The translations under genes and the position numbers were made by a program. Positions 1-64,000 of a stretch of 64,000 nucleotides of DNA are shown one piece after another (position 1 is the first letter of the stretch; each line of letters opens with the position of its first letter). This DNA comes from a virus: the IMG/VR virus record IMGVR_UViG_3300037461_000726, positions 2,973 to 66,972 of that record. The stretch is one strand, 5' to 3'. The notes beneath the pieces are model-generated. The model ran no database searches. It was not told the origin of the DNA and saw nothing but the letters and a program-made list of their open reading frames with translations.

Positions 1-264
1 CATAGCCACAGAACATAACGCATGGTATAAATGTGGCATACCGCTCTCATCATAAATTTCTCCCCCCCAATAGCTCCACAAATGCCGTTGAGCTGCAGCC
101 CATAGCCGAGAAAAATGAATCCCCTTTTCGAAGTTCCGGGCTTCATATTTTATTGCTCCGTATTCAAGAACCTTAGCAAGCGCAACTATTACTTCCGGGG
201 GAATGAGTTCAATTTTCAATTTACTTTTATCGTCTTTTACACCAACTGTTAATTTATTGGCCAT
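1..264 (-). CDS. dATP/dGTP diphosphohydrolase domain protein (DUF5664-like), runs off window edge; not in ORF track
   Basis: Hand translation from ATG at 264: MANKLTVGVKDDKSKLKIELIPPEVIVALAKVLEYGAIKYEARNFEKGIHFSRLWAAAQRHLWSYWGGEIYDESGMPHLYHALCSVAM; GxKY-RN-EKG-SR-RHL-ESG-PHL-HA pattern. Confidence 0.85.
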   Translation of the reverse strand, partial: MANKLTVGVKDDKSKLKIELIPPEVIVALAKVLEYGAIKYEARNFEKGIHFSRLWAAAQRHLWSYWGGEIYDESGMPHLYHALCSVAM

Positions 265-970
265 TTATTTTCGCTCCCTTACTAAAATTTTCTAAACACC
301 ACATGGGTTGTAAATTTTTCAAAGCCCAACACTTCTTAAAATCAGGATGTTCAAAATTGTCATAATGAAATGAAATAATTGGTTTTTTGTGATCAATACA
401 CCACTTATCTTTTCCGTAACCATAATTTTCCCAATTCATTCCTTCTGTAAATAAAGATTCCAAATGTTTCTTCAATTCTTCAACTTTATATCCTACCAAA
501 GTTTCCCAATGACAGCCGTTTTTAAAGGAGCCTGCTTGTTTTAGTGATTTACAAACAGTGGTGGATATACTATGATTAAGTTTCCCTTTAGGAGTAGAAC
601 GTTTCTTTTCCCGTGACCTTCTCATCGATTCTTTTCCGATATAGGACTGTCGATATTGTCTTGCTGATTCGACTCTTTCTTCTTTATGTTTTTCACGATT
701 TCGTTTTTGCTGTATGGCTCTTTTTTGAGGGTTTTCTTTTCGCCATCGTTTTTGTTTTATGGCCACTTTTTCCGGATTACTTTTGTGCCATTGTTTTTTC
801 CTTATTGCTTCTTTTTCCTTGTTATTTTCGCGATATTCTTTAATACATTCTTTACACCAAAACTGCAAACCGTCTTTACAGCTTTTATTTTTAGAAAATT
901 TGACCACTAGCTTTCTTTTCTTACATTTAGTGCATATTTTAGAACCCATATCCGTTTTCTTCATCGCCAT
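254..970 (-). CDS. HNH homing endonuclease with N-terminal Zn finger
   Basis: CTKC...WCKEC N-terminus; WENYG..WCIDHKKP...NLQPMWCLENFSKG HNH core. Confidence 0.8.
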   Translation of the reverse strand: MAMKKTDMGSKICTKCKKRKLVVKFSKNKSCKDGLQFWCKECIKEYRENNKEKEAIRKKQWHKSNPEKVAIKQKRWRKENPQKRAIQQKRNREKHKEERVESARQYRQSYIGKESMRRSREKKRSTPKGKLNHSISTTVCKSLKQAGSFKNGCHWETLVGYKVEELKKHLESLFTEGMNWENYGYGKDKWCIDHKKPIISFHYDNFEHPDFKKCWALKNLQPMWCLENFSKGAKINGQ

Positions 971-2765
971 TACCCATTGCCATCTTTCCTATGTTAGTTA
1001 AAAATAACTTACCCTTCGATTCACCAATCCAACCCTTACTGACCGCATCTCTTTTATACTTGGCTATTGCAGATTTACTTGTTCCTAACAAATCTCTTAT
1101 CTCATCAGCCGTTTTCCCGTCCAAGAATAGCTGTAAAACTTCATTACGTTTTGAAATTCCGGGAGAACTGAATGCCCAAATCAGACTGTCAGACCCCGGT
1201 TCAGCCGGTATCAATCGCGCATTCGTTGCCGCTACAGCAGACCCGGCAATGTGTCTTGATTTTTCAAAAATGATATTAACATCTATCCCAACCGTTGCAT
1301 CTTCCGATGTTTTTCGTAAAGTAATTACAGTATCCAACATGTCTTCTCTTGCACTGGTCCCGCGCTGTGTTCCCGATTTCCCCGCATGATGGACCAAGAT
1401 TACTGCACATCCCGTTTGTTTAAGCTTGTTTACCCATACGGCGATATTATCCCATGAAGTTGATTCATTTTCCTCAATTCCGGGTGTAAGCGCCGAAATG
1501 TTATCAAGTAACAATAATTTGATGTCTTTATCCTTAACCTCATTAAAAATGAAGTCTTGCCAGTATGGTTTAGCAATGTTTATAGACAGTCCACCATTCT
1601 GCAGATTAATGCCTGACGATAAAATATACCAATTCTTCTCCTTTTTGGTATAATTAAATTGAAGATTGGCTATTCTTTTCTTCATGTCCTGCGGCAACAT
1701 TTCCCCGTCAACATACAGGGAATTGACGGCTTCCTGCAATTCCCAATCGCCAAAACCGGACCCATGAGTTACGGATAGCGACAATGACAAGGCAAAGAAC
1801 GTCTTACCGACACCACGCTTGGCATAAATCATATGAGTAGAACCAAACGTCAACCAAGGAGACATAATGGTTTTAATTTCCGGCATGTTCATGGTCTTAA
1901 AAGTATCGATTTCCACGACAAGACTGTTTGCAGTTATCGCACCTTCTTGGTGCATTAACGTTTTTTCAATGAGCAATTGACCGTATGTTTTGCCCTGACC
2001 AACTGACCTATCCCATTTCTCACGGAATGCTTTGGACAACCTAAACATCTGGTCAATTTTAACAGCATCATTTATCCAAAAAGCTAAAATATTGCATAGC
2101 GCCATGTCAGCTTCTGAATGAGATTCGTATTCCTGAGCCCAATTTCCGTCCCATAGTATTTTAAACTTGGCCCCGTTCGCCGATGCTTCAATCCGCTCAA
2201 TCAATTCCTTTATTTCACTGTTACTGAGTAATTCCTTACCGACTGGCTTATTGTCATTTTCAACCTGACCGTCACCGTTCTTAGATATCTTTTGCAAGAG
2301 ACTGTTTACGTTTATCGTATTTACTTTATCGTTACCGGTGATACCGAACCCGCTCATAGTAAAATATCGCCCCTCACTATAAGCTTCTACGCCGCCCTTC
2401 TTGTGTAATATCTTTTTCTTATCAGAATTTTTTACAATTATGTGTATCCCGGACCCGGACAACGACTTTTCGGTGTAACTATTACAGCTATCAATAATCT
2501 TTTGCGCTTTTTCGCTTATCTTACCGTTCTCTACACAATGGTCAATGTCGATGCCGCAATACCCATCATTTGCAGTGAACACAAAACCAAGTCCATCAAA
2601 TTCATGCTTCTTTAACGCTTCACAGGCCTGTTCAAATGTAGTTCCCCATTTAGTTTGGTCCCCGGCCAGATTTCTCCCTGACTTAGGGTTTTTGGGAACC
2701 TTGGCCTTATGACAAATCCATCGCGGAATGTCCTTTATCTCTTGTGGTATGTTATTTTTAATCAT
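939..2765 (-). CDS. Primase-polymerase (AEP, NrS-1-like) fused to RecA-like/AAA helicase
   Basis: GIDIDHC, YTEKSLSGSGIHII AEP motifs; SEADMALCNILAFW helical bundle; Walker A YAKRGVGKT; LLLLDNI; VILVHHAGK. Confidence 0.85.
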   Translation of the reverse strand: MIKNNIPQEIKDIPRWICHKAKVPKNPKSGRNLAGDQTKWGTTFEQACEALKKHEFDGLGFVFTANDGYCGIDIDHCVENGKISEKAQKIIDSCNSYTEKSLSGSGIHIIVKNSDKKKILHKKGGVEAYSEGRYFTMSGFGITGNDKVNTINVNSLLQKISKNGDGQVENDNKPVGKELLSNSEIKELIERIEASANGAKFKILWDGNWAQEYESHSEADMALCNILAFWINDAVKIDQMFRLSKAFREKWDRSVGQGKTYGQLLIEKTLMHQEGAITANSLVVEIDTFKTMNMPEIKTIMSPWLTFGSTHMIYAKRGVGKTFFALSLSLSVTHGSGFGDWELQEAVNSLYVDGEMLPQDMKKRIANLQFNYTKKEKNWYILSSGINLQNGGLSINIAKPYWQDFIFNEVKDKDIKLLLLDNISALTPGIEENESTSWDNIAVWVNKLKQTGCAVILVHHAGKSGTQRGTSAREDMLDTVITLRKTSEDATVGIDVNIIFEKSRHIAGSAVAATNARLIPAEPGSDSLIWAFSSPGISKRNEVLQLFLDGKTADEIRDLLGTSKSAIAKYKRDAVSKGWIGESKGKLFLTNIGKMAMGNGDEENGYGF

Positions 2766-2782
2766 ATTTTATATGACCTTAT

Positions 2783-3262
2783 TTAATCGTGACTTTTACC
2801 AGCTTCAATTATATTGCTTACCGTTTCTGAAATGCGGTCAACGGAAATGCCGCCCATTTCCGCAACTTCCTTTTCCAGAAAGATAATCTTAGACTCCAAA
2901 AACCTTCTTACTCTTCCGGGATTTATGCCATAACGGGCCAACCAAATCGCAGCCTCTATTGTATCAGCTAAACGCAACACCGCCTTTTCCAATGACACTG
3001 ACGGGTCAAGGTCAAATTTTGAACTCTTATGGGAAGACGGGATGTCACCGGTTTCCCCTTCTTCCACGTCATGAAACAAAACATCGAGCACCATCTTTCC
3101 TTCGTCTATGGTACCAAGTTTTAATTTTTGTACTAATTGAAGGGCTAGTATCTGTGTGCGATAAACATGGTCACTTACGGTCTGTGGTCTTGACAAATCG
3201 ACAATTACCCAACGCGGGACGTAACTCAACTTCAACGCCTTTATCAATAACGCCTTATCCAT
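2783..3262 (-). CDS. datZ: HD-domain dATP triphosphohydrolase (DatZ-like)
   Basis: RWVIV..RPQTVSDH..R...LFHDVEEGETGDIPSSHK matches the DatZ/YfbR HD pattern; lies in the purZ cluster. Confidence 0.8.
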   Translation of the reverse strand: MDKALLIKALKLSYVPRWVIVDLSRPQTVSDHVYRTQILALQLVQKLKLGTIDEGKMVLDVLFHDVEEGETGDIPSSHKSSKFDLDPSVSLEKAVLRLADTIEAAIWLARYGINPGRVRRFLESKIIFLEKEVAEMGGISVDRISETVSNIIEAGKSHD

Positions 3263-3566
3263 GTTTTTGTCCTTTTCCGTTTTTAAATCTTATGTTTTCA
3301 CCAATCTTGGCGGTTTTGCTTTCAATGCGGTCTGCGAAACCTTTTTCCTTGTCCAAGCCGATTCTACACATTTCAAGCATGATGGTCAAATCTGCCATTT
3401 CCGTTATTACTTCGTCCACGGTTTTTCTTCCCCTTCGCAGGTGGGAAATTGCCTGTATCAATTCAGCCGCTTCTTCCTGTGTACAATCAAGGCAAAACTG
3501 AAGACCATCAGTCTTAATCGCCTCAAGTAGCATTTCCTTGTACTTGTCTGATTGGTGTTTTTCCAT
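3255..3566 (-). CDS. MazG-like nucleotide pyrophosphohydrolase (MazZ-like role inferred)
   Basis: EEAAELIQAISH..R...EMAD (ExxE...ExxD) MazG motif; between datZ and purZ. Confidence 0.7.
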   Translation of the reverse strand: MEKHQSDKYKEMLLEAIKTDGLQFCLDCTQEEAAELIQAISHLRRGRKTVDEVITEMADLTIMLEMCRIGLDKEKGFADRIESKTAKIGENIRFKNGKGQKHG

Positions 3567-3598
3567 GTTAAAACTCTCCTCTCCGTGACTAAATAATT

Positions 3599-3637
3599 AG
3601 TTTACCACGGCCATATTTTGACTGTCAAGATACAAAC
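3599..3637 (-). promoter_or_regulatory. sigma70-type promoter upstream of mazG-like/datZ/primase
   Basis: GTTTGTATC-TTGACA-N18-TAAACT, TG extended -10. Confidence 0.6.
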
Positions 3638-4753
3638 CTATTGGTCTTCGCCCAATTCCAGCACATCGCCGATTTTTGGCCCCTTACCGATGTACCTTAC
3701 GCGGGCAGACGGGAACGGGACTCCTTTCCAGTCTGTACTTTTCTTGATTGTAATTTCTATGTTATGTATTAGTTCAGAAGTTTTGGGGGTACCAAAACCA
3801 GAATTTTCTTCGAGATAATTGGTAAAGTTTAAAAATATCGCATCCGGGGCCAATAAGGTAATTACCTTTTCTAAATTCTTATTGCTCCAAGTGAACACAC
3901 GTCTTATCTTCTTGGTAACTGTGGTCCTTTCCAGTGGAACACCAAGCTCTTCCCACGTAACTTCGCGCTGGTCATCATACACAGGGCCGCTTGTTCCAAT
4001 CATGTTTCCATCCTTGTCGAAAGCATTACCAACGCGAATCGGATAGGTTCTCATGGAAACTATAACTTCCGGTTTCTTCATGCAAAAGGGTATGCCGCAA
4101 TCAGAAAGGACCTGATGAACATTGATGTCACGACTTGTACAATAAGGATACCACCCGCCACTGTTCGCGCCCAATTCGAGACCCTGTGCCGATTCAATCT
4201 GCAACAGATTACTGGCCATCAATAACTTTGTAAATTCCATTACCGGGATGATTTTTACATCTAACAATTTCAAATGTTCGTTTTCCTTTGCCGTTGCATT
4301 CGGTATTCTCATTATTTTATCGGTTTGCGCGGCTCCTACACCCTTGCAGGTGGATGAAATTCTGTTTAATTCCCCGGCTTCCCTGTCCTTGTGCTCCTGA
4401 CAAATGATAGATGCCGATTCATGGATGTATATCTGTTTTCCCTTTAAGAGGTCAGCGTACTTTTCCATTTCGATGGCCAATACTGTTGGGTCAACAATAG
4501 CCCCCGGCCCTATTAACACATTTTTAACCGATGGCGCAATTATGGCAGAAGGAAGTATTTGTACCATGACCACTCTGCCGTCATCAAGGACGGTTGTATG
4601 CCCAGCGTTGGCCCCAAAATTACAAACTGCAGCATCCGGTTCACGTTTCAGCGCCAAATACCCGGCAATCAATCCTTTTCCGGTGGAACCCCACTGGCCG
4701 TCAATAATCAAATAGCTTCTCTTTATCGGATTTCTAGTAAATTTGTTCCCCAT
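3638..4753 (-). CDS. purZ: PurZ, N6-succino-2-amino-dAMP synthase
   Basis: PurA fold with GQWGSTGKG (Ser where PurA has the catalytic Asp of GDEGKG), NAGHT, YPYCTSRD, TVTKKIRRV, LNFTNY. Confidence 0.92.
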   Translation of the reverse strand: MGNKFTRNPIKRSYLIIDGQWGSTGKGLIAGYLALKREPDAAVCNFGANAGHTTVLDDGRVVMVQILPSAIIAPSVKNVLIGPGAIVDPTVLAIEMEKYADLLKGKQIYIHESASIICQEHKDREAGELNRISSTCKGVGAAQTDKIMRIPNATAKENEHLKLLDVKIIPVMEFTKLLMASNLLQIESAQGLELGANSGGWYPYCTSRDINVHQVLSDCGIPFCMKKPEVIVSMRTYPIRVGNAFDKDGNMIGTSGPVYDDQREVTWEELGVPLERTTVTKKIRRVFTWSNKNLEKVITLLAPDAIFLNFTNYLEENSGFGTPKTSELIHNIEITIKKSTDWKGVPFPSARVRYIGKGPKIGDVLELGEDQ

Positions 4754-4776
4754 AATCTCTAATCTCCTTTTTATTT

Positions 4777-6564
4777 TTATTTACTTGCTTCCAACCAATC
4801 ATCACTTATGCCGATGTCTGAACGAATTGGCACTTTCAACTGTGTAATGTCCTCAACTATTTCCTTTATCTTGTTGGCCGTCTTTTTCACGTCTCCCCTA
4901 GCAAGGAAATTAAACTCATCATGTACAGCAAGAATAAGGCTATTGTCGCTATTTTTAAATTCATTATTTAATTCCACCAACTTCATTTTCATCAAATCAG
5001 CCGATGTTCCTTGAAAAACGAGCCCCGCCGCCTTGTACGCCTTGCTTCGGTCATGGAACCTTATCCTTCGCCCGGATAGCGTTTTTACAAACCCTCTTGT
5101 AGCAGCTATGTGTTCCGCTTCCTTTAACATTTTCTGTACCTTGGGCAGTTTACTATGGTATTTTTTAAACAGAGATTTACCGGCTTTACCGGCAACCAAG
5201 TACACCCGCCCATCTTCAACTTTCTGTGTGTATGGCAACCCGCATTTCTTGGCTACAAGACCCTGACCCATGCCAAAAACGAGCCCAAGATTCAGTTGCT
5301 TTGCAAACGGGTCTCTTTTTAGGCCGGTTAAATCGGCAACCAACTGGTGGTAATCGGCATCCGGGTTAAGTTTAAATTCATTAATCAGACTGGCATCATT
5401 AGAGTAATTGGCAAACACTCTAAACTCGAATTGTCTCCAATCGGCGCTTATCCATTTTTCACCTTTTGGCGCGGTAAACACTGCGCGGACCTCTGCAGCC
5501 TTATCCCCGCTTCTTTTCGGGTTAGGTATCTGTTGCATGTTGGGATTGCTGGCCGACAACCGGCCAGTGATAACTCCATACTCGTCATTTTTCGTCTGAT
5601 TAAAGTCACAACGGATTCGGCCATCGTCATGCATGTGGTCCTGGAACCGCGAAAGAAACGTGTCAATCATTGTTCCATAGCTTCTCTGTTCCAATATTGA
5701 CTTTGAAAGCTCGTCATCCATAAGGCCAAGAGTTTCCTTGTCAAATATCGGATTGCCGGTCTCCTCATTGTATTTGATTTCAACACCTAACGTCTTAAAC
5801 GCCTTTTCCAGTTGTTTTCCTGACCTTACATTTATGTCGAACCCGGCAAGGTCATGCACCCTTTTCCCTATCTCAGTCTTCATAGCGGAAAATCTTACTA
5901 ACGACTCTTCAACCTTGCGAATGCTTATCGGCACCCCGCGCCTCTCCATGTCCAAGAGAGCCAATAATACTCTCATTTCCAGTTTGGACACCTGCTCCAG
6001 TTCTTGATTTGTTATATCAGGTTTCTGAGCCTCATACAACATGCCGGTCATTTCCGTGTCACCAACGGCATAATAGGCAACCATCTCAATCGGCGCTTTA
6101 ATTATGTTTTTCATTTGGTATTTACGCTCAGGTTTACCGCCACAATGGTCGGCCAGCCATTGTAAAAGTTCAATGTCCTTTTTCCGCATGCCAAATCTCT
6201 TTTGACAGATGGCATCCAGAGCATAACTGTGATGTTGGTCATTGATAAGGGTCTCATTTACCATGGTGCACCAAATTTTTGACCTATCAATTACTGACTC
6301 ATCCACCCCCGCATTGATTAACATGTGCAAGTCATACTTGGCATGATGGAACACACAATGCTCAGCTTCGGGCATGTTCGTGTTTAGCCATTTAATTGTA
6401 TTCTTATCGGACCTCAAGGCCCATGATTCATTCCCTATGGTTATTGGAATTAAGAACGGTTTATCGTTTATCTTGTTTAATCCGGTGGTTTCCGTGTCGA
6501 TGATTAAAGGACGGCCAGCTAATCGTGGAAGGTCTGAAACTTTATTAATAGGTAATAGATTCAT
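4777..6564 (-). CDS. Family A DNA polymerase with 3'-5' exonuclease (DpoZ candidate)
   Basis: ExoI IIDTETTGL, ExoII HAKYDL, ExoIII YAVGD; motif A SADWRQFEFR, motif B AKQLNLGLVFG, motif C VHDEF; adjacent to purZ. Confidence 0.92.
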   Translation of the reverse strand: MNLLPINKVSDLPRLAGRPLIIDTETTGLNKINDKPFLIPITIGNESWALRSDKNTIKWLNTNMPEAEHCVFHHAKYDLHMLINAGVDESVIDRSKIWCTMVNETLINDQHHSYALDAICQKRFGMRKKDIELLQWLADHCGGKPERKYQMKNIIKAPIEMVAYYAVGDTEMTGMLYEAQKPDITNQELEQVSKLEMRVLLALLDMERRGVPISIRKVEESLVRFSAMKTEIGKRVHDLAGFDINVRSGKQLEKAFKTLGVEIKYNEETGNPIFDKETLGLMDDELSKSILEQRSYGTMIDTFLSRFQDHMHDDGRIRCDFNQTKNDEYGVITGRLSASNPNMQQIPNPKRSGDKAAEVRAVFTAPKGEKWISADWRQFEFRVFANYSNDASLINEFKLNPDADYHQLVADLTGLKRDPFAKQLNLGLVFGMGQGLVAKKCGLPYTQKVEDGRVYLVAGKAGKSLFKKYHSKLPKVQKMLKEAEHIAATRGFVKTLSGRRIRFHDRSKAYKAAGLVFQGTSADLMKMKLVELNNEFKNSDNSLILAVHDEFNFLARGDVKKTANKIKEIVEDITQLKVPIRSDIGISDDWLEASK

Positions 6565-6621
6565 TTATAATTCCTTTTTAACGATTGAAGGGGTCAGGAA
6601 AACCTGACCCCTTCAATAAAC

Positions 6622-7338
6622 TTAGAATGCTGATTCGTCAGACACCGGCAGGAATAGAGTTTCTTTTTCCTTTTTCATGCCCTCCAATTCTTTGTAGAGC
6701 TTCTCTTCCGTCCAACCCTCAGCCGCAACAGCAAAGTTGTAGAATTTCTGATTGGCCTTATTGGACTGTTTCTTACTGGTCAACCGGTAAGTTACACCAT
6801 GCATTGTCTTGTATGACAGGATGTTCTTTTGAAGTTCCCGCGCTGCTGCCATTTTCGTGGCCGTGTTGAACGAAACTACAAACGGATACATCAGGCCATT
6901 GTTTAACACATCCGGTGATAGGACCAGATAATCAATGGAGATATTCAATTCGTTTCCGGGGGTGAAACCGGCATCGGCTTCCTCTTTTGACTGATAAGTT
7001 GCTACAAAACCGCCGCCCTGTGCTCTGGGCACCCATTCTGTAAACACTTTGCGGACAACCAACGGGCAGAACCTTATACCTTCTTCGCCGTCAAAAAGGC
7101 TGACGGTTGATCCATCCGTTACAATAAACATACCCGCTGCAGCCTTCTTGACAAATTTTGTATCGTCTTCGTCAAGCTCTGGGGAAAGTTGCTGTAACAA
7201 TTTCAGATTGGGGAAAATTAAAGCCGATTCGGTATTGGGAACATTAACGTCTTGTTTCTTCACGTATGCCGGGGGCTTACTCATCGGGTCCGCTTTTTTT
7301 GCCACTTCTTTACTGGCTTTTGGTGTTTCTTTTTTCAT
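6622..7338 (-). CDS. Putative single-stranded DNA-binding protein
   Basis: FPNLKLLQQLSPE motif, acidic/aromatic C-terminus (SDESAF), next to the polymerase. Confidence 0.55.
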   Translation of the reverse strand: MKKETPKASKEVAKKADPMSKPPAYVKKQDVNVPNTESALIFPNLKLLQQLSPELDEDDTKFVKKAAAGMFIVTDGSTVSLFDGEEGIRFCPLVVRKVFTEWVPRAQGGGFVATYQSKEEADAGFTPGNELNISIDYLVLSPDVLNNGLMYPFVVSFNTATKMAAARELQKNILSYKTMHGVTYRLTSKKQSNKANQKFYNFAVAAEGWTEEKLYKELEGMKKEKETLFLPVSDESAF

Positions 7339-7356
7339 CTTCGTTCTCCTTAATTT

Positions 7357-7716
7357 TTATTCGTTATTGATTTTCGTCTCCGGTTTATCAACCGGGTTAC
7401 TACCATTTAACCGTACCCGAACAGGCACATACATGCTTGTCTGGCGGTTCCACTTGTAAAACAAAACACCATTTTCACCTCCTTTCTTTTTAGATAAAAT
7501 CGATGAAACAATGCTAATGTTAATAGGGTCACCACTTGGTACGATTGCATCATTTTCTACATCAAAATGGTCAAGCGCCGACCTTATTTTCTCAATATGT
7601 TCACTTGCATCACCAAATAAAGGATGGTCACGCTGGGCAATCGTTACGATGTTTTCACTTATCTTTAACAGATTGGTGAAGTCCTGCCCGGAGTCTTGAA
7701 CAATAAATATTACCAT
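7357..7716 (-). CDS. Hypothetical protein
   Basis: ORF with RBS in the operon orientation. Confidence 0.55.
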   Translation of the reverse strand: MVIFIVQDSGQDFTNLLKISENIVTIAQRDHPLFGDASEHIEKIRSALDHFDVENDAIVPSGDPINISIVSSILSKKKGGENGVLFYKWNRQTSMYVPVRVRLNGSNPVDKPETKINNE

Positions 7717-7839
7717 TTTAATTTTTTCCTTTCATTAATCCAAATTTCACTTTTAAAACATCTCCACTCTCAATTTTAGTTGGCGGGGGCTTCGTTCATC
7801 CCCCGCCGTTAATCGAAACAACCGCCACAACAAAATATC

Positions 7840-7877
7840 ATTATATCACATCCCAATTACCCTGTCAAGGTACAAAC
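7840..7877 (-). promoter_or_regulatory. sigma70-type promoter upstream of SSB/polymerase/purZ
   Basis: GTTTGTACC-TTGACA-N17-TATAAT, TG extended -10. Confidence 0.75.
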
Positions 7878-7894
7878 TTAAAATAACGTATATT

Positions 7895-8545
7895 TCAATT
7901 TGCATATTTTCCACTCATATTGGCCACGTCCCATTGTGCGCTACGCAACTTATGATAAAATTCTTCAAAATCTGATTCTAAACTGTCTATCTTAAAATGC
8001 ACCAGTTTATATAGCCCGGTGGGAAGTAGATGAATTATACACCTATTGTGTACCTCATTTTCCGGGTGATTTTCATTGTGCATAAAAACGTACGCGGCAA
8101 GCTGCAGTCTTGCATACGGCGCTATCTTACTGGTAGTTTTAATGTCGAGTACCGTCTTCTTTCCCTTGAGAATGGCCACTAAGTCCATGGTCCCGGCGTA
8201 TGAAAATTCCTTATGTAGCATTTTTTGCTCAGACATCAAAATATCGGGCTTATGGGCCTTTAAAAACTTAAGATAGCCCTTTATGTATGGCTCATCACTT
8301 TCTACATAACCCTTGCCCTGATAAATTTCCGAAGACGGTATCTTCTTTTTATTGTCTATGTAAAACTTATTAATTTTATCCGCATAATCATGCACCCGGT
8401 TCCCGCGAAAACCGGCATCAATAAAGAACTGCTTATAAAGCAGGTGTTCCGGTATATCGGGAAGAACCGTAGTTACAGATAAGACCCGCTTTCCGTTGTG
8501 CGTGTAAATGTGTTTTTCCTTATCAAATTCCAATTTCGGTGTCAT
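7895..8545 (-). CDS. PD-(D/E)XK (Cas4-like) exonuclease
   Basis: SVTTVL, GNRVH, SEQ, AGTMDLV, LDIKT, QLAAY. Confidence 0.85.
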   Translation of the reverse strand: MTPKLEFDKEKHIYTHNGKRVLSVTTVLPDIPEHLLYKQFFIDAGFRGNRVHDYADKINKFYIDNKKKIPSSEIYQGKGYVESDEPYIKGYLKFLKAHKPDILMSEQKMLHKEFSYAGTMDLVAILKGKKTVLDIKTTSKIAPYARLQLAAYVFMHNENHPENEVHNRCIIHLLPTGLYKLVHFKIDSLESDFEEFYHKLRSAQWDVANMSGKYAN

Positions 8546-8562
8546 AATTTCAACTATCCTTT

Positions 8563-8901
8563 TTAATAAACATCTCCAAACATCCAGTCATCACTATCAA
8601 TCAACTCCGGGTCGTCCAAATCTCCATATGGGTCATAACATCTTGATTTACTTTTCTTCACTTGGTCCCGGTGGAAAAGCGGCACTCCATTCTGTTTCTG
8701 GTAGGACCTTTCACCTTTCATCACCGAATAGCCGCGCTCCTTCCACTCGTCAAATGTCGCATATTCAGGCACCTTTCCCTTGTCCACCAACACGGAAACG
8801 TCATCATTATCAACGACTTTAGACAATTTGTCATCTTTTATAAATGACGGTCTCTTACTGGTCAGCATAACAATTATCCTTCTTTTAAAATAGTTCCCCA
8901 A
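8563..8901 (-). CDS. Small protein with ArdC-like N-terminal ssDNA-binding motif
   Basis: YATFDEWKERGYSVMKGERS resembles the ArdC TFxQW..G..VxKGE motif. Confidence 0.55.
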   Translation of the reverse strand: MGNYFKRRIIVMLTSKRPSFIKDDKLSKVVDNDDVSVLVDKGKVPEYATFDEWKERGYSVMKGERSYQKQNGVPLFHRDQVKKSKSRCYDPYGDLDDPELIDSDDWMFGDVY

Positions 8902-9071
8902 TCACGACATGCGTGATTATTAGGGTTAGTTCTACCGATAGTTTGTAACACCGGGTATTTATCCACTCCGTGAACAGGACAATGAAATTCGCTGCCTTTT
9001 TGTTTGTGGGTTTTTGGAGTGTAAATTACAACTTCTTCCATTTTTTTACCGCATTTACTACAATAAGCCAT
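8874..9071 (-). CDS. Zn-ribbon hypothetical protein
   Basis: CSKC...CPVH; translationally coupled. Confidence 0.5.
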   Translation of the reverse strand: MAYCSKCGKKMEEVVIYTPKTHKQKGSEFHCPVHGVDKYPVLQTIGRTNPNNHACRDWGTILKEG

Positions 9072-9468
9072 TTTTCTTTACCTTATCTAACATTTTATTT
9101 TCAAATGGTGTTATCCAAGGACACGTAACCGATTTGTAATCACAATCAGTACCGATAAAGGCTTGGCCCTTTCCCACTGTTATGGAATTGATGACTGCCA
9201 GTACCTTTCTGTTTTCCTTACTTATGGGTCTCAAGTTGTTACCCAATGTCACCGCTTCCAAAGCCCTTGTATAGGCCAAATCTCTCCCCTTCTTCTTGCA
9301 GGGAGTCTCCTTCAAGCTGCATATGGCCAACCCTCTCGCGACCAATTTTACTCCTTCAAGGTCAATCTCGTATAACAGACAAACAGTGATTCTTGGTACT
9401 TTATTTTCTCCCCTAAAATAGTAGTACAACGTGTTCATAGTTTTCTCCTTTTTGTTATATATTTTCAA
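9058..9468 (-). CDS. Hypothetical protein
   Basis: Coupled ORF; RGLAICS..ETPCKKKGR.LA..RA. Confidence 0.55.
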   Translation of the reverse strand: MKIYNKKEKTMNTLYYYFRGENKVPRITVCLLYEIDLEGVKLVARGLAICSLKETPCKKKGRDLAYTRALEAVTLGNNLRPISKENRKVLAVINSITVGKGQAFIGTDCDYKSVTCPWITPFENKMLDKVKKNGLL

Positions 9469-9646
9469 TTGTCAATGTTTCCCAAAACATCTGTCTCATC
9501 TTACGCTCTTCTTTATCTTCTTTTTCATGCGCACTTAGTGACTTGTCAATTATCATGGGATTTTGCATACGAGCCTTTAACCATTTTGCTTCGTTCTCGT
9601 CAAGAACCAAAGTTACCCGTACTTCCTTTTTAACTTCTGTTTTCAT
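9455..9646 (-). CDS. Hypothetical protein
   Basis: RBS (ggagga), coupled ORF. Confidence 0.5.
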   Translation of the reverse strand: MKTEVKKEVRVTLVLDENEAKWLKARMQNPMIIDKSLSAHEKEDKEERKMRQMFWETLTIENI

Positions 9647-9658
9647 AAATCCTCCTTT

Positions 9659-10039
9659 TTATTCTCCTATTTTAAATTTCTTTATCAATGTTCCTACTGG
9701 AACATGAAGCTCAAACTTGCCCTCACTGTTCCTATAAACACTTCCATCTTGCTCATCATACATGGCCGAATAAAGCATATACGGGGAATTAGAATCTTCA
9801 ACGATAATAGTTTCATCGGCATCAAGTTTGACTAATTTATATTTATTAGCAGATATGTTTTTATACACATAATAATAAGTTGTTTGACCTATGTTCCCGC
9901 AACCAATGATAAAATCACCTTTAATTTCGTTCTTTTGGGATAATGACGAAATATCAATTTTAAATTGTTTTTCCTTCCACCCATTTTGAACACACCCTAA
10001 AACCAATAACGCTAACAACAAACAAATTGTCCTTTTCAT
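9659..10039 (-). CDS. Putative lipoprotein
   Basis: MKRTICLLLALLVLGC lipobox-like signal peptide. Confidence 0.55.
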   Translation of the reverse strand: MKRTICLLLALLVLGCVQNGWKEKQFKIDISSLSQKNEIKGDFIIGCGNIGQTTYYYVYKNISANKYKLVKLDADETIIVEDSNSPYMLYSAMYDEQDGSVYRNSEGKFELHVPVGTLIKKFKIGE

Positions 10040-10044
10040 CTTAT

Positions 10045-11775
10045 TTACTCCTTGTCGTAAATTGCATCCATTATGTTTTTCTTCGTCATCCCTGCATCCG
10101 TAATGTCGGCGTTAAAGTTACGTTTCCTTCGTAACCTCTTATACACCCAACTGTCAATGAACCCGTCCATCAGCAAGTCATAATAAAATACCGGGTTCTT
10201 TTGCCCGATTCTCCAGTTCCTGCGCTCCGACTGCGAACGGACAATCGGCCTAAGATGATTGCTGTACCACACCGCATATGTGGCCTTGTTCAAGGTTATG
10301 CTTAAATGACCGGCATCATTTTGTACCACCAAATGGTCAACGTTTCCCTTTTCAAATTCCCTGACCATATCTCCTCTTTCGCTGGCCGACAAATCGCCAT
10401 TGAATAGGGCCACAGATTTGCCCTTCTTTGTCAAGGCTTCGGTAATCATCTTACCTTCTTCCTTGAACTGATGCCAAACCAACGTCTTTATATTCCTCCA
10501 CTCATCCAACATCATCATTAGTTCTTTCAATTTTTCAGTCCCTACAATATGAGATTGCCCATCATTGTCAATCAACGTCCCGCCGCAAACCTGCTGCAGC
10601 TTTATAAACTGAGTAAGCATCATATTAACATTGATGAACGCTTCATTGTTGTAATTATCCAGATAGGACACGATATCCTCTTCAACAATCTTGTTGTATA
10701 GGTCAATTGTACTTTGATTAGGAATCACTCGTCTGATTAACCAGTTCTGTTCTGGCATGTCAAGAACATCCTCTGACCTTGCCCTATACCCATGTCGTTT
10801 ACAAATGGCCGTCAACTCGTCTATGTTACGGTAAGATTCGATTTGTTTATTCTTATACCCGCCCATGTTGCAGAAGTGGCCTCTGAAAGCATAGTAGCTC
10901 CTGTTGCCCACGATTGTCGGGTCCAGCCAATAAAGCTGGCTATACAAATCTATCGGATTATTGGGAATCGGGTCCCCGGTAAGTATCCGTTTGTACCCGG
11001 CAAGTAGGCCCAACTTGGTGCAAAATATGGTCCTCAACGACTGCCAGTTGGCTATACAGGTGGACTCATCAATGATAATCATGCATTTCGAACTGGACAT
11101 CAAAAATAATGAAGCCACGGAAAATCCATCTTCAACGTTAGCTTCGATTTGCTTTATCTTGTTTACGATTTCCTCAATCTTCTCTTGGTCATGTGTCGTT
11201 TCTAGTTTTTTCGCATACTTTGTGTTGTTTATGTAATTGGAAACTAACACGTCATGATTAATTATGTAAAAGCACATACCGAAATTTGGCGGTGTCTTGG
11301 GCCAAGAGGAAAATGAGATACCGTCAGCATTTTTCTGTAACTCGTCTTCCCATACAGAAATAGCTGAAATAGGGCATATCACCAATACGGTATCGATTTT
11401 TCTTTGTTTGTGTAGAATCATTGCATCATCGATTGCAACTTTTGTCTTACCCAAACCGGGCTCAAGGAAATACGCATAAGCTTCCCGGCCATTACAATTA
11501 GCCAGCGCTTCCAGTTGGTGTTTAAATGGGTCACGTTTAAACTTGTAGTCAATCTCGGTTAAATATTTAGTCACATCAACCGTGTTTTCCGGTTCCTCTA
11601 TCCTCAAATCAACCTTAAACAGTCTGTTGACGGCTTCAACGTTGGGATAAGTGGCGGTAATTTCCCATTTCATATTTTTCATTTTTGCAAACTTGAAATA
11701 TGATTTGAAGGTCTTGCCTAGTTTCAATACGTCAGCATGGTCAATGTAGATTTTACCGTTCCGGAGTTCAACCAT
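10045..11775 (-). CDS. SNF2-like (SF2) DNA helicase
   Basis: EPGLGKT, IIDEST, ILTGDPIPN, QSERRNWRIGQK. Confidence 0.9.
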   Translation of the reverse strand: MVELRNGKIYIDHADVLKLGKTFKSYFKFAKMKNMKWEITATYPNVEAVNRLFKVDLRIEEPENTVDVTKYLTEIDYKFKRDPFKHQLEALANCNGREAYAYFLEPGLGKTKVAIDDAMILHKQRKIDTVLVICPISAISVWEDELQKNADGISFSSWPKTPPNFGMCFYIINHDVLVSNYINNTKYAKKLETTHDQEKIEEIVNKIKQIEANVEDGFSVASLFLMSSSKCMIIIDESTCIANWQSLRTIFCTKLGLLAGYKRILTGDPIPNNPIDLYSQLYWLDPTIVGNRSYYAFRGHFCNMGGYKNKQIESYRNIDELTAICKRHGYRARSEDVLDMPEQNWLIRRVIPNQSTIDLYNKIVEEDIVSYLDNYNNEAFINVNMMLTQFIKLQQVCGGTLIDNDGQSHIVGTEKLKELMMMLDEWRNIKTLVWHQFKEEGKMITEALTKKGKSVALFNGDLSASERGDMVREFEKGNVDHLVVQNDAGHLSITLNKATYAVWYSNHLRPIVRSQSERRNWRIGQKNPVFYYDLLMDGFIDSWVYKRLRRKRNFNADITDAGMTKKNIMDAIYDKE

Positions 11776-12027
11776 CTACTGCCCCTTTCTTACATATTCA
11801 CAAAAATACTTTCTACATGACTCAGGTTTAAAACCATGCACAACACACCCTCTAAAAAAGGTAAGAAATGGGCATTTTCCATCTATATATGGTATTACCC
11901 ATTGAAAACCGTCATACATAGCATACTGTTTAAACGGGTCATTTCCCTTTTCCATTTCAGTGAGAACACACGCATGACCATGTTCTTTAGAATCGCAACA
12001 ACAGAAATTACACATTAAACAGTGCAT
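11776..12027 (-). CDS. Cys-rich (YkgJ-like) hypothetical protein
   Basis: CLMCNFCC...CPFL...CVVH..KPESCRKYFC. Confidence 0.55.
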   Translation of the reverse strand: MHCLMCNFCCCDSKEHGHACVLTEMEKGNDPFKQYAMYDGFQWVIPYIDGKCPFLTFFRGCVVHGFKPESCRKYFCEYVRKGQ

Positions 12028-12041
12028 TAATCGGGTCCTTT

Positions 12042-12515
12042 TTAATAAAATTCGCCGTCATCTTCGCCTAATGATTGTATGTCAACCTTTGTTTCAAACT
12101 CCCTTTTATCCGTCAATTCCCATTTCACTTTTCCCCACAGTTCCGGGTTATCATGAATGTTACCGATGACTTTAATCATCTGGGAATGTCCATAGTTTAA
12201 CGTGTCCCACATTGGAGTGTCCTTTTTAAATATCATACCAAACCCGGCACTGTTAAGCGGCCCGCCGTGACTGATTACCATAACACGCGGACTGTACGGG
12301 TCACTATAATTTACTTCTACAATATCTCCTTCAAAAACATTATGACCATTTTTATCAGGAATGTCCGGTACTAGTTGGCCCACAGTTTCTTCTACTACTG
12401 AAATGCTTACACCATCTTCCTTCATTATGTAACAAAAAGTGCCGATTTTATAAAAATAGCCATTTACCCAATTATTCCCAACAACCGCCTTTCCTCTAAA
12501 CTCGATTTTTCTCAT
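12042..12515 (-). CDS. YopX family protein
   Basis: MRKIEFRGK..., TVGQL...DKNG..VFEGDIV, VIGNIHDNPEL. Confidence 0.85.
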   Translation of the reverse strand: MRKIEFRGKAVVGNNWVNGYFYKIGTFCYIMKEDGVSISVVEETVGQLVPDIPDKNGHNVFEGDIVEVNYSDPYSPRVMVISHGGPLNSAGFGMIFKKDTPMWDTLNYGHSQMIKVIGNIHDNPELWGKVKWELTDKREFETKVDIQSLGEDDGEFY

Positions 12516-12655
12516 TTCTTTTTCTCCTTCTTACAACATAGTTTACAAATTTTATCTTCATGAAACTTCTTCATTTCCTCTTTGGTTTTAAACATGGTCC
12601 AATCGATGTTTTTCCCGCATTTTGGACACTTAAATAATGTTTCTCTGGCCATGTG

Positions 12656-12820
12656 TTATAAAGCCCCCTTTACTATGTCATCTAGATAGAGTATTATGAA
12701 AGCCAACACCTCTTTATCCCGCCCGTCATATATTGCCTCTTGTAAAGTGTTGTAATTAGTTCCTTCTGCCTTATTAAACCAATAAAGCAGTTTGTTCTGT
12801 AAAGTCTGTTCTTCGGCCAT
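12656..12820 (-). CDS. Hypothetical protein (start trimmed to the RBS-supported ATG)
   Basis: aggagaatgttATG at 12820. Confidence 0.45.
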   Translation of the reverse strand: MAEEQTLQNKLLYWFNKAEGTNYNTLQEAIYDGRDKEVLAFIILYLDDIVKGAL

Positions 12821-13192
12821 AACATTCTCCTTTCTTAAAAATATACCTTCGCCGCGATAGCGAATGCAATGCAAAAAGTCATACCTAAAATACAAGCGGC
12901 CACTGTGACCACTTCAACCGGCTTTTCCTTTGCCAAGTCCACAAACTTGTCCATCTTATTTTTTCTTCTGTTCATATCTCTATTCTCCTGTTACCTTTAT
13001 CCATTTAAATTTTGACCTTCGATAAGCCTTAGAAGCTTCATCCCATGTAACCTTCGGATTTAAAAAGTGCCACAAATGAAAAAACCGAGCCACTTTTTTC
13101 TCTTCCATGTCAATCTCTAATCTTCTTCGTTTTGCATCGCCCATGTTCAAAGTTTCCTATGTTCTTTAATCGGTTAAAGAAAATGGGAAACC

Positions 13193-13214
13193 GGGGGCCT
13201 TGGAACAGGCCCCC
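13193..13214 (-). terminator. Probable intrinsic terminator
   Basis: GGGGGCCT-GTTCCA-AGGCCCCC stem, then a U-rich tail, just after the stop of 13236..13835. Confidence 0.6.
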
Positions 13215-13235
13215 AGCCCTAATTTTCAGAACGAA

Positions 13236-13835
13236 CTATTTGCCGTTCGTCTTTTTGTTACCCTTGGTCTTTTTCAGTTCGCCGATTTTCTTCAACCGGC
13301 CAGCCTTAACGCAGGGTTTGCACTGCTTGACTTGGAACAGGTCACTGTTTTTCACGTACCTGACGTTGCCGCACTTACAGGTAATCTTGTTTGTGTATAA
13401 TGCAGCCGGGAGATGTTCCTTTTCGCCGTTGTAATCCAATTGCGTGACCATGGCACCGCCCTTGGGGATAACAGTGGTTTTGCTTTCGGGTTTTTTTACA
13501 TCCTTCTTTCCTTTTTTCATGGTATCATTCTCCTTTTCTTCATTTGGTGATGATGTTTCAATTTCTTCCTTAACAGGCGCGACTCCGTTTTCACCTTTGC
13601 GGATTTCGCCACCGCTTACGTTAAAGAAACGTTTGCCCTTGATTTCGTAAGTGCTAGTGTCGCCCTCAATCCAGAAATAGCACGTACCATCAACCAATCT
13701 GCCTACGATAATAGGCCCGCCGATTTTGCAGTCAAATTTGCAGAACTTTCCTTTTGCCTTTGTTACCGTTCTTGCCAATACATTCTTTAAAATCGCCTCT
13801 CTCGCTTCCTTACCCATTGTTGCCATTGCATCCAT
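13236..13835 (-). CDS. Hypothetical protein
   Basis: RBS aggaga; C-terminal CKCG...CKPC. Confidence 0.6.
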   Translation of the reverse strand: MDAMATMGKEAREAILKNVLARTVTKAKGKFCKFDCKIGGPIIVGRLVDGTCYFWIEGDTSTYEIKGKRFFNVSGGEIRKGENGVAPVKEEIETSSPNEEKENDTMKKGKKDVKKPESKTTVIPKGGAMVTQLDYNGEKEHLPAALYTNKITCKCGNVRYVKNSDLFQVKQCKPCVKAGRLKKIGELKKTKGNKKTNGK

Positions 13836-13870
13836 GATAATTCTCCTTTTAAAGTTTAATAGTTATATGT

Positions 13871-14065
13871 TTATTCGCCCTGTTTCGGTTTCCTGTAAAT
13901 GTTAATCCCGGCGCTGATGCCGGGGGCAACTTCACAATTTCCACCGGTGCTGGCAATGGAAATGTTTTTCCCTTCGCCCTTTTTGGTCCTGCCGTAGTTC
14001 TTGGTCAAATCAGCCGTTATCGTCAACGTTGTTCCTTCTACCTTGAATACTAAATTCTCTACCAT
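13871..14065 (-). CDS. Small hypothetical protein
   Basis: RBS gaggaga; glycine-rich small beta-type protein. Confidence 0.6.
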   Translation of the reverse strand: MVENLVFKVEGTTLTITADLTKNYGRTKKGEGKNISIASTGGNCEVAPGISAGINIYRKPKQGE

Positions 14066-14122
14066 GGCTCAATTCTCCTCTCTCTAAAATTAAAATGTTT
14101 ATACTTCTAATAAACCCCACGT

Positions 14123-14671
14123 TTAAAAATCGGCCTCATCACTCAACAGTGAAAAAATCAGTTGCCCCACTTCCAATAAAAACTCGTGATAAGACTTATT
14201 TTCCTTTGATAACTCATCTATCTTAATCAACGCTTCTAGTTTCTTTGCTTTCTCATCCAAACTTATATCTCTCATAATCTCTCCTCTCTCAATTTTATCA
14301 AATACCACTACTTCCACTTCACCACTTTCCTTATACACAACAAATCCGTCATGGCCTAAAGAAACTAAGTCTGCGGTCAATTTGCTCGAATTTTCCAGTC
14401 TGTCCTTTATTTCGCCACACCCGGACCCTATTTTGTTTTTCCCTCTAATAGTGCCGTACATATCGTCTGCAAGAATATATGCTTCTATCTCAAGTAGCTG
14501 TATGGGGTTAAACAATACAATGGTTTCACACTTAACTTTACTGCTATATGCTTTTGCTACATGCGGGTCAGAGGACCAGTATTCACCTCTTCCAAAATCG
14601 CCGGGGTCAGAAGCAAACTCTTTTCCTCTCTTGTCTGTTACCCCTCTATAAAGTGGCATTTGAAATAACAT
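14123..14671 (-). CDS. ADP-ribosyltransferase-like (ART-PolyVal-like) protein; likely start 14671
   Basis: LYRG...FGRGEYWSSD..VAKAY...LFNP...LGHDG....EVEVVVFD; RBS aggagagatagag before ATG at 14671. Confidence 0.6.
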   Translation of the reverse strand: MLFQMPLYRGVTDKRGKEFASDPGDFGRGEYWSSDPHVAKAYSSKVKCETIVLFNPIQLLEIEAYILADDMYGTIRGKNKIGSGCGEIKDRLENSSKLTADLVSLGHDGFVVYKESGEVEVVVFDKIERGEIMRDISLDEKAKKLEALIKIDELSKENKSYHEFLLEVGQLIFSLLSDEADF

Positions 14672-14720
14672 CTCTATCTCTCCTTTCTTCAAAGACCCTG
14701 TTAAAACAGGAGCTTTGAAG

Positions 14721-14750
14721 AAAGGGCAACCGTCAAAGTGGTTGCCCTTT
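14721..14750. terminator. Hairpin downstream of 14760..15467
   Basis: Perfect 11-bp inverted repeat AAAGGGCAACC/GGTTGCCCTTT, 8-nt loop. Confidence 0.55.
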
Positions 14751-14759
14751 CCGGTTGCC

Positions 14760-15467
14760 TTAAGCGGCCATGTAGATGTCACACAAATCACAGAGCTCGC
14801 GGGTCCGACTATCAATCGTGAAAAGATTGAGGTCCCTGTTCATTCTCGTTACTGCACCGTGGAACTCATAAAGGGTGCCGGTCTTGGACTTGACCAGTTC
14901 CAATTCGGCGGTGTGTGCTTCCAGGAACTTGTTAAAATGATTGGGTGCCAGGATTCCTCTCTCCATCGCATCGTATGTAATTTGCTTGAACTTTGGGGCT
15001 TCCAGTGCATACTTGCGGAGTCCCTCATGCCATTTGACTGTTTCCTTACCTTGAACAATTACTTGGTCAATTGCCCGGTCTTCGATTTCCAGAAGCTCGT
15101 CATAGGAAATCCCGGAAGTGTGTTTGCGGAACTCGATGAAATCGCCCTTAAACTGCATGTTACTGCAGACTATTACATGGGTCCCGGCGCATACGCCGAC
15201 TGCAAAGGTCTTCATGATGGAATTGCGCAAGCCGACCATGAGATTCTGCCCGGATTTAATGATGTCCAGTACAAAGGTACCGAAGATGTTGTTACCATGA
15301 TTTTTAACGCTGTAGGTTTCGGACACCACCTTGATGCCCTTGTTTTTGAGAACTGCTGTTAGACTGTTGATGACTTCCTTATGAGAAATCGGGTGCCACG
15401 TCTTGGTGTACTCCGGGCTAGGAATTGCCATCACTTCATTTCTTGTAAAACGCTCTTTGCTGTTCAT
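14760..15467 (-). CDS. DUF932-like protein
   Basis: TWHPISH..., GLRNS...VIVCSNMQF.GD...RKHT. Confidence 0.6.
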   Translation of the reverse strand: MNSKERFTRNEVMAIPSPEYTKTWHPISHKEVINSLTAVLKNKGIKVVSETYSVKNHGNNIFGTFVLDIIKSGQNLMVGLRNSIMKTFAVGVCAGTHVIVCSNMQFKGDFIEFRKHTSGISYDELLEIEDRAIDQVIVQGKETVKWHEGLRKYALEAPKFKQITYDAMERGILAPNHFNKFLEAHTAELELVKSKTGTLYEFHGAVTRMNRDLNLFTIDSRTRELCDLCDIYMAA

Positions 15468-15591
15468 AATCTCTCCTCTCTTAACTATTTAATGGTTTCG
15501 GTTAAAGTGACCGCAAAAACTGTCACCACTGCTAAAACTGCCGCTATCAAAATTGTCTCCATCTTCCGTCTCTCCTCTCAACTACAGGACC

Positions 15592-15621
15592 ATTATAACA
15601 CATCTTATACCATTTTGTCAA
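15592..15621 (-). promoter_or_regulatory. sigma70-type promoter
   Basis: TTGACA-N18-TATAAT, TG extended. Confidence 0.65.
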
Positions 15622-15720
15622 GATATCGCTTTATCGTGTCCCTCTTAAGTCTCCTTTCAAAAACGTTCTATGCCACCCCTCTTCCGGGCCGTTTCCGGAA
15701 GAGGAGCAGGAACAACATTT

Positions 15721-16422
15721 TTAACGATACTTAATGTCATTCACCATCTTTTCAACTTCCTTTTTCCGCTTTAATATGATTTCCAGTACCGTTCGCGGGG
15801 TCAAATCAACCTTGCCAAATGTCCACTTCATGTCTCCATCGGTAAACTTGCTTACCAGCATCTGGCCGCTTTTGCTTACATAATTCTCGATATATAAGTC
15901 GCGCTGATTTTCGCCAACTCTATATAAATTGACTATCCCGCCATAAATCCTGTTTCTTGTCGCATCAATATGGGCCTCACTCCTGCGGAACTCGACAACC
16001 TCATCAATGCTTGGGATGCCAACGGTAAACGTGCTAGGCAGTTTGTTGATTTCATCCACTATCTGCATTTGTCTTTCCCGGACATCGTTTTCTATCTTCC
16101 TGTTTACTTCGTCTTCCCACTCGGCCAGAAAATTGATTTCATCCAAATTGGTGGTAATAAGCCTATAGCGCTCATGCCATGTCTCATCCATCAATTGAGG
16201 GTTATGTTCCCCAAAGCCGGTAACACCGCCGCTATACATGCCAGAAATGAACAAAGTCTGTTTGACGTTGATAAACGCATATCTTAATCTCGTCCATCTG
16301 TCATCATCCTTGGCGAAATGGTCAGGTTCCGCAACCACTGCCAGTCTGAATGTTTCAACCTGCCCATCAATGATTAAACTTGCCGCTACGCCACAACCGT
16401 TTTTCAATTTATCGATACTCAT
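15721..16422 (-). CDS. Hypothetical protein
   Basis: RBS gaggaga, 233 aa ORF. Confidence 0.6.
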   Translation of the reverse strand: MSIDKLKNGCGVAASLIIDGQVETFRLAVVAEPDHFAKDDDRWTRLRYAFINVKQTLFISGMYSGGVTGFGEHNPQLMDETWHERYRLITTNLDEINFLAEWEDEVNRKIENDVRERQMQIVDEINKLPSTFTVGIPSIDEVVEFRRSEAHIDATRNRIYGGIVNLYRVGENQRDLYIENYVSKSGQMLVSKFTDGDMKWTFGKVDLTPRTVLEIILKRKKEVEKMVNDIKYR

Positions 16423-16445
16423 TTTTCAATCTCCTCTCTCTATAA

Positions 16446-17399
16446 TTAATTGTTTAATGCTCTCTTTTCAGTTCCCTTGTTCTCGACAAAAGGTTCCAAG
16501 TTAAGTCTGCTTCCCGCCGCATATCCAGCTTTTCTGGAGTCTCTTCCTTGTCTCATCTTCTCCAAGTCCTTTATGCTGTATGTCTTGCGACTTTCCCTGC
16601 TGTTGCGCCGTTCCCATCTTTTTTCCCATGCCCTGTCTGCCTTTGCCTGTTCCTTATCCCGCTTTGCCTGTTCCTTTTCTGTCAACGGTCTTTCCCAAGG
16701 ATATTCCTGATAATACGCTTCCAAATCCCTTGCCTTCAATTCCTCTTTTCTTTTTCTTCGTTCTTCCCGTTCTTTATCCTGTTCCTTCTCTCGTTCAGTC
16801 TTCTGCCCATCGGTCCGATACCCGTATTGCTTTTCCATGTAGTCGCTGATTTCAGTCTCATGATGAACAACTAACGCCATAACTGATTGATTGTCGCGTT
16901 CAGTCTTTTCCTTTAACATTTCCTGCAGTCTGGACACAGCGCCGATTCCAAAATTCACCTGCCAGCGCAACGGGTCAATGTGTTCTTCGTTCTTCTGCAT
17001 GTATATTTTGCGCTCTTCCCCGGATATCCTCTTAATCTGGTCAATTAACCAACTGTACAGCATCTTCAAACTTTCCACGTTGTCTTTGCGCCCGACAAAT
17101 CTCACGGTCTTTGCGTATCTGTTCACTATCGGATGGCAATAGTAATATTTGGCAATTCCTTCTGCCAGATTCAACTTCCATGTGAAAGCGGCCTTTCCCA
17201 AATCATGCTTGTCTTCCAATACATCGGGCTTGCTTCCACCCTTCATTTCCAAATCGGCCATGCTAAGATTGTGCAGTGTAAGAAGTTCTTCTAATTTGTG
17301 GGCCGCTGCCTGTGCTTCACCTTCCATTGGGCTGCTCATCAATGCAAGAACTTTCTGCAGTCTCTCTACTATTCTTTCATTTACTCTTTCCTTTTCCAT
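16446..17399 (-). CDS. DUF2786 domain protein
   Basis: ERLQKVLALMSSPMEGEAQAAAHKLEELLTLHNLS N-terminus. Confidence 0.8.
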   Translation of the reverse strand: MEKERVNERIVERLQKVLALMSSPMEGEAQAAAHKLEELLTLHNLSMADLEMKGGSKPDVLEDKHDLGKAAFTWKLNLAEGIAKYYYCHPIVNRYAKTVRFVGRKDNVESLKMLYSWLIDQIKRISGEERKIYMQKNEEHIDPLRWQVNFGIGAVSRLQEMLKEKTERDNQSVMALVVHHETEISDYMEKQYGYRTDGQKTEREKEQDKEREERRKRKEELKARDLEAYYQEYPWERPLTEKEQAKRDKEQAKADRAWEKRWERRNSRESRKTYSIKDLEKMRQGRDSRKAGYAAGSRLNLEPFVENKGTEKRALNN

Positions 17400-17401
17400 T
17401 T

Positions 17402-17632
17402 TTAAATCTCCTCTCTCTTGACTAATTTGATTGTATTGCCATTACAAATTACGCTCTTACCGCGAAGTTGTCCATTTCTGAACATCTTCCTCTGGCCGCA
17501 ATTGCAAGTAAATTCGACTTCAAATCCTTTCATGAAACTGATTAATGTCGCTTCTCCTCTTGTTGCCGGTGTCTCTTCGTGTTTCATTTCATCTCTCCTC
17601 TCTTTTTGGGTCCCGGTTGGCTTTCTCCCCAA
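17402..17632 (-). CDS. Hypothetical protein (start probably the internal MKHEET)
   Basis: RBS gaggagagatgaaATG; CNCG. Confidence 0.45.
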   Translation of the reverse strand: MGRKPTGTQKERRDEMKHEETPATRGEATLISFMKGFEVEFTCNCGQRKMFRNGQLRGKSVICNGNTIKLVKREEI

Positions 17633-17643
17633 CCTTCAAGAAT

Positions 17644-17673
17644 ATTTTACCACACAAAGATATATTTTGTCAA
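17644..17673 (-). promoter_or_regulatory. sigma70-type promoter
   Basis: TTGACA-N18-TAAAAT, TG extended. Confidence 0.65.
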
Positions 17674-17809
17674 GTATCGAATTTATATATCCAGAGCCCG
17701 GTAAGGACGCGGGTTCCGGATATATAAATTCGTCAAATGTATTGTTAGAAGTGTTCTAAGAGTGCCACGCGGGCCATGTAGTTCCACCCCCCTCTAGAGA
17801 GGGGGTTCT

Positions 17810-18082
17810 TTATTCCTTAATCTTGTTTACTGTTTTCTTATCTACGTCCCGGATAAAGCATGGCGTTTTTTCGCCTAACCATGCACCGATTTGATTGAAA
17901 AGATAATATTCCCATGCTTCCGCTTCAGACATGTTCTTCATCAACTTTGCTATTATTAAATCAACTGAATAGCAAAGAATCGGCTCCTGATTAAACCGTT
18001 CAACCATGCCGACAACGCAATCATCAAATCCGTCCATGCGTAATGCGCCGTCTGCAATTTCGTTTATCTTTTTAGTCTTCAT
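17810..18082 (-). CDS. Phage hypothetical protein
   Basis: MDGFDDC.VG..ERF...EAWEY..FNQIGAW.GEKTP pattern typical of phage ORFs. Confidence 0.6.
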   Translation of the reverse strand: MKTKKINEIADGALRMDGFDDCVVGMVERFNQEPILCYSVDLIIAKLMKNMSEAEAWEYYLFNQIGAWLGEKTPCFIRDVDKKTVNKIKE

Positions 18083-18294
18083 TTTATCTTTGTGAATTTG
18101 AATTTTTCCCGGACCATGGAACTGAAAAGCTGGCCCACGCTTTCCTTCTTTTTAACGGCCAATTTAAAAGCATCATTAACTTCCTTCGGTACGTCAGCGT
18201 ACTCGTACTGACTGCCGCTTAAAAAATCAACAGTGAACGTCTTCTTTTTTGCGTTGTATTTAACTTCCTTGATGTTACTTGATTTCACTTTCAT
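18079..18294 (-). CDS. KTSC domain protein
   Basis: VKSSNIKEVKYN...F.SGSQYEYADVP...SVGQLF...VR. Confidence 0.85.
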   Translation of the reverse strand: MKVKSSNIKEVKYNAKKKTFTVDFLSGSQYEYADVPKEVNDAFKLAVKKKESVGQLFSSMVREKFKFTKIK

Positions 18295-18306
18295 TTTGCG
18301 CTCCTT

Positions 18307-18501
18307 TTATCTGTTTTTCAAACATTTAACATGAAAATAGAATATGGTCCTATTTATGCGCGGCCCGAAACTATAACTTTTCTTCGGTTGCCACCACCAC
18401 ACCCTTTTCCTACAACAGGAACAGAATATCTTTCGCGTTCTTGTGTGTCTTTTTATAAACCTCTCTATTCTCATATTCCTTCCGGTATCGGTATCAACCA
18501 T
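18307..18501 (-). CDS. Hypothetical protein
   Basis: Short ORF, CSCC...HVKC. Confidence 0.4.
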   Translation of the reverse strand: MVDTDTGRNMRIERFIKRHTRTRKIFCSCCRKRVWWWQPKKSYSFGPRINRTIFYFHVKCLKNR

Positions 18502-18655
18502 GCTTCCTTGTTTTTGTTCTTCGGGCAGAAATTACATGTTCTTTCATCTGCACCCTGCTCCCTTACACACTGCATTGACTCTATGTCATCCCACTTTTTC
18601 CACCCGCAGTCATTTTTGTAATCCTTCAACATTTACATCATCCTTTTTAAAATCA

Positions 18656-18737
18656 AATAATAAGGGTACAGGTTGCCAAAGAGCGTTACCTCACAAGTTT
18701 CTGTATAGAATACTCCCCAAGCCATACCCTTATTATT
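18656..18737 (-). ncRNA. Candidate structured RNA (long closing stem with internal hairpins)
   Basis: 13-bp perfect inverted repeat AATAATAAGGGTA/TACCCTTATTATT at 18656-18668 and 18725-18737. Confidence 0.35.
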
Positions 18738-18744
18738 TTAAAAA

Positions 18745-18823
18745 GACAGGCGGCACTCATGCCCTTACGACAACATCTACCACCAATATTGTAGTATACA
18801 AGCAATTTGTTTCGCCGCCCGCC
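18745..18823 (-). ncRNA. Candidate tRNA-sized cloverleaf RNA
   Basis: Closing stem GGCGGGCGGC/GCCGCCTGTC (10 pairs incl. 2 GU) enclosing ACAA/TTGT, TACTAC/GTGGTA and ATGTT/GGCAT hairpins. Confidence 0.45.
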
Positions 18824-18872
18824 ATAAATTTCGGAGAGTAGAGCAGTTAAGAAACCTATCGGTTTCACGGTC

Positions 18873-18958
18873 TGCAACAGAAGGGGAATCGAACCCTATT
18901 TCACCCCTTGCATTTCTGCGCGGCTTTCTGTCAGAGTACCACCTCACCTACTCCCGTT
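18873..18958 (-). ncRNA. Degenerate tRNA-like element
   Basis: T-loop GGG-TTCGATT-CCC; AACGGGA/TTCTGTT acceptor-like pairing; no clean D or anticodon arm. Confidence 0.35.
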
Positions 18959-18961
18959 TGT

Positions 18962-19630
18962 TTAACTAAAGTTCGCAACCTTTAACGCTTCCTCTTCCAT
19001 CGACTCCAGCGCCAGCTTTTGAATGGCCATCGCATCGTAATCATGCAAATTGTCCTGCGGATGGAAACAGAGAGTCCTCTTCACGTTGCCTGTCTTGTCA
19101 TCAAGTTCCTGAATATTCCGGCATTGTCCTTTCTTAATGCGGTACTTCTTGCCGCCGACAACGCCGACTTCAAAGTAATTCTTTTCCTTAAGTTCCTTCT
19201 TCTGCTGTTCATTGAGAACCAACTGCAGGAGAATTAAGGCCTTTTTCTCGCGCTCCTCAGCTTCCTTTGCCCGCTTTTCTGCAGCTACTCGCGCCTGTTC
19301 TTGTTCCTGCCTATATCGTTCTTCCCTTACCGTTCTTTCAGCTTCCGTTTCTTGTCTTACGTTAACGATGTCGGCCCCGCTTGTCCAAACCGTCCAAGCA
19401 GTGGTTGTTGCCGTTGCCGTTCTATAATCCGATGAATAAGTTACCCCGGCCCTTGTCCACACCTTCCATGCCGTAGTTGTTGCCGCATTAGAAACAGCAG
19501 CCGTTGAATCGGTCCAACTTGTCCAAGCGGTATCCTGATATACGGCGGTTTTTACGGTGTAGGCACCCGATGTCCACGTTCTCCATCTGGAATCTGACGA
19601 ATCAATGTATTCTGTCGATGCCATAATCAC
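18962..19630 (-). CDS. Hypothetical protein with four WxxWT repeats and a C-terminal globular domain
   Basis: WRTWTS, AWTSWTD, TTTAWKVWT, TTTAWTVWTS; then coiled coil; LCFHP...D..AIQKLALE. Confidence 0.65.
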   Translation of the reverse strand: MIMASTEYIDSSDSRWRTWTSGAYTVKTAVYQDTAWTSWTDSTAAVSNAATTTAWKVWTRAGVTYSSDYRTATATTTAWTVWTSGADIVNVRQETEAERTVREERYRQEQEQARVAAEKRAKEAEEREKKALILLQLVLNEQQKKELKEKNYFEVGVVGGKKYRIKKGQCRNIQELDDKTGNVKRTLCFHPQDNLHDYDAMAIQKLALESMEEEALKVANFS

Positions 19631-19854
19631 CCTCCTTGAAGTTTAGGTGACATGATAATCATCTCAAGGTCAGGGTCAAATTCCTGTATGACCTTACCCT
19701 TGTCTCCACCCTTCTTTACAGAGAAGGCAAGATAGCCCTTCTTTTTCATCTTGTTAAACGTCTCCTCTGCAGTGCTAACTTCGTCCTTCTTTTCCGGGTC
19801 CCAAATAAGCTTGAGGTCTCCCGCCATCTTGTCCGCTACTCTTAGTTCGCCCAT
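19627..19854 (-). CDS. Small protein ending in di-glycine
   Basis: GDLKLIWDP...EFDP....SPKLQGG; overlaps the next ORF by 4 nt. Confidence 0.65.
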   Translation of the reverse strand: MGELRVADKMAGDLKLIWDPEKKDEVSTAEETFNKMKKKGYLAFSVKKGGDKGKVIQEFDPDLEMIIMSPKLQGG

Positions 19855-19874
19855 TAGTTATTCCTCCTTTTTGT

Positions 19875-20060
19875 TTAAAAGTCATCTCTTATTGATATAA
19901 GCTCATTTAAAGCTCTTCTTTGTTTTCCTTTTGCTTCTTTACTATACTCATCAGACCCGGATACTTGTTCAATAACAATACTGGACAAGCTCTTTATTGC
20001 CTTTTCGATGTGCTCCTTTGCTTCATCAAGACATTCATCTGCTGGAGTGCGTACTGACAT
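19875..20060 (-). CDS. Hypothetical protein
   Basis: RBS aggaga. Confidence 0.5.
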   Translation of the reverse strand: MSVRTPADECLDEAKEHIEKAIKSLSSIVIEQVSGSDEYSKEAKGKQRRALNELISIRDDF

Positions 20061-20063
20061 GTT

Positions 20064-20267
20064 TCAATCTCCTTTCCTTTTTTCGTATACCTTTATCGTT
20101 ATCGTTATCGTCCTATATCCTGAATAGAACCTTTGAACGCTTACCCAGTCCAGACAACTTTGGTTTGTGTCATGCTCTACCCGTACGTCACAATTCATGA
20201 CCTTCGCCTTACGGATGCTGCTCATCACCCCGGCGAATATGCTCCTCAGCATGGTTTTACTTACCAT
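20064..20267 (-). CDS. Hypothetical protein
   Basis: Coupled ORF. Confidence 0.45.
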   Translation of the reverse strand: MVSKTMLRSIFAGVMSSIRKAKVMNCDVRVEHDTNQSCLDWVSVQRFYSGYRTITITIKVYEKRKGD

Positions 20268-20445
20268 CTTGCATTCCCTTTATAAACCCACACCGGCCCT
20301 TTTTCGCGGAATATTCTACCCACATCATGCAATCCGATGCCGAGCATGTTCCAACCATCCCGAATGACTTATCGGCCATCCTCAAGAAATAAAGCCTTAC
20401 CGGGCACTCCTTTTTCTTTGCTTCCTTTTCAGTGTAAAGTTTCAT
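20257..20445 (-). CDS. Hypothetical protein (Cys-rich)
   Basis: EA..K.CP...C.ASDCMMW...G.CG. Confidence 0.5.
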   Translation of the reverse strand: MKLYTEKEAKKKECPVRLYFLRMADKSFGMVGTCSASDCMMWVEYSAKKGRCGFIKGMQDGK

Positions 20446-20447
20446 GT

Positions 20448-20666
20448 TCAGTTGAACCCCTCAATAAATTTTCGCATTTCTTCCACGCTTTTTAATTTGC
20501 CGCCAAAGACCATCATGGTCCCGATTTGAAGTGCCGGGTGACTTTTTGTTTCCGAGTGCCCTTGTAAATCGGAAGCCATTGAAGCCCATGCATTTGTCAC
20601 GTCACCTACTTCAAGATATTTCAGCGCCCTTTCCTTACACCATGCTACATGTTCACTTCTCGTCAT
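20448..20666 (-). CDS. Hypothetical protein
   Basis: MTRSEHVAWCKERALKYL...R.FIEGFN. Confidence 0.55.
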   Translation of the reverse strand: MTRSEHVAWCKERALKYLEVGDVTNAWASMASDLQGHSETKSHPALQIGTMMVFGGKLKSVEEMRKFIEGFN

Positions 20667-20667
20667 G

Positions 20668-20997
20668 CTACTTTCCCCCTTTCTTATATCCGTTTATCGT
20701 GTCCTCAGACTCACACGCCGTCAATATTGCGGCGGTTATCATGCTTGACACCATTTTAGCCAGATTTTCCCTTCTAACAATCTGCCTTTGCGCTTCCATG
20801 AAACTAAAGCCATCAATTTCCCTTTCCCTTGGCAATGGAATCAAACCTTCCTGAGCCTGTATCATGTCAATTGCGTAGTTAAATTCTTGGTCTTCCTTGG
20901 ACCACGGCAACTGCACTATTACACTGATTTTAACCACGTCTTTCATCTCTTTATTCCCCTTTTGATTCCTTAAAAAACTGGCTATTAAAATCCGCAA
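20668..20997 (-). CDS. Hypothetical protein (start probably internal MKDVV)
   Basis: Coupled ORF. Confidence 0.45.
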   Translation of the reverse strand: MRILIASFLRNQKGNKEMKDVVKISVIVQLPWSKEDQEFNYAIDMIQAQEGLIPLPREREIDGFSFMEAQRQIVRRENLAKMVSSMITAAILTACESEDTINGYKKGGK

Positions 20998-21163
20998 ACT
21001 TCGGCATGTTCTTGTTCCGTATCAACTGCTCCCTGTACATCTTTAAATTGACGATTCCAGTCAATATCTCCATCACATACCTTTCCTTCAACTTGATTCT
21101 TTCATCGGCTTCCCTGATGTCATCATCAATCGAACGTTCCAGCTTTTTCTTTAGTTTTCCCAT
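20951..21163 (-). CDS. Hypothetical protein
   Basis: RBS gaggaga. Confidence 0.45.
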   Translation of the reverse strand: MGKLKKKLERSIDDDIREADERIKLKERYVMEILTGIVNLKMYREQLIRNKNMPKFADFNSQFFKESKGE

Positions 21164-21330
21164 CTCTCCACTCTCCTCTTAAAAAGTTACGCTTGCGGTC
21201 AACGTTGCACCGGCAAGCCAATAAACACCATGCCTTATGTCGCCTTTGTAGAAATAGATGATGCTGGCCATTACACTTAAAATTATCATTACAGTCGGCA
21301 ATATTCTTTCAATATTCATCTTTCCAAGTA

Positions 21331-21421
21331 GTCAGGGGGTCACATTCTCTTGTAATGACACAGAGCCCGACTTGCTACAAGTGCAGCCTACGATTCGAGT
21401 ATAGCTGTGATTCCCCCTGAC
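21331..21421 (-). ncRNA. Candidate multi-stem RNA directly after the Ro60 stop codon
   Basis: Closing stem GTCAGGGGG/CCCCCTGAC enclosing CAGC/GCTG, ACTTG/CAAGT and CTCT/AGAG hairpins. Confidence 0.45.
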
Positions 21422-21424
21422 CTT

Positions 21425-22813
21425 TCATTGCTCTATTTCTCTCTCATATTCACGTATCCAGTCAATCACCGACTCACTGAATCCGTCAATGTGCTTCCAT
21501 GGCCCATAACCTATGCCGTTTTGATAAGAAGCTACGTTGATTACATACCCCTTACCGTTAGGCGGTTGGATTACTTGATGAGACTGTTCATCCGTGATGA
21601 TGATTATCCTGTCATATCCTTCCTTAGTGGCAAGGTTGATGGCGCTTTGCGTATTCGTGCCGCTATGCTGCGCCTTGGAATGCAAGGCATCTCTCAGGGC
21701 AAACCCATGCCGGGAAGGAACGACAAACGCATCGTTACTAAATACGATTGTAACGATGTTATCGCATATTTCCCTAACAAGGATAGCCACACCACACGCG
21801 GCTTCAAACCGGTCTATCTCCGACTTACTGGAAACAGGAGTGCCGAACATTGACCCGCTGCCATCGATGACCAGTGCGGTCTTTCCTTTCAACTTTTCAT
21901 GTTCACCAAGGCACTTCAACATGACCGGCTCAATCCGGTTTTCCCATTGCGGCGCATATTTTGCCGCCGAAATGAACCGAAAAGGAAGAATGCGGTCCGT
22001 CTTTGCCCTATCCAATCCGTTGAATATGACGGACTCCCTCACACCGGCTTCCTTCATGTTCCTCAGGTTACGCAACAGGGCCAGAGCTCCAAGCTTATTT
22101 TCATTTATCAGCCGTTCCCACGTTGCCTTCTTATCCTTACCTGCAGATAATGCAACTTCCCAAGTATCGGGAATAGGCAACGTGCCCTTGATTAACTGGT
22201 CAAGCAGAACGCTACCCTCACCTTCCGGAAAAAATTCACTTTCCTTTCTCGTCTGCTTGGTGTATCCCTTCACGCCGTCCTTCGGCTTCACATGACAGAG
22301 GAACGCGACATCCTTCAACTTAATCTCATCATCACGGTTATACTTCGCCAACTGATAGGCATTGAACTTAGTAAACGCTTTTGCTAGTCCCTTCTTCACC
22401 TGAGCAGACAGCGGCGCATTCTTGCCGTTTGCTCTCTTCGGTTCGTCCTTCCAGTACAGGCTTAGAAATTCGGTCAACTCATCAGGCCGCTGGATTACCT
22501 GCTCCAACACTTTCGCGGTGCCTACAAATCTTGCCTTGGCAAGTTCCCTTACCAACAGAAGCGGAACATGCCGAAGCTTGAACTTGGTTCGCGCATCGAT
22601 GGCCAGTTGTGCTACCTGTTCGCAGCTAACCTGATGCGCAAGCATCTTTATTCTTTCCGCTACGCTCGTGCCGTCTTCATAAAACTCACCTTCCCAAAGC
22701 ATACACGAACACACCGACCTACGCAATGCTTGATAGGGGTTGATGTGCGCCGCCCTAGCACCTTCATGAGTGTAAATAGGATTTTTCTTACTTGCTACAT
22801 TTGTTTTCGCCAT
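21425..22813 (-). CDS. rsr: Ro60/TROVE domain RNA-binding protein (Rsr-like) with C-terminal vWA
   Basis: THEGA..., LRRSVCSCMLWEGEFYEDG, FNAYQLAKYNR, LALLRNLRN, ILPFRFISAA; MIDAS DGSGS, IIITDEQ. Confidence 0.92.
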   Translation of the reverse strand: MAKTNVASKKNPIYTHEGARAAHINPYQALRRSVCSCMLWEGEFYEDGTSVAERIKMLAHQVSCEQVAQLAIDARTKFKLRHVPLLLVRELAKARFVGTAKVLEQVIQRPDELTEFLSLYWKDEPKRANGKNAPLSAQVKKGLAKAFTKFNAYQLAKYNRDDEIKLKDVAFLCHVKPKDGVKGYTKQTRKESEFFPEGEGSVLLDQLIKGTLPIPDTWEVALSAGKDKKATWERLINENKLGALALLRNLRNMKEAGVRESVIFNGLDRAKTDRILPFRFISAAKYAPQWENRIEPVMLKCLGEHEKLKGKTALVIDGSGSMFGTPVSSKSEIDRFEAACGVAILVREICDNIVTIVFSNDAFVVPSRHGFALRDALHSKAQHSGTNTQSAINLATKEGYDRIIIITDEQSHQVIQPPNGKGYVINVASYQNGIGYGPWKHIDGFSESVIDWIREYEREIEQ

Positions 22814-22837
22814 ATCGTCTCTCCTTTTTTATTTTCA

Positions 22838-22945
22838 ATCGGGGAACTATCGGGCTCAGAAGTCTGTGTCCACACACCAAAGGCGGGAGTCGAACCCGCA
22901 ACGCCATTTTTTCAGAATGAAGTATCTGAACTCTACGCCACCGAT
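22838..22945 (-). ncRNA. Y RNA-like element 4 (YrlA-like, retains T arm)
   Basis: ATCGG-T-GG-CGTA-GAGTTCAG-ATACTTC ... GCGGG-TTCGACT-CCCGC ... CTGAGCCC-GATAGTT-CC-CCGAT; ends pair; immediately upstream of rsr. Confidence 0.7.
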
Positions 22946-22955
22946 TTTTATTTTT

Positions 22956-23030
22956 GCCGGGGGATAAACGATAAAGGAATTTTTTCAGCTACCAAAAGTT
23001 GATGAAGTATCCATTATCTACGCCACCGGT
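22956..23030 (-). ncRNA. Y RNA-like element 3 (minimal, no tRNA arms)
   Basis: CCGG-T-GG-CGTA-GATAATGG-ATACTTC ... CCTTTATC-GTTTATC-CC-CCGG. Confidence 0.65.
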
Positions 23031-23046
23031 TTTTATCAAAATGAAG

Positions 23047-23183
23047 AGTGGTGAACGGGAATCGAACCCGCGACCCGCTGATTGCAGTGAAGTATCTCTT
23101 ATCTACACCACGGTCAGGTAAACCGGGAAAAAGCGACAAAAGTCTTTTCTAGTCGGCTGCTCTACCAACTGAGCTATCGCCAC
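23047..23183 (-). ncRNA. tRNA-ordered Y-like RNA 2 (tRNA body, Ro-binding-type stem in the anticodon position)
   Basis: Acceptor GTGGCGA/TCACCAC, D arm GCTC-AGTTGGTA-GAGC, T arm GCGGG-TTCGATT-CCCGT, insert CTTTTGTC...GATAAGAG-ATACTTC. Confidence 0.7.
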
Positions 23184-23197
23184 TCTCCTTATTCTAG

Positions 23198-23324
23198 GGA
23201 TGGGGGCAGGATTCGAACCTGCGGCCTCATCATTAGAAGTGAAGTAACCATGACCTACGCCAGTCTTTCAACGGAAAAAGCGGCCAAGGAAATTTTCGCG
23301 CTCTACCCACTGAGCTACCCCATC
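23198..23324 (-). ncRNA. tRNA-ordered Y-like RNA 1
   Basis: Acceptor GATGGGG/CCCCATC 7/7, D arm GCTC-AGTGGGTA-GAGC, T arm GCAGG-TTCGAAT-CCTGC, insert CCTTGGCC...GGTCATGG-TTACTTC; no encoded CCA. Confidence 0.7.
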
Positions 23325-23331
23325 CATACCC

Positions 23332-23343
23332 TTTCAAAGAACC
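23332..23343 (-). promoter_or_regulatory. boxA-like antitermination site
   Basis: GGTTCTTTGAAA between the promoter and the first RNA element, as in rRNA operon leaders. Confidence 0.45.
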
Positions 23344-23373
23344 AATTTCAAACATCTCTTTCTCTTAACTGCA

Positions 23374-23412
23374 ATTAAATCACAGTTGCTATTCCCCTGT
23401 CAAGATACAAAC
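23374..23412 (-). promoter_or_regulatory. sigma70-type promoter of the Y RNA/rsr operon
   Basis: GTTTGTATC-TTGACA-N18-TTTAAT with TG upstream of -10. Confidence 0.65.
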
Positions 23413-23420
23413 TTTGATAT

Positions 23421-23606
23421 CTAATCGCCAACTTTCACAAACATCATGGCCTGTGAATACAAAAGCAACGCACTTTCGCCGCGATGTGTTACGCATATTC
23501 CTCCCATAGGAATATAACCATCTTTCATTTTAGTGTTTACAATTTTCTCGATTAATGAACTGTCATTACTTATGCACGATAAAATTATATACTCTTCCAT
23601 TTTCAT
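23421..23606 (-). CDS. Small hypothetical protein (DUF1737-like)
   Basis: EYIIL...V...MKDGYIPMGGI......YSQAM. Confidence 0.5.
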   Translation of the reverse strand: MKMEEYIILSCISNDSSLIEKIVNTKMKDGYIPMGGICVTHRGESALLLYSQAMMFVKVGD

Positions 23607-23878
23607 CTCCTTTTTCTTGTATTTAAACCAGATATTTTATATTTTGGTGTATCCATGCCAACTCCGGCCATGGCCATCATTAACGCCACCCCCAACATCG
23701 GCACATAACTTTTAGAATGTCTTTTATATTCGATTCCCCATAATGGTTTTGGCGGGTCTAGAAAATTTAAGAGGTCAAGTGTTTTCATCATTTTTTTCTT
23801 TTCCTCTTCCATTTCTATTTTTCGTATAGCCTGGGCCACTCTTTCTTCCCTTGTTCCTCTATTCTTAGCCGCGCCCAT
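23603..23878 (-). CDS. Hypothetical protein
   Basis: MGAAKNRGTREERVAQAI; coupled ORF. Confidence 0.55.
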   Translation of the reverse strand: MGAAKNRGTREERVAQAIRKIEMEEEKKKMMKTLDLLNFLDPPKPLWGIEYKRHSKSYVPMLGVALMMAMAGVGMDTPKYKISGLNTRKRR

Positions 23879-24350
23879 TATTCCTTTTCTCCCTTAATTT
23901 ATGCATGTTCAATTCCCTGTCCAACCTCATGGTCTCATTTTCCAACACCTTGGTGTACGTCCAGAACCAAGAAAGCCCATTTCTTTTCTGAAAATTCTGC
24001 GGCTTCTTTTTCCAGACCATGCCCACACTTTCAAGGTTACTGGTCAGTTTCTTCTTTTCCAGTATGTACAACAGACCAAACGGCTTTTCAATCTCATTCG
24101 GCTTAATCAGGTCTTCCGGGCAGACGATTGATAGGGATGAACAGAACTGCGAATACAAAACCCATTTATCGTCCTGCAGCCAATCAGTGCGGGAAATCTT
24201 GATTTCAAAGCCGCGAATCCAACGCTTGGCGATGTTTATTACAATCGCATCAATTCTCAGCTCCCTGTGCGTGTATTCTGGAACGTATATGCTTGACGTG
24301 TTGAATGCGAACGAATTTCTGAGCCTATCCTTAATTTCCTGTGATGTCAT
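23865..24350 (-). CDS. MmcB-like PD-(D/E)XK nuclease
   Basis: RIDAIVI...IRGFEIKISRTDWLQD.KW..Y. Confidence 0.7.
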   Translation of the reverse strand: MTSQEIKDRLRNSFAFNTSSIYVPEYTHRELRIDAIVINIAKRWIRGFEIKISRTDWLQDDKWVLYSQFCSSLSIVCPEDLIKPNEIEKPFGLLYILEKKKLTSNLESVGMVWKKKPQNFQKRNGLSWFWTYTKVLENETMRLDRELNMHKLREKRNNGRG

Positions 24351-24536
24351 TTAGTCTCCAGTCATCGCATGATGACAGTAGATTTCCCAACAGTTGGCGC
24401 ACATTTCCAATTTGAGTTTCTCATTACCGCCCATCTTAACATAATTTTTATGTGCCTCTTCATTGTGCTGTTGCTCCTTAATTGTCAATTTCCCCCCGCA
24501 ATCCTCACATCTTGGCTCCATCTCTCCTCCTCTCAC
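24351..24536 (-). CDS. Zn-ribbon hypothetical protein
   Basis: CEDC...CANC. Confidence 0.45.
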   Translation of the reverse strand: MRGGEMEPRCEDCGGKLTIKEQQHNEEAHKNYVKMGGNEKLKLEMCANCWEIYCHHAMTGD

Positions 24537-24718
24537 AGTTGGTTATCATGCTTACTTGCCAGTATCCTTAATTCCTCTGCCTTATCAAAGAAATGGTCAT
24601 GTCCGTATGCAGGTGAAAATCCATTGGCTTCCTTTACAGAATTGGCGACCTTCATCCCTTCTATTTCCGCTTGAACCGCTAAAACCAAGGCCAGTCTCTT
24701 AACGTCAAATTTTTCCAT
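24533..24718 (-). CDS. Hypothetical protein
   Basis: AEIEGMKVAN......SPAY...F. Confidence 0.55.
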   Translation of the reverse strand: MEKFDVKRLALVLAVQAEIEGMKVANSVKEANGFSPAYGHDHFFDKAEELRILASKHDNQL

Positions 24719-24938
24719 TTTTTCTCTCCTCCCTGCATAAAGTGGTGCATGGCAGCACCCAAAGTCCGGGAACCTTTCCTCTTCTCAACTTCTTGCCGTA
24801 CTTCAAGCAACGATGATTGTTGCGTTTATCCTTTATGTAAAATTTGCAATGCAAACAATTTACGTTACCCCCGCTCATATCTTTTTCCATACATACGCAT
24901 TCCCGCAGACCGTCATAATCATAAATGCAGTGCTCCAA
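24705..24938 (-). CDS. Cys-rich hypothetical protein
   Basis: Coupled ORF. Confidence 0.45.
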   Translation of the reverse strand: MEHCIYDYDGLRECVCMEKDMSGGNVNCLHCKFYIKDKRNNHRCLKYGKKLRRGKVPGLWVLPCTTLCREERKNGKI

Positions 24939-25071
24939 TAGAACGCTTCATCCGCAGACTTGCCCTGAATCATCAGGTACATCCAAGTGAATACATACAT
25001 TAACCCGGTTCCAATCAACATTACGATAAACGCCAACAAAGTTTTAAAGTTCATGTTCTCTCCTTATTAAA

Positions 25072-25422
25072 TCAGTAACAAAACCAGTAATGACACTTCG
25101 TGCACTCTACACCGCCGCCCCCATCAAGACCCTTTGCCCGTATTTCTGCTCCACATTCCGGGCACTTGTCATCCGCTTCTATAAATTCGTTCTCCCATTC
25201 ATAATAAGGGGTCGAATCAAGGCCCATAGACTCTGCACAACACGGTTGCCCTTTTTCAATCGGTTTGTTGCAGATGTCACAGAACATCTCCCTCTTGGCC
25301 TTACCGTTAACCTTTTTATTCCACTCACCGGCATACTTCTTCTCGTACGGAATCAGGTTATCTGCATCGGTGTGCATGACCGACTTGTTCATGCAACTTT
25401 CACACAAAATTTGTCTTTTCAT
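25072..25422 (-). CDS. Cys-rich hypothetical protein
   Basis: CESC, CDIC, CPEC, CTKC. Confidence 0.55.
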   Translation of the reverse strand: MKRQILCESCMNKSVMHTDADNLIPYEKKYAGEWNKKVNGKAKREMFCDICNKPIEKGQPCCAESMGLDSTPYYEWENEFIEADDKCPECGAEIRAKGLDGGGGVECTKCHYWFCY

Positions 25423-25425
25423 CTC

Positions 25426-25884
25426 TTACTCTCCTTTTTTATTTTTCATCAGTTCTAACGCCTTCAACCGCGCCCGGCGCTTCTTCGTGGCTTCTATGTA
25501 CTTCTTCCTTGCCTCTTCCGGGTGTTCACGTCTCCACTGCTTCAGTTTCTCTCTCCTGTTTTGATTCATGATTGACACCTTCTCGACATTCTTGGCCCGC
25601 CATTCCCTATTCCTCTTCAACACCTTCGGGTTGGCAAAATATTCAGGGTCATCCTTCCTTGAGCACAGGATACAGGTAGTCTCATCCGTAAAATCAATCG
25701 GGTAAATCTTCGACTTCCTGCAGTACCTGCACGTACGAAAGTGGGGCCGCCGCAAAACATCAAGGTCAATTGGTCCTTTTTTCTTTCTCGTCTTCCCGGA
25801 GCAAGCCCCACATGCCCCACTCTCATTGACGGTCTCAACTATACTGCCACATTTCAAACACCGGATTACGTCACCATCGACCAT
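25426..25884 (-). CDS. Zn-finger hypothetical protein, first gene of the leftward arm
   Basis: CLKC, CGAC, CRYC, CILC; basic helical C-terminus. Confidence 0.55.
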   Translation of the reverse strand: MVDGDVIRCLKCGSIVETVNESGACGACSGKTRKKKGPIDLDVLRRPHFRTCRYCRKSKIYPIDFTDETTCILCSRKDDPEYFANPKVLKRNREWRAKNVEKVSIMNQNRREKLKQWRREHPEEARKKYIEATKKRRARLKALELMKNKKGE

Positions 25885-25908
25885 ATATCGTTATCCTCCT
25901 CAGTTGCC

Positions 25909-25947
25909 ATCTTACCATGGTTATGTCTCATTTGTCAAGGTACAAAC
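25909..25947 (-). promoter_or_regulatory. sigma70-type promoter, start of the leftward arm
   Basis: GTTTGTACC-TTGACA-N18-TAAGAT, TG extended. Confidence 0.65.
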
Positions 25948-25990
25948 TACACATAACAGGCGATTAAAGATAGTGTATATATGCCGTTTC

Positions 25991-26345
25991 CATCGGACAT
26001 AACAGGCATTGTATATTCAGAACCCGCGTGGTTATTACACTCTGTCAATATGGCCTTTCTGAGTGTGCATAAGTTGTTATGTCCGATGAAATGACACTAC
26101 TTTATGCCCGCAAAGACATTTAGAATACCATAGCGCCGGGACCCGCGTCCTTATTACACTTTGTTGGTATCAGGCATGTTATGTCCGATGAAAAGGGTAT
26201 AAAGATATTTCCAAACATCGGACATAATATATTCATGACGTTATGTCCGATGAAAAATACGTATAAAAATATGAAAAGGGTTATGTGACAAAACCCGCGT
26301 GGTTATTAAATTTTGTTAATATTGAACATGTTATGTGTAATGAAA
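25991..26345. repeat. Two families of iteron-like repeats in the strand-switch region
   Basis: GTTATGTCCGATGAAA direct at 26076, 26178, 26240; inverted CATCGGACATAA at 25991, 26216; degenerate copy at 26330; ACCCGCGT(GG/CC)TTATTA at 26022, 26141, 26293. Confidence 0.85.
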
Positions 26346-26529
26346 AATGGTTTAAAGATATTTCCCCGTTCCGAGTTTCCGTGAGCGAATCCGTGTGTAC
26401 CGTAGGTACACCGGATACGCGGACCTTTGATTTGTTGTGTAGTTGTAAGTGTAGGTGCCCGGTGCAGTATCAAATATAGAGGGCCATATATCGTTATCGG
26501 GGGCCGGGTACCGTCCGAAACTCAATGTG

Positions 26530-26567
26530 GTTTGTATCTTGACAAAACTTTTACCGCGTGTTTTAAT
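26530..26567 (+). promoter_or_regulatory. sigma70-type promoter, start of the rightward arm
   Basis: GTTTGTATC-TTGACA-N17-TTTAAT, TG extended. Confidence 0.65.
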
Positions 26568-26669
26568 GGAGTTAAACAAGCGACATGATGGATGCAGTAA
26601 CAGTTACAACGGCACCGGGCGAATTCCCCTCCCCCTTTTCCCCGGTGCCACTCCTAACAAAGAGGACAA

Positions 26670-27335
26670 ATGCAAGAGGGCCAGACATCAGAGTATAAGC
26701 AACAGCTCCTTCCTTTACCGGGACTCTACGTGAAAGAGTGGGTCCCGGACCGTAAGTGTCTTACGTCATTGAAAAAGTGCATACCTCAGAGAACGAAGGA
26801 CAAATGCAAGTATTGGGCTCCAGATAAACTGTGTCCATATCATATGCTGAATACCAACACCGGGGAACAAGTCAAAGTAGAAACTCCAGTCAGTCAAATC
26901 TTCGATGAAAAACGAAACGAACAACGATTACAGCAACTTATAAAGATAAGGCCATCCGATGGTGTTAAGGTTGTGTACGTAACGAAGGCCTTACCTCAGT
27001 TCAATGAAGCCCTGATATACAAGTTCAATCCGGAAATCCACAAGTTCAACGCTGCCACGGAAGATTTCTGGTATGTCGGGTATCCTGACATTCTGAAATT
27101 CTGTGATAAATATTTTCATATCAACAACCAAGATTCGATAAGGGAATGGACAAAGATTTACGCTTTCCCATTACGAAAGTTCCCTAACAAGACTCCTTTT
27201 TTAATCGTAATTGAAGCGGTGCAGTGGGCAATTACCTACAGCAACATGGTTAAAAAAGAACTTGAAGAAATGAAAAATGAGATGGCTGGGGAATTAAAAG
27301 ACCGCTATGGTTTTGTTATAACTAGAGGACATTGA
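26670..27335 (+). CDS. Hypothetical protein, first gene of the rightward arm
   Basis: RBS agagga; 221 aa. Confidence 0.6.
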   Translation: MQEGQTSEYKQQLLPLPGLYVKEWVPDRKCLTSLKKCIPQRTKDKCKYWAPDKLCPYHMLNTNTGEQVKVETPVSQIFDEKRNEQRLQQLIKIRPSDGVKVVYVTKALPQFNEALIYKFNPEIHKFNAATEDFWYVGYPDILKFCDKYFHINNQDSIREWTKIYAFPLRKFPNKTPFLIVIEAVQWAITYSNMVKKELEEMKNEMAGELKDRYGFVITRGH

Positions 27336-27712
27336 AAATGGCAACGAAAAAGAAAAAAGAAAAACCACTGTCTCAGTTGATGAAGGAAATAGGAACGGAA
27401 GCCAATGATTCGGGCAGAATGCTCGTATTGAAGGAATGTGAAAAGGCTGGCATCACGATACCTAAAGTATTAAAGGGAATCGCTGAGGGAATGGAAGCAA
27501 AGGAAGTAAAAGTCACATATTCCGCACAAGAGAGTGAATGGCAATACAGCGAAGAGCAAATTGCATGGCAGATAAGACAGGCCGCGCTCAATCAGGCAAT
27601 AGCGGTATTGGGTATCAAGGCACCGGAAAAGATAGACAGTAAGATAAAGGCCGATGGTCCCATTACTTTTCAAGTGGAATTTGACAGTAAACCAACTGAT
27701 GATGGTAAATGA
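27332..27712 (+). CDS. terS: Probable terminase small subunit
   Basis: Directly upstream of TerL; 126 aa; C-terminal EKID...ITFQVEF. Confidence 0.55.
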   Translation: MKMATKKKKEKPLSQLMKEIGTEANDSGRMLVLKECEKAGITIPKVLKGIAEGMEAKEVKVTYSAQESEWQYSEEQIAWQIRQAALNQAIAVLGIKAPEKIDSKIKADGPITFQVEFDSKPTDDGK

Positions 27713-28986
27713 TGAATAACACGTACAAGGTAGTTTTTCCTGATTATCGCAAGCACCCTGACCAGAATGAATTTGTAGAGTGCGATGCGAAGCGTATCAT
27801 CATCAGAGCAGGAAGACGTGGCGGTAAGACTGTAGGCGCGGGTGCAAGAGCAGCCCGTTCATTTTTGAAGAAAAGAAGGATTCTGTACGCAGCCCCTACA
27901 GCAGACCAGACTGAACGATTTTGGGTCACGGTAATGAAAATCTTCCAGGACCCAATAGACCGTAAGATTCTGTATAAGAATGAAAGTGAACGTGTGTTAG
28001 AGGTTCCCGGCACTGAAATACGAATCAAGGCAAAGACAGCATGGAACGCTGACACATTACGTGGTGACTATGCAGATGACCTTATCCTTGATGAGTGGCA
28101 GTTAACGAATGAGGAAGCTTGGGGGCTGGTTGGTGCACCGATGCTCCTTGACAATAACGGGAATGCAACGTTCATATACACACCGCCATCACTACATTCA
28201 CGCAGTACGAGCAAAGCGCATGACCCGCAACATGCAAGCAAGCTGTTTAAAAAGGCCCAGGAAGAGGAAGCGCTTGCACTGAAAGAAAATAGGCCATCGC
28301 GATGGAAGACTTTTCACTTTTCCAGCGATAAAAATCCGTTTTTAAGTAGAGAGGCCCTTGGCGATATTACGAAGGACATGACCAATTTAGCTTATCGGAT
28401 GGAGGTGCTGGCTGAAGATGTAAATGAAGCGCCGGGCGCATTGTGGACAAGGGAAACGATTGAAAAGAACCGGGTAATGAAGGTGGACACCGATTATGAT
28501 AGACTGGTCGTGGCAATCGACCCTTCAGCAACGAGTGAAGGTGACGAAGCCGGGATAGTTGCAGCCGGTAAGATTGGTGACCATGGATACATAATCGCGG
28601 ACGTTTCAATACAGGGAAGCCCTTTGACATGGGCGCAAAAAGCAATTGATTTGTACAGAAGCTTAGGTGCTAACTGCATAGTGGCCGAGTCCAATCAAGG
28701 TGGAGAAATGATAAGCACCATTATCAGTGGAATCGACCCTCAAATAATGGTAAGTTTGGTCCACGCAAGCAGGGGTAAACAGACAAGAGCGGAACCGATA
28801 GCGGCCAAATATGAGCAGGGATTCGTTCATCATGTAAATAGTTTACCGGCGCTGGAAGACGAAATGTGCTTATGGATTCCCGGTGACAAATCGCCAAATA
28901 GGATGGATGCACTGGTGTGGGCTTGTGCAGAATTGAAGCTTGAAGGAAAAAGTGGCACATCATTCGCCGCTTTCATGGGGGAATAG
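27709..28986 (+). CDS. terL: Terminase large subunit
   Basis: Walker A RAGRRGGKT, LRG...LILDE, nuclease VVAIDPS, SPNRMDALVWA. Confidence 0.93.
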   Translation: MMNNTYKVVFPDYRKHPDQNEFVECDAKRIIIRAGRRGGKTVGAGARAARSFLKKRRILYAAPTADQTERFWVTVMKIFQDPIDRKILYKNESERVLEVPGTEIRIKAKTAWNADTLRGDYADDLILDEWQLTNEEAWGLVGAPMLLDNNGNATFIYTPPSLHSRSTSKAHDPQHASKLFKKAQEEEALALKENRPSRWKTFHFSSDKNPFLSREALGDITKDMTNLAYRMEVLAEDVNEAPGALWTRETIEKNRVMKVDTDYDRLVVAIDPSATSEGDEAGIVAAGKIGDHGYIIADVSIQGSPLTWAQKAIDLYRSLGANCIVAESNQGGEMISTIISGIDPQIMVSLVHASRGKQTRAEPIAAKYEQGFVHHVNSLPALEDEMCLWIPGDKSPNRMDALVWACAELKLEGKSGTSFAAFMGE

Positions 28987-29178
28987 ATGACCGGCAATTA
29001 CAAATGCCCCACACCTAAATACGCTGGTAAGAAAAGACAATGCGTGTGGGTCAATTGTAAGGGAGTTCGGTGCAGGAAAAAGGCAAAGTTCGTTTACTTT
29101 TGCAGTGAACATTTAAGAGTTGCGGGTAAGATTGAAAGCTGCAGTTGTGATACAAATGACGTGGCAATAAAAAGGTAA
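28987..29178 (+). CDS. Cys-rich small hypothetical protein
   Basis: C.W.NC...RC......FCSEH. Confidence 0.45.
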   Translation: MTGNYKCPTPKYAGKKRQCVWVNCKGVRCRKKAKFVYFCSEHLRVAGKIESCSCDTNDVAIKR

Positions 29179-29194
29179 TCAGGGGGAACTTAAA

Positions 29195-30658
29195 ATGCTG
29201 TCTAATGAAGTGAATGTAGTAAATGGTCAGGTCAGAAGTAAACATCAGAAGACAAAGGATTCATACAGCCCGATTGATGAGTACAAGGGTTATGAAATTA
29301 CAGACCATGAGTACGAAATCGCTGTTATCAACAAAAAAAGAGACATTGTGGCTACATTCCCCTATTCCGGGGAAAAGCAATATGACCAAGCAATAAGTAA
29401 GGCAGAACAATGGATTGATGGCCATCCAATAAAAGACTCTGTAAAGGATGCCGATTATAAATATCACGCTTGGATGAAAGAAAAAAATGGAACTTTTAGT
29501 GTGTGGAATACGGCAACTGGTCAAAACGCCGGTGTTTTTAAAACTGAAGAGGAAGCAAGGAAAAAAGCCAGTGAGTTAAATGACAAGCAATTCTCCAAAG
29601 ATTATGACCAAGCTAACGTTGCCGAAAACTACAAGGGATACGATATCGTGGTTTCCGGTAACAACGTGGAAGCCGTTGATAAAAACGGCAACGTCAAAGC
29701 TTCAATTATCAGGGAAACTGATACGGCAACCAGCATTTACAAAGTGAAAAAGATGGTTGACCGGCTTGGCGTATCGAAGGATGCTGAAGGTGAAAGGGAA
29801 TTCAGGACCTATTATGCATGGCGGGCTGCTTGTAAGATGAAGAACCCGAATGTGAAGTTTGACGGCGATGAGGAAATCTGTGAAGCTACGCCGGGAATCG
29901 GTCACTGGGACGGTGATAAAGGTGTTCTTTACAATACGAAGGATAAGAAGACGAAGGATGGAAGCCGAATGTTTTATAACGGGTACTTCATTGAAGTTAA
30001 TGCCGATTTGGTTGTAGTGCGCAAAAAAGACGGCGGTGGTAATGGTAAGCAGTTTGATGTAAGCGGCAATCTTTCCGATGTCATAAATAAAGCTAAAAGT
30101 TGGATTGACCAACATCCTGTTAATGATTCTGACCGGTCCCTTACCCGCGAATACAAGGGCTGGAACATTTACGTTGATGAAAATTCCGGGCAGTACACCG
30201 TTGTGAAGGGTGACAAGTTCTTCAACTTTAAGGGCGGTGCGAACCATAACGATAACGTGTGGAAGATTCAGCGAATTATCGATGAGCAGGGAACGAAGGA
30301 TGAAGCTCCTGATGTTATAGTTATTCGAAAAGTTGCAAAAGGTGAGGATGGTTGGGAGGCGAAAAAGAAAGTCCCGTCAAAGGAAGGTTATGAGGCTCAA
30401 TACAATCCTTACACTGACAATTTGGTGTATGTAAAAGTGAAAGGAATAAGGTTCACTGGTAAGGATAAGGACGATTATCCAGTAGGTGCTGAGGTTAAAT
30501 ATGTTGGCAAAAACGCGGACCCGGCGCTTACCAATGCAAAGGCGATTATAATCGGCGCGGGTGATGACCCCGGAGTTGGCGGTGGCAACATGGTCAGAAT
30601 AAAGTTTGAAAATGGAAGACAGGCAATAGTTCCCTATTCCGATGTCGAACATTTGTAA
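29195..30658 (+). CDS. Modular xKD-linked polyprotein 1 (putative internal head cargo)
   Basis: Leader MLSNEVNVVNGQVRSK..KTKD; about 8 modules ending in IKD/SKD/TKD/VND; several YKG[YW]...ID modules; C-terminal SH3-like module. Confidence 0.7.
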   Translation: MLSNEVNVVNGQVRSKHQKTKDSYSPIDEYKGYEITDHEYEIAVINKKRDIVATFPYSGEKQYDQAISKAEQWIDGHPIKDSVKDADYKYHAWMKEKNGTFSVWNTATGQNAGVFKTEEEARKKASELNDKQFSKDYDQANVAENYKGYDIVVSGNNVEAVDKNGNVKASIIRETDTATSIYKVKKMVDRLGVSKDAEGEREFRTYYAWRAACKMKNPNVKFDGDEEICEATPGIGHWDGDKGVLYNTKDKKTKDGSRMFYNGYFIEVNADLVVVRKKDGGGNGKQFDVSGNLSDVINKAKSWIDQHPVNDSDRSLTREYKGWNIYVDENSGQYTVVKGDKFFNFKGGANHNDNVWKIQRIIDEQGTKDEAPDVIVIRKVAKGEDGWEAKKKVPSKEGYEAQYNPYTDNLVYVKVKGIRFTGKDKDDYPVGAEVKYVGKNADPALTNAKAIIIGAGDDPGVGGGNMVRIKFENGRQAIVPYSDVEHL

Positions 30659-30671
30659 TTAGGAGCCAATA

Positions 30672-32339
30672 ATGTTACTTGAAAACTTATCTATTGTAGG
30701 CGGCAGGGCGATTGTAAAGGATTCCGGTCTTCTGGAATGTCCGCATTGCAACAGTACCTTTGCCCGCGATTTTGTAAGGTCCAAGATGAGGAAGTGGGGC
30801 AAGGATAACCGTACCTTTCACTCCACCCGGCATTGTCCGAACTGTGATAAACGGCTATTCTTAAAGGATGAAAGCGCCGATGTCCTGCGTAAGAAAATAG
30901 ATGCCTTGCAGAGGTACGCTGACCAGTGTAGGCAGACCGGTGAGACTGAGGAGTGCAGGGAGGCCTTGAGGGAAATAGAAAATCTGAAGCTCGAATTTGA
31001 AAGCTTACGGAATAACTTGCCGGTGAACGACTCCGTATCTACTTATCATTTTGAAGGAAAATTGGAAGATTGGAAGAAGTTGGTCCTTTCTGCTTTTCCA
31101 AATGCTGTTATTGGCCCTAATTATAATGGATACAGTGCAAAAGTTGGCGGTATCGATGGTGAGGAGGTCGGCTCCATTGGTGAAATTAAACCCGGTGTGT
31201 ATCGTGGCGGGTATAGAAAAGAATTGCAGGGCAAATTTGGCAAAGACTCTATGGTGGTCAAGTCCTATCCCAACGGATGGGCGATAGTGCAGGTGTCCGG
31301 CGACAAGCTGGCCATACAGCATAATGGTGAGACCATTTCCACTCATGAAGGTGTAACAAATGAAGACATCGAGCGGCTTGACCAGATTGTAAAATCGACC
31401 AAGATGAGTGACTCCAAGACCAAGGACCAAACTCCTTCTCAATATTTCAACTTGCCGGTGAAGAAGACCATAAGGGCAAGGAGCCCGTTAAATGAAAAGG
31501 AAATCACTACCTATGAAGTGATAGGTGAAGATGCGAATACGTACGTTGTCAATCAGTGGTATAAGGAGTACAACCATACGCCGCAGATGATACCGAAGAT
31601 GTTTGTAGATGATGCCGATTCAAAGCAGGAGCTTGAAGCTCAGTTGAAGGAACTGTATGAGCAGATGTACAAGACGAAGCCGAACACCAAGGAGAGCCGC
31701 GAACTTAATGTAAAGGCGCGGGCACTTGAGACCGAACTCAACAAGCGGGCCGGGATGAAGGATGCCGATATAGGGTCACTGAAAAGCCAATTGGATGAAG
31801 CGCTGGCAGAGTTGAGAAACCTGCCTACGGCATCCGGTTCAAGTTCCTCTGAAGTGCAGATGAAGGAAAGCAATTTGGTCCGCAGGATTCATGATTTGGA
31901 AGCGCGGATTTCCGGGACGAAGGACAGCAGCGAAGAAACACAGATAATTGTAAGCTTAAATGACCCGGATGGCAGCTTGATTAAGTTCTTGGAAGCACTG
32001 AAGTCAACCGCAAACCCCGGCCATTCGTTTGAGGTGATAATGGACCCTGACGGCGATGAGCCGCAGAAGTTCGGGTTCGATGGTGACGGTGCCTTTAGAA
32101 TTGGGGATATAAAATACCCGGATAGAGGAAAGACGAAGGATGTTGCTCTTCCGGTAGGAAATCATAACGATGCCCCGGATTCCGATTTTGATGCCGATGA
32201 ACTGGCCAAGGGAATCAAGATAGAAAGCGAACATACCGATGACCCTGAAATTGCAAAGGCCATTGCCAAGGACCACTTGAAGGAAATCCCGGACTATTAC
32301 ACTCGTCTGGACAAAATGGAAAAGGAAGCCAAAAAATAA
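30672..32339 (+). CDS. Modular xKD-linked polyprotein 2; C-terminal DUF5661-like module
   Basis: Leader MLLENLSIVGGRAIVKD; Zn ribbon, helical hairpins, ELAKGIKIESEHTDD..IAKDHLKEIPDYYTRL. Confidence 0.7.
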   Translation: MLLENLSIVGGRAIVKDSGLLECPHCNSTFARDFVRSKMRKWGKDNRTFHSTRHCPNCDKRLFLKDESADVLRKKIDALQRYADQCRQTGETEECREALREIENLKLEFESLRNNLPVNDSVSTYHFEGKLEDWKKLVLSAFPNAVIGPNYNGYSAKVGGIDGEEVGSIGEIKPGVYRGGYRKELQGKFGKDSMVVKSYPNGWAIVQVSGDKLAIQHNGETISTHEGVTNEDIERLDQIVKSTKMSDSKTKDQTPSQYFNLPVKKTIRARSPLNEKEITTYEVIGEDANTYVVNQWYKEYNHTPQMIPKMFVDDADSKQELEAQLKELYEQMYKTKPNTKESRELNVKARALETELNKRAGMKDADIGSLKSQLDEALAELRNLPTASGSSSSEVQMKESNLVRRIHDLEARISGTKDSSEETQIIVSLNDPDGSLIKFLEALKSTANPGHSFEVIMDPDGDEPQKFGFDGDGAFRIGDIKYPDRGKTKDVALPVGNHNDAPDSDFDADELAKGIKIESEHTDDPEIAKAIAKDHLKEIPDYYTRLDKMEKEAKK

Positions 32340-32436
32340 ATGGAGATGGCCGCCGAAAAGAAGTCTCCTTTCGTTTAAGTTTAATATAAAGCAACAAGCG
32401 TTTAGAGTGGCGGCCATCTTCTAGGGAAATAAGGGA

Positions 32437-32904
32437 ATGGGAAAAGACAACCGGGCCAACTGCACAACTGAGGACGTTATAAGGTTACTACGGGAAGGAC
32501 ACGGTATAAAGAAGACCATTAAGTTATGTCATGTAGGTTACAATCACCCGAACGTGATTGAAGCCATGAGCATAATGAGGAAGAACGGGGAGCCGATTAC
32601 AAAGTATGATAAAAAGGTGCCGATAAAACACGGTGACTTGGAGAAGATGGACCGTTCAAATAAAAAGGGCTGGGTAAGGTACATGTTGTCGAACCCGGTC
32701 TATTTCACATCTGTAATGGGCAGGGAATGGTCCGAAGCAAACGTGATGAAGGAAGCCGATAGGCAGTTTTCCGCAGCAGTTTGCGGGTGTTGTGGCAGGG
32801 TACATAGTTTCATACGGTGCATGCCAGATTCAAGTCTTATTGACAATCTGGTGTTTTCCACAAGAAAACTTTATGCGCCGAAAAACAGTTTGGCTCAGGC
32901 ATAA
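32437..32904 (+). CDS. Hypothetical protein, possible HTH
   Basis: VIRLLREGHGIKKTIKLCHVG; CGCCG. Confidence 0.55.
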   Translation: MGKDNRANCTTEDVIRLLREGHGIKKTIKLCHVGYNHPNVIEAMSIMRKNGEPITKYDKKVPIKHGDLEKMDRSNKKGWVRYMLSNPVYFTSVMGREWSEANVMKEADRQFSAAVCGCCGRVHSFIRCMPDSSLIDNLVFSTRKLYAPKNSLAQA

Positions 32905-32917
32905 AAGGGGGATAAAG

Positions 32918-33166
32918 ATGAATGAAACATTGATTGTAGTAATAATTGCGGTAATAGTTATATTGATTGGGCTGGCGATAGCGGGGTTTGAGTTGGCAAT
33001 GCTCGTTTCTCAGATAAAGAAGTTGAGGGCCGACTTGACCACCGTGTTTGAAGGTGTCCTTAAGAGGGAAGACAGATTGGTTATAAAGACGGATGCCGCG
33101 TTGAAGCTTTTGGACGTGATTGTAGAGGCCACGAAAAAGAAAAAAAGAACTGTTAAGGAGAAATGA
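32918..33166 (+). CDS. Single-pass membrane protein with coiled coil
   Basis: MNETLIVVIIAVIVILIGLAIAG; RBS agggggataaag. Confidence 0.6.
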   Translation: MNETLIVVIIAVIVILIGLAIAGFELAMLVSQIKKLRADLTTVFEGVLKREDRLVIKTDAALKLLDVIVEATKKKKRTVKEK

Positions 33167-33170
33167 TAAA

Positions 33171-34505
33171 ATGCTTACGAAAGACGTAACGATAAAAAAC
33201 GGAATGGTAAGAACCAAGGACGATGAAGGTGACGGCACCGTTGTCCATAATGACGGCAATTATCATGTGGAACAGGGACCGGGGCCTTTCTTTTACGTGT
33301 TCAAGGGCAGTGAAGAAATCGACATGTGTAGCACCCTTGAGATAGCGAAGAAGGTAATCAGCGAAGACAAGGGAACGAAGGATGCCGAAGAGCAGACGAT
33401 TGGAAATTACAACGGGTACAAGATGGTCTTCACTGGTGGTTTTCTCAGGGCGCAGGAAGATGGATTTACGAAGTTTGAAGTCCTGTCATCGATGGGTGCC
33501 GGTGGATGGACACAGGCCGATGTAAAGAAGCTGATGGACAAGATAGACTCAAGGGAAAAGTACGGAGTGAGGGATGACGAGGCCTATAGACGATATACGA
33601 TAAGGAAAGAGGGCGATTTGTGGTATCCTTATCATAAGGATGTCAGGACCGGGCAAATAACAAAAGGGAGCGGATTTCCTTCTTTGGAAGCGGTAAAGAA
33701 AGCTCTGGACAAATATTCGGATTATCAAGTAGAATATGACAATCCTGAGTTGTATAAGGGAAAGCCGAGCAAGCCGTTCGCAATAGATGCCATATCTTGG
33801 GATGTTGTAAAGAGCGGAACCACCAGCGGTGTAAAATGGGAAATTTCGCATGATAAAAGCGATGACAGCTATAAAATAGTCTCGGTGGGGGAAAAAGGAA
33901 CAAAGAACATAAATTATTCCCTTTCCTTATCTGATGCCGAAGGTAAGGTTGCAGATGCGGTCAAATTGTTAAGCTACGTGGACGGCCCGCAAAAATATTC
34001 CAAGCAAAGGGATGCCATGTCAGTAAACGAGTATCAGAATAAGATGCAGGAATTGCGTAACAAGGCAAGGGAAGCGCGAAACAGGGGCGACATGAAGGAG
34101 TTCGATAAAATTTCCGAAGAAATAACGAAGTTGAATAAGGAATCGGAAACGAAAGATAGTAAAGTGGGGTTTAGAATCGAAAAAACCAAAAACGGAAAAT
34201 TAATTTCTTCGGTCTCTTTCGAAGTGGAAGAGGAAAAAGAAGCAATTGAAAAAGCAGTTGAAGCAAGTAAAGACGGTAATGGTATGACAGTTTTGTATAG
34301 GGGCAATTCTGTTGTATGGAAAAGAGGAACAAAGGATAAGCAGTGGATACAGATAAAGATTACCTTTCAGAACGGCGAAGTGTGGGAACAGAATTGGGAC
34401 CATTCTCTTGAAGATGCGAAGGGTTATTACATGGGTGGCGAGTTCAATCTTGGTCACGGGGACGGTAAAACATCCAAGGTCGTTAAAGTTGAAGAAATAA
34501 GGTAG
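33171..34505 (+). CDS. Modular xKD-linked polyprotein 3
   Basis: Leader MLTKDVTIKNGMVRTKD; 7 modules ending in GTKD/VRD/AID/QRD/ETKD. Confidence 0.7.
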   Translation: MLTKDVTIKNGMVRTKDDEGDGTVVHNDGNYHVEQGPGPFFYVFKGSEEIDMCSTLEIAKKVISEDKGTKDAEEQTIGNYNGYKMVFTGGFLRAQEDGFTKFEVLSSMGAGGWTQADVKKLMDKIDSREKYGVRDDEAYRRYTIRKEGDLWYPYHKDVRTGQITKGSGFPSLEAVKKALDKYSDYQVEYDNPELYKGKPSKPFAIDAISWDVVKSGTTSGVKWEISHDKSDDSYKIVSVGEKGTKNINYSLSLSDAEGKVADAVKLLSYVDGPQKYSKQRDAMSVNEYQNKMQELRNKAREARNRGDMKEFDKISEEITKLNKESETKDSKVGFRIEKTKNGKLISSVSFEVEEEKEAIEKAVEASKDGNGMTVLYRGNSVVWKRGTKDKQWIQIKITFQNGEVWEQNWDHSLEDAKGYYMGGEFNLGHGDGKTSKVVKVEEIR

Positions 34506-34940
34506 ATGGTTATGTTATTTTCCAATTTGAAAATTGAAAAGGGTCAGGTAATCGCGAAGGACCATGATGTGGCCGGTTCCATCGTGTATCAGGGTTTGCC
34601 GATTACGATTGAGAACGAAGAAGGTTCAATCAGGAAATGGAAGAACCAAGAGGGCGAAAAGGGCAAGACCGAGATGTTCTATCGTTACGGCTACATCGAT
34701 GGAACGATTGGCGTTGACGGCGAGGAAATCGATTGCTTCATCGGCCTAAATCCCTATGCTTCCAACGTATATGTAATCAGGTTGGGGAAGGATGACCGGG
34801 AGGAAAAGGTCATGCTTGGGTTTGACAGCAGGGAGGCCGCAAGAGATGCGTTTCTTGCGCATTATCAGGACCAGAGTTTTTTAGGTGAAATTACGGAAAT
34901 GCCGATGTATCTTTTTAAGGACACGCTGGAGTTTAAATAA
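34506..34940 (+). CDS. Inorganic pyrophosphatase-like (InPase) domain protein carrying the shared leader
   Basis: MLFSNLKIEKGQVIAKD then ITIENEEGSIR...YGYIDGTIGVDGEEID.F.G...EEKVMLGF. Confidence 0.75.
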   Translation: MVMLFSNLKIEKGQVIAKDHDVAGSIVYQGLPITIENEEGSIRKWKNQEGEKGKTEMFYRYGYIDGTIGVDGEEIDCFIGLNPYASNVYVIRLGKDDREEKVMLGFDSREAARDAFLAHYQDQSFLGEITEMPMYLFKDTLEFK

Positions 34941-37900
34941 TGGCTAAGCAGACGAAGAAAAACATAGTTACCAAGGATAAACTTACGCAGGACTCGTTCA
35001 CCAATTTTCTTGCAAAGATTGGTGTCGGTACTGATAACTTAAGTTCATATTCTACGTACAGCCTTAACAACCTGATTTCCAGAAACAGGACGTTGCTTGA
35101 GGCCGCCTATAGGAGCTCGTGGCTCGTAGGAATTTCTGTAGATGCGATTGCTGAGGACATGACTCAGGCAGGCATTACCATGGGCTCCGAGATGGAACCC
35201 GATAACATAAAGAAGCTCCATGTCGCGATGAACGATTTCATCATCTGGAGTGCATTGTGTAGTACGATTAAATGGTCCCGGTTATACGGCGGTGCCATTG
35301 CAGTCATTCTGATTGACGGCGCGAAGTATGACGAGCCGTTAAATCTGAACGCCATCGGCAAGGGTACTTTCAAGGGATTGTTGGTGCTGGACCGCTGGAT
35401 GTGTGAACCTTCCCTTGGCGAATTGGTTGACGATTTAAACAAGGATTTCGGTAAGCCGAAGTATTACAAGATACACACTTCAGTTGGAAATGCCAAGCTG
35501 CCCCGGATAAGGGTCCATTACTCAAGGATATTGAGATTTGACGGGATAGAACTTCCCTTTTATCAAAGGCTGTATGAAAATCATTGGGGCCTGTCTGTTG
35601 TAGAGCGCCTTTATGACAGATTGCTGGCCTATGATTCGGCCACGTTGGGCGCGGCTCAGTTGTTGTCCAAGGCCAGCTTGCGAACGATAGGGGTTAAGAA
35701 TTTAAGAGCAGCGTTAGCGCTTGGCGGGAAGGAAGAAGCTGCAGTAATCAAGCAGTTCAATTACATACGGCAGATGCAGAGCAACGAAGGAATAACGTTA
35801 CTTGATTCTGAAGATACGTTTGACATCAAGAGAAGCTCCTTTGATGGAATAAGTGATTTGCTCGTTCAATTCGGGCAACAGATTTCCGGTGCCACTGGCA
35901 TTCCGTTGGTCAGATTATTTGGCCAGTCACCGTCAGGATTTAACGGCGGTGAAACCGATTTACGAAATTACTATGATGGAATCAAGAGGCTGCAGGGTAA
36001 TGTGTTAAAGGACCCATTGTTGAAGGTGCTTGAAGTTATGTCGGCTTCCATACTTGAGCAGAGACTCCCTGAGGACTTTGAAATCGAATTCAATTCGCTG
36101 TGGCAAATGAGTGACAAGGAAAAGGCAGAACTTAATACATCCGATTCCTCTGCTATACGAGAAGATTATGGCGCGGGAATCATAACCAAGGAATTGGCGC
36201 TGAAGGAAAAATTACAATCATCGAGAACAACTGGCCGGTACACGAACATCACTGAGGAAGACATTGCACAGGCGAAAATCGATGATGAAAATAAGCCCCC
36301 GGAAGGTGGAACTCCGGGAATGCCGCCAAGCGGCGTAGGTGAGGAAAATCCGTTGGGTGCCGGGGAAGAGAGTACGTCAAGCGGCATAGAGGAAAAACCG
36401 AAAGAGGGAATTTCCTTAGAGAGCACGTCACCGGAAAAGGAACAGAGCAAGGAAATCAAATCTCCCATAGAAGGAGTGGAATCATCAATCAATGAAAAGG
36501 AGCAGGAATCAAAGAGAGGACTCGATTTCAAGGCGATAAGAGATAAGATGTTCGCCGCAAGGAAGTACATAAGGGATAAGTTCTTCGGGGATGATTTTAA
36601 GGGCGGCATGGGCTCAGCCGGGTATTCAGGGTATTGGACAGCCAACAACCCGGAAGCTTACATGGAATTTAGAAAGATGCACCCGGAAAAGATTGACGGT
36701 AAATTGATGGACTCTTGGATTAAAGGGTACGCCGGTTATTCATCCGGGTCAAACACGGAGTGGTTTAATAAAGGAGCCAATTACCGGAGAAAAGGGACTG
36801 AGGATGCCGATTTTGAAGAGTCCAAGCACCCAAGGGGAAATCCGCAAAACGCCGGTCAATTTTCATCCGGTGGAGGTGGCGGCGCAAAGAAGGAAGAGAA
36901 ACCCACAAAGAAGGAAGAAAAGGCCCCGGCTGAAAGCAAAAAGCCGCAGGGCGTGTTTAAAGAAGGAATGGACATCCCGGAGGAAGGAAGAAATGTTTCA
37001 GCAGTAAAGTTGGAAGATGGAACAGTTTATTACGACACCAAGGCCATGATTCACGCCGACATGCTGGAAAACAACCCGGACATTCCCGCCGATAAAATTG
37101 TTGACGGCGGTTTTATTGTAAACGGTAAGTATGTAAGCGGCAGCGCGAACGCAAAGGGAATCGGGGAACAGGCAAAGGCAAAGAAGATAGTGGAAGGGTT
37201 GACATCTGGTTCTTCCGTTAAGTTTGTAAAGATGGATAACCTTGATAAAGTAAAAGTAAAGACGATTAATGAGGCTGGGTTATCGGAACAGCAAATTAAA
37301 AAGGTGCTTTCCTTTGACGGTTACGACACTGAAGTTTTTTATGATTTCCCGAAGCGAATGCCCGGTGTTACTTATGTAGTGGCTACGGCCATCGGCAAGG
37401 GCGAGACTGCGACAAAGGGAAAGGAAAAGGATGTAATTGAAACCACTTTTTCAGTGGATAATGACAAGCCTGATGACTTACATCTTGATTTCATGGAGGT
37501 GTACGGCAGTAAAAACAAGGGAATAGCCAAGGCTTACCTTGACCGAATTGAACAGTATGCGCGGGAAAATGGAAAGAAGACAATATCGTTGCTTGCGGAC
37601 ATTTCCATTGGCCGTTATGCGTGGGCCAAGATGGGATTTAAGGCTGACCAAGAGACGGTTGACCGTTTGAGGAAAGAGCTGATTGTTCACGCTTCAAACG
37701 TATTAAAGATGAAGTACGGCGGCACCAACGAATTTGGAAAGAAAAGACGGGAATTGATTACGGCCATAGAACCCCTTAAGAGTGTTGAGGAGATTGCAGA
37801 TTTTGAGTTTCCCGACACTGAATACACTGCGAAGGAATTGACCGATTCTAAAGGTTTTCATAATAATGATGTTCCAATGGACATGAAATTGAAAGTCGGG

Positions 37901-38161
37901 AAGTCCTTCCTATTGAACAGTAAGGGGGGATTAGAAAATGACTGGCATGGAACCCGCGAAGTCAAGAAAAAGACCGGGGATAGTCTGGGAACGCTCCTAT
38001 ATGGAGAGTTGGAGACGAAAGATGCGGAAGGCGAACCGACAAGGATGTTATTGTTTACAAATGAAGAACGCGGAACAAAAGAAGGTGAAACCGATATCGA
38101 GTTTCATAAAGACATTTTATTTGCTGATTCTGAGAAGGAAGTAAATGCCAGCAAAGAATAA
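34940..38161 (+). CDS. Portal protein (DUF1073 type) with about 600 aa C-terminal extension containing a GNAT-like module
   Basis: Y..SW..G..VD..AEDM, W.RLYGGA, TG.PL..LFGQSP.GFN..G..D..NYYD; then FEESKHPR..GQF and GIAKAYL..GRYAWAKMGF. Confidence 0.88.
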   Translation: MAKQTKKNIVTKDKLTQDSFTNFLAKIGVGTDNLSSYSTYSLNNLISRNRTLLEAAYRSSWLVGISVDAIAEDMTQAGITMGSEMEPDNIKKLHVAMNDFIIWSALCSTIKWSRLYGGAIAVILIDGAKYDEPLNLNAIGKGTFKGLLVLDRWMCEPSLGELVDDLNKDFGKPKYYKIHTSVGNAKLPRIRVHYSRILRFDGIELPFYQRLYENHWGLSVVERLYDRLLAYDSATLGAAQLLSKASLRTIGVKNLRAALALGGKEEAAVIKQFNYIRQMQSNEGITLLDSEDTFDIKRSSFDGISDLLVQFGQQISGATGIPLVRLFGQSPSGFNGGETDLRNYYDGIKRLQGNVLKDPLLKVLEVMSASILEQRLPEDFEIEFNSLWQMSDKEKAELNTSDSSAIREDYGAGIITKELALKEKLQSSRTTGRYTNITEEDIAQAKIDDENKPPEGGTPGMPPSGVGEENPLGAGEESTSSGIEEKPKEGISLESTSPEKEQSKEIKSPIEGVESSINEKEQESKRGLDFKAIRDKMFAARKYIRDKFFGDDFKGGMGSAGYSGYWTANNPEAYMEFRKMHPEKIDGKLMDSWIKGYAGYSSGSNTEWFNKGANYRRKGTEDADFEESKHPRGNPQNAGQFSSGGGGGAKKEEKPTKKEEKAPAESKKPQGVFKEGMDIPEEGRNVSAVKLEDGTVYYDTKAMIHADMLENNPDIPADKIVDGGFIVNGKYVSGSANAKGIGEQAKAKKIVEGLTSGSSVKFVKMDNLDKVKVKTINEAGLSEQQIKKVLSFDGYDTEVFYDFPKRMPGVTYVVATAIGKGETATKGKEKDVIETTFSVDNDKPDDLHLDFMEVYGSKNKGIAKAYLDRIEQYARENGKKTISLLADISIGRYAWAKMGFKADQETVDRLRKELIVHASNVLKMKYGGTNEFGKKRRELITAIEPLKSVEEIADFEFPDTEYTAKELTDSKGFHNNDVPMDMKLKVGKSFLLNSKGGLENDWHGTREVKKKTGDSLGTLLYGELETKDAEGEPTRMLLFTNEERGTKEGETDIEFHKDILFADSEKEVNASKE

Positions 38162-39047
38162 AAATAGAGTTTTCAATTACACGTTAACTCAACGAATCGA
38201 GCAGGATTATGGGCGCGATTTGTATAACGTCAGTCGTGAAGTGGATAGAATCGTTACTGACTTTACGAATAAGCTTGATAAGAGCGCCGATAAGATTGAA
38301 GTTGAAGATGTCGGTGATTTGATTGAAAAACTGCAGGAATATAGTGAAAAGATAAACGATTGGGCAAATAAGTCGGCGAGCAGAATGATAGGAAGCTTGC
38401 AGAAACAGGAATTGAAGCAATGGGAGCAACATTCCGAAAAGATGTCAACCTTGATGAAGCAGGAACTAACAAAATTTGACGTTAACAAGGCGATGAAGCA
38501 ATATTTGGCTGATAATGTTCATTTGATTACTTCCTTACCGTTAACGGCTGCACAAAGAGTGCATGATATTGTATATAACAACCTGACTACGGGAAAAAGG
38601 GCTTCAACTGTGGCCGCTGAAATCATGAACACCGGAAAGGTTACACAGGCAAGAGCCAATCTAATCGCGAGAACGGAAACGGGCAGGGCAGTGACCGGGT
38701 TGATAAAGGTCAGGTCCGAGTCTGTAGGGATTGATTGGTTCGTATGGAGAACCACCCATGACAGGAGATTGAGGACGGCCCATAAGTTGATGGATGGCGT
38801 TCTTGTAAAGTGGTCTGACCCTCCTTCACCGGAAAAACTTTTTGCGGGAAGGGCAAAGGATGTAGGCAAGCCGTATGGGAACTATTTACCTAATGCAACG
38901 TTTAATTGCAGATGTTACCCGGCACCATTAATAAGACTGGATGATGTGTCATGGCCCGCAAGAGTTCATAGGAACGGTAAGATAACGACAATGAATAAAG
39001 AACAGTTTCAAGGACTGACAAAAGACGAATATAGGTTGGCAGCCTAA
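38145..39047 (+). CDS. Minor head protein (MuF / SPP1 gp7-like)
   Basis: RANLIARTETGRA, WRTTHDRRLRTAH..MDG, FNCRCYP. Confidence 0.9.
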   Translation: MPAKNKNRVFNYTLTQRIEQDYGRDLYNVSREVDRIVTDFTNKLDKSADKIEVEDVGDLIEKLQEYSEKINDWANKSASRMIGSLQKQELKQWEQHSEKMSTLMKQELTKFDVNKAMKQYLADNVHLITSLPLTAAQRVHDIVYNNLTTGKRASTVAAEIMNTGKVTQARANLIARTETGRAVTGLIKVRSESVGIDWFVWRTTHDRRLRTAHKLMDGVLVKWSDPPSPEKLFAGRAKDVGKPYGNYLPNATFNCRCYPAPLIRLDDVSWPARVHRNGKITTMNKEQFQGLTKDEYRLAA

Positions 39048-39061
39048 TACAGGAGGACAAA

Positions 39062-41191
39062 ATGTTACTGCATCAAATCAAAGACATCAAGGGTGGGAGA
39101 ATTTTAACGAATGACACGGTTTCGAAGGACGCTGAAAGTAGTTGGAAAAGTGAATTAAACCATTTGAAAGATAAGTTGGAAAAGGCAAAAAGAGATAATG
39201 ACCAATCGGAAGTCGAAAGACTAAAAGATGAAATCCGCACATTGGAATCTGGTGGAGAATTTCCGATAGCGGATGCCGTTTCTTCCTTCGGTACCAAGTC
39301 CTTTTCAAAAGAAGAATTGATAAAGAAGGCGAAACAGGGCGAATTTGAATTTACTTCGGACCCGAAGCCGAGACAGCACATCGAAATCCGATATCCTGAT
39401 GGAAAGAGGGAAATGGTGTGGGTGGAAGATGCGAAGATGAAAGATTGGGGTCCCGATTTTGTAACTCCTCTTCCGCAGGGAAAGGAAGTTAAAATCACCG
39501 GTGGAGCTTATGAGGGAATGCGCGGTACGGTAGTTATGGGCGGGAACACTGAAACCAGAGTAAAGGTTGACGGTGGGAACGTAACCGTAATAGACAATAA
39601 GTGGCTTAATACTCTGGATTCAAAGATGAAGGACAGCGTTTCCATTTTGACCAGTCAGGGCGATTATGATGTGGAAATCATGGACAGCACTCATTTGAAG
39701 TTCAAGTTGAAGGGACGGGATAATTGGGCCACGCCTTTGCATTTCAATCAGGTCCCGGAAGAAATGATGAGCAAGTTAAAGGATAAGGGGCTCGTTGAGG
39801 GAAACTTTTTTAAGGATGCCGAACCGGACCCGGATGAAAAGATAGCCGAGCTTGAGGACAAGGCAGCCAAGGCAAAGGCGCAGGGTTACTCAGCAGATGC
39901 CTATGAAGAGGAAATTAAAAAGATAAAGGAAACAAAAGATGATGCCTACACCGAAAACAGAATTAGTTCTGTGAAAAAAGAAATTGAAAAAGTAAAAGAA
40001 AAGGCACAATTGGAAGGTGGTTATAAATGGAATACACGAAATGAATTGGACCGATTAGAAGGTGAATTGAAGCAATTAGAGGGGAATAGAAAAACTTCAA
40101 ATGACTCAAAATCAGAAGAAGCTTATGATGAAGGGTATGAAGCCGCATTAGCTGGCAAACCATCTTCCGCAAACCCATACACAGATGTTTCAAAGGCTGG
40201 CTACGCCGATTTGAAAGACTCTTGGAATGATGGGCATATGGATGGGCAAAAAGAAGTAGCAAATAAAGTGTTTAAGAAAGATTCTAAAACAAAGGACCGT
40301 CAATTTGACCTTGGCAGCGGCACCCTTGGAAATGGGATTACGGTGTGGAATAGGGCAAGGGAAATAGGCGGCGATTATGAAAGGATTGCCCATATCGGTC
40401 CCGATAGGAAAGTTACATGGTACATTTCCAGCCCGCCGTCAGAAGTAGTTAGTTATGTAAACGGCATCGTTAACGGGCCGAACATGGCAGTTTCCACAAG
40501 TCAGCCGTACATGAAGGTGTTCAATGATTCAAAGATGAAAGATGATTTGACACAGCCATTGTCGGTTGAAGAAATAAAATTTTTATTCCAAAATATAGAC
40601 CCTGCTTATGCTAAAATGCTTTCTGGAGTGGTTACTTCCAAGCAAATGGCAGTACAAAAAGGTTTGGCTGTTGGGTTAAAATTGTCTTCTGAGGGAATGC
40701 AGTTCAAAGATTCTAGGCCTGTTAAAGATGATTTTACTTCCAAATCGTCCCTGCAGACTGAACTTGAATATGCAAAGGAAGATTTAAGAAAGTCAGAGAA
40801 AAACGGCGATGCCCGGCTGATAAAGGAAGCGCAGGATTACGTGGACCAAGTGACTAAGGCCATACGGGAATGGAAAGAACCGGTGAAAGACTCTCCGCGT
40901 GATACGATTGAAAAGAAAATAGCGGATATCGAAGACAAGTTGGATAAGGCGCGGCAGAGTAAAAATAGTTCCTTAATTGCTCAGCTCCAGGATGAACTGG
41001 ATAAGCTTGAGGAAAAGAGGGAAGAATTAAGTGAAGATTCATCCGATGTTCTTACTCTTGACCCCTTGACTGCCAAGGGCGAGAAGATAATGGAAAACAT
41101 GAAGGAACAGTACGGGGAAAAGAAGGGCGAACAAGTTTTTTACGCTTCGCGCAATAAGGGAACGATAGGTGGTGTGGACCCGGAAAGCTGA
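39062..41191 (+). CDS. Modular xKD-linked polyprotein 4
   Basis: Leader MLLHQIKDIKGGRILTND; about 12 modules, DSK(M/T)KD double linkers; KOW-like, Rmf-like (AYDEGY..G..NPY..W.DG), helical hairpins, C-terminal PLTAKGEKI..YG.KKGEQVFYAS. Confidence 0.7.
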   Translation: MLLHQIKDIKGGRILTNDTVSKDAESSWKSELNHLKDKLEKAKRDNDQSEVERLKDEIRTLESGGEFPIADAVSSFGTKSFSKEELIKKAKQGEFEFTSDPKPRQHIEIRYPDGKREMVWVEDAKMKDWGPDFVTPLPQGKEVKITGGAYEGMRGTVVMGGNTETRVKVDGGNVTVIDNKWLNTLDSKMKDSVSILTSQGDYDVEIMDSTHLKFKLKGRDNWATPLHFNQVPEEMMSKLKDKGLVEGNFFKDAEPDPDEKIAELEDKAAKAKAQGYSADAYEEEIKKIKETKDDAYTENRISSVKKEIEKVKEKAQLEGGYKWNTRNELDRLEGELKQLEGNRKTSNDSKSEEAYDEGYEAALAGKPSSANPYTDVSKAGYADLKDSWNDGHMDGQKEVANKVFKKDSKTKDRQFDLGSGTLGNGITVWNRAREIGGDYERIAHIGPDRKVTWYISSPPSEVVSYVNGIVNGPNMAVSTSQPYMKVFNDSKMKDDLTQPLSVEEIKFLFQNIDPAYAKMLSGVVTSKQMAVQKGLAVGLKLSSEGMQFKDSRPVKDDFTSKSSLQTELEYAKEDLRKSEKNGDARLIKEAQDYVDQVTKAIREWKEPVKDSPRDTIEKKIADIEDKLDKARQSKNSSLIAQLQDELDKLEEKREELSEDSSDVLTLDPLTAKGEKIMENMKEQYGEKKGEQVFYASRNKGTIGGVDPES

Positions 41192-41218
41192 TTTATAAAA
41201 CATTCTTAGGAGAATAAA

Positions 41219-41476
41219 ATGTTACTTCATCAAATTAAAGATATAAAGAACGGCAGAATCATTGCCAAGGATGAAGATATTAATATCAACATCACTATCG
41301 AGAAGCCCGTGAATGAAGAAGAACAAGTGACCTATCCCTTTGAATATAAGGGATATACTTTAAAGCAGAATGAAGAAGACGGGTCAATTGAAGTGTATGG
41401 AAACGGCGGCAGTTTCCTTAAACGATGTGAAGATTTAAAAATAGCAAAAGATTTTATCGATAGGTCAGTGGTGTAG
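41219..41476 (+). CDS. Single-module cargo-like protein with the shared leader
   Basis: MLLHQIKDIKNGRIIAKD; EYKGY...AKDFID module. Confidence 0.7.
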   Translation: MLLHQIKDIKNGRIIAKDEDININITIEKPVNEEEQVTYPFEYKGYTLKQNEEDGSIEVYGNGGSFLKRCEDLKIAKDFIDRSVV

Positions 41477-41479
41477 AAG

Positions 41480-44400
41480 ATGGCAGAAGTAACACCGGCA
41501 AATGAAGAGCTTGCGCAAGAATACACAAGGGTAAATCCCAAGGACCAGCCCTTAAAGTATCTTCATCAAGACGGTTCAGTAACCGAAGAACTCCCTGTGT
41601 CTATTGTGGGGGACTTTGTTGTTACGGGCGGTGCCACATCAGCTAAACAGGACGAGCAAACAGAGTTGCTTTCTCAAATCCTTGAGAAGGACACCAATAT
41701 CTCTATCGATGCCGAAGAAATAAACTTAAACACCGATGAGTTGGAAGATAATCAAGTTAATGGAAGTCAAAAAACTCAGGTTGTAGATGGTTCAAATACA
41801 AATGTCGATTTTGCGACATCCGCGAAGCAGTTGCCTGACAATCATCAGGTAGAAGTATCAAACATGATACCCGCCGTTGAGACTGGTTTAGCTACTTCCG
41901 CTAAACAACTTGCAGACGGCCATAATGTAAACGTAAGTAACATGATTCCTGCAGTTGAGACTGGTTTAGCTACTTCCGCTAAACAACTTGCAGACGGCCA
42001 TAATGTAAACGTATCAAACATGATACCCGCTGTTGAGACCGGGTTGGCCACATCAGCCAATCAGACTAACGGAACTCAGAAAGTCCAAGTAGTGGACTTT
42101 GAGATGGAAGATATAACCAAGTACAATCCTTTTATCGTTGACACCGGGGCTTCTCTTTATGCCACAGACATAAATCCAGACCTTTCTGAGTCAACAGGCT
42201 GGGAGGGGGACCTTCTGGATTTGTTCAAGGATTTAGATGACGGTTTGTATAACGATAATGTTACCAATCCTAAAGTTATATTGTTGATGTTCTACAGAAC
42301 GTTATATTTGAATGCAATAGGGTTGGGTTGTGCCATTACGGATAAATATTTTAGTAATATCAAGTTTGAATTTATAGGGAGTGATGGAACAGTTCGCTCG
42401 ACATTTGATGATTCTGCGAATAACACAAAGTATGGAACAAGGTTATATCAGTTTGCTTCCGTTGCTTGTGTCGGCATTAGAATTTCTGTTTGCACTGCTA
42501 ACACTGATGTAGGCCTTACAAATGTAACAGTTCGTAAAAGAATAGCAGCGGATGTGGGTCTTGAGCAGATTACTCAGAATGGTGCATTGGCAGCACTGAA
42601 TGCTATAGTGGAAATCAATTTGTCTAATGCCTGTGGTACTTGTGTTTTTCAAGTATCGGGTACTTGGAAAGGAAAGATTCTTATAGAAGGGGCCGTTGAC
42701 GGAACATATAATAATCTAAGCGTGGTTCAGCCTCAGGGAACGATTGTTACCGCCGGAATAAATAATGATAACATGAACGGTGTTTACCGTATTCTGATGA
42801 CAGCAGGTTATACCAAGCTCAGATTGAGAATGTCTGCTTATACAGAAGGAACGGCTTCTGTTGTGATGAATGCTTCTCCTTTGGTGCCAACAGTTTATGC
42901 TTGGCAACTGAACGCGGCTAATTTATTGGCAACAGTAACACAGTCTACGCCTGACTGGAGAAGCACATTGGTGGACTCGACAGGAGAACCAATAACCGCA
43001 ACTGTTGATGGGTCAACAAGCCCGGAAAAGAATGCTCTGGATGTTAACGTAGTAAATCAAGGTGATGTAGGAAACACAAATATTACAGGGAACGTAGCCC
43101 GTACTTCTGCAGTAAATAGTAAATCAGGATTGACAGCATTGCAAGCATGGGAAGGAAGTTTTGAAGCAACAGATAATTATAGTGCTATTCAGTTGTTTGT
43201 TTATTTTAATAAAGCTGTAAGAGTTTATGTTGACCAGAGCGTTGATGGGTTAACAGCTCAATTGACAGATGATTGGATTGTACCAGCCAGCGAAGCATTT
43301 ACCGAAGTAATAAGGAGCGATGCTCCTTTTTACCGAGTGAGAGTGACCAATTTGGAAAATGCAGTAGCAACGGGAGACATGGCTTCTGCATTGACCCCGA
43401 TAATAAATCCATTGCCTAGAAAGCTTGACCACAATGGTAGTTTAATTATTGGCAGTATGATAGACGAGTATGGCTTTTCCTGTGAGAACACCCCGCAGGG
43501 GGAATTGAGAACGGTAACTCCATTTAGAATAGTCGGTGCTCAAATGGAAGGGGTTGGAGCAGCTGGAGCAGTTGACCCAAATTATTGGGCTTCCATAAAT
43601 GATGCAACAGCAGGTCCGGGCTCTGTAACAGTGGCAAATTCTCTTTGTTCAATAAACTCTGGAACCAATGCTGCCTCATTCGCCAAGTTGGTGTCTAATA
43701 GAAGAGCAAGGTATGTTACAGGATACACAAATCGGTTTAGAGGAAATTTCAGAACGCCAACAAATCAGGACAATAATACCAAGAGATGGGGAATAGGTGT
43801 TTATTCTAATTACACCTTTACGATAGCTTCATCTACATTGGTTGTTGGGGATGTGTATTCTAATAACGGTCAATACTTTACCGTCATGCAGCCTGTCACA
43901 GCAGGAACTACAGTTTATATGTTTGGAACTGGAGCTCCTTCAGCAGCGCCGCAGACATTAACCAAAGTGTCAGGAGCAACAGCAAGTCCAGCAACAATAG
44001 CTTATTCGGCATTTGCGGTAGAATGGACTTTATCAGATGGAGCAGTGTTTCAAGTGTCAGGGTCTGTGTTCTCTCTGGCCTTATATAAAAACGGGGTTGT
44101 CACTCCCATTACAAGTTTCAATGGTCATCTGGGAATTAGTTATTCATTGAATACGAATGTTCACACCTATGAAATATATTACACCAATGTAAATGTGTAC
44201 TTTGTTGTTGATGGAGATGTTCTTCATACTTATACGGCTTCCACTACAGGCTGGGCAGCAACAATGAATTTCCACATTATTGCTTCAAGCATAAATTCAG
44301 GTAACACCATCAACACTATATTGGGATTGAGGAACGCTGCTATTCATAGGTTGGGTCAGCAATCAACACAACCAACAATATATTATCATCCTAGTGGTAC

Positions 44401-44650
44401 CACCACAGGAGTTGTTCTGAAGTATGGAGCGGGGAATATAAGAGGAATAGTAATAGGAAGTGGGTCTAATGGGTCAGTTATAACTCTTTATGATGGATTG
44501 AATAGTTCGGGAAGAGTTATGTTTAGCCTTAATGTGACTAATTTAACTACTGCTCCTGTTGACCTTCCCTTATACGATGTTCCGTTTTCTATGGGCTTGA
44601 CGTTGACAGTAACAACACAAAATTCAAGTGTAACCGTTATTTATGAGTGA
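41480..44650 (+). CDS. Large putative virion structural protein with 26-aa tandem repeats
   Basis: Thr/Ser/Val/Asn-rich beta-type sequence; ATSAKQL.D.H.V.VSNMIPAVETGL x3. Confidence 0.6.
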   Translation: MAEVTPANEELAQEYTRVNPKDQPLKYLHQDGSVTEELPVSIVGDFVVTGGATSAKQDEQTELLSQILEKDTNISIDAEEINLNTDELEDNQVNGSQKTQVVDGSNTNVDFATSAKQLPDNHQVEVSNMIPAVETGLATSAKQLADGHNVNVSNMIPAVETGLATSAKQLADGHNVNVSNMIPAVETGLATSANQTNGTQKVQVVDFEMEDITKYNPFIVDTGASLYATDINPDLSESTGWEGDLLDLFKDLDDGLYNDNVTNPKVILLMFYRTLYLNAIGLGCAITDKYFSNIKFEFIGSDGTVRSTFDDSANNTKYGTRLYQFASVACVGIRISVCTANTDVGLTNVTVRKRIAADVGLEQITQNGALAALNAIVEINLSNACGTCVFQVSGTWKGKILIEGAVDGTYNNLSVVQPQGTIVTAGINNDNMNGVYRILMTAGYTKLRLRMSAYTEGTASVVMNASPLVPTVYAWQLNAANLLATVTQSTPDWRSTLVDSTGEPITATVDGSTSPEKNALDVNVVNQGDVGNTNITGNVARTSAVNSKSGLTALQAWEGSFEATDNYSAIQLFVYFNKAVRVYVDQSVDGLTAQLTDDWIVPASEAFTEVIRSDAPFYRVRVTNLENAVATGDMASALTPIINPLPRKLDHNGSLIIGSMIDEYGFSCENTPQGELRTVTPFRIVGAQMEGVGAAGAVDPNYWASINDATAGPGSVTVANSLCSINSGTNAASFAKLVSNRRARYVTGYTNRFRGNFRTPTNQDNNTKRWGIGVYSNYTFTIASSTLVVGDVYSNNGQYFTVMQPVTAGTTVYMFGTGAPSAAPQTLTKVSGATASPATIAYSAFAVEWTLSDGAVFQVSGSVFSLALYKNGVVTPITSFNGHLGISYSLNTNVHTYEIYYTNVNVYFVVDGDVLHTYTASTTGWAATMNFHIIASSINSGNTINTILGLRNAAIHRLGQQSTQPTIYYHPSGTTTGVVLKYGAGNIRGIVIGSGSNGSVITLYDGLNSSGRVMFSLNVTNLTTAPVDLPLYDVPFSMGLTLTVTTQNSSVTVIYE
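41813..42060 (+). repeat. 78-bp in-frame tandem repeat, about 3 copies
   Basis: gttgagactggtttagctacttccgctaaacaacttgcagacggccataatgtaaacgta occurs twice identically, with diverged flanking copies. Confidence 0.9.
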
Positions 44651-44658
44651 GGAAAGAA

Positions 44659-46143
44659 ATGAATAGATTTTATACTTCAGAACAGATAAGTGAACACATA
44701 TCGGAAACCCCGGAAGGGTTTTGGATAGCTGAGGACGTTCCGGTTGCAAAAATCGGGGAACAGACCTATAAGGCCGATGAAGTGCCTATTGAGCCAAATG
44801 ATAGTGGGCTGGTTTTAATTAAAAGACGTGAGGAAGAAGTGTTTAATCCCGATGCTATCAAGAGCTTTGAAGGTAAGCCGTTTACGATAGACCACCCGGA
44901 CGAAATGGTGACACCGGAAAATTGGATGCAGTTGGCCCATGGGTTCATTACCAATGTTCGTAGAGGTATAAAGGAAAAAGCCGACCTTCTTGTTGGTGAC
45001 ATCGTTATCACGACAAAGAAGGCAATTGAACTTGTAAAAAATGGGATGCGTGAAATTAGCTGCGGATATGATGCCGATTACGAACAGCTTGAAAAGGGGG
45101 TAGGTATTCAAAAAAATATAATTGGCAATCATATTGCCCTAGTTATGAAAGGTAGAGCGGGAAGTAGATGTGCAATTGGTGACAAAGATTGTAACCATTG
45201 TGGAAATTGTAAGAATCACAATAATAAAATAGAGGAGGATGATGATGCTATGAAATTTAAAGACAAGTTGAAAGCAGCTTATCGCAAACTCGTCAAAGAT
45301 GAGGATTTTGAGAAATTGCCTGATGACGAAAAAGCAGATAAGCTTGCAGAAACGGCGGTTGATGCCGTTGAGGAAGAGGGCAATTTGGGAGAACAACCTC
45401 TCGAAGAGAAGCCTCTTGAAGAGAAACCGATTGAAGCAAAGGACGAGGGAGAAGGCGAAGATAAGTTGGATAAGGTTATTCGTCTTCTTGAAATGCTTCT
45501 ATCTTCGAATCAGGAAGTCATGGATTCTATTAGCGGGAAAGTTAAGGATGAAGGAGAAATGCCCGCCGAAGTGAAGGAAAAGATAGAAGCGAAAAAGGAA
45601 GAGAAAGTTGAAGATTGTCTGGAACCGGAAAATAAGCCTTTCGTTAACAAGGATGAAGGTGAAGGCGGCACTTTAGGTGGCACCCCGTCAGGGTCGATGA
45701 TAAAGAAACCGATTATGTCGCCGGGAGTGTCCGATGAAGAAGACCCGGACGATAAAGAAGAACGCGAAAAAACGGAATCCAAAGACTGTGATTCGGTCTG
45801 GATGGACGTAGCTTACAGGGCCGATTTGCTTCTCCCCGGCATCCGTCTGACGAAACCGACCAAGGACCACAAGATTCGGCTGGAATCAATCAAGAGAAAA
45901 GCTCTTACCGGCGCGTATACTGCTGATTCGGAAACGGTGAAATTGGCCATCGGTAATCATGGCATCGAATCACTCAGAGGCGAAGCGCTGGATATAGCAT
46001 TTCTGGCCGCATCGAATGCCGTCAAAGAGAAAAACAACAAGTTTGTAAGGGACTCTGTTGTGAGTAACACGAATGAAGTTGCTTCTGAGATTAGAAGCAT
46101 GAACGAAAAACACAAGAAATTTTGGAGCAAAGAAAACAAATAA
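44659..46143 (+). CDS. DUF2213 prohead protease/scaffold protein
   Basis: TPEG...DVPVA.IG...Y, SFEGKP.T..HP, EISCGYDA, GNHIALV..GRAG.RC.IGD; acidic scaffold tail. Confidence 0.85.
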   Translation: MNRFYTSEQISEHISETPEGFWIAEDVPVAKIGEQTYKADEVPIEPNDSGLVLIKRREEEVFNPDAIKSFEGKPFTIDHPDEMVTPENWMQLAHGFITNVRRGIKEKADLLVGDIVITTKKAIELVKNGMREISCGYDADYEQLEKGVGIQKNIIGNHIALVMKGRAGSRCAIGDKDCNHCGNCKNHNNKIEEDDDAMKFKDKLKAAYRKLVKDEDFEKLPDDEKADKLAETAVDAVEEEGNLGEQPLEEKPLEEKPIEAKDEGEGEDKLDKVIRLLEMLLSSNQEVMDSISGKVKDEGEMPAEVKEKIEAKKEEKVEDCLEPENKPFVNKDEGEGGTLGGTPSGSMIKKPIMSPGVSDEEDPDDKEEREKTESKDCDSVWMDVAYRADLLLPGIRLTKPTKDHKIRLESIKRKALTGAYTADSETVKLAIGNHGIESLRGEALDIAFLAASNAVKEKNNKFVRDSVVSNTNEVASEIRSMNEKHKKFWSKENK

Positions 46144-46167
46144 TTTCAAATTAGGAGGAATAAAATT

Positions 46168-46623
46168 ATGAGTAATCAAGCGTTTTTGTATAGAATGCCT
46201 GCTGGTCTTGCAGGAGCCGTTTCAAGGATAGAGGCTTTGGTCTCTGAGCCGAATTTAATTGACACAACCACACCGCCCACTGTTTTTGGTATTCCGGTCA
46301 AGTTGGTTTCCGGAAAGATTCAGAAATGCGCAAGCGGCAACACGCCTTATGGATTTTTGATTCGTCCTTACCCGACTCAATCCGCAACAAGTGAAGCGCT
46401 GGGAACCGCGACTCCTTCACTGCTTCAGACCTGTGATGTAATGAAATCCGGTTATATGCAGGTAGTTTCTGCCGGTGTTCCCGCGAAAGATGGTCAGGTA
46501 TACTTCCTTGATGCCGATGGAACTATTACCGCTTCTGCAACAAGCTCAACGGCTATTGTTGGTTGCAAGTTCATGGGTGCTGCTGATGCGAATGGTCTCG
46601 TAGAAATCGCTTACAATCTATAA
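46168..46623 (+). CDS. Capsid cement/decoration protein
   Basis: YRMPAG.AG...R; between scaffold and MCP; ends VEIAYNL. Confidence 0.7.
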   Translation: MSNQAFLYRMPAGLAGAVSRIEALVSEPNLIDTTTPPTVFGIPVKLVSGKIQKCASGNTPYGFLIRPYPTQSATSEALGTATPSLLQTCDVMKSGYMQVVSAGVPAKDGQVYFLDADGTITASATSSTAIVGCKFMGAADANGLVEIAYNL

Positions 46624-46652
46624 AAATAAAATAATCAAGGAGGTTATAAATT

Positions 46653-47627
46653 ATGTTGACATACGATAAATATACAATTGATAGTACGGGTGCTTTTCTT
46701 ATAGGAGAGCTCGAAAGGTTGGACCAAACTCTTCATGAGCCGCTTTTTAATGTGACTTGGACAAGAGACATCGATTTACGCGAAGACGTAAGCATTGCCG
46801 ATGAAGTGTCAAGTTTCACCAACAGTTCATTTGCAACTCCGGGCACTCCCAATTCCACCGGCAAAAACTGGATTGGTAAGGCTTCAAACGCCATTGCAGG
46901 GCCTTCTCTGGACATCGGAAAGACCAGTTCGCCCTTATATCTCTGGGGCATTGAGATTTCCTATACCATTCCTGAGCTGCTTTCTGCTCAGCAGATGGGC
47001 CGCCCGGTTGATGCGCAGAAATACGCAGCGATGCAGATTAAATACCAGATGGACATTGACGAAATGGTGTATATCGGCGATGATACGCTTGGCAAATACG
47101 GGTTGGTCAATTCAACATCGGTCACCGCATCCAGTGTAGCAACAGGGGCATTGGGAACAACCGCATGGACCACCAAAACTGCCGATGAAATTCTGGAAGA
47201 CGTAAACAGTCTCATTCAGACGGCTTGGGAAGCCGCTGCTTACGCAGTATGCCCTAGCAAGATTCTTCTTCCCCCCGCGCAGTTTGCGTACATTACCAGT
47301 CAGAAAGTTTCAACTGCTGGTAACGTTTCCATTCTTACCTTCCTTGAGGACAACAGCATTGCTCTCAAGATAAATGGCAAGAAATTGGACATTCAGCCCT
47401 GTAAGTGGTTGACTGGCCGTGGGACCCCTGCCGGTTCTCCCTCTGCTGCAACTGACCGTATGGTTGCATACACTCAGGATAAAAATCGCGTTCGTTATCC
47501 GTTGGTCCCGTTACAGAGAACGCCGTTGGAATACAGAAGTATTTACCATTTAACCACGTATTTTGGCCGGTTGGGTGTGCTTGAAATCGTATACCCCGAC
47601 ACGCTGTATTACGCCGATGGTATATAA
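46653..47627 (+). CDS. Major capsid protein (DUF2184 type)
   Basis: DSTGAFLIGELERLDQTL.EPL, EISYTIPEL..AQQ.GRP.D, DRMVAY. Confidence 0.9.
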   Translation: MLTYDKYTIDSTGAFLIGELERLDQTLHEPLFNVTWTRDIDLREDVSIADEVSSFTNSSFATPGTPNSTGKNWIGKASNAIAGPSLDIGKTSSPLYLWGIEISYTIPELLSAQQMGRPVDAQKYAAMQIKYQMDIDEMVYIGDDTLGKYGLVNSTSVTASSVATGALGTTAWTTKTADEILEDVNSLIQTAWEAAAYAVCPSKILLPPAQFAYITSQKVSTAGNVSILTFLEDNSIALKINGKKLDIQPCKWLTGRGTPAGSPSAATDRMVAYTQDKNRVRYPLVPLQRTPLEYRSIYHLTTYFGRLGVLEIVYPDTLYYADGI

Positions 47628-47652
47628 CCAAAAATAAAAAAAGGAGAGAGAC

Positions 47653-48039
47653 ATGAAAAAAATTAATTTGAAAAGACCTATTGCGCTTCCGGTTGGTGAT
47701 AAAAGGATTTTACGTCCTGGAATTCACAACATTGAAGACGAGCTTTTTTCTAATTGGTTTATTCAGGGGATGATTTCAACTGGCGACATTATCGTGATAG
47801 ATGATGCCGCCAGTAAACCCTCTGTGCTTAAACCAAGCGGAGAAAAAAGGGTTGTGGTAGAAGTTATTCCAAAGAAGGCTGAAGTGGCAAAACCCGCTGA
47901 GCCGGTTGAATCAGTGAAACCCGTTGAACCGGTTGAGGAAGTAAAACCGATTGAGCCAATGAAACCCGTTGAACCGGTTATTGTAACCCCTGTTATTGAG
48001 GAAGTAAAACCGATTCCGAAAAAGAAGAAAAAGAAATAA
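47653..48039 (+). CDS. Head-associated protein with KP(V/I)EP repeats
   Basis: KPAEPVESVKPVEPVEEVKPIEPMKPVEPV; poly-K C-terminus. Confidence 0.6.
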   Translation: MKKINLKRPIALPVGDKRILRPGIHNIEDELFSNWFIQGMISTGDIIVIDDAASKPSVLKPSGEKRVVVEVIPKKAEVAKPAEPVESVKPVEPVEEVKPIEPMKPVEPVIVTPVIEEVKPIPKKKKKK

Positions 48040-48058
48040 GTTTTTAATCTTTATTTAG

Positions 48059-48095
48059 AAACCTTCTCTTTACATCGAGAAGGAGAAGGTTTTTA
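48059..48095 (+). terminator. Intrinsic terminator after the capsid genes
   Basis: AAACCTTCTC/GAGAAGGTTT 10-bp stem followed by T run. Confidence 0.65.
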
Positions 48096-48156
48096 TAATA
48101 GGATTAAATAGTAGTAGAGACAGAAGTACGACCCCCAAAAGAAAAAGGAGAGAGAC

Positions 48157-49626
48157 ATGGAATTAACGGTGATAGAAAAGTTAAATGCATCGGTGTTAGT
48201 TACTGGAGAAGACCTTCAATTTCTAACAGAAAACAGTGAAGCCTTTGAAAAAAGGTTTCGAACAAGGTCTTTGTTTCGTTCAAAGACTGAGATGATTGGT
48301 GGTGTTTTAAATGATATTGAACACCCTACCTCGGACAGTAAGTATTGGCAAGCGATAGGTGAACAAAATGTTCATTTAACGGAGTTAATCAATTTGAATT
48401 ATGAAAGTGGCAAGCTTCAAGCAGACAATGAATTATTGGAAGCAGAGATTGAAGAACTTGTAGAAGAACAACTTAAAGCCAACTCTGTACAGGCAAAAAT
48501 TATAGCTGCCAAAGTTAAAAAGAAAAAGATTGAACTCTCTCAAGGTAAGTTTAATCTTACTCAGCAATTGAAAACTGCTCAGGAAAGAATGAGGGAAGTA
48601 AGGACATGGGAGCCCATCATTAAAGAACTTGAAACACAATTAAAGTATGGTGATGAAGATTTTGGTTTACACCATGCTGAAAGATATGTGTTGCGGTATA
48701 AGGCAAAATTAAGTCAATCCGGACTTGCTCCCGACATAGCTGAAAATTACGCTTATAACCTTCATGGGTATGCAAATGCGTATAATAAAGAACATGCTGC
48801 AGAGTTGCCTATGGCCGAAGCACAAAGGCCTATTGCGATTGAAAAAGATGGGGTTATTAAAACTATCGAGACTCCTATTGATAAAAGTAAGTCTAATCAG
48901 ATAGACTTCAAATCTATGGAAGAGGCTGCCAGTACAGACCCGATTGTTAAGAGGTATTTTGAACATAGGGTCAGGCGGATAATGGTCGCTACACCGCATC
49001 GGTTGGAAACAGATTCAAATTGCACCAATTTTAATTCAATACAGCCCCCCGCTGGTGTAAGCACAATGCTGTTTTCTCCCTATGGTTATACAGTTGCTGA
49101 TGCAAGAAATATATGTGTGGAAAAAATTATTCAAAGTGAAGGGGATTATCTTTTGTTTGTTGATGATGATGTGATACTGCCCAAAGGAGCAGTCATCCAA
49201 CTTCTTAATCATAATGTGGATGTTGTTGCGGGGATTTATTATCGCAAGTACACTCCGTTGGAAACCTGTTCTATGCACTATAATAAAGACGGGTCTCCTA
49301 GCTCAATTAATGATTATCAAATTGGGGACTTGATTCCGGATACTCTTGTTGCTGGTTGTGGGTGTATGTTGATAAAAGTAGAGGCCTTGAAAAAGATGGA
49401 AGCTCCTTTGTTTAAGACCGTTACAATTCAGGATAGACCCGCGATGACAGAAGATTCTTATTTTTGTCAGAAACTAAGAGATTCAGGGATGTCAGTTCTT
49501 ACAGATACGGGAATTCAGTGTGTCCATGTTGATAAGGAGAATGGTATTTTTTACGGACATCCTGAAATTGTTGACATGGATAAAAATGAAATAAAGGAAA
49601 AACATAGACAGCATTATGCTGTGTAA
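48157..49626 (+). CDS. Coiled coil fused to GT-A (family 2-like) glycosyltransferase
   Basis: ARNICV, YLLFVDDDVILP, VVAGIY, GCGCMLIK, EDSYFCQK, DTGIQCVHV. Confidence 0.75.
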   Translation: MELTVIEKLNASVLVTGEDLQFLTENSEAFEKRFRTRSLFRSKTEMIGGVLNDIEHPTSDSKYWQAIGEQNVHLTELINLNYESGKLQADNELLEAEIEELVEEQLKANSVQAKIIAAKVKKKKIELSQGKFNLTQQLKTAQERMREVRTWEPIIKELETQLKYGDEDFGLHHAERYVLRYKAKLSQSGLAPDIAENYAYNLHGYANAYNKEHAAELPMAEAQRPIAIEKDGVIKTIETPIDKSKSNQIDFKSMEEAASTDPIVKRYFEHRVRRIMVATPHRLETDSNCTNFNSIQPPAGVSTMLFSPYGYTVADARNICVEKIIQSEGDYLLFVDDDVILPKGAVIQLLNHNVDVVAGIYYRKYTPLETCSMHYNKDGSPSSINDYQIGDLIPDTLVAGCGCMLIKVEALKKMEAPLFKTVTIQDRPAMTEDSYFCQKLRDSGMSVLTDTGIQCVHVDKENGIFYGHPEIVDMDKNEIKEKHRQHYAV

Positions 49627-49636
49627 GAGGTGACGT

Positions 49637-50161
49637 ATGCTTACATTAAAATCAAAATTATCCGAATATTTGGAAATGTCGATAAAGTCTATTTCTTGTG
49701 AGAATAAGGATGGTCTGGGTGGGCTTGAGTTTGTTGAAGGCCTTATTAAAAAATATGGGGATGTTAGTTTAAAAGAAGCATTGATGCCTTTTGATGGCAT
49801 TGCCGTTAAAGCAGGGATAATCAAAGAAATTTGGATAGTGCATGACATTATGGTTTTTGGCGAAGAAATGGATGCTGAAATAAGAGAGTTGTACCTATCC
49901 CAAATAATTGACCCTGTTGTTGCTTTTCATCTTCATAAAGATTGTCCTCATCTTACTGATAGGGAAGATAAAATATTACATGCAGTATTTGAAGGAAAAT
50001 TACCAAATGCTGAAATGGAGCTGGCAACGGGAGTTGTTGTAAGAGCCAAAACTGTAATGCTTGCGGAAGCTGCAAAGATTGCGGAAGCTGCAAAACTTAC
50101 GGAAGATATAAAAATTGCGGAAGACCCAAAGATTGTGGAAGATACAAAATTAAGTGAGTAG
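49637..50161 (+). CDS. Hypothetical protein
   Basis: RBS gaggtga; C-terminal KIAE/KIVED repeats. Confidence 0.55.
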   Translation: MLTLKSKLSEYLEMSIKSISCENKDGLGGLEFVEGLIKKYGDVSLKEALMPFDGIAVKAGIIKEIWIVHDIMVFGEEMDAEIRELYLSQIIDPVVAFHLHKDCPHLTDREDKILHAVFEGKLPNAEMELATGVVVRAKTVMLAEAAKIAEAAKLTEDIKIAEDPKIVEDTKLSE

Positions 50162-50168
50162 GTAATCA

Positions 50169-53100
50169 ATGCTTGTAACGAGTTGGAAATTTGCGGGAAC
50201 AGCATCGGGCACTAATTGGACTAACCCCAATAATGCCAAAGTGGCCGATTTGACTTATGCAACGTATGCTGTGGCAAAAAATGCATCGTCTGACCCGTTA
50301 ATTCTAACCAATTTTCTTTTTACAGCTTCGGACCTTCCTGCAGGTTCTACTATTGTTGGCATTGAAGCGGTAATGAAATGCTATGCAAGTGCAGCAACTA
50401 TCGATACTTCTGTTTATCTAAGATTAGCAGGAGCAAATATTGGGTTAAATTATGCTTCTGGTGTAGCATGGCCTCTTTCGGTGGACATAAGAAAATACGG
50501 CGGTTTTCTAAACATGTGGGGAACTTCCTTAACACAAGCAAATGCATTATTATCTACTTTTGGAATTTCCATTGTTGCGTATGGCAATGGTATTGGGTCT
50601 ACTGTCTCTGTGGATTTTATAGCTATCCGATTATGGTATAATGAACCAATACCCTCATTAAGTGCCTCAAGAGTATTAGCGGATGCTGATTTATCTTCTA
50701 TATCGTTAAGTGATGATGCGGATGGAACGATAACAACACCAAGCACAACTCCTGTTGTTGTTGATTCGTCTATAATTGCCCCCTTGATTCAAGGTGGTGA
50801 CGTTATACAAAATTATAAATTGAAATGGAAGAACTCTAATTATCTTTGTTGGACTGTAACTTCCAGTATGAATGTGGCAAGGGGCTCCTTATCTGGTTGT
50901 GGAACCACCTCCGCAGCCCTAGCGTTTGGTGGGAATAGTGGTGCACTTACAACAATTACAGAAATCTGGAATGGCACTGTATGGGCTATCACCAGTTCAA
51001 TGGTCGCTGCTGCAAGGTCTGTACTCGCAGGATGCGGAACAACATCCGCTGCATTAGCATTTGGAGGAAATTCCAGTGGTGCTTATGTGGTTACTACAGA
51101 AATTTGGTCTGGCTCTTCATGGGCAACCACCGCTAATATGACTTTTGCAAGAGGGCAATTATGTGGTTGCGGAACTACTGTAGCAGCGTTGAATTTCTTA
51201 GGAGTGTCTTCTTCCACATGGGAAAGAAGCAATGAAATTTGGAATGGAACCGCATGGGCAACAACAGCTCTTTGTATTTTGGGAAGAGCAGCATTAGGTG
51301 CGTGTGGAACCACTTCCGCAGCCCTGTCATTTGGTGGAGCAATAGGAGTGAGGCCAATTGTTGCTGCGAACACTGAAATCTGGTCTGGTACAGCATGGGC
51401 CACTACTACGAGTTTAAATAATGCTATATGCTATTCAGCTGGGTGTGGAACGACATCGGCAGCCCTATCTATTGGTGGTAATGCCAATATCACAGAAATC
51501 TGGTCTGGAACTGTATGGGCTACAACTATCTCATTGAACATAGTAAGGAATTATGCAGCTGGCTGTGGCACCACCTCTGCTGCATTGTCCTTCGGTGGAT
51601 ATACGGGAATTACAAATTTTGCACATACTGAAATATGGGGAAGCTCCTTTAGAGATTTTCAAATTAATACATGGGTTACCACTTCTGCATTAAATGTTGG
51701 AAGACAAAATTTAGCAGGATGTGGCACCACTTCCGCAGCCCTGTCATTTGGTGGTGGGACTAGTTCACATACCAACACAACAGAAATCTGGTCAGGTACT
51801 GCATGGGCTACGACTACAGTTTTGAATCAAGCAGTTTGGCAAGGAACTGGTTGTGGAACAACATCTGCAGCATTATCTTTTGGTGGATATACTGGAGCAG
51901 TGTATGGAGGGACAGAAATCTGGTCAGGTACTGCATGGGCTACCACATCTGCATTAAATGTTGGCAGGTATTTTTTAGCTGGTTGTGGAACAACATCTGC
52001 AGCATTATCTTTTGGTGGTATTTCTTCGGGAAGCACTTCTTTAGCAACTGTAGAAATTTGGTCTGGAAGTGTCTGGGCAACTACTTCTGCTTTAACCACA
52101 ATAAAACAACAATTAACTGGATGTGGAACATCGTTAGCAGCTTTTGCTTTTGGTGGTCTAACTGGTGGTGCAGAATTTTGGTCATCAAATATTTGGGTAA
52201 CTACTTTAGCATTAAATAGTGGACGGACAGTTTTGGCAAGTTGCGGAACGATATTGTCTGCTTTAGCTTTTGGCGGATATAGGTCAGCACCAGTAGCAGT
52301 TACAGAAATCTGGTCTGGAACTGTATGGGTAGTTACTTCTTCTTTAAATGCTGCAAGGCAAGGTTTAGCTGGTTGTGGTATAATAACTGATGCATTAAGT
52401 TTTGGTGGTTCGGCTTATACCGTTACAGAAAAATGGTTTGGTAATACTTCATACACGGCAAACTATTTAATTTGGATGGTCACTACCAATATGAATGCTG
52501 CTGTATCATGGGGAGCTGGTTGTGGTACATCTGTTGCTGCGTTAGGATTTGGTGGTGGTTTTGCAGTTGGGGTTACTACCACTGAAATTTGGTCAGAAAC
52601 CTCGTGGGCAACTACTGCGAGTTTGAATGTTGGGAGATATGGGCTTTCAAGTTGTGGCACAACCTCAGCAGCCTTATCGTTTGGTGGTGGTACTGCTTCG
52701 GCTGTTACCGAAAAATGGAGCGGAACAGCATGGGCAACTACAGCTAATATGAATGTTGGAAGGGGTGATTTGGCAGGATGTGGAACCACCGCAGCAGCGT
52801 TATGCTTTGGCAATACTGTGACTACAGAAATCTGGTCAGGCACTGCATGGGCAACTACAGCTAATATGAATGTTGGCAGGTATTTTTTAGCTGGTTGTGG
52901 AACAACATCTGCAGCATTATCTTTTGGTGGATATACAGGAGCTGCTGCCACAACAACTGAAATCTGGAGCGGAACAGCATGGGCAACCACTACTGCGTTA
53001 AACGTAGTAAGATATGTTAATGCGGGATGCGGAATTACATCAGCAGCTCTATGTTTTGGTGGTATGGCATCGGCGGGAAATAATATTGCACAAACAGAAA

Positions 53101-55271
53101 TTTGGAGTGGTACAGCATGGTCTTATACATCTTCGATGAATCAAGCCCGACAACATTTATCCGGTTGTGGAATAACATCGGCAGCATTATCCTTTGGTGG
53201 CATCTCTGGTGCTGGAACAACAATAGCCACAACAGAAATCTGGAGAAATCCGATTGAAATAGGTTGGTCTACAACATCTTCAAGTTTAACGGATGATGGA
53301 ACTGTAACATCAGGAATGCAGAAATGTGCTACTCCCACTTATCTTGCATGGGCAACCACTTCTAATATTAATGAAAAGAGACATTCTTTAGCAAGTTGCG
53401 GAACCACCTCTGCTGCTTTATGCTTTGGTGGTTATACGTTTGGCGGGGCTGGACAATCAAATAAAACAGAAAAGTGGAGTGGTACTGCTTGGGCAACGAC
53501 AGCTAATCTGAATACTGCAAGAATGGCACTGGCTGGCTGCGGCACAACTTCTGCAGCTTTAAGTTTTGGTGGTGGTGCTTCTGCGGGCGCTGCGTTGGGT
53601 AATACAGAAATCTGGAGTGGAACTGCATGGGCAACTACTTCTTCATTAAATGTAACAAAAGCAACTCATGCAGGATGTGGCACAACATCTGCTGCTTTAA
53701 GTTTCGGTGGCCATACTGGTGGTTACAATATTTCGGCAGTCACAGAAATCTGGAATAGTTCTGTATGGGCTACTACATCCAGTATGAATGTAACAAGGTA
53801 TGGAATTGCTGGTTGCGGGACATCAACTGATGCATTATCATTTGGAGGTAATTCATCGGCAACAACTTTAAGCATTGTAGAAAAATGGTCTGGAACCTCT
53901 TGGGCAACAACTACCAGTATGAGTTCGGTAAGGATGTATTTAGCTAGTTGTGGTACAGTAAGCAATGCGATGATTTTTGGTGGATACCCGGTAACGTCAA
54001 ATACAGAACTTTGGAATGGTTCTGTGTGGTCAGTTACGTTGTCTTTAAATACGGCAAGACAAGATTTAGCTGGTTGTGGCACAACCACAGCAGCACTAAG
54101 TATTGGTGGTGGAGGTTCGGCAGGAGATAGTGTGACAGAAAAATGGTCGGCTGTTTCTTATACTTGGGCGGATGGATTAGAAAATCTAGGAGATAATTTA
54201 TTACCTTCTTATTTAGTAGCTTGGGTAACCACCTCAAGTTTGAATACACTTTTAATGACACAAGCTGGATGTGGAACAACATCAGCTGCTTTATCTTTTG
54301 GTGGTAGTTCCACCACTACTGTTGGTTGGGTAAATACTACCGAAAAATGGAATAGTTCTATTTGGACAACAACATCTACTTTGAATACAGCCAGAAAAGC
54401 ATTAGCTGGATGTGGAACAACATTATCTGCATTAAGTTTTGGTGGTGGTACTGGAGGAATAGGTGGGTCTACTGCAACAGAAAAATGGTCAGGTACAGCA
54501 TGGGTAACAACAGCTGCATTAAATGATGGAAGATATGTGCAAGCTGGCTGTGGAACAACATCTGCTGCGTTGTCCTTTGGTGGTTGGAATATTGGTTCAT
54601 CTAATACGACAGAAAAGTGGTCAGGAACAGCATGGGCCACGACAGCTAATTTAAATACTGCAAGACATGGTATAGCTGGATGCGGGACATCAACCGATGC
54701 ACTATCCTTTGGTGGTTTGACAGGTAGTGTGGGTTTATCAACAACAGAAAAATGGTCAGGCTCTTCTTGGGCAACTACAACCGCGTTAAATGTTGCAAGA
54801 CATAGTTTAGCTGGAAGTGGTATTGTAAGTTCGGCATTATCTTTTGGGGGTCTTACTGGAGGTTCTGGTAATGGTCTTACAACGACTGAAAATTGGTCTG
54901 GGACTGTATGGGCAACTACTAACTCAATGAATGTTACAAGATTGTCTTTAGCAGGATGTGGAACAACAACTGATACATTAAGTATTGGTGGCATTACTAA
55001 TTCTGGTACTGGTATTCTTGGCACAACAGAAATTTGGTCTAGTGATTCAAGATTAACAACTCCCAAAGGAGCATACACTGAACTTCTTTGGGGAATAGGT
55101 TTAGAAAATGCGATAAAAAATTCTACATATGAACTTCAATTATATGATGTTCATATAGACATGCCAGTAGGGACGTTATTGGCAAAAATAATAACTGCTT
55201 TCTCCACTACTCCGGTATCAGCATTGTTATTTAGAAGAGGATTCACAGTACGAACAGGTTCAAGGAGCTAA
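50169..55271 (+). CDS. Kelch-repeat virion protein, five six-bladed propellers (putative receptor binding/decoration)
   Basis: 30 repeats of W-x-TT-x-x-LN-x-x-R-x-x-LAGCGTTSAALSFGG...TE-x-W in 5 blocks of 6. Confidence 0.85.
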   Translation: MLVTSWKFAGTASGTNWTNPNNAKVADLTYATYAVAKNASSDPLILTNFLFTASDLPAGSTIVGIEAVMKCYASAATIDTSVYLRLAGANIGLNYASGVAWPLSVDIRKYGGFLNMWGTSLTQANALLSTFGISIVAYGNGIGSTVSVDFIAIRLWYNEPIPSLSASRVLADADLSSISLSDDADGTITTPSTTPVVVDSSIIAPLIQGGDVIQNYKLKWKNSNYLCWTVTSSMNVARGSLSGCGTTSAALAFGGNSGALTTITEIWNGTVWAITSSMVAAARSVLAGCGTTSAALAFGGNSSGAYVVTTEIWSGSSWATTANMTFARGQLCGCGTTVAALNFLGVSSSTWERSNEIWNGTAWATTALCILGRAALGACGTTSAALSFGGAIGVRPIVAANTEIWSGTAWATTTSLNNAICYSAGCGTTSAALSIGGNANITEIWSGTVWATTISLNIVRNYAAGCGTTSAALSFGGYTGITNFAHTEIWGSSFRDFQINTWVTTSALNVGRQNLAGCGTTSAALSFGGGTSSHTNTTEIWSGTAWATTTVLNQAVWQGTGCGTTSAALSFGGYTGAVYGGTEIWSGTAWATTSALNVGRYFLAGCGTTSAALSFGGISSGSTSLATVEIWSGSVWATTSALTTIKQQLTGCGTSLAAFAFGGLTGGAEFWSSNIWVTTLALNSGRTVLASCGTILSALAFGGYRSAPVAVTEIWSGTVWVVTSSLNAARQGLAGCGIITDALSFGGSAYTVTEKWFGNTSYTANYLIWMVTTNMNAAVSWGAGCGTSVAALGFGGGFAVGVTTTEIWSETSWATTASLNVGRYGLSSCGTTSAALSFGGGTASAVTEKWSGTAWATTANMNVGRGDLAGCGTTAAALCFGNTVTTEIWSGTAWATTANMNVGRYFLAGCGTTSAALSFGGYTGAAATTTEIWSGTAWATTTALNVVRYVNAGCGITSAALCFGGMASAGNNIAQTEIWSGTAWSYTSSMNQARQHLSGCGITSAALSFGGISGAGTTIATTEIWRNPIEIGWSTTSSSLTDDGTVTSGMQKCATPTYLAWATTSNINEKRHSLASCGTTSAALCFGGYTFGGAGQSNKTEKWSGTAWATTANLNTARMALAGCGTTSAALSFGGGASAGAALGNTEIWSGTAWATTSSLNVTKATHAGCGTTSAALSFGGHTGGYNISAVTEIWNSSVWATTSSMNVTRYGIAGCGTSTDALSFGGNSSATTLSIVEKWSGTSWATTTSMSSVRMYLASCGTVSNAMIFGGYPVTSNTELWNGSVWSVTLSLNTARQDLAGCGTTTAALSIGGGGSAGDSVTEKWSAVSYTWADGLENLGDNLLPSYLVAWVTTSSLNTLLMTQAGCGTTSAALSFGGSSTTTVGWVNTTEKWNSSIWTTTSTLNTARKALAGCGTTLSALSFGGGTGGIGGSTATEKWSGTAWVTTAALNDGRYVQAGCGTTSAALSFGGWNIGSSNTTEKWSGTAWATTANLNTARHGIAGCGTSTDALSFGGLTGSVGLSTTEKWSGSSWATTTALNVARHSLAGSGIVSSALSFGGLTGGSGNGLTTTENWSGTVWATTNSMNVTRLSLAGCGTTTDTLSIGGITNSGTGILGTTEIWSSDSRLTTPKGAYTELLWGIGLENAIKNSTYELQLYDVHIDMPVGTLLAKIITAFSTTPVSALLFRRGFTVRTGSRS

Positions 55272-55274
55272 ATT

Positions 55275-57797
55275 ATGTTATACATGGGATTAAGAAAACA
55301 AAGTGATACTACATATCCGTTGTTCTTTATGTTGATTTCTTCTTCTGACCATATAACAGGACTTACAGGAAAATCTGGAAGTGTTGTGGTGAGTCTTTCA
55401 AAAAATGGGGCTGGTGGTGGAGTTCCCGCAGGGGCAATATCTGAAGTGGATGCGACTAACCATCCAGGACTTTATAAAATTGCTGACAATGCTACTGATT
55501 CAAATACTCTTGGGGTTTTGAACATTCATGCTAAAGATGCAGCGAGTGACCCTATGGATTGTAAATATGATATAGTAAATTATGACCCGTTTACCTTCTT
55601 GCCATCAGTTAATGTTTCACAGTGGAATGGAACGAATGTAGCGACACCTGCAACGGCAGGATATCCTGTTGTCACACATAAGGTTGGAACCGGAATAGGA
55701 GAATTGCAGATAGCATCCGGTGTTGTTCAATCCAATATGATGCAGATTCTTTCTTCTGTGATTACCGGAACAGCAGCACAGATAGTGGCAGCATTTACAA
55801 AATGGTTTAATGTGGCTACTCCAACGGGTACGGTTAATTCTATACCTGATGCTGTTGCGGGGGCAAGTGGAGGCTTACCAACAACAAACGGAACAAAAGT
55901 TTTACAGACTGTTGATTTGACAGCAGGCCAGAGTATTGCTTGCTCCGATAAGACTGGATTTAGTTTATCAACAGATGGATTAAAAGCAATTTGGGATTTC
56001 TTAACTGCAGATGTAACTGTAGTGATTGCTTCCTTTGGCAATCTCTTCAAAACAAATCTTAACGCTAAGGTTGGGGACGCGGTTGATACAGTAAATAGTG
56101 GAACACATGGAAATGCTCAATTGCTTTCTGCAATTCAAAATGTTCAGAATGGAACTTTTATTGTAGCTGCTATTCCGCAAATTCTTGAAAGACCGGATGC
56201 AGGGAGCACAACAATATCTATATCGGTTGTCTTTTATGATGAGACTGGAGCAGCTAAAAATCTTGATTCCGGAAATCCGACAATGACATTGGTCAACGAT
56301 GCTGGAACAGATTTATCAGGAAGACTTGGCTCATGGACAAATCCAGCTACTGGTAAATATTTAATTGATTATACTAATACAAGTACAGATGTTATTGAAG
56401 GATTGCATTGGGATATAACAGGAACAATCAATAGCAAGCTTCGTAGATGGGTTGCGTTTACACAGCTTACAGATACAACGGCGGTTGATTTTACTACTGA
56501 CGATAGAAATAAGTTGACCTTGATTACAGGAACATATGGAGCAAAGGTTGATTCAAGAGATGTAAATGGAAATTTACCTGCTCAGGTTAAAGTGCTTGAT
56601 GATATTGATTTTAGTACGACAATGAAGACGAGCTTGAATAATGCGACACCTACTGTGACAGTGAATGCAACGAGTATTAAAGCATTCTGGGATTATTTGA
56701 CTGCGGATGTAACTGCAGTAATAGCTTCCTTTGGTAATTTGTTCAAGACAAATGTCAATGAGACCATTTCTTCAAGGTCAAGCCACACTGCAGCAGATGT
56801 TTGGACAGTTACTACGAGGACTTTATCTAGTTTTGGAACTTTGGTTGCAGACATTGCAACAGCAGTCTGGGGAGCCACAACGAGAACTTTATCTGCATTT
56901 GGGTTTACAGTCGCAACAAATAGTGATTCTAATGTAGCCTCAATTAAGGGGGTTACCGACCAATTCAGGTTTACAGTAACAAACCAAGTTGATGCGAATA
57001 CTTTGACTGGAGGAATTGATGCTGAAGGAATACGAGAAGCTCTTGGAATGGAAGAAGCAAATATGGATGAGCAATTTGATGCCATTCCAACAGTTTCTGA
57101 AAATCAAAGCGGGATAGCTAAGACTACGGATGTCACAGCATCAACTAATACGATAATGAATGCGATTGATGATATCCCGACTGTGGCTGAAAATCAAGAA
57201 GGGTTGGCTAAGACCACCGATGTTACAAGTGCTCAGGCTGCGATTGAAACAGCAATTGATGATGCTGAGGCTGCAATTATAGCCAAGATAGAAGAAGAGA
57301 GTGAAGGAGCAGGGATTATTCCTTGGACATATACTTTAACAAATTCAATAACGGGATTGCCAATTGCTGATGCTCAAGTATGGATATCAACAGACTCTGA
57401 TGGACAAAACATAATCGCTTCCGGTGATACTGATATGTATGGTCAGAAAACATTTAATTTAAGTGAGGGAACGGTTTATATTTGGAGAAAGAAAGCCGGG
57501 TTTAATTTTAATGACCCCGATATGGAAATCATTACAGAGGATACTCCTGCCGGTGGTGACGGGTCTCCGGTTGTTATCCCGTTAGATTATACTTTGACAA
57601 ATGATGTAACACTTGAACCGATTGAGGGAGCAACAGTTTATGTATCCACAGACTCAATAGGAAATAATGTTATTGCTACAGGAGAAACAGATTCAAATGG
57701 GTTAGTCTCCTTTGATTTATACGAAGGGACTTTTTATCTATGGCGAAGTAAAACAGGGTTTACATTTACAAACCCAGACACGGAGGTGCTGTCATGA
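55275..57797 (+). CDS. Putative virion structural protein
   Basis: Duplicated KA.WD.LTADVT.VIASFGNLFKTN and D.IPTV.ENQ.G.AKTTDVT segments; two C-terminal Ig-like repeats (YTLTN..T..PI..A.V..STDS.G.N.IA.G.TD..G). Confidence 0.6.
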   Translation: MLYMGLRKQSDTTYPLFFMLISSSDHITGLTGKSGSVVVSLSKNGAGGGVPAGAISEVDATNHPGLYKIADNATDSNTLGVLNIHAKDAASDPMDCKYDIVNYDPFTFLPSVNVSQWNGTNVATPATAGYPVVTHKVGTGIGELQIASGVVQSNMMQILSSVITGTAAQIVAAFTKWFNVATPTGTVNSIPDAVAGASGGLPTTNGTKVLQTVDLTAGQSIACSDKTGFSLSTDGLKAIWDFLTADVTVVIASFGNLFKTNLNAKVGDAVDTVNSGTHGNAQLLSAIQNVQNGTFIVAAIPQILERPDAGSTTISISVVFYDETGAAKNLDSGNPTMTLVNDAGTDLSGRLGSWTNPATGKYLIDYTNTSTDVIEGLHWDITGTINSKLRRWVAFTQLTDTTAVDFTTDDRNKLTLITGTYGAKVDSRDVNGNLPAQVKVLDDIDFSTTMKTSLNNATPTVTVNATSIKAFWDYLTADVTAVIASFGNLFKTNVNETISSRSSHTAADVWTVTTRTLSSFGTLVADIATAVWGATTRTLSAFGFTVATNSDSNVASIKGVTDQFRFTVTNQVDANTLTGGIDAEGIREALGMEEANMDEQFDAIPTVSENQSGIAKTTDVTASTNTIMNAIDDIPTVAENQEGLAKTTDVTSAQAAIETAIDDAEAAIIAKIEEESEGAGIIPWTYTLTNSITGLPIADAQVWISTDSDGQNIIASGDTDMYGQKTFNLSEGTVYIWRKKAGFNFNDPDMEIITEDTPAGGDGSPVVIPLDYTLTNDVTLEPIEGATVYVSTDSIGNNVIATGETDSNGLVSFDLYEGTFYLWRSKTGFTFTNPDTEVLS

Positions 57798-58231
57798 GTA
57801 GTGGGTCAGGAACTGGAACTCCAGTAACAACTACAATTTTCTCTGTTCAATTTAGAATAGATTTTCCTGAGTTTGCTCACACAAGCCCGGAAACATTTAC
57901 TGATGAGTCCATAAATTTCTGGTATGGAATTGGTGATAAATTGTTAAGCGCCGCCATATGGGATGCGATAGACATAAGAACTTATGGGTTGGAATTGTTT
58001 GTTGCTCATAATGTTATATTGGCGTACAATGAACAGCAAGCAATTCTTTCCGGTGACATGAGTGGCGGGAAAACTCCGGGATTGATAACCGGTACTGGTG
58101 TAGGAGATGTTAACCTTAATTATGATATCCAATCTATTGTAGAAGAGGGCGGGGGTGAGTATAACACCACAATTTATGGACGTAAACTTTTAAGGTTGGT
58201 TAAAACAATAGCCATTGCAGCTCAGGTGTAA
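57794..58231 (+). CDS. Head-tail adaptor (DUF4054-like)
   Basis: FRIDFPEF, LFVAH, VGDV...Y, YNTTIYG..L..L. Confidence 0.8.
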   Translation: MSSGSGTGTPVTTTIFSVQFRIDFPEFAHTSPETFTDESINFWYGIGDKLLSAAIWDAIDIRTYGLELFVAHNVILAYNEQQAILSGDMSGGKTPGLITGTGVGDVNLNYDIQSIVEEGGGEYNTTIYGRKLLRLVKTIAIAAQV

Positions 58232-58815
58232 TGATGAAGGTTTCGTTAAAAACACAAGTTGACAACACGTTATCCGTAATGAATAGAATAAAGAGTCTTA
58301 CGGGAATGGATGTCCTTGTTGGCATTCCTGAGGAAACAGCAGGAAGAGAAGATGAGGAAGTAAACAATGCTCAACTTATTGCTTATCATACAAAGGGGGT
58401 CAGGGCTCCTTCGATGAGAGAGGAAATGGGTAAAAACATTGAAAAAGGCGAAACATACAACACAGCTCATTCGATGTATATAACGGCTCATGGTTCCCCC
58501 TTGCATAGCGTTCCTCCGAGACCGATTATTGAACCGGCGATAGAAGCTACTGGCAATAAGGAAAGAATAGCGGAAGATTTGAAAGTGGTTAGTCAATTGT
58601 TGATGGAAGGAAAAAGGGACCAAGCTATTCAAGCTTTGCATATGGCGGGAATGGATGCCACAAACATGATAAAAGCATGGTTTGATGACCCAAGGAATGG
58701 TTGGGCTCCTAATGCTCCTTTAACGATAAAGAAAAAGAAATCGGACAAAGTTTTGGTGGATACGGGCCAAATGCGTAATGCCATAACCCATGTGGTGGAA
58801 GTAGAGGGCACATGA
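58231..58815 (+). CDS. Neck/virion morphogenesis protein
   Basis: VLVGIP, VPPRPII, W.PNAP.TIKKK.SDK.LVDTGQMRNAIT. Confidence 0.8.
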   Translation: MMKVSLKTQVDNTLSVMNRIKSLTGMDVLVGIPEETAGREDEEVNNAQLIAYHTKGVRAPSMREEMGKNIEKGETYNTAHSMYITAHGSPLHSVPPRPIIEPAIEATGNKERIAEDLKVVSQLLMEGKRDQAIQALHMAGMDATNMIKAWFDDPRNGWAPNAPLTIKKKKSDKVLVDTGQMRNAITHVVEVEGT

Positions 58816-59177
58816 TTAGTTTAAAACTTGCTATTTTAAATAGAGATAGGCTTCAATCCTTTACAGTATATCGTTCTTCTGGAGATTGGGACGATAATGG
58901 AAGATGGACTGAAAATGCCCCTACTCAAATAGTAATGAAAGGGGTTGTTTCTGTAGCCAATCAGAAAGAATTAAATCAATACCCTGAGGGAGATAGAATA
59001 AAGGGAGCAATGGTGTTTCATACGATAGACCCGTTGTATCCAACAAGAACAGGGACGGACAAAGGAACATCCGATAAGATAATGTGGGATGGCGAATATT
59101 ACAGATTGGCAAATGTTTGGCCGTATAAAGATTATGGTTATTATAAGGCCATTGGCTTTAGGATAAAGGGTAGTTAA
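58812..59177 (+). CDS. Head closure/head-tail joining protein
   Basis: EL...PEGDRIKG, D.I.WDG..Y, DYGYYKA. Confidence 0.7.
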   Translation: MISLKLAILNRDRLQSFTVYRSSGDWDDNGRWTENAPTQIVMKGVVSVANQKELNQYPEGDRIKGAMVFHTIDPLYPTRTGTDKGTSDKIMWDGEYYRLANVWPYKDYGYYKAIGFRIKGS

Positions 59178-59178
59178 T

Positions 59179-59754
59179 ATGACAGAACAATATAGAACCT
59201 TAATTGAATTTGAAAATCTGTTTCCAAGAATGATTAATTTAATGCTTGGTTGGGATTACAGAGATAAAAAAGTAAGAGTGGCGTATTCTCAGACCGGCGC
59301 TCCTGCTTGGGGTGTTGAAGACAATTTAGTTTTTCTTTATGCAAAGGAAGTGGACAACTTGTACAACAGGCCGAGAGAAGTAACGGATATATATGAAGTT
59401 TCTCCTGATGAATTTAGCAGCGAAACAAATTATACAAGAGTAATGCAGTTGTTTTTAACTTTGTATGGGACCAATGCTACTACAAATGCAGACACGATTA
59501 GGGATAGCATTTTTTATCCGGAGTTTAAGTTGTTATTGGACCAACAGAAAGTATATTTGATACATGATATCGCGGCACCAAGAAGAGCTCCAGAATATTG
59601 GGAAGGATTGTGGTATGAAAGAGTGGACATGAGTATGACGTTTAATGAATTGATAGTTCGGAGCATTTCTGTTCCGAGAATAACCAGCATTGATGTTGCC
59701 ATTTATGAGGGAGAAGGTGGAACTAAAATAGCTGAGATACACGAAGAAGAATAA
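59179..59754 (+). CDS. Neck terminator/tail completion protein
   Basis: Position before the sheath; W.ER.DM...FNE. Confidence 0.65.
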   Translation: MTEQYRTLIEFENLFPRMINLMLGWDYRDKKVRVAYSQTGAPAWGVEDNLVFLYAKEVDNLYNRPREVTDIYEVSPDEFSSETNYTRVMQLFLTLYGTNATTNADTIRDSIFYPEFKLLLDQQKVYLIHDIAAPRRAPEYWEGLWYERVDMSMTFNELIVRSISVPRITSIDVAIYEGEGGTKIAEIHEEE

Positions 59755-59774
59755 ATAATAGGAGGATAAGTAGT

Positions 59775-60911
59775 ATGACAACTTTAAATTTGGACCAAAT
59801 TGTAGATGTGACAGTGGTGGTTTCAGCTGCTGCTGCTCCGAGAGCTGCATTTAATCAGCTTTTAATCATGGGAGTGACTGGATTGGGTATTTCAAATCCG
59901 ATAACAGTAGCGGAAAGAGTGAGGGAGTATACCGCATTAGCGGACATGTTAACAGATGGCTTTGCCATTACAGATGCTGAGTATTTGGCAGCGACTAAAT
60001 ACATGGGTCAGTCACCGGCACCGGACACTTTCTGGATTGGGGTAAGAGATAGCACATCCAGTCCGGCAGAGTCAGTAGCAGAGGGGTTGGTGGCTTGTCG
60101 TGCGGCAGAAGCGGATTGGTACATTGCATATTCGGTTGAAGCAACCTCTTCCGATATATTGGAAGCGGCTCCTTTGGTGGAAGCGATGACTCCTTCAACC
60201 GTATTGGCATACAATTCGTCTGATTCGGGAATCATTGTAGCGGACCCGGAAATTGACGATGTGTGCACTACTTTAAAGAACAATTCCTATTCAAGGACAA
60301 TAGGAATGTATCATTTGACCGCACACGCCATCGCGGGAGCAATGGGGGTTGCATGCGGATTGAATGACAGTCTGGCAAATTCCGCGTTTACTTTGTTCGG
60401 TAAGACAATCGTTGGCCTTACAACAACTGACATGACCTCAGGGGTCAAGGCGATTGTTGAAGGGAAAAATTGCAATGCGTATTTGAGTTACGGAAATTAT
60501 TACAGTATCTTTGAGCCGGGAGTGATGGCAAATGGATATTTCTTTGACCAAGTGGTTAACAGAGACATGTTGGTTAACGACATCCAGTTATCATGCATGG
60601 ACCTTCTTTACGGCAATCGTAAGATTCCTCAGACTGAGGCCGGTATGTCAATGATTCATAACGTGTTGGCAAGAGCTTGCGAGTTGGCAGTAACAAGAGG
60701 CCATTTAGGTCCGGGAACGTATACGGGAATTCCTTTCTTGAATTTGGCTACAGGTGATGCGTTACCGAACGGGTACGTTATTCAAAGCACTTCACTGGCT
60801 GACCAGTCGGCTGCAGATAGGGCTTTACGGAAAGCGGTACCGTTCTATATAACGATTAAGGAAGCCGGTGCTGTACACAGTATCACGGTTCAAGTAATGG
60901 TAAACATTTAA
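59775..60911 (+). CDS. Contractile tail sheath protein (DUF3383-like)
   Basis: IVDVTVVVS, EYLAA.KY.GQSP.P, G.MANG.FFD, LY...KIPQT.AG, EAGAVH. Confidence 0.85.
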   Translation: MTTLNLDQIVDVTVVVSAAAAPRAAFNQLLIMGVTGLGISNPITVAERVREYTALADMLTDGFAITDAEYLAATKYMGQSPAPDTFWIGVRDSTSSPAESVAEGLVACRAAEADWYIAYSVEATSSDILEAAPLVEAMTPSTVLAYNSSDSGIIVADPEIDDVCTTLKNNSYSRTIGMYHLTAHAIAGAMGVACGLNDSLANSAFTLFGKTIVGLTTTDMTSGVKAIVEGKNCNAYLSYGNYYSIFEPGVMANGYFFDQVVNRDMLVNDIQLSCMDLLYGNRKIPQTEAGMSMIHNVLARACELAVTRGHLGPGTYTGIPFLNLATGDALPNGYVIQSTSLADQSAADRALRKAVPFYITIKEAGAVHSITVQVMVNI

Positions 60912-60937
60912 TAAAATAGTTCAAGGAGGATAAAGAT

Positions 60938-61375
60938 ATGCAGACAACTTATAGTTTTTTAGACACTACTTTGATATTCGCTCACCCTGATGCGCCGGTT
61001 CCTATTACCATAACAGGGGAAGGTGCAGGAAGGGTTACGGTATCGATGGATGGAGACAGAACAGCGATGGACCAAGCTGCTGACGGCGCTGTGATGGTTT
61101 CAAAGATGGCAGCAACAATCGGTACCGTGATGATTGATGTACAACAGACTTCACAGGTCCATAAAAAGTTGCTTGCTTTGTTCAATACGCTGTATATAGC
61201 AGACACTTCAGCGTGGGCCAAAGCAACGATAACAATCAGAAATTCTTCTGATGGAACCGGCCATGTTTGTACAGGCGTGGCCTTTTCAAAGCCGGGTGAT
61301 AAGGTCTATCAGAAAGACGGGCAGCATGTGTCTTGGACACTTAAGTGTGCAGACATTCAAAACTTAACGGTGTAA
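60938..61375 (+). CDS. Tail tube protein (DUF3277-like)
   Basis: TYSF.D, ADG.VMVSK, QQTS, C.GV.F.K. Confidence 0.8.
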   Translation: MQTTYSFLDTTLIFAHPDAPVPITITGEGAGRVTVSMDGDRTAMDQAADGAVMVSKMAATIGTVMIDVQQTSQVHKKLLALFNTLYIADTSAWAKATITIRNSSDGTGHVCTGVAFSKPGDKVYQKDGQHVSWTLKCADIQNLTV

Positions 61376-61401
61376 CAACAAAATAAAAAGGAGAGAGTAA
61401 G

Positions 61402-61791
61402 ATGAACACAGAAAGAACAAAGATGTTCCCCTTGGAGGGGAAAACCTGGAAGATGAACAAGGTTAATGCATTAGAAGGGTCCAATCTGCTGAGAATGTTT
61501 ACAGCTGCAGGAAATTCTAACCCTCAAGAATTTCTTGCCAACATGCCAAATGACAAATTCAAGCCGATACAGACCATCCTTTTGTCTGAGGTTTTCTTGG
61601 TGAAAACCATCAATGAGCAGGAAATTTCGGTTCCTGTAATATTGCCGAGCGGTCAGATTGAAGTGGAGGCCAATGATTCTGGGTTGCTGTTTATGTTGAC
61701 AGTAATCTCATTGATGTTTAATCTTTCGGGTTTTTTCGAAGACAACACATTGAAGGAATTTCAAACAGTAGTAGCATCTTTCAATGTGTAG
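61402..61791 (+). CDS. Tail assembly chaperone
   Basis: Between tube and tape measure genes; slippery GGGTTTTTTC near the 3' end. Confidence 0.7.
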   Translation: MNTERTKMFPLEGKTWKMNKVNALEGSNLLRMFTAAGNSNPQEFLANMPNDKFKPIQTILLSEVFLVKTINEQEISVPVILPSGQIEVEANDSGLLFMLTVISLMFNLSGFFEDNTLKEFQTVVASFNV

Positions 61792-61970
61792 AATCGAAAA
61801 ACTGTGATGGTTTTGCGTTTGGGCCGGTTTTAGCGGGCCATTGGAAACAGAAAGAATTGTGGGACGGCACTTATAACATTGATGATTTGATGGACATAAA
61901 TGAAATGATGATGGTCAAAAATGAAAATGAGCGCCGTTACCAAGAGTTTATAAGGAACAACAATGGCTGA
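61402..61970 (+). CDS. Frameshift-extended tail chaperone (-1 PRF; DUF6889-like C-terminus)
   Basis: The -1 frame is open from 61737 to TGA at 61968: ...GPVLAGHWKQKELWDGTYNIDDLMDINE...ENERR; no RBS-supported start of its own seen. Confidence 0.65.
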
Positions 61971-64000
61971 TATTTTAAAAAGTTATCTAGTATCATTGGG
62001 TTACGAAGTAGATTCGGCTTCGTATAATAAGTTTGCTGAGACAATAAAACGTGCTGGCAATGCGGTTGAGTCTCATACAGGTTTGATGGCAGGCAATTAT
62101 ACGAAAGCCGGACTTACTATTGTAACTACAATAGGGGCCATAGTAGCTGCAACCGGTAAGATGGTTGAAAGCATTGCTATGGCCGATTTGGGTTATGAAA
62201 AGTTGGCGCTTCGGATGTACATGAGCAAGGAAGCAGCTAAACAGTACAGTATTGTTTTAAAATCAATGGGTGAGGACCCTGCAAACATCCGGTGGATTCC
62301 GGAATTGCATAAGCAATATTTGGCGTTGATGAAAGATGTTGAAAAAATGTCCTTGCCCAAAGAATTTAACAACATGACGGCTCAAGTCAGAGATTTTAGG
62401 TTTGAGTTTACGCGGTTAAAAGCTGAGTCCATTATGGGTCTACAATGGATAGGTTTCCACTTGATGAATAAATTAGTAGACCCATTAGGAAAGGCCAAGT
62501 TTTCATTTAAGTCTTTCAATGATTATTTGATAGACCAAATGCCGAAAATAACAGAAATGATAGCCAACAAATTTTATAATTTGGGTAAGATTTTCTGGAA
62601 CGCATTTGAAGTCCTTAAAGTTGTCGGTGGACAGGCGATGAAGTTATGGGACCAATTGACTCCTAACACTAAATTTTGGGTTGCAATGGGCCTTTTGGGG
62701 GCTTTATTTACAGTATTAGGGCCTTTTGGGAAGGCTTTAGTAGTGTTAACTTTGCTTATTGGTATAGCAAGTGAGTTTTGGGATGCGATGCAGGGGAAAG
62801 AAACGCTAATTCCAAGTGATGCTTTATGGAATATGGCTGCAGCCGTAAATGCAATCGTCACTTCTATGAAGAACGCTATTTACTTGGCACAGGCTTTTTG
62901 GTATGCTTTGAAAGGTGATTCAGCGAGCCAACACAGGGAGTGGAATATAGCAAAAGCGTTTAATGAGGCAGAGATAGGGAGAAGAGAAGTTGCCATAACA
63001 CAAGCTAAAGAAGCAAGGAGACACATAGAAAAAGGGGACGTTTCTGGACCTCAAGAATTGGCATATAAATTATTGTATGGGGAGAAGGGCAGTAAAATGC
63101 CAACTCTGAAAGACATGGACGTTCATATTGCTAAACTTGAAATGGCAAAAGAAGAAAATAGGCGCAAAGCTTTAGAATATAAGAAAAAAATAGAAGAAGG
63201 GGCAAAGACTGAAGCTGAATATATAGGAAAGTCTGCAGAAGCCCTTAATAAAGTGGAAGAAGTTAAATGGGAACCGCCTGAATCAGTAAGGAAGTCTCCA
63301 CTCAAATATAGCGATGAAAGAAGAAAACAATTAACACAGTATATGCGGGAGCATGAGGGGCAGAGGGATGAACAGTGGTATAGGGACATGAGAACTTTAC
63401 CAAAATCTGTTCAAGAAGCAATGGGTTTTGTTGATAAAGGTGCTGGAATTGCTCCCTCCAATTTAAAAGGACTGGATAAATACTCAGAAATAATTGCAGA
63501 AGCACATAAGAGATATCCCAATGTAAGGGAAGGATTAATTAGGGGCGTTATAGCCAAAGAAAGCGGTGGAAGAGGAAGACCGGGACCAACGGTAAATGTT
63601 GGTAGAGGAGATGAACAAGCTCAAGGTTTAATGCAATTGTTACCTTCTTCTTTTGGGGGAAGGAAAATAATAGATGATTATGAAAATGTCATGGAAGGGA
63701 CTAAGTATCTTTCTGAGTTAATAAAGAAAACAGGAACTGAAGAGGGGGCTTTAAAGATTTATGGCGGGTTTAAAACTAAAGACCCTTCCCAATATATAAA
63801 CCAAATAATGAGATACGCAGGACAAAACCAAGCAGGAATGGCCAATTCCAATAACGTTGTTAATAGCAACAACCCAACTATAAATGTAACAGTCATGTCT
63901 CCTTCTAAAGAACAGGGACAAGCTACGGTAGATGTGATTGATAAATATTTAGGTAAATTTGGCTGGAACAAAAAAACGGTACAACAAGCGTTGATACCGA
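61963..64000 (+). CDS. Tape measure protein with lytic transglycosylase (SLT) domain, runs off window edge; not in ORF track
   Basis: MADILKSYLVSLGYEVD start; around 63470-63815 GVIAKESGG...AQGLMQL...ENVMEGTKYLSEL...ALKIY. Confidence 0.85.
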   Translation, partial: MADILKSYLVSLGYEVDSASYNKFAETIKRAGNAVESHTGLMAGNYTKAGLTIVTTIGAIVAATGKMVESIAMADLGYEKLALRMYMSKEAAKQYSIVLKSMGEDPANIRWIPELHKQYLALMKDVEKMSLPKEFNNMTAQVRDFRFEFTRLKAESIMGLQWIGFHLMNKLVDPLGKAKFSFKSFNDYLIDQMPKITEMIANKFYNLGKIFWNAFEVLKVVGGQAMKLWDQLTPNTKFWVAMGLLGALFTVLGPFGKALVVLTLLIGIASEFWDAMQGKETLIPSDALWNMAAAVNAIVTSMKNAIYLAQAFWYALKGDSASQHREWNIAKAFNEAEIGRREVAITQAKEARRHIEKGDVSGPQELAYKLLYGEKGSKMPTLKDMDVHIAKLEMAKEENRRKALEYKKKIEEGAKTEAEYIGKSAEALNKVEEVKWEPPESVRKSPLKYSDERRKQLTQYMREHEGQRDEQWYRDMRTLPKSVQEAMGFVDKGAGIAPSNLKGLDKYSEIIAEAHKRYPNVREGLIRGVIAKESGGRGRPGPTVNVGRGDEQAQGLMQLLPSSFGGRKIIDDYENVMEGTKYLSELIKKTGTEEGALKIYGGFKTKDPSQYINQIMRYAGQNQAGMANSNNVVNSNNPTINVTVMSPSKEQGQATVDVIDKYLGKFGWNKKTVQQALIP

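What the first reader, a model, noticed from the sequence alone, without database searches (positions are those of the whole stretch)
1..6564. Complete Z-genome (2-aminoadenine) cluster in a phage with a contractile-tail gene set
Seen: purZ with the GSTGKG signature, next to an HD hydrolase matching DatZ, a MazG-like enzyme and a family A polymerase. The same genome has DUF3383 sheath, DUF3277 tube and DUF2184/DUF2213 head genes. Known: PurZ, DatZ, MazZ and DpoZ replace A with 2-aminoadenine in S-2L, phiVC8 and SH-Ab 15497, which to my knowledge have non-contractile tails. Inference: this phage packages Z-DNA and may belong to a little-described myovirus-type Z lineage. The LNFTN motif suggests ATP-using PurZ rather than GTP-using PurZ0.
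Basis: partly seen in the sequence, partly recalled or inferred. Interest (0 to 1): 0.78.

Follow-up and report, generated by a model that had tools for sequence, protein, structure and literature searches.

The report
Z-genome cluster in a contractile-tailed phage
An uncultured 92-kb phage with a contractile tail carries the full known gene set for swapping adenine for 2-aminoadenine in its DNA; the pathway is already known and tailed-sheath carriers already sit in databases, but this one acquired it as a swapped-in replication module.

Summary
On the minus strand of window 1-6564 lie DpoZ (4777-6564), PurZ (3638-4753), a MazG-like pyrophosphohydrolase (3255-3566), DatZ (2783-3262) and a primase-helicase. 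A second pyrophosphohydrolase, of the DUF550 MazZ type, is cut by the window edge (1-264). PurZ nests in the PurZ clade, apart from PurZ0 and PurA, and keeps the Ser-for-Asp and adenine-stacking residues. DatZ keeps the Trp-x-Ile signature. The polymerase keeps DpoZ hallmarks. The genome is a complete 92,375-bp IMG/VR record with DUF3383 sheath, tube, baseplate and DUF2184 capsid genes.

The claim that Z phages lack contractile tails is outdated. Burkholderia phage Bm1, shown to be a myovirus by electron microscopy, and BCSR129 carry the same cluster plus a DUF3383 sheath. So do 4 of 50 IMG/VR purZ contigs. This scan also noted a PurZ in a T4-like phage elsewhere.

Its closest structural kin (capsid 79-88% identical, 56-92 kb) lack PurZ and the whole 26-kb replication module. 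All eight G/C-only palindromic hexamers are absent (0 seen, 56-91 expected) and GATC is nearly absent. A small survey shows a similar bias in other purZ contigs.

Verdict: new member of a known kind. Z-DNA is likely but unmeasured.

The parts
1..264 (-). N-terminal 88 codons of a 112-aa standalone DUF550-type dATP/dGTP pyrophosphohydrolase (MazZ of the SH-Ab 15497 kind). The gene is G000:C1:2898-3236 and runs 74 bases past the window start.
   Evidence: PF18909, E 4e-29 over the whole domain. phrog_801 'dATP/dGTP pyrophosphohydrolase', E 2.5e-31. 32% identical to the N-terminal part of the 385-aa enzyme of Acinetobacter phage vB_AbaSI_2. Homologues lie beside purZ in 15 loci.
254..970 (-). 238-aa protein with an endonuclease VII-like zinc-finger N-terminus. 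Probably a nuclease or homing endonuclease; not a known Z-cluster part.
   Evidence: phrog_1035 'endonuclease VII', E 2.7e-14. No Pfam hit.
939..2765 (-). Primase-helicase: primase-polymerase type N-terminus, NrS-1 helix-bundle domain and AAA_25 helicase.
   Evidence: PF22763, E 4e-21, and PF13481, E 2e-27. phrog_1829 'DNA primase', E 3e-72.
2783..3262 (-). DatZ: HD-domain dATP triphosphohydrolase, 159 aa.
   Evidence: phrog_7076 'dATP triphosphohydrolase', E 4e-14. This is also the top family for S-2L DatZ, E 6e-22. PDB 6ZPA (S-2L DatZ), E 1.5e-5. phiVC8 p25, E 1.5e-13. W18-V19-I20 aligns with the specificity pair W20/I22 of S-2L DatZ (preprint 10.1101/2025.10.22.683976). Homologues lie next to purZ in 80 loci.
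3255..3566 (-). MazG-like nucleoside-triphosphate pyrophosphohydrolase, 103 aa. It sits in the slot that mazZ occupies in S-2L (purZ-mazZ-datZ).
   Evidence: phrog_2245 'NTP pyrophosphohydrolase', E 4e-12. Pfam MazG only E 0.009, below its cut-off. E31-E32-x-x-E35 and E56-x-x-D59 are invariant in 5 homologues. hhalign against the S-2L MazZ family gives probability 84%, E 8e-6, over the metal-binding motif. S-2L gene order is seen.
3599..3628 (-). Promoter-like site in the 71-base purZ-mazG gap (TTGACA-18-TAAACT with a TG extension).
   Evidence: Consensus scan, 10 of 12 positions. A pattern match only.
3638..4753 (-). PurZ: N6-succino-2-amino-2'-deoxyadenylate synthase, 371 aa.
   Evidence: phrog_1211, E 2e-69. 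PDB scores: 6FM1 (phiVC8 PurZ) 7e-61, 7ODX (S-2L PurZ) 6e-57, archaeal PurA 6e-30, PurZ0 7VF6 9e-26, E. coli PurA 4e-12. It nests in the PurZ clade on the tree, SH-aLRT 96.
4777..6564 (-). DpoZ: family A DNA polymerase with 3'-5' exonuclease, 595 aa.
   Evidence: PDB 7PBK (phiVC8 DpoZ) 7e-78 against Klenow 2e-37. The best cultured-phage hits are all purZ phages at 266-320 bits, while non-Z phages reach at most 219 bits. Helix-O Tyr is replaced by Phe, R and M of helix E2 are kept, insertions 1 and 3 are present and insertion 2 is absent (PMC8599892). A PolA lies next to purZ in 85 loci.
6622..7716 (-). Two genes upstream in the same gene string: Pam3 gp34-like (6622-7338) and Pam3 gp32-like (7357-7716). 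Function unknown.
   Evidence: PF23977, E 7.5e-31, and PF23992, E 9.5e-11.
7840..7868 (-). Perfect sigma-70 consensus promoter (TTGACA-17-TATAAT with a TG extension). Likely start of the transcript that carries dpoZ and purZ.
   Evidence: 12 of 12 positions in the scan. A pattern match only.
27709..28986 (+). Large terminase.
   Evidence: PF17289, E 4e-10. 57% identical to the terminase of Methanosarcina virus MetMV.
34940..38161 (+). Portal protein with a long C-terminal extension, 1073 aa.
   Evidence: PF06381, E 7e-100.
44647..47627 (+). Head genes: DUF2213 protease/scaffold-like (44647-46143), cement protein (46168-46623) and DUF2184 major capsid protein (46653-47627).
   Evidence: PF09979 1e-45, PF22758 3e-23 and PF09950 5e-81.
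59775..61375 (+). Contractile tail: DUF3383 sheath (59775-60911) and tube (60938-61375).
   Evidence: PF11863, E 4e-52, and PF11681, E 4.5e-39.
61963..63999 (+). Tape-measure-like protein with a lytic transglycosylase domain. It runs past the window end; 719 aa in the genome.
   Evidence: PF01464, E 1e-5. ORF G000 64935-67094.

Best explanation
The phage encodes the complete known PurZ-type pathway for replacing adenine with 2-aminoadenine (Z) in its own DNA.

Inferred mechanism, by homology to the characterised enzymes of S-2L, phiVC8 and SH-Ab 15497:
1. The MazG-like and DUF550 pyrophosphohydrolases convert dGTP (DUF550 also dATP) to the monophosphate.
2. [quoted passage not shown]
3. Host PurB and host kinases finish dZTP.
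4. DatZ destroys dATP.
5. DpoZ, working with the primase-helicase, copies the genome with Z opposite T.

The genes form one tightly packed minus-strand string, probably transcribed from a consensus promoter at 7868-7840.

The cluster sits in a 26-kb replication module that this phage does not share with its structural relatives. The phage is therefore a mosaic: the head and contractile tail of a non-Z myovirus lineage, joined to a Z-type replication module whose nearest relatives lie on sheath-less 44-58 kb contigs.

Shown here: gene identities, diagnostic residues, synteny and mosaicism. Inferred: enzyme activities, and that the virion DNA holds Z.
For: **PurZ**
- Clade membership.
- Ser23 stands in place of the catalytic Asp13 of PurA.
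- The phiVC8 positions F12, T262, F295, Y298, P233, Y244, W252 and G256 are kept, with one conservative change (F12 to W).

**DatZ**
- Same PHROG family as S-2L DatZ, and the W-x-I signature is kept.

**MazG-like gene**
- It has the catalytic EExxE and ExxD motifs and occupies the S-2L mazZ slot.
- Profile link to the S-2L MazZ family: probability 84%.

**DUF550**
- PF18909, E 4e-29.

**DpoZ**
- Twice the bit score of Klenow against 7PBK. The Tyr-to-Phe gate, the helix E2 residues R and M, and insertions 1 and 3 are present.

**Synteny and linkage**
- The order DpoZ-PurZ-small gene-DatZ recurs in phiVC8, Bm1, ZP6 and S-2L.
- DatZ and PolA homologues lie within 3 kb of purZ in 80 and 85 fetched loci.

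**Integrity of the genome**
- Direct terminal repeats, rated 100% complete.
- One contig bridges the two modules.

**Circumstantial composition signal**
- All 8 G/C-only palindromic hexamers, the sites that Z cannot shield, are absent: 0 seen against 56-91 expected.
- The 56 non-palindromic G/C-only hexamers occur 745 times.
- 43 de-replicated purZ contig clusters lean the same way against 21 control clusters, contrast index p = 0.004.
Against: - No chemical or read-level measurement of the DNA exists. Assembled sequence reads Z as A.
- The MazG-like protein is not in the S-2L MazZ sequence family by HMMER (E 0.28).
- DpoZ lacks insertion 2 of phiVC8 DpoZ.
- A/T-containing palindromes are still avoided here (O/E about 0.7), unlike most purZ contigs (0.86-1.0). 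GATC is almost absent. Z is therefore not the phage's only shield, or the module is a recent arrival.
- The palindrome control set is a single structural lineage.
Confidence: 0.8

Rival explanations
1. The cluster works but gives only partial substitution, or serves mainly to remodel the nucleotide pool during infection. The packaged DNA would then be a mix of A and Z.
For: - Four-gene Z clusters expressed in E. coli gave only 14-44% dZ in plasmid DNA (PMC12944874).
- The phage keeps strong avoidance of many A/T-containing restriction sites and of GATC, as if A-bearing sites still mattered.
- DpoZ lacks insertion 2.
Against: - DatZ, two dGTP/dATP pyrophosphohydrolases and a DpoZ-type polymerase are all present. 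That combination gives full replacement in the studied phages, as summarised in PMC12884076.
- Some enzymes, such as BstYI (RGATCY) and SalI, cut dZ DNA. Site avoidance therefore does not require A in the DNA.
Confidence: 0.12
2. The contig is a mis-assembly that joins a Z-type siphovirus or podovirus replication module to an unrelated myovirus structural module. No contractile-tailed Z phage would then exist here.
For: - The 26-kb replication module has no homologue in the structural kin G051 and G052.
- Its nearest PurZ and DpoZ relatives lie on contigs without a sheath gene.
Against: - The record has direct terminal repeats and is rated 100% complete.
- A 59-kb Logan contig at even depth 17 spans the junction with no difference. 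It may be from the same sample, but it is a separate assembly.
- Both modules show the same rare composition: 0 G/C-only palindromic hexamers, GATC 2 of 79 and 0 of 171 expected, and CCWGG depleted in both.
- Genes at the far end of the minus-strand block (AAA/SbcC-like, metallophosphatase) are shared with the kin.
Confidence: 0.03
3. The PurA-like gene is an ordinary auxiliary adenylosuccinate synthetase that boosts AMP supply, and the neighbours are generic nucleotide housekeeping genes.
For: - Pfam names the protein only Adenylsucc_synt.
- A related myovirus, G060 (capsid 55% identical), does carry a true PurA-type gene with GDEGKG.
Against: - Ser replaces the catalytic Asp. The guanine-binding TKLD is replaced by NFTN.
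- The protein nests within PurZ, far from E. coli PurA: 209 bits to phiVC8 PurZ against 49 bits to E. coli PurA.
- It is flanked by DatZ and DpoZ, as in proven Z phages.
Confidence: 0.02

Closest known systems
Vibrio phage phiVC8 Z cluster (DpoZ, primase, PurZ, p26, DatZ; PDB 6FM1, 7PBK)
   Same: Same gene families in nearly the same order. PurZ is 41% and DpoZ 32% identical. The PurZ branch and the phiVC8-like DpoZ features are shared.
   Different: phiVC8 is a 39-kb podovirus. Its primase lies between dpoZ and purZ. Its small gene p26 belongs to another PHROG family (9860 against 2245). No DUF550 gene was found in the 13-kb stretch of phiVC8 that I compared.
Cyanophage S-2L purZ-mazZ-datZ triad (PDB 7ODX, 6ZPA)
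   Same: Identical order: purZ, then a pyrophosphohydrolase of about 105 aa, then an HD dATPase. The DatZ W-x-I signature is shared.
   Different: S-2L is a siphovirus with a PrimPol and no DpoZ. The MazG-like protein here is only a remote relative of S-2L MazZ (hhalign 84%; HMMER not significant).
Acinetobacter phage SH-Ab 15497 group (DUF550-DUF5664 fused MazZ)
   Same: A DUF550 (PF18909) pyrophosphohydrolase, PurZ (41% identical) and DpoZ (34% identical, the best cultured hit).
   Different: There DUF550 is fused to an S-2L-MazZ-like domain in one 385-aa protein next to purZ. Here it stands alone at 112 aa, 3.4 kb away, and a separate MazG-like gene is present.
Burkholderia phages Bm1 (PP183292) and BCSR129 (MW460247)
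   Same: Contractile tail with a DUF3383 sheath, plus DpoZ-PurZ-small gene-DatZ. Bm1 is a myovirus by electron microscopy.
   Different: Their genomes are 66-68 kb. Their PurZ falls in the phiVC8/ZP6 subclade, far from this one. Only about 6 weakly similar genes match between this phage and the 44 kb of Bm1 compared. The main text of the Bm1 paper contains none of the terms adenylosuccinate, aminoadenine or diaminopurine.
Uncultured 56-92 kb myoviruses G051, G052 and G053 (IMG/VR), of the Pam3/E217-type 'minimal myophage' structural kind
   Same: Head, neck, sheath, tube and baseplate genes are shared, mostly at 30-88% identity (major capsid 79-88%, sheath 47-50%). G052 has a similar size, 91.9 kb.
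   Different: They have no PurZ and no homologue of any gene in window 1-26000. GATC is only mildly depleted in them (O/E 0.49-0.70, against 0.03 here).

Membership tests
PurZ (2-amino-adenylosuccinate synthetase, PurZ branch) | Ser replaces the catalytic Asp13 of PurA in the P-loop (GSxGKG). | tested here: met
   G22-S23-T24-G25-K26-G27. S23 is invariant in 35 aligned relatives. PMC12884076 reports Ser in 100% of 147 phage sequences.
PurZ (2-amino-adenylosuccinate synthetase, PurZ branch) | Groups with PurZ rather than PurZ0 or PurA on a tree. | tested here: met
   94-row IQ-TREE (quick method): PurZ clade SH-aLRT 96, PurZ0 99, E. coli PurA as outgroup. The query lies inside PurZ.
PurZ (2-amino-adenylosuccinate synthetase, PurZ branch) | Adenine-stacking residues F295 and Y298 (phiVC8 numbering) stand in place of the guanine-binding (N/T)KxD. 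| tested here: met
   F310 and Y313 within FLNFTNY. PurZ0 has LTMxDQ and E. coli PurA has TKLD. The residue roles come from preprint 10.1101/2025.10.22.683976.
PurZ (2-amino-adenylosuccinate synthetase, PurZ branch) | Makes succino-amino-dAMP from dGMP, Asp and ATP. | not testable with these tools
   Needs an enzyme assay.
DatZ (HD dATP triphosphohydrolase) | HD metal-binding motif plus the W20/I22 pair that selects deoxyribose and adenine. | tested here: met
   H...HD...D is kept. W18 and I20 align with S-2L W20 and I22 (rule).
DatZ (HD dATP triphosphohydrolase) | Same sequence family as S-2L and phiVC8 DatZ, and linked to purZ. | tested here: met
   phrog_7076 is the top family for both this protein and S-2L DatZ. 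Homologues lie beside purZ in 80 loci.
MazZ of the S-2L type (MazG-like dGTP pyrophosphohydrolase) | Sequence membership in the S-2L MazZ family. | tested here: inconclusive
   An HMM of 73 S-2L-type MazZ domains scores it at E 0.28. hhalign gives 84%, E 8e-6, over 41 columns. It falls in a different PHROG family (2245) from S-2L MazZ.
MazZ of the S-2L type (MazG-like dGTP pyrophosphohydrolase) | All-alpha MazG fold with the EExxE...ExxD metal site. | tested here: inconclusive
   The motifs are invariant. The AlphaFold model is all-helical but extended (pLDDT 75.5). Foldseek finds no significant hit; MazG entries appear only at E 2-4.
MazZ of the DUF550 type (dATP/dGTP diphosphohydrolase) | Full PF18909 domain above the curated cut-off. 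| tested here: met
   97 bits against a cut-off of 27, covering positions 4-98 of 99.
DpoZ (phiVC8-like, DpoZ-2) | Helix-O steric-gate Tyr replaced by Phe (F459 of phiVC8). | tested here: met
   AKQLNLGLVFGMG here, against AKAINFGLIYGMS in E. coli (rule from PMC8599892).
DpoZ (phiVC8-like, DpoZ-2) | Extended exonuclease helices E1 and E2 with R161/M165, and three polymerase-domain insertions. | tested here: inconclusive
   The E1/E2 extension with R and M is present. Insertions 1 and 3 are present. Insertion 2 is absent, with a 6-residue gap.
DpoZ (phiVC8-like, DpoZ-2) | Prefers dZTP over dATP. | not testable with these tools
   Needs a primer-extension assay.
Contractile-tailed (myovirus-type) virion | Sheath, tube, tape measure and baseplate genes in one module. 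| tested here: met
   PF11863, PF11681, a tape measure with an SLT domain, Baseplate_J, Pam3 gp18 plug and DUF2612. Morphology itself has not been seen.

The most novel reading that the evidence does not exclude
Z substitution leaves a readable footprint in plain sequence. Because Z shields restriction sites that hold A:T pairs, purZ phages stop avoiding those sites and purge only G/C-only palindromes. This phage is the extreme case: 0 of 8 such hexamers are present, in a genome whose non-Z kin still hold some. Its near-total loss of GATC may mark a cost of Z: a phage that cannot rely on Dam-type methyl protection of GZTC, yet is still cut there. If general, the footprint would flag Z genomes in metagenomes without chemistry, and would help date when a lineage switched bases.
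Probability: 0.4. Interest if true: 0.62.

Novelty: new member of a known kind. Interest (0 to 1): 0.42.

Why it matters
The Z pathway itself is textbook since 2021, so the cluster alone is not news. Three things add value.

1. Z clusters are not confined to sipho- and podoviruses. They sit in DUF3383-sheath myoviruses at six or more places on the PurZ tree. One of these, Bm1, is a cultured phage whose paper does not discuss the cluster, so a laboratory model for a contractile-tailed Z phage may already exist.

2. This genome shows how the trait spreads. A whole 26-kb replication module is swapped onto a head-and-tail chassis whose relatives use ordinary DNA. The packaging motor, capsid and injection machinery of a non-Z lineage therefore seem to cope with Z-DNA without visible retooling.

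3. The skew in restriction-site avoidance gives an inexpensive hypothesis for recognising Z genomes from sequence alone.

Tried and rejected
- A single-protein scan of IMG/VR with PurZ found no close relative. The alignment-based scan was needed.
- T4/P2-type sheath (PF04984) was found in none of 50 purZ contigs.
- Methanosarcina virus MetMV, the nearest terminase at 57% identity, has neither PurZ nor a DUF3383 sheath.
- An HMM iteration seeded with the 103-aa MazG-like protein stayed at 2 hits. The word-index search gave only 3 further homologues.
- The AlphaFold model of that protein folded as an extended three-helix rod. Foldseek against the PDB gave nothing at E <= 0.001.
- phmmer against PDB sequences found no MazZ for either small hydrolase.
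- No RNA holder was listed for the stretch. Only one run, a wetland metagenome and possibly the source, holds it fully.
- The sentence in PMC12884076 that PurZ0 and PurZ prefer 'ATP and GTP, respectively' conflicts with that paper's own introduction. It also conflicts with my recollection of Tong et al. 2023, where PurZ0 uses GTP. I read it as a slip.
- The restriction paper has no entry for GATC four-cutters in its main text.
- I considered whether the PurA-family gene of the related phage G060 was a second PurZ. It has GDEGKG and scores best against E. coli PurA, so it is not.


Full report
**What is there**

The window is bases 2973-66972 of a 92,375-bp IMG/VR virus record. The record has 127-bp direct terminal repeats and is rated 100% complete. 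Genes run on the minus strand up to about window 26,000 (replication and accessory genes) and on the plus strand after that (packaging, head, tail).

The finding's stretch holds, read in the direction of transcription:
- DpoZ (4777-6564)
- PurZ (3638-4753)
- a 103-aa MazG-like protein (3255-3566)
- an HD hydrolase (2783-3262)
- a primase-helicase (939-2765)
- a 238-aa endonuclease VII-like protein (254-970)
- a 112-aa PF18909 protein whose last 24 codons lie beyond the window edge (1-264; G000 2898-3236)

Gaps between the genes are 8-base overlaps up to 71 bases. A perfect sigma-70 consensus promoter lies upstream at 7868-7840, and a weaker promoter-like site lies in the purZ-mazG gap. Both are pattern matches only.

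**PurZ**

Against solved structures the protein scores as follows:

| Target | E-value |
|---|---|
| phiVC8 PurZ (6FM1) | 7e-61 |
| S-2L PurZ (7ODX) | 6e-57 |
| archaeal short PurA | 6e-30 |
| PurZ0 (7VF6) | 9e-26 |
| E. coli PurA | 4e-12 |

I built a 94-row tree from cultured Z phages, four PurZ0 phages, 80 IMG/VR loci and E. coli PurA. It places the protein inside the PurZ clade (SH-aLRT 96), apart from PurZ0 (99). This was the quick IQ-TREE method, and the outgroup branch is long.

The catalytic Asp13 of PurA is Ser23. Of the phiVC8 positions that the metaGPA preprint lists as discriminating, T262, F295, Y298, P233, Y244, W252 and G256 are identical here. F12 is Trp and S273 is Thr. The base-binding motif reads FLNFTNY. 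PurZ0 phages have LTMxDQ and E. coli PurA has TKLD.

**DatZ**

The HD protein's best PHROG family is 7076, 'dATP triphosphohydrolase' (E 4e-14). That is also the best family of S-2L DatZ. It matches phiVC8 p25 at E 1.5e-13 and 6ZPA at E 1.5e-5. In the 6ZPA alignment, W18-V19-I20 sits on the W20/I22 pair that sets sugar and base specificity. Homologues lie within 3 kb of purZ in 80 fetched loci.

**Two pyrophosphohydrolases**

The 103-aa protein sits exactly where mazZ sits in S-2L (purZ-mazZ-datZ) and where small genes sit in ZP6, phiVC8 and Bm1. Its evidence is mixed:
- It has invariant EExxE and ExxD motifs.
- It hits phrog_2245, 'NTP pyrophosphohydrolase', at E 4e-12.
- It links to a 73-member S-2L MazZ profile only by hhalign (84%, E 8e-6). 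HMMER gives E 0.28.
- A fold prediction was not compact enough to settle the matter.

I call it MazG-like and a positional analogue of MazZ, not a proven member.

The PF18909 gene is the DUF550 kind of MazZ known from SH-Ab 15497. PMC12884076 says PurZ phages have 'either a MazZ-2 or a DUF550'. Here both kinds are present as separate genes. In the Acinetobacter phages they are fused in one protein.

**DpoZ**

- 7PBK (phiVC8 DpoZ) scores 266 bits, against 132 bits for Klenow.
- Among cultured phages the top hits are all purZ carriers (266-320 bits), followed by a drop to 219 bits or less.
- I aligned it with phiVC8, Acinetobacter and Bm1 DpoZ and with Klenow. The helix-O Tyr is Phe.
- The exonuclease E1/E2 extension is kept, with its R and M.
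- Insertions 1 and 3 are present, and insertion 2 is missing. The rules come from PMC8599892.

**Contractile tail, and whether that is new**

Sheath, tube, tape measure, baseplate J, Pam3-type plug, cement protein, DUF2184 capsid and DUF2213 genes are all present.

The premise that Z phages lack contractile tails fails on several counts:
- Burkholderia phage Bm1 carries 'DNA polymerase / 2-aminooxy adenylosuccinate synthetase / 111-aa gene / dATP triphosphohydrolase' together with a DUF3383 sheath (E 1e-110).
- Its paper shows a contractile tail by electron microscopy. The main text contains none of the terms adenylosuccinate, aminoadenine or diaminopurine.
- BCSR129 has an 84%-identical PurZ.
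- Among 50 IMG/VR purZ contigs, 4 have a DUF3383 sheath and none has a PF04984 sheath.
- On the tree, the six sheath-linked PurZ sequences are scattered.
I did not check it.

**Mosaic origin**

Capsid homologues at 79-88% identity occur on IMG/VR contigs of 56-92 kb. None of the contigs in that identity range that I searched has a PurZ, including the 100%-complete 91.9-kb G052. Gene by gene, G051 and G052 share the head, neck, sheath, tube and baseplate genes, mostly at 30-86% identity, plus a few genes at the genome ends. Not one gene of window 1-26,000 is shared.

The nearest PurZ, DpoZ, DatZ and MazG-like relatives (55, 48, 44 and 51% identical) lie on G001. This is a 44-kb contig in which no DUF3383 or PF04984 sheath gene was found. 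A 4.6-kb Logan contig carries a PurZ at 80% and a DpoZ at 72% identity.

Mis-assembly is unlikely. A 59-kb contig bridges the junction, and both modules share the same odd composition.

**Composition**

| Motif class | Seen | Expected |
|---|---|---|
| GATC | 8 | about 290-340 |
| 8 G/C-only palindromic hexamers | 0 | 56-91 |
| 56 non-palindromic G/C-only hexamers | 745 (none absent) | 395-677 |
| CCWGG | 15 | about 135 |

The GATC figure confirms note e1-5356113. The non-Z kin show G/C-only palindromes at O/E 0.27-0.35 and GATC at 0.49-0.70.

I then ran a small survey of 43 de-replicated purZ contig clusters against 21 capsid-kin control clusters:

| Palindromic hexamers | purZ median O/E | control median O/E | p |
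|---|---|---|---|
| with 2 A/T | 0.86 | 0.64 | 7e-5 |
| with 4 A/T | 1.00 | 0.72 | 1e-4 |
| G/C-only | 0.22 | 0.51 | 0.06 |
| contrast index | -1.84 | -0.70 | 0.004 |

This fits Z shielding the sites that hold A:T pairs. dZ DNA resists 53% of 147 enzymes, while BstYI (RGATCY) and SalI still cut it (PMC12944874). The signal is circumstantial, because the control is a single lineage and hosts differ. I found no paper that pairs these terms.

**Verdict**

This is a real, complete PurZ-type Z cluster in a complete contractile-tailed phage genome. It is a new member of a known kind. The context is uncommon but not unprecedented, and the cluster arrived by module exchange. Z-DNA in the virion is likely (about 0.8) but unmeasured.

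Noticed in passing
whole genome G000 (window 1-64000 and beyond): All eight G/C-only palindromic hexamers are absent (0 seen, 56-91 expected). The 56 non-palindromic G/C-only hexamers occur 745 times. In all, 17 of the 64 palindromic hexamers are absent.
   Followed up: yes
whole genome; GATC at window 391 and 7109 only, six more near the genome ends: GATC occurs 8 times against about 311 expected, and CCWGG 15 times against about 135. The non-Z structural kin show GATC at O/E 0.49-0.70. G052 shares the CCWGG depletion.
   Followed up: partly
L121-L199 (purZ contigs) against L200-L278 (capsid-kin contigs): purZ contigs as a group barely avoid palindromic hexamers that contain A/T (O/E 0.86-1.0). 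They strongly avoid G/C-only ones (median 0.22). Controls avoid all classes about equally. G050 is a clean case: 1 of 67 expected G/C-only palindromes, other classes near 1.0.
   Followed up: partly
G052 (L281-L285), G051 (L286-L290), G053 (L295-L297): These 56-92 kb myovirus contigs share this phage's whole structural module but none of its 26-kb replication module. They also lack PurZ. I did not look at what replication genes they carry instead.
   Followed up: partly
G060:C1:58832-59896 (-), within L293: A 72-kb kin phage (capsid 55% identical) carries a short PurA-type gene with GDEGKG, that is Asp and not Ser, next to a Ro60 homologue (49% identical to this phage's Ro60). It looks like an ordinary PurA-like auxiliary gene, not a PurZ.
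   Followed up: partly
window 34506-34940 (+): A 144-aa 'InPase' inorganic pyrophosphatase domain protein (PF18823, E 1e-31) sits in the head module beside the portal gene. It is shared with the non-Z kin at 50-74% identity, so it is not tied to the Z cluster.
   Followed up: no
window 27709-28986 (+): The nearest cultured terminase is that of Methanosarcina virus MetMV, at 57% identity over 87% of the protein. No other phage in the collection covers more than about 60%.
   Followed up: no
L005 and L115 (Burkholderia phage Bm1, PP183292): A cultured myovirus, confirmed by electron microscopy, with a DpoZ-PurZ-111 aa-DatZ string. The main text of its paper contains none of the terms adenylosuccinate, aminoadenine or diaminopurine. 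Its G/C-only palindromes are only mildly depleted (O/E 0.58).
   Followed up: partly
L003:7177-8334 (Acinetobacter phage vB_AbaSI_2): The C-terminal part of the 385-aa DUF550 enzyme is picked up by the S-2L MazZ profile. The fused 'DUF5664' half therefore appears to be an S-2L-type MazZ domain.
   Followed up: no
PMC12884076, results section on PurZ0 and PurZ: The sentence giving PurZ0 and PurZ preferences as 'ATP and GTP, respectively' contradicts the same paper's introduction, which says PurZ uses ATP.
   Followed up: partly

What the first reader, a model, noticed from the sequence alone, without database searches (positions are those of the whole stretch)
23047..23324. Two 'un-permuted' Y RNAs: whole tRNA bodies with the Ro-binding stem inserted at the anticodon
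Known: YrlA RNAs are circularly permuted tRNA mimics, ordered Ro-stem 5' strand, T arm, closed acceptor, D arm, Ro-stem 3' strand. Seen: elements 3 and 4 have the usual strand order. Elements 1 and 2 instead run in true tRNA order: acceptor 5', D arm, pyrimidine strand, short loop, GG(C/T)GTAG...TACTTC strand, T arm, acceptor 3'. Acceptor stems pair 7/7 and 6/7, and the inner 8-mers pair 7/8 (CCTTGGCC/GGTCATGG) and 8/8 (CTTTTGTC/GATAAGAG). The alternative permuted reading across elements 1 and 2 gives a poor acceptor hairpin, and no Ro-stem 5' strand precedes element 1. Inference: a tRNA-Y hybrid with free acceptor ends that RNase P and CCA-adding enzyme could process. It may be an evolutionary intermediate between tRNA and YrlA, or a chargeable Ro60 ligand.
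Basis: partly seen in the sequence, partly recalled or inferred. Interest (0 to 1): 0.85.

Follow-up and report, generated by a model that had tools for sequence, protein, structure and literature searches.

The report
tRNA-order Y RNAs beside phage Ro60
Two small RNA genes in front of a phage Ro60 gene are built like ordinary tRNAs whose anticodon loop is replaced by the Ro60-docking stem, the reverse layout of the published bacterial Y RNAs. The same layout recurs near Ro60 genes in dozens of phage and metagenome contigs, including cultured crAss-like gut phages.

Summary
On the minus strand, E1 (23325-23198) and E2 (23184-23047) run acceptor 5' strand, D arm, pyrimidine strand, closed hairpin, GGYGUAG-N8-UACUUC strand, T arm, acceptor 3' strand. 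They lie upstream of two further Y-like RNAs and a TROVE/Ro60 gene in a complete 92-kb phage genome.

A motif scan of public collections gave 196 distinct matches, and 63 have a 7/7 acceptor stem where about 0.2 is expected by chance. About 50 are stand-alone units in tRNA order, and 43 of 52 have a TROVE gene on the same strand in the fetched locus. All helices covary, including the distal hairpin that I did not select on. The tertiary 15:48 pair also covaries.

A model built without the window's sequences scores E1 at 117 bits and E2 at 104 bits. The acceptor helix ends sharply after an eighth pair (-1:73). One third of homologs encode CCA at 74-76. A canonical permuted YrlA from a sister locus, rotated in silico, is 89% identical to a tRNA-order element.

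This is a circular-permutation variant of YrlA with an open acceptor end. I found no description in the papers I could reach. Processing, Ro60 binding and charging are inferred, not shown.

This scan noted the same layout earlier in cyanobacteria (e1-3076673, an unchecked AI note).

The parts
23398..23403 (-). -35 box TTGACA of the array promoter. The -10 box TTTAAT lies at 23379-23374, preceded by TG.
   Evidence: Read directly from the sequence. A TTGACA box sits at the equivalent place in relatives L009, L010 and L014. The strict consensus scan did not list it, because the -10 box lacks the A at position 2.
23332..23342 (-). boxA-like leader motif GTTCTTTGAAA between the promoter and E1
   Evidence: The same motif stands just before the tRNA-order element in L009 and L014. 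Its function is inferred only.
23198..23325 (-). E1, a tRNA-order Y RNA running from position -1 (23325) to N73 (23198)
   Evidence: R2 gives 116.9 bits over the full model length. The motif order was checked and the coordinates.
23318..23324 (-). E1 acceptor 5' strand GAUGGGG. It pairs 7/7 with 23205-23199 (CCCCAUC). G23325:C23198 adds an eighth pair (-1:73).
23300..23315 (-). E1 D arm (GCUC / AGUGGGUA / GAGC)
   Evidence: The 15:48 tertiary pair is G:C here and covaries across the family.
23240..23289 (-). E1 Ro-type module. It comprises the pyrimidine 8-mer 23289-23282, the loop strand GCUUUUU, the distal hairpin 23274-23260 (CCGU/AC(U)GG with a 6-nt loop), CGUA, the purine 8-mer 23255-23248 and UUACUUCA.
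   Evidence: Across the family the inner helix is 94% paired and the distal stem 98.9% paired, both with compensatory changes.
23206..23222 (-). E1 T arm (GCAGG UUCGAAU CCUGC)
23047..23184 (-). E2, the second tRNA-order Y RNA, running from -1 (23184) to N73 (23047). Its acceptor is 23183-23177 with 23054-23048 (6/7, one C.A mismatch).
   Evidence: Rfam tRNA gives 44.5 bits with a 68-nt insert. R2 gives 104.2 bits. Coordinates.
23088..23142 (-). E2 Ro-type module. It comprises the pyrimidine 8-mer 23142-23135, the distal hairpin 23127-23108 (CCCGG/CCG(U)GG with a 9-nt loop), the purine 8-mer 23103-23096 and AUACUUCA.
   Evidence: The single-sequence MFE fold forms this helix and hairpin.
22957..23029 (-). 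E3, a stem-only Y-like RNA in the usual order (purine strand first) with no tRNA arms
22849..22945 (-). E4, a Y-like RNA in the usual order that carries a T arm but no D arm
21425..22813 (-). rsr, the Ro60 homolog (TROVE plus a vWA-like part, 462 aa), with Shine-Dalgarno AAGGAG at 22826-22821
   Evidence: Pfam TROVE at 1.3e-21. The closest solved structure is the Thermus phage phiLo Ro60 (9KOP/9L5Y), E 9.5e-19.

Best explanation
E1 and E2 are Y RNAs, partner RNAs of the phage's own Ro60 protein. They belong to a widespread circular-permutation variant of the YrlA family.

The published YrlA runs Ro-stem 5' strand, T arm, closed acceptor hairpin, D arm, Ro-stem 3' strand. These RNAs instead keep the native tRNA order. 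They have an open acceptor helix, usually of 8 pairs because -1 pairs with 73, then the D arm, a short anticodon-stem equivalent, and the conserved Ro-type bulged helix (…CGYUUNUUCC / GGYGNAG…UACUUC) capped by a small hairpin where a tRNA has its anticodon loop. The variable loop and T arm follow.

The proposed pathway, all inferred:
1. One promoter with a boxA-like leader transcribes E1, E2, E3, E4 and rsr together.
2. The host's tRNA-processing enzymes (RNase P at the 5' end, 3' trimming and the CCA-adding enzyme) cut E1 and E2 out as roughly 130-nt RNAs with tRNA-type ends.
3. Ro60 docks on the bulged helix.
4. The L-shaped tRNA body, now with a free acceptor end, is presented to a tRNA-recognising partner.

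Shown here: the topology, its conservation, and its linkage to TROVE genes. Inferred: processing, Ro60 binding, and the partner.
For: 1. The motif order and the intra-unit pairing are present in the window.

2. A motif scan that did not use the acceptor gave 196 distinct matches. Acceptor pairing among them is bimodal: 63 are 7/7 against about 0.2 expected, and the rest peak at 2-3 of 7. That second group consists of tandem permuted arrays.

3. In two alignments (47 and 45 sequences) 94.4% of cells pair. The covariation score is 0.71-0.73, against 0.18 in shuffles and about 0.1 when partners are slid. The distal hairpin was never selected on, yet it is 98.9% paired with 13-21 double changes per variable pair, and it is often capped by GAAA, UUCG or UCCG loops.

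4. The tertiary 15:48 pair is G:C in 33 sequences, A:U in 13 and A:C in 1.

5. Model R2, built without the window and its nearest relatives, scores E1 at 116.9 bits and E2 at 104.2 bits. Real tRNAs score 50-67 bits with model R1.

6. A TROVE gene lies in 43 of 52 loci, always on the same strand, although TROVE was not part of the query.

7. The helix ends sharply: -1:73 pairs in 33 of 38 distinct acceptors and -2:74 in 7 of 38. CCA is encoded at 74-76 in 12 of 38.

8. The three closest TROVE relatives (69-71% identity) each carry a single tRNA-order unit directly behind a promoter, with nothing to permute with.

9. The rotated permuted YrlA of L013 matches tRNA-order L230 at 112 of 126 positions.

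10. Published work shows that a 7-bp-acceptor YrlA (M. smegmatis) is cut by RNase P and receives CCA in vivo (PMC4201824).
Against: - There are no RNA ends. Only DNA runs hold this phage, and the RNA-library contigs of relatives cannot show ends.
- E1 and E2 themselves do not encode CCA (their 74-76 read CUA and CUU), and E2's acceptor has a C.A mismatch.
- Single-sequence folds are not better than shuffles (z -1.2 and -1.5). The MFE of E1 misfolds its centre.
- Acceptor pairing in alignment A1 is partly by construction, because I selected for 7/7.
- Ro60 binding rests on motif sharing and gene linkage only.
- A -1:73 pair could shift or hinder RNase P cleavage.
Confidence: 0.75

Rival explanations
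1. Permuted reading. There is one canonical YrlA spanning E1's purine strand and T arm plus E2's D arm and pyrimidine strand (about 23263-23120), and the outer halves are debris.
For: Rfam YrlA gives a weak hit on 23251-23130 (22.6 bits). Tandem permuted arrays with this local order are common elsewhere, for example in Bradyrhizobium.
Against: - The score is far below the threshold of 69.
- The would-be acceptor hairpin pairs 3/7, and the cross-unit inner helix has only 3 Watson-Crick pairs.
- The MFE of that stretch forms no Ro stem.
- This reading leaves two conserved 'orphan' halves that pair perfectly with each other.
- The nearest relatives have a single unit with no partner halves.
Confidence: 0.03
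2. E1 and E2 are genuine decoding tRNA genes interrupted by an intron-like insert that is spliced out.
For: The Rfam tRNA model passes its threshold on E2 (44.5 bits). The tRNA body is very well conserved, and CCA is encoded in many homologs.
Against: - ARAGORN calls no tRNA.
- Removing the Ro helix leaves about 24 nt, not a 7-nt anticodon loop (sequence).
- The insert carries the same conserved motif as the neighbouring Y RNAs E3 and E4, and it covaries as a helix capped by tetraloops.
- Established knowledge: no bacterial splicing route is known for such an insert. The insert is 68 nt in E2 and shows no match to any Rfam intron family.
Confidence: 0.03
3. Processing handle only. The tRNA body serves mainly as punctuation, so that RNase P and 3' enzymes release a Ro-binding hairpin RNA and free the downstream Y RNAs and the rsr mRNA. 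It recruits no effector.
For: - The elements sit first in the array, directly behind the promoter.
- tRNA-like punctuation is a known way to make RNA ends (mascRNA-type cleavage, cited in 10.1101/312249).
- Other notes of this scan proposed 'processing handles' beside phage Ro-like genes (unchecked).
Against: - The elbow nucleotides and the 15:48 pair are kept as strictly as in permuted YrlAs, which need no such processing.
- In crAss-like phages the element lies downstream of rsr, where punctuation of downstream RNAs is not needed.
- The rotated and unrotated forms keep the same G-1:C73-CCA end.
Confidence: 0.12

Closest known systems
YrlA (Rfam RF02553; Chen et al. 2014, PMC4201824; structure in Wang et al. 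2018, 10.1101/312249)
   Same: Both are encoded beside Ro60/TROVE. Both have a Ro-type bulged stem with a GNCG(A/U)AG-like 5' strand, a tRNA-like D arm, T arm and acceptor helix, and a covarying 15:48 pair. Sequence is 80-89% identical to a canonical YrlA once that RNA is rotated.
   Different: The strand order is circularly permuted. Here the acceptor is open and the Ro stem is closed by a hairpin. In YrlA the acceptor is a closed loop and the Ro stem carries the ends. [quoted passage not shown] The Rfam score is 22.6 against a threshold of 69.
M. smegmatis YrlA after processing (Chen et al. 2014)
   Same: [quoted passage not shown] The permuted relative L013 and many Bradyrhizobium YrlAs likewise encode N73-CCA in the acceptor loop.
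   Different: There the open end arises by cutting a permuted precursor into two pieces. Here the gene itself is in tRNA order, so a single chain would result.
D. radiodurans Yrn1
   Same: It is a Y RNA with its D-like and T arms in the tRNA direction relative to the 5' end.
   Different: In Yrn1 the Ro stem takes the place of the acceptor stem and an anticodon-like arm sits between the D and T arms. Here the Ro stem takes the place of the anticodon loop and the acceptor is free.
Circularly permuted tRNA genes (Cyanidioschyzon merolae; Soma et al. 2007, as cited in 10.1101/312249) and two-piece tmRNA
   Same: These are natural circular permutations of a tRNA-shaped RNA. Both gene orders give the same fold.
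   Different: Those are processed back into functional tRNA or tmRNA. Here both orders persist as alternative genes for a Ro60 partner RNA.
b7a-tRNA (Burroughs and Aravind 2016, known to me only through 10.1101/312249)
   Same: It is a predicted tRNA-like RNA in tRNA order in RNA-repair neighbourhoods, and is said to lie 'occasionally' beside Rsr.
   Different: It is described as resembling an authentic tRNA and as the partner of a Band-7 protein. No Ro-type stem is mentioned. I could not read the paper, so I cannot exclude overlap with the present family.
Thermus phage phiLo Ro60 with Yrl1/Yrl2 (PMC12135203)
   Same: It is a phage Ro60 with phage-encoded Y-like RNAs upstream. Its protein is the closest solved relative of this one.
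   Different: Yrl1 and Yrl2 were identified from a CGAA motif and RNAfold-predicted secondary structure. No tRNA-order module is reported.

Membership tests
YrlA (RF02553) | Encoded next to a Ro60/TROVE gene | tested here: met
   rsr at 22813-21425 begins 234 nt downstream of E2's N73. TROVE is present in 43 of 52 homologous loci.
YrlA (RF02553) | Ro-binding stem with the conserved 5'-strand motif (GNCGAAN0-1G in Chen 2014) | tested here: inconclusive
   E1 has GGCGUAG and E2 has GGUGUAG, one or two differences from the motif. Homologs have GGCGAAG, GGUGAAG or GGCGCAG. Binding was not tested.
YrlA (RF02553) | tRNA-like D and T arms with tRNA tertiary pairs | tested here: met
   Rfam tRNA alignment, 15:48 covariation in 46 of 47 sequences, and real tRNAs match model R1.
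YrlA (RF02553) | Strand order: Ro 5' strand, T arm, closed acceptor hairpin, D arm, Ro 3' strand | tested here: not met
   The order is acceptor 5', D arm, Ro 3'-type strand, hairpin, Ro 5'-type strand, T arm, acceptor 3'.
YrlA (RF02553) | Reaches the Rfam gathering score | tested here: not met
   22.6 bits against 69, and only on the cross-unit reading.
tRNA (RF00005) | Cloverleaf with acceptor, D and T arms reaching the gathering score | tested here: inconclusive
   E2 passes (44.5 against 29). For E1 only a misaligned partial hit of 27.9 bits is found. ARAGORN finds none.
tRNA (RF00005) | Anticodon arm with a 7-nt loop and an anticodon | tested here: not met
   A 68-80-nt conserved helix-hairpin module occupies that place.
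tRNA-type ends (RNase P and CCA substrates) | Acceptor helix of defined length with a 3' NCCA | tested here: inconclusive
   In the family the helix stops after -1:73 and CCA is encoded in 12 of 38 distinct acceptors. E1 and E2 lack an encoded CCA. No RNA ends are available.
Yrn1-type Y RNA (D. radiodurans) | Ro stem formed by the RNA's own 5' and 3' ends | tested here: not met
   In E1 and E2 the Ro-type stem is internal and closed by a hairpin.

The most novel reading that the evidence does not exclude
The open acceptor end is the point of this layout. Some tRNA-order Y RNAs are matured to an N73-CCA end and aminoacylated, or are otherwise engaged by acceptor-end enzymes, while bound to Ro60.

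E1 and its closest relatives carry G-1:C73, and the relatives follow it with CCA. By established knowledge these are the main identity elements of bacterial tRNA-His, which is recognised even in minihelices. A histidine-charged Ro60 ligand is therefore conceivable. So is a phage decoy for defence enzymes that attack tRNA acceptor ends.
Probability: 0.15. Interest if true: 0.85.

Novelty: new variant of a known kind. Interest (0 to 1): 0.68.

Why it matters
Bacterial Y RNAs of the YrlA type are described as permuted tRNA mimics that lack a free CCA end. What their tRNA-like domain recruits is an open question (10.1101/312249).

A large natural set of the same RNA with an open, tRNA-type acceptor end matters for three reasons.

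- **The acceptor end may be used.** G-1:C73-CCA is kept in both gene orders within one clade, which narrows the search for the unknown partner.
- **It bears on the origin of YrlA.** Tandem tRNA-order units, as in this window, contain a permuted YrlA in their middle. This gives the published 'dimeric tRNA' origin model a concrete, extant configuration.
- **It is easy to miss.** Neither the permuted covariance model nor tRNA finders detect it, so Ro60 loci thought to lack a YrlA may have one.

The variant occurs in cultured crAss-like phages of Bacteroides intestinalis, where the TROVE gene is an early gene. It can therefore be tested at the bench.

Tried and rejected
- **Void scans.** My first five collection scans used a 9-nt spacer where the motif has 8. 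Their only hits were a chance match inside an actinomycete coding region (L008) and a tandem permuted array (L015).
- **No DNA match in phages.** blastn of the array against the phage collection found nothing.
- **Folds uninformative.** Single-sequence folding gives z-scores of -1.0 to -1.5.
- **Weak control dropped.** A 'best 8-mer complement' comparison between tRNA-order and tandem-permuted sets separated them only weakly, because the strands are generically purine- and pyrimidine-rich. I rely on column-wise covariation instead.
- **Sequencing runs.**
  - Only two wetland DNA runs hold the window.
  - Four wastewater 'RNA-Seq cDNA' runs hold contigs from 90-95% relatives of L187's Y array.
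  - Two of those contigs end within 3 nt of the predicted transcription start.
  - Contigs cannot prove a start, and the RNA status of the runs is a guess.
- **False positives set aside.** Eight 7/7 hits, mostly from Acidobacteriota MAGs, are repeated permuted units with GAAA- or GCAA-capped acceptor hairpins, where both readings pair.
- **No alternative partner genes.** There are no Band-7 or RtcB genes beside the three tRNA-order elements that lack a nearby TROVE gene.
  - Sim and Wolin 2018 and Sim et al. 2020.
  - Burroughs and Aravind 2016.
  - The supplement of Chen 2014.

Full report
**Setting.** The window is part of a complete 92,375-bp phage record with direct terminal repeats. On the minus strand, the ORF at 22813-21425 encodes a 462-aa TROVE-domain protein (Pfam 1.3e-21). 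Its closest solved relative is the Ro60 of Thermus phage phiLo (9KOP/9L5Y, E 9.5e-19). Upstream lie four elements that share a GG(C/U)GUAG-N8-UACUUC strand. A TTGACA / TG-n-TTTAAT promoter stands at 23403-23374 and a GTTCTTTGAAA leader motif at 23342-23332.

The motif order on the minus strand is D arm, pyrimidine-side loop, purine strand, T loop. It occurs twice, at 23317/23280/23261/23219 and at 23176/23133/23109/23068. E3 follows with purine then pyrimidine strand and no tRNA arms. E4 follows with purine strand, then a T arm, then the pyrimidine strand.

- The acceptor strands pair 7/7 in E1 and 6/7 in E2.
- The inner 8-mers pair 7/8 and 8/8 within each unit.
- The cross-unit (permuted) reading gives 3/7 for the acceptor and 3 Watson-Crick pairs of 8 for the inner helix.
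- Rfam's tRNA model aligns E2 from position 1 to 71 at 44.5 bits with 68 nt inserted in the anticodon loop.
- Rfam's YrlA model reaches 22.6 bits, against a threshold of 69, on the permuted reading.
- ARAGORN reports no tRNA.

**Relatives.** The closest TROVE proteins (69-71% identity) come from contigs L009, L010/L011 and L014. Each carries one element of the same build directly behind a TTGACA promoter, followed by two stem-only Y RNAs and the TROVE gene. Their acceptors differ by compensatory changes, for example GGAUAGU/ACUAUCC against GGGUAGU/ACUACCC. A single unit with no purine strand before it and no D arm after it cannot be read as a permuted YrlA.

L013 (62% identity) has a canonical permuted YrlA with a closed acceptor. 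So do L004 and L007 among L003-L007 (45-55% identity); in the others of that set I saw only stem-type Y elements.

**Family-wide test.** My first scans used a wrong spacer length and are void. After I corrected it, the pattern (D arm)-N36-66-(GGYGNAG-N8-TACTT)-N12-32-(GGTTCRA) gave the following hits:

| Collection | Stretches with a match |
|---|---|
| Metagenome contigs | at least 120 |
| Viral contigs | 40 |
| Genome contigs | 61 |

The pattern says nothing about the acceptor. For each of 196 distinct matches I counted pairs between the 7 nt before U8 and the 7 nt after the T stem.

- The distribution is bimodal. Sixty-three matches pair 7/7, where about 0.2 is expected. The remainder peak at 2-3 of 7.
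- The low group consists of tandem arrays of permuted YrlAs, for example in Bradyrhizobium.
- Eight of the 7/7 group are repeated permuted units with tetraloop-capped acceptor hairpins, and I set them aside.
- The remaining 7/7 elements, about 50, mostly have no T arm upstream and no D arm downstream.

**Covariation.**

- In a 47-sequence alignment (A1), 94.4% of cells form standard pairs, against 67.8% in shuffles and about 43% when partners are slid.
- The covariation score in A1 is 0.706, against 0.178 and about 0.11 in the same two controls.
- A model-fitted 45-sequence alignment (A2), which omits the window and its nearest kin, gives the same picture.
- The acceptor figures in A1 are partly by construction. 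The inner 8-bp helix (94% paired, 7 of 8 pairs with double changes) and the 4-bp distal stem with a conserved bulged U (98.9% paired, 13-21 double changes at its two variable pairs) were not selected on.
- The distal stem is often closed by GAAA, UUCG or UCCG loops. These loops are typical of closed structural hairpins.
- The tertiary Levitt pair 15:48 is G:C in 33 sequences, A:U in 13 and A:C in 1.
- Model R2, built from A2, scores E1 at 116.9 bits (E 4e-28) and E2 at 104.2 bits (E 7e-25), full length.
- Tandem permuted arrays score 20-80 bits and real tRNAs 50-67 bits.
- The model also recovered second, tandem copies in L074, L123, L139, L150 and L174. Pairs like E1-E2 are therefore common.

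**Linkage to Ro60.** A TROVE gene lies in the fetched locus for 43 of 52 first-in-array tRNA-order elements, always on the same strand. In 28 it lies 40-700 nt downstream. In one clade it lies a few hundred nt upstream.

That clade includes crAss-like phages.

- R2 finds the element at 94.6-108.3 bits in Bacteroides phage PhiCrAssBcn17 (L237:4104-4251) and in cr106_1 (L238:4115-4260).
- In both phages it sits in unannotated DNA after the TROVE gene.
- The crAss001 TROVE gene is reported as an early gene, and that paper does not mention Y RNAs (PMC8375218).

**The nature of the ends.** Among 38 distinct acceptors, -1:73 pairs in 33 (G:C in 14, U:A in 11). Position -2:74 pairs in only 7, which is below chance. 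The helix is thus 8 pairs long and stops sharply.

CCA stands at 74-76 in 12 of the 38 (p about 1e-11 at a chance rate of 1/64; lineages are not fully independent). E1 has G-1:C73 followed by CUA. E2 has A-1:U73 followed by CUU. Both would need the CCA-adding enzyme.

Permuted relatives also carry N73-CCA in the acceptor loop.

- L013 reads acceptor 3' strand, C73, CCA, UUUAU, G-1, acceptor 5' strand.
- Twenty-seven of the 101 tandem-permuted matches have CCA at that position.
- Chen et al. showed that M. smegmatis YrlA is cut by RNase P and receives CCA in vivo.

The open CCA end therefore seems to matter in both gene orders. The tRNA-order gene reaches it without cutting the RNA in two. This last step is inference.

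**Relationship between the two layouts.**

- When L013's YrlA is cut in its acceptor loop and its ends are joined, it aligns end to end with tRNA-order elements.
- The rotated RNA matches L230 at 112 of 126 positions and E1 and E2 at 80-82%. As encoded, only half of it aligns.
- On a FastTree of 110 TROVE proteins, the labels 'tRNA order' and 'permuted' need 15 changes. At least 5 are forced by well-supported branches, against about 29 for shuffled labels.
- The labels are coarse and the sampling follows my pattern. Even so, the layouts have clearly switched several times.
- A tandem pair of tRNA-order units contains, in its middle, the exact order of a permuted YrlA. This matches the published idea that YrlA arose from dimeric tRNA transcripts and gives it a living example.

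**Literature.** In the papers I could read:
- YrlA is described as circularly permuted relative to tRNA, with a closed acceptor and no free CCA.
- Chen et al. discarded hits that overlapped annotated tandem tRNAs.
- No paper found with the search terms used describes a tRNA-order Y RNA.

Two reviews, the supplement of Chen 2014 and Burroughs and Aravind 2016 were not available. Burroughs and Aravind describe b7a-tRNA, which is said to lie sometimes beside Rsr. The novelty claim is provisional for that reason. This scan itself noted an 'unpermuted tRNA-shaped Y RNA' upstream of cyanobacterial rsr (e1-3076673). I did not test that note.

**Expression.** No RNA run holds the window. Contigs from four wastewater 'RNA-Seq cDNA' runs cover the Y array of L187, which is the same contig as L009, at 90-95% identity. 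Two of them stop within 3 nt of the start predicted from the -10 box (with my mapping of L187:1581 to L009:1166). This is suggestive at best.

**Verdict.** E1 and E2 belong to a widespread topological variant of YrlA that is absent from Rfam and undescribed in the papers I could read. The variant has an open tRNA-type acceptor end and a hairpin-closed Ro-type stem. Maturation by tRNA enzymes, Ro60 binding and any use of the CCA end remain to be shown.

Noticed in passing
window 23332-23342 (-); L009 1176-1186; L014 about 1166-1176: A GTTCTTTGAAA motif, which from memory resembles the boxA antitermination site of rRNA operons in Firmicutes, lies between the promoter and the first tRNA-order element. 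It is conserved in two relatives. Another first-reader note on this window (e1-5356116) makes the same point.
   Followed up: partly
window 22849-22945 (-): E4 is a third architecture in the same array: purine strand, a possible anticodon-like hairpin, a T arm and a small hairpin, then the pyrimidine strand, with no D arm. The Rfam tRNA model touches its threshold here (29.4 against 29) through an odd alignment. The layout recalls Yrn1 or M. smegmatis YrlB.
   Followed up: partly
L237 4104-4251 (Bacteroides phage PhiCrAssBcn17), L238 4115-4260 (crAssphage cr106_1), L157 8017-8164: Cultured and reference crAss-like phages (Kehishuvirus, Mahstovirus) carry a tRNA-order Y RNA in unannotated DNA just after their TROVE gene. 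A weaker second hit lies about 100 nt further on (L237 4359-4501, 42.5 bits).
   Followed up: partly
L240 1573-1743 (Caulobacter phage CcrColossus); L242 2266-2340 (Brevundimonas phage Kikimora): tRNA genes annotated directly upstream of the TROVE gene (tRNA-Gln, tRNA-Ser) sit within or next to runs of Y-model hits. In CcrColossus a 68-bit hit covers the annotated tRNA-Gln. They may be tRNA-like domains of Y RNAs rather than decoding tRNAs.
   Followed up: no
L179, L180, L189, L196, L199, L216, L217, L221, L224, L235 (Bradyrhizobium) and others; L013 1295-1315: Permuted YrlAs often carry N73-CCA at the start of their 'closed' acceptor loop: 27 of 101 tandem-permuted matches, for example CCGGUGU-N-CCA-UG-CACCGG. 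This suggests that the RNase P and CCA processing shown for M. smegmatis YrlA may be widespread.
   Followed up: partly
window 23185-23197 (-): The 13-nt spacer between E1 and E2 contains AAGGAG. It is followed by a GTG that opens a 26-codon frame (then a stop) running through E2. The frame is not conserved in relatives and is probably meaningless.
   Followed up: no
L127 8385-8517, L092 3627-3764, L073 2527-2659: Three high-scoring tRNA-order elements have no TROVE gene within several kb. Their neighbours are phage-like: a DnaB helicase, a metallophosphoesterase and a thioredoxin. Either the Ro60 gene lies elsewhere in those genomes or the RNA can work without it.
   Followed up: partly
L238 1-246: crAssphage cr106_1 has an annotated tmRNA gene about 2.3 kb upstream of its TROVE gene. 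The phage thus encodes two different tRNA mimics close together.
   Followed up: no

Follow-up and report, generated by a model that had tools for sequence, protein, structure and literature searches.

A predicted GNAT-fold acetyltransferase, most likely an enzyme cargo of the capsid, in the C-terminal arm of a phage portal protein

Introduction

The internal proteins and Alt of phage T4 carry a capsid-targeting sequence and are cleaved by gp21, and head proteins of phages phiKZ and SPN3US are cut by the prohead protease. Effectors anchored to portal and MuF proteins, the phage-type polyvalent proteins, have been described by Iyer, Burroughs, Anand, de Souza and Aravind (2017, J Bacteriol; PMC5512222). 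In the part of that paper available to us, GNATs of two families, often beside ART, are among the polyvalent-protein domains, and injection with the DNA is predicted; InPase is another such domain, and is fused to portals in other phages. The portal fusions named in the same text are those with InPase, PBECR and 2H domains and not with GNAT. A zincin-like peptidase (MPTase) domain is proposed there as the processing enzyme, although it is not required in every member, and the available text makes no mention of the junction tag and conserved Asp positions described below (the terms 'HPR' and 'linker' occur 0 times). A literature search for a portal with a C-terminal extension and an acetyltransferase found no paper beyond the work of Iyer and Aravind.

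Two further groups of proteins are relevant. Rac of phage phiKMV is a phage GNAT acting on the alpha subunit of RNAP (cited in PMC7824862), and the C-terminal crown and barrel of portal proteins sit inside the head beside the ejection proteins (PMC9728967). Here we describe a portal protein with a predicted GNAT domain in a long C-terminal arm; the carrier-effector concept is already published, and the GNAT portal arm adds an example to it and not a new principle.

Results

The portal gene and its setting

The window analysed is a stretch of 64,000 nucleotides from a metagenomic contig of an uncultured phage with a 92 kb genome; all of the features described below are on its + strand. The portal gene occupies 34940..38161 as a single uninterrupted frame of 3222 nt without an internal stop, encoding 1073 aa, and its overall architecture, portal plus putative C-terminal cargo arm, is repeated in metagenomic relatives. 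The portal core (aa 1-506, 34940..36457) was recognised in three ways. PF06381 (Phage_portal_3 / DUF1073) matches at aa 53-406 (E 7e-100), with 334.6 bits against a cut-off of 33.8 and with profile positions 3-355 of 357 covered, which places the protein within that family; phrog_146 matches over aa 1-506 (E 1.4e-133); and there are solved relatives, the Pam3 portal 8hds (E 1.6e-27) and the E217 portal 8fvh. A further ~570 residues follow C-terminal to the core in the same ORF, bearing out the long extra tail that the first-pass annotation had proposed for this portal. In GenBank, matches to the portal core cover at most 44% of the portal protein, and the tail was not found among GenBank phages either by tblastn with aa 540-1073 or by megablast with 34000-42000.

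The portal gene start is overlapped by the stop of a leader-tagged solo InPase gene (34506..34940; PF18823, E 1.3e-31), the N-terminal leader of which terminates in A-K-D. On the other side is the gene for a MuF-like head morphogenesis protein (38145..39047; PF04233, E 2.3e-16; phrog_324, E 1.6e-57), and at 44647..46143 lies a DUF2213-type head maturation protease/scaffold gene (PF09979, E 1.3e-45; phrog_530 'head maturation protease', E 1e-52), whose product is the candidate processing enzyme. The portal ORF itself gave no peptidase domain with Pfam, PHROGs or NCBIfam.

Separate portal and GNAT genes might have been wrongly joined here by assembly or gene calling; in the relative L003 the two are indeed separate, abutting genes. 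Such an artefact is hardly credible given a frame of 3222 nt without a stop, the occurrence of the fused form in at least five independent contigs and in two portal families, and the lack of a slippery heptamer in the linker. A programmed frameshift giving a short portal was also considered and was rejected, since the region of aa 447-545 has no X-XXY-YYZ heptamer.

Modules of the arm preceding the GNAT domain

The translation shows that the arm opens with an acidic, low-complexity linker rich in Pro, Gly, Ser and Glu (aa ~447-545, 36278..36574), which is weakly conserved and of variable length in the portal-GNAT relatives. Module 1 follows (aa ~546-622, 36575..36805); as delimited from the translation and alignment it has G-T-E-D at aa 619-622 and ends at Asp622. 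It gave no Pfam or NCBIfam match and was modelled as low-confidence helices (pLDDT 40-64). In two of the relatives, P0002 and P0005, unrelated sequence stands in place of module 1, and yet D622 is kept in 5/5 aligned portals. The suggestion that module 1 is an Rmf/CrpP-like unit, as in ORF 39062, was rejected since BLASTP gave a mere 9-residue match (E 0.17).

Immediately after D622 a motif search located the junction tag, F-x-E-x-x-H-P-R-x7-G-x-F (aa 623-641, 36806..36862; F-x-E-x-x-HPR...GQF itself is at aa 625-641, window positions 36815-36862), which is predicted to be disordered in the structure model and is present as one copy only in the 92-kb genome. Among 148 proteins, made up of the deep-search matches to the GNAT domain and their close relatives, the motif occurs 23 times; solo GNAT proteins carry it at the N-terminus and polyvalent proteins at the borders between domains, and an Asp usually precedes it by 1-3 residues. 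P0005 and P0029 have another junction peptide in place of the HPR tag.

Module 2 (aa ~669-760, 36944..37219) is a predicted small alpha/beta domain, conserved in relatives and modelled with pLDDT 84-97. A deep search gave 20 matches, in carrier proteins of 81-3039 aa, and H704, D706 and a G-G pair are among the residues that do not vary. P0002/P0003 do not have the module; P0004, which has no portal domain, contains a segment with 79% identity to it. No Pfam match was obtained for the window copy or in ten carriers, and no convincing match for the fold: the best VIA-wide Z was 3.4, BFVD returned one uncharacterised protein and ESM Atlas gave nothing usable.

All of the strings quoted in the first-pass annotation (the linker, G-T-E-D, F-x-E-x-x-HPR...GQF, the GNAT-like stretch and three Asp sites) were found where it had placed them. 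The tail is more than a linker and a GNAT domain, since the junction tag is widespread and module 2 is a further conserved unit.

The GNAT domain

Direct searches of pieces of the tail against Pfam, NCBIfam and PDB gave chance matches, for example to a metallo-beta-lactamase fragment, together with GNAT hints that were only sub-threshold; the assignment was therefore made through a family profile and the fold. By the family profile, the model and structure searches, the GNAT-fold acetyltransferase domain with its helical insert spans aa ~776-1010 (37265..37969), close to the GNAT-like segment noted earlier at about 37340-37960, with the GNAT-like stretch at aa 847-900. Against PF00583 the window copy scores 16.2 bits, below the 20.7 cut-off (E 0.013), and the solo relative from L003 scores 21.4 bits, above it. 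Pfam GNAT models match 8/37 solo relatives (E up to 7e-6) and 13/36 multidomain relatives, and a profile built from the 37 gave 55 matches in the PDB (best E 5.5e-5), which are acetyltransferases in essentially every case.

An AlphaFold (AF2) model of the region had an overall pLDDT of 79.9, with 90-98 in the core. The top Foldseek matches to this model were all GNATs (E from 2.5e-3). In the VIA-wide search the top 50/50 chains were GNATs (Z 8.4-11.5), aligned over 101-144 residues with rmsd 2.3-6.0 and drawing on model residues 24-240. N-terminal acetyltransferases (NatD, Naa80, Naa50, RimI, Ard1) make up many of the best of these matches, and the search also matched the anti-CRISPR AcrVA5 (PDB 6iuf) with Z 8.8 and rmsd 2.3 over 88 residues. 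The structure prediction thus agrees with the GNAT fold earlier suspected in the extension, a mixed alpha/beta fold that has a beta4-alpha3-beta5-alpha4 core and a C-terminal strand returning to it. It is clear, as far as sequence profiles and a predicted structure can tell, that the GNAT signal exceeds chance and that the C-terminal arm of the portal carries a genuine GNAT-fold domain.

The CoA-binding (pyrophosphate-binding) motif A, which in GNATs lies between beta4 and alpha3, is intact: K858-N-K-G861-I-A863 aligns with the family consensus Q-x-K/R-G-x-G/A and also with motif A of serotonin N-acetyltransferase 7dai, the first position being Lys instead of the Gln/Arg of the general Q/R-x-x-G-x-G/A. 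The residues A886, G891, Y893, A894, W895, A896 and G899 are invariant in the family, and F900, G987, K988 and W1002 nearly so. The family is further marked by a helical insert of ~100 residues ahead of the last strands and by a conserved G-K-x-F/L and Trp motif of its own. The window copy falls below the Pfam threshold and its relatives are rare, in clusters of 1-3 members, as might be expected if the GNAT were a decayed and inactive remnant and the tail tolerated baggage without function. However, the motif-A Gly and Ala are kept along with all of the family-invariant residues, the tail is 67% identical to those of P0002/P0003 with the GNAT as its best-conserved portion, and the core fold is predicted with high confidence; decay of this kind is very unlikely.

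Relatives, fusions and gene contexts

The deep search gave 145 cluster representatives of the GNAT domain family, and neither this family nor module 2 has a Pfam model. The family is found in four forms: tagged solo proteins, fusions to MuF, fusions to portals of two Pfam families, and giant polyvalent proteins. The solo proteins are ~260-320 aa long and begin with a leader and either the HPR tag or a Gly-rich tag. By Pfam, MuF fusion is seen in 8/36 multidomain relatives, whilst fusion to PF06381 portals is seen in 7 proteins and to PF04860 portals in P0083 and L005. Giant GNAT-bearing proteins also have ART, InPase and LPD1 domains, and relatives of module 2 and GNAT reach 7601 aa, with MuF, ART, InPase, LPD1 and LPD38; the MuF and polyvalent fusions adjoin ART, TopoIB and 2H effectors. 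The portal-plus-GNAT architecture is repeated in the independent metagenomic proteins P0002, P0003, P0005 and P0051, and P0029 is a further portal-GNAT relative. Comparison of DUF1073 portal extensions, which the first-pass annotation had recommended, shows that the GNAT arm is shared by several PF06381 portals and that the domain is found on other carriers too.

All of the GNAT gene contexts inspected are packaging or head modules: TerL, portal and then the abutting solo GNAT gene in L003; TerL, portal::GNAT and then ART in L005; and TerS, GNAT and then TerL in L002. In a quick FastTree of the domain, which has many long branches, portal-fused, MuF-fused and solo forms are interleaved, and well-supported branches require the PF06381 fusion to have arisen at least twice. 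These comparisons support the proposal of a GNAT domain that is exchanged among carriers as a module of capsid cargo.

The late-gene position of the fusion would also suit an enzyme that works late in infection within the producing cell, ahead of assembly or apart from it, where fusion only secures co-expression with the head genes and packaging is incidental; phage GNATs that work in the cytoplasm do exist, such as Rac, which acts on the RNAP alpha subunit. A portal, however, is scarce and locked into assembly, making it a poor vehicle for a cytoplasmic late enzyme, and the domain recurs with capsid-anchoring partners (two portal families and MuF) and with leader and tag peptides. We regard action in the producing cell as distinctly unlikely.

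Candidate cleavage sites

The C-terminal tail (aa 1011-1073, 37970..38158), which has low pLDDT, contains by alignment the candidate sites D1014, D1028 and D1063, within T-G-D|S (aa 1012-1015), T-K-D|A (aa 1026-1029) and F-A-D|S (aa 1061-1064), the bar marking the putative cut. P0002, P0003 and P0005 have a conserved counterpart of the tail, which is missing from P0029, P0051 and all of the solo forms. D1014 is kept in 4/4 aligned portals that have the region, as T-(G/K)-D|S after the GNAT; D1028 is partly conserved, the F-A-D|S site is missing from relatives, and P0042, as read from the start of its sequence, has A-K-D at a comparable place. In the alignment D1014 and the invariant D622, directly before the tag, bracket the tag-plus-GNAT unit.

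K-D occurs 3 times in the portal tail against 5.3 expected, with no enrichment, and [KEGA]-D-[SA] 4 times against 2.1 expected, a count reached by ~16% of shuffles. The 'KD/ED sites' earlier put forward as a feature of the tail are therefore not upheld, their number being no higher than chance; what remains is the conserved position of D622, D1014 and, in part, D1028, and so the case for cleavage depends on a small number of positions that are conserved across four or five sequences. A leader of 17-18 aa with a terminal Asp is common to six neighbouring ORFs, in which K-D was counted 49 times (23.9 expected) and T-K-D 14 times (1.1 expected), counts that 0/2000 shuffles reached in either case. 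The T-K-D enrichment in these leader-tagged neighbours makes it plausible that the portal arm is cut by the DUF2213 head protease. A literature search found no publication on the specificity of DUF2213 proteases. Since P0029 and P0051 are without the post-GNAT site and the tail, release at that end would not be universal.

Alternatively, the arm may stay uncut, the tethered GNAT working inside the prohead or head on the phage's own cargo (for example on the many new N-termini made by the head protease) or on another packaged component, or filling the portal vertex as a plug or spacer with no catalytic role. The lack of Asp-site enrichment in the tail would fit with this, as would P0029 and P0051, which stop right after the GNAT with no site downstream; the many N-terminal acetyltransferases among the best structural matches point in the same direction, and the P22/Sf6-type barrel gives a precedent for a structural role of portal C-termini in the head (PMC9728967). 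Against it, the free tagged, MuF-fused and polyvalent forms beside ART, TopoIB and 2H fit delivered effectors better, an invariant D622 before a tag that elsewhere begins mature-looking proteins suggests a cut, and the conserved CoA motif speaks against a purely structural domain. If uncut, a crowd of twelve ~60 kDa arms around the portal vertex might hinder packaging, which speaks for cleavage without proving it. An uncut arm is rather unlikely on balance.

Discussion

The GNAT arm is most likely enzyme cargo inside the capsid, since other phages encode the same domain as a tagged free protein or fuse it to other head proteins, and it would then be a new example of a published theme. The first-pass reading of the portal as a carrier of acetyltransferase cargo is borne out in part. 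We put the chance somewhat above even that the portal arm hauls a tagged acetyltransferase into the prohead, and that a DUF2213 cut, ejection and acetylation in the host follow. The gene product is the portal of a contractile-tailed 92-kb phage, its C-terminus extended into a flexible arm in the order linker, helical module 1, junction tag, module 2 and GNAT domain. In known portal structures the C-terminus is directed into the capsid, and it is established that a virion has 12 portal subunits; because of this stoichiometry the enzyme would be supplied as a fixed dose of 12 copies per virion. The stretch that starts with the tag and finishes with the GNAT is laid out like the free 'leader-tag-GNAT' proteins of other phages, the portal in effect standing in for the short N-terminal leader as the device that takes the enzyme into the prohead. 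The DUF2213 head protease would cut after Asp622 and Asp1014, freeing a tagged acetyltransferase of ~392 aa that would exit with the DNA and, early in infection, acetylate a macromolecule of the host that is probably a protein. We infer the interior location, cleavage, ejection, acetyltransferase activity and target from the evidence set out above.

A more specific version, to which we give clearly less than an even chance, is that twelve tagged acetyltransferases per virion are freed by a lineage-specific, Asp-directed DUF2213 cut before a pan-phage junction tag, leave the head along with the Z-base genome and, in the host, acetylate a protein of defence or of gene expression; tag and site would in that case form a general and apparently undescribed release grammar of portal, MuF and polyvalent carriers. 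If this grammar is true, the processing products of many uncultured phage cargo proteins should be predictable from sequence. The window portal would be a compact example of enzyme delivery that combines a single carrier, a single recognisable enzyme and a single tag with two conserved candidates for a cut site, and the polyvalent-protein hypothesis is therefore easy to test with it.

Like Rac of phiKMV and AcrVA5, the domain belongs with small GNATs, which phages use against host proteins. There is no specific sequence relationship to these two, however, and the structural match is no better than that to dozens of GNATs; they are free cytoplasmic proteins and are not anchored in the virion, and the present family has its ~100-residue helical insert and its own G-K-x-F/L and Trp motif. 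The P22/Sf6 portal barrel (PMC9728967) is likewise a C-terminal extension into the capsid interior near the ejection proteins, but it is a helix of ~70-130 residues forming a tube, as against an arm here of ~570 residues that is built of linkers and globular domains, one of them an enzyme. The head cargo of T4, phiKZ and SPN3US includes enzymes that a short leader directs to the head and that its protease trims at a short consensus with an acidic last residue; in the present case it is the neighbouring genes that have a leader of this type and a T-K-D-rich pattern. Unlike in T4, the candidate protease is DUF2213 and not of the gp21 family, the putative P1 residue is Asp and not Glu, and a whole portal protein takes the place of the leader.

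The closest likeness is to the polyvalent proteins of Iyer and colleagues, in which, too, an effector enzyme is fused to a capsid anchor, the gene lying in a head module and having a MuF gene and an InPase domain as neighbours; furthermore, relatives of the window GNAT co-occur with MuF, ART, InPase and LPD1. With portal, module 2 and GNAT in one ORF between InPase and MuF genes, the protein has the make-up of a polyvalent protein in minimal form, with one recognisable enzyme. It differs in having two or three passenger modules, against up to 15 in those proteins (PMC5512222), and in having a junction tag and conserved Asp positions in place of the MPTase domain.

The portal gene and the head module

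The portal gene is a single open frame of 1073 amino acids at 34940-38161 (+), in a window whose source record (IMG/VR virus) is complete, with 92,375 bp and direct terminal repeats. Pfam places residues 53-406 in Phage_portal_3 (PF06381; E 7e-100), and the PHROG portal family phrog_146 matches residues 1-506 (E 1.4e-133); the nearest solved structures are the myovirus portals of Pam3 (8hds) and E217 (8fvh). The gene lies within the head module, in the order large terminase (27709-28986), several ORFs without assigned function, solo InPase (34506-34940), portal, MuF (38145-39047), two large ORFs without assigned function, a DUF2213 head protease/scaffold (44647-46143) and the major head protein (46653-47627); the InPase stop and the portal start overlap.

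The terminase match (425 aa) leaves the earlier part of the PHROG terminase profiles uncovered, and upstream of it are two short ORFs, 26670-27335 and 27332-27712, with overlapping ends; the terminase at 26670-28986 may be split or unusual. A 1056-aa protein (41480-44650), encoded between cargo genes and protease, contains a ~27-aa unit (A-T-S-A-K-Q-L ... V-S-N-M-I-P-A-V-E-T-G-L) in about three tandem copies at residues ~110-195, and a weak Glyco_hydro_16-like stretch that falls below the cut-off (E 9e-4).

Anatomy of the portal extension

Some 570 residues lie beyond the portal core, and every string quoted for them in the first-pass annotation is present in the translation where it was placed. 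Seven parts can be told apart in this tail from its sequence, alignments with homologues and two AlphaFold models: an acidic low-complexity linker (aa ~447-545); module 1 (aa ~546-622), a weakly predicted helical region without relatives that ends in Asp622; the peptide F-x-E-x-x-HPR-x7-G-x-F (the HPR tag, aa 623-641); a Gly/Lys/Glu linker (aa 642-668); module 2 (aa ~669-760; window 36944-37219), a small alpha/beta domain with a confidently predicted fold (pLDDT 84-97); the GNAT domain (aa ~776-1010); and a C-terminal tail of low model confidence (aa 1011-1073).

Module 2 has no Pfam model, and structural searches gave no convincing match. The domain, ~90 aa long and with His, Asp and a Gly-Gly pair invariant, recurs in about 20 cluster representatives, 81-3039 aa in length (among them P0004, P0010, P0030 and P0095), of which one carries InPase and one LPD38. 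The closest portal relatives lack it, yet a segment of P0004, which has no portal domain, matches it at 79% identity; this suggests that modules were exchanged recently.

The extension contains a GNAT domain

The proposal of a GNAT-like segment could not be accepted at face value, since PF00583 scores only 16.2 bits against the window's own sequence (cut-off 20.7). Residues 690-1073, used as a HMMER query against 1.84 billion cluster representatives, scanned in full, gave 145 matches. In an alignment of the window's domain with 36 short relatives (37 sequences of a ~230-residue family), A886, G891, Y893, A894, W895, A896 and G899 are invariant, F900, G987, K988 and W1002 are nearly so, and a motif-A-like Q-x-K/R-G-x-G/A is present; Pfam GNAT models match 8 of the 37 directly, as they do 13 of 36 longer relatives. 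Searched against PDB sequences, the family profile gave 55 matches at E up to 1 (best 5.5e-5), essentially all of them acetyltransferases, with motif A correctly placed in the alignment. The structure predicted from the 37-sequence alignment has a mean pLDDT of 79.9, with the core above 90. Its best PDB matches in Foldseek are all GNATs, and an exhaustive search with VIA-align likewise placed only GNATs among its 50 top chains (Z 8.4-11.5, over model residues 24-240). Motif A of the window's protein reads K858-N-K-G861-I-A863 and so retains the glycine and alanine in contact with the CoA pyrophosphate. The family differs from textbook GNATs in a helical insert of ~100 residues between alpha4 and the last strands. 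The segment at aa ~776-1010 is a GNAT domain, its fold being established as far as prediction allows.

A mobile cargo module

Comparison of the relatives indicates that this GNAT family is a mobile capsid-cargo module. Its members are found in four kinds of setting. Some are solo proteins of ~260-340 aa. Others form the C-terminal part of MuF proteins, as in 8 of the 36 multidomain relatives according to Pfam, or of portals, seven of them PF06381 proteins (P0001, the window's own, with P0002, P0003, P0005, P0022, P0029 and P0051) and two PF04860 proteins (P0083 and a 1288-aa protein of the phage contig L005). Others again lie within very large proteins, the longest of 7601 aa, alongside ADP-ribosyltransferase, InPase, LPD1, Tad3 or topoisomerase-IB domains. 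The solo proteins begin with either a short hydrophobic leader and the HPR peptide or a Gly-rich G-x-G-N-x-G-H-x-G-R-P-G peptide. In the foreign contigs L002, L003 and L005 the family's genes all lie in packaging or head modules. In L002 a solo GNAT gene sits between the small and large terminase genes. In L003 a tagged one begins at the very next base after the portal stop, and its tag recurs unchanged on the product of a second gene, a topoisomerase-IB-like protein. In L005 an ADP-ribosyltransferase gene comes after a portal::GNAT fusion.

In a FastTree analysis of 120 domain sequences, which is indicative only given the fast method and long branches, solo, MuF-fused and portal-fused forms are interleaved, the solo protein P0007 is nearest to the clade of the window's protein, and well-supported branches require that the PF06381 fusion arose at least twice.

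In individual foreign contigs, adjacent head-module proteins share a starting tag. The L003 proteins at 2656-3573 (GNAT) and 4092-5963 (topoisomerase-IB/ATLF-like) have a common Gly-rich G-N-F-G-H-A-G-R-P-G tag, and in the high-GC contig L004, HPR- or Q-P-R-W-P-type tags stand at the start of at least six ORFs, located between 404 and 10588.

Portal residues 623 to ~1010 therefore share the layout of a solo cargo protein that lacks the leader, whose position is taken by portal core and linker. The earlier suggestion that the portal is a cargo carrier is well supported by comparative evidence, from solo, MuF-fused, portal-fused and polyvalent forms as well as from gene context.

The portal C-terminus is established as facing the interior in phi29, SPP1, P22 and T4. 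In solved portals the chain end forms a crown or barrel that projects into the capsid interior beside ejection proteins (PMC9728967), and because of this we infer that the arm would be internal, in 12 copies.

Leader-tagged neighbours and Asp sites

Six ORFs of the head module, starting at 29195, 30672, 33171, 34506 and 39062 with a small one at 41219-41473, have in common a 17-18-aa N-terminal leader ending in Asp; the small one (85 aa) is an almost exact repeat of the leader of ORF 39062. Taken together, the six contain 49 K-D (23.9 expected), 14 T-K-D (1.1 expected) and 27 K-D-[SADE] (7.2 expected), counts reached by none of 2000 composition-preserving shuffles, and short S-K-T/M-K-D units often lie between their modules. 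Prohead proteases of T4 and phiKZ-like phages process head-internal proteins at multiple sites; the pattern here is similar, except that the last site position is Asp rather than Glu. The DUF2213 protein (44647-46143) is a candidate for the cutting enzyme; a literature search found no published cleavage specificity for this protease.

T-K-D also occurs at the portal N-terminus (I-V-T-K-D, aa 9-13; window 34940-34978; similar in P0002 and P0003) and at the MuF C-terminus (L-T-K-D, aa 292-295; window 39018-39032), and both ends may be trimmed by the same protease. The 709-aa leader-tagged protein of ORF 39062-41191 matches PF04957 (ribosome-modulation-factor/CrpP-like) at aa 345-396 (window 40094-40249; 29.2 bits, cut-off 27.9), with NCBIfam Rmf_CrpP below its cut-off.

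The shuffle test shows no enrichment of Asp-type sites in the portal tail itself, which has 3 K-D (5.3 expected) and 4 [KEGA]-D-[SA] (2.1 expected); ~16% of shuffles reach the latter count. It is their position, not their number, that favours cutting. All five aligned portal-GNAT proteins have Asp622 directly before the tag, although the flanking sequence is otherwise replaced, and in most of 23 tag copies among relatives an Asp precedes the aromatic residue of the tag by 1-3 positions. Just past the GNAT domain, T-(G/K)-D-S is kept in P0001, P0002, P0003 and P0005, two of which have the canonical T-K-D. The four residues after T-K-D-A at 1026-1029 are identical to those at a site in ORF 29195. 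Of the sites in the first-pass annotation, those at Asp622 and just past the GNAT domain are conserved among the aligned portal-GNAT relatives; F-A-D-S is not. Proteolytic release of the arm is plausible; cuts at 622 and 1014 would give a free product of 392 aa.

Target and comparison with known systems

No substrate can be read from the fold, since its VIA-align neighbours at similar Z include acetyltransferases acting on protein N-termini or lysines as well as tRNA-acetylating toxins and the anti-CRISPR AcrVA5. The co-occurrence with ADP-ribosyltransferases and precedents such as phiKMV Rac, a phage GNAT directed at the RNAP alpha subunit (cited in PMC7824862), favour a host protein, modified early in infection, as a possible though tentative target.

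In the accessible text of Iyer et al. 2017 (PMC5512222), polyvalent proteins are defined, with MuF or portal domains fused to effector domains (InPase, PBECR, 2H); two GNAT families are described in them, one typically beside an ADP-ribosyltransferase. That text predicts packaging and injection of such proteins and assigns their processing to embedded zincin peptidases; it is silent on the HPR peptide and on linkers. The window's portal gene fits this frame and neighbourhood (InPase, MuF), and is useful as a simple test case for the polyvalent-protein hypothesis. The portal with its GNAT arm is a further case of a published kind, a minimal member whose GNAT passenger is not named for portals in the same text.
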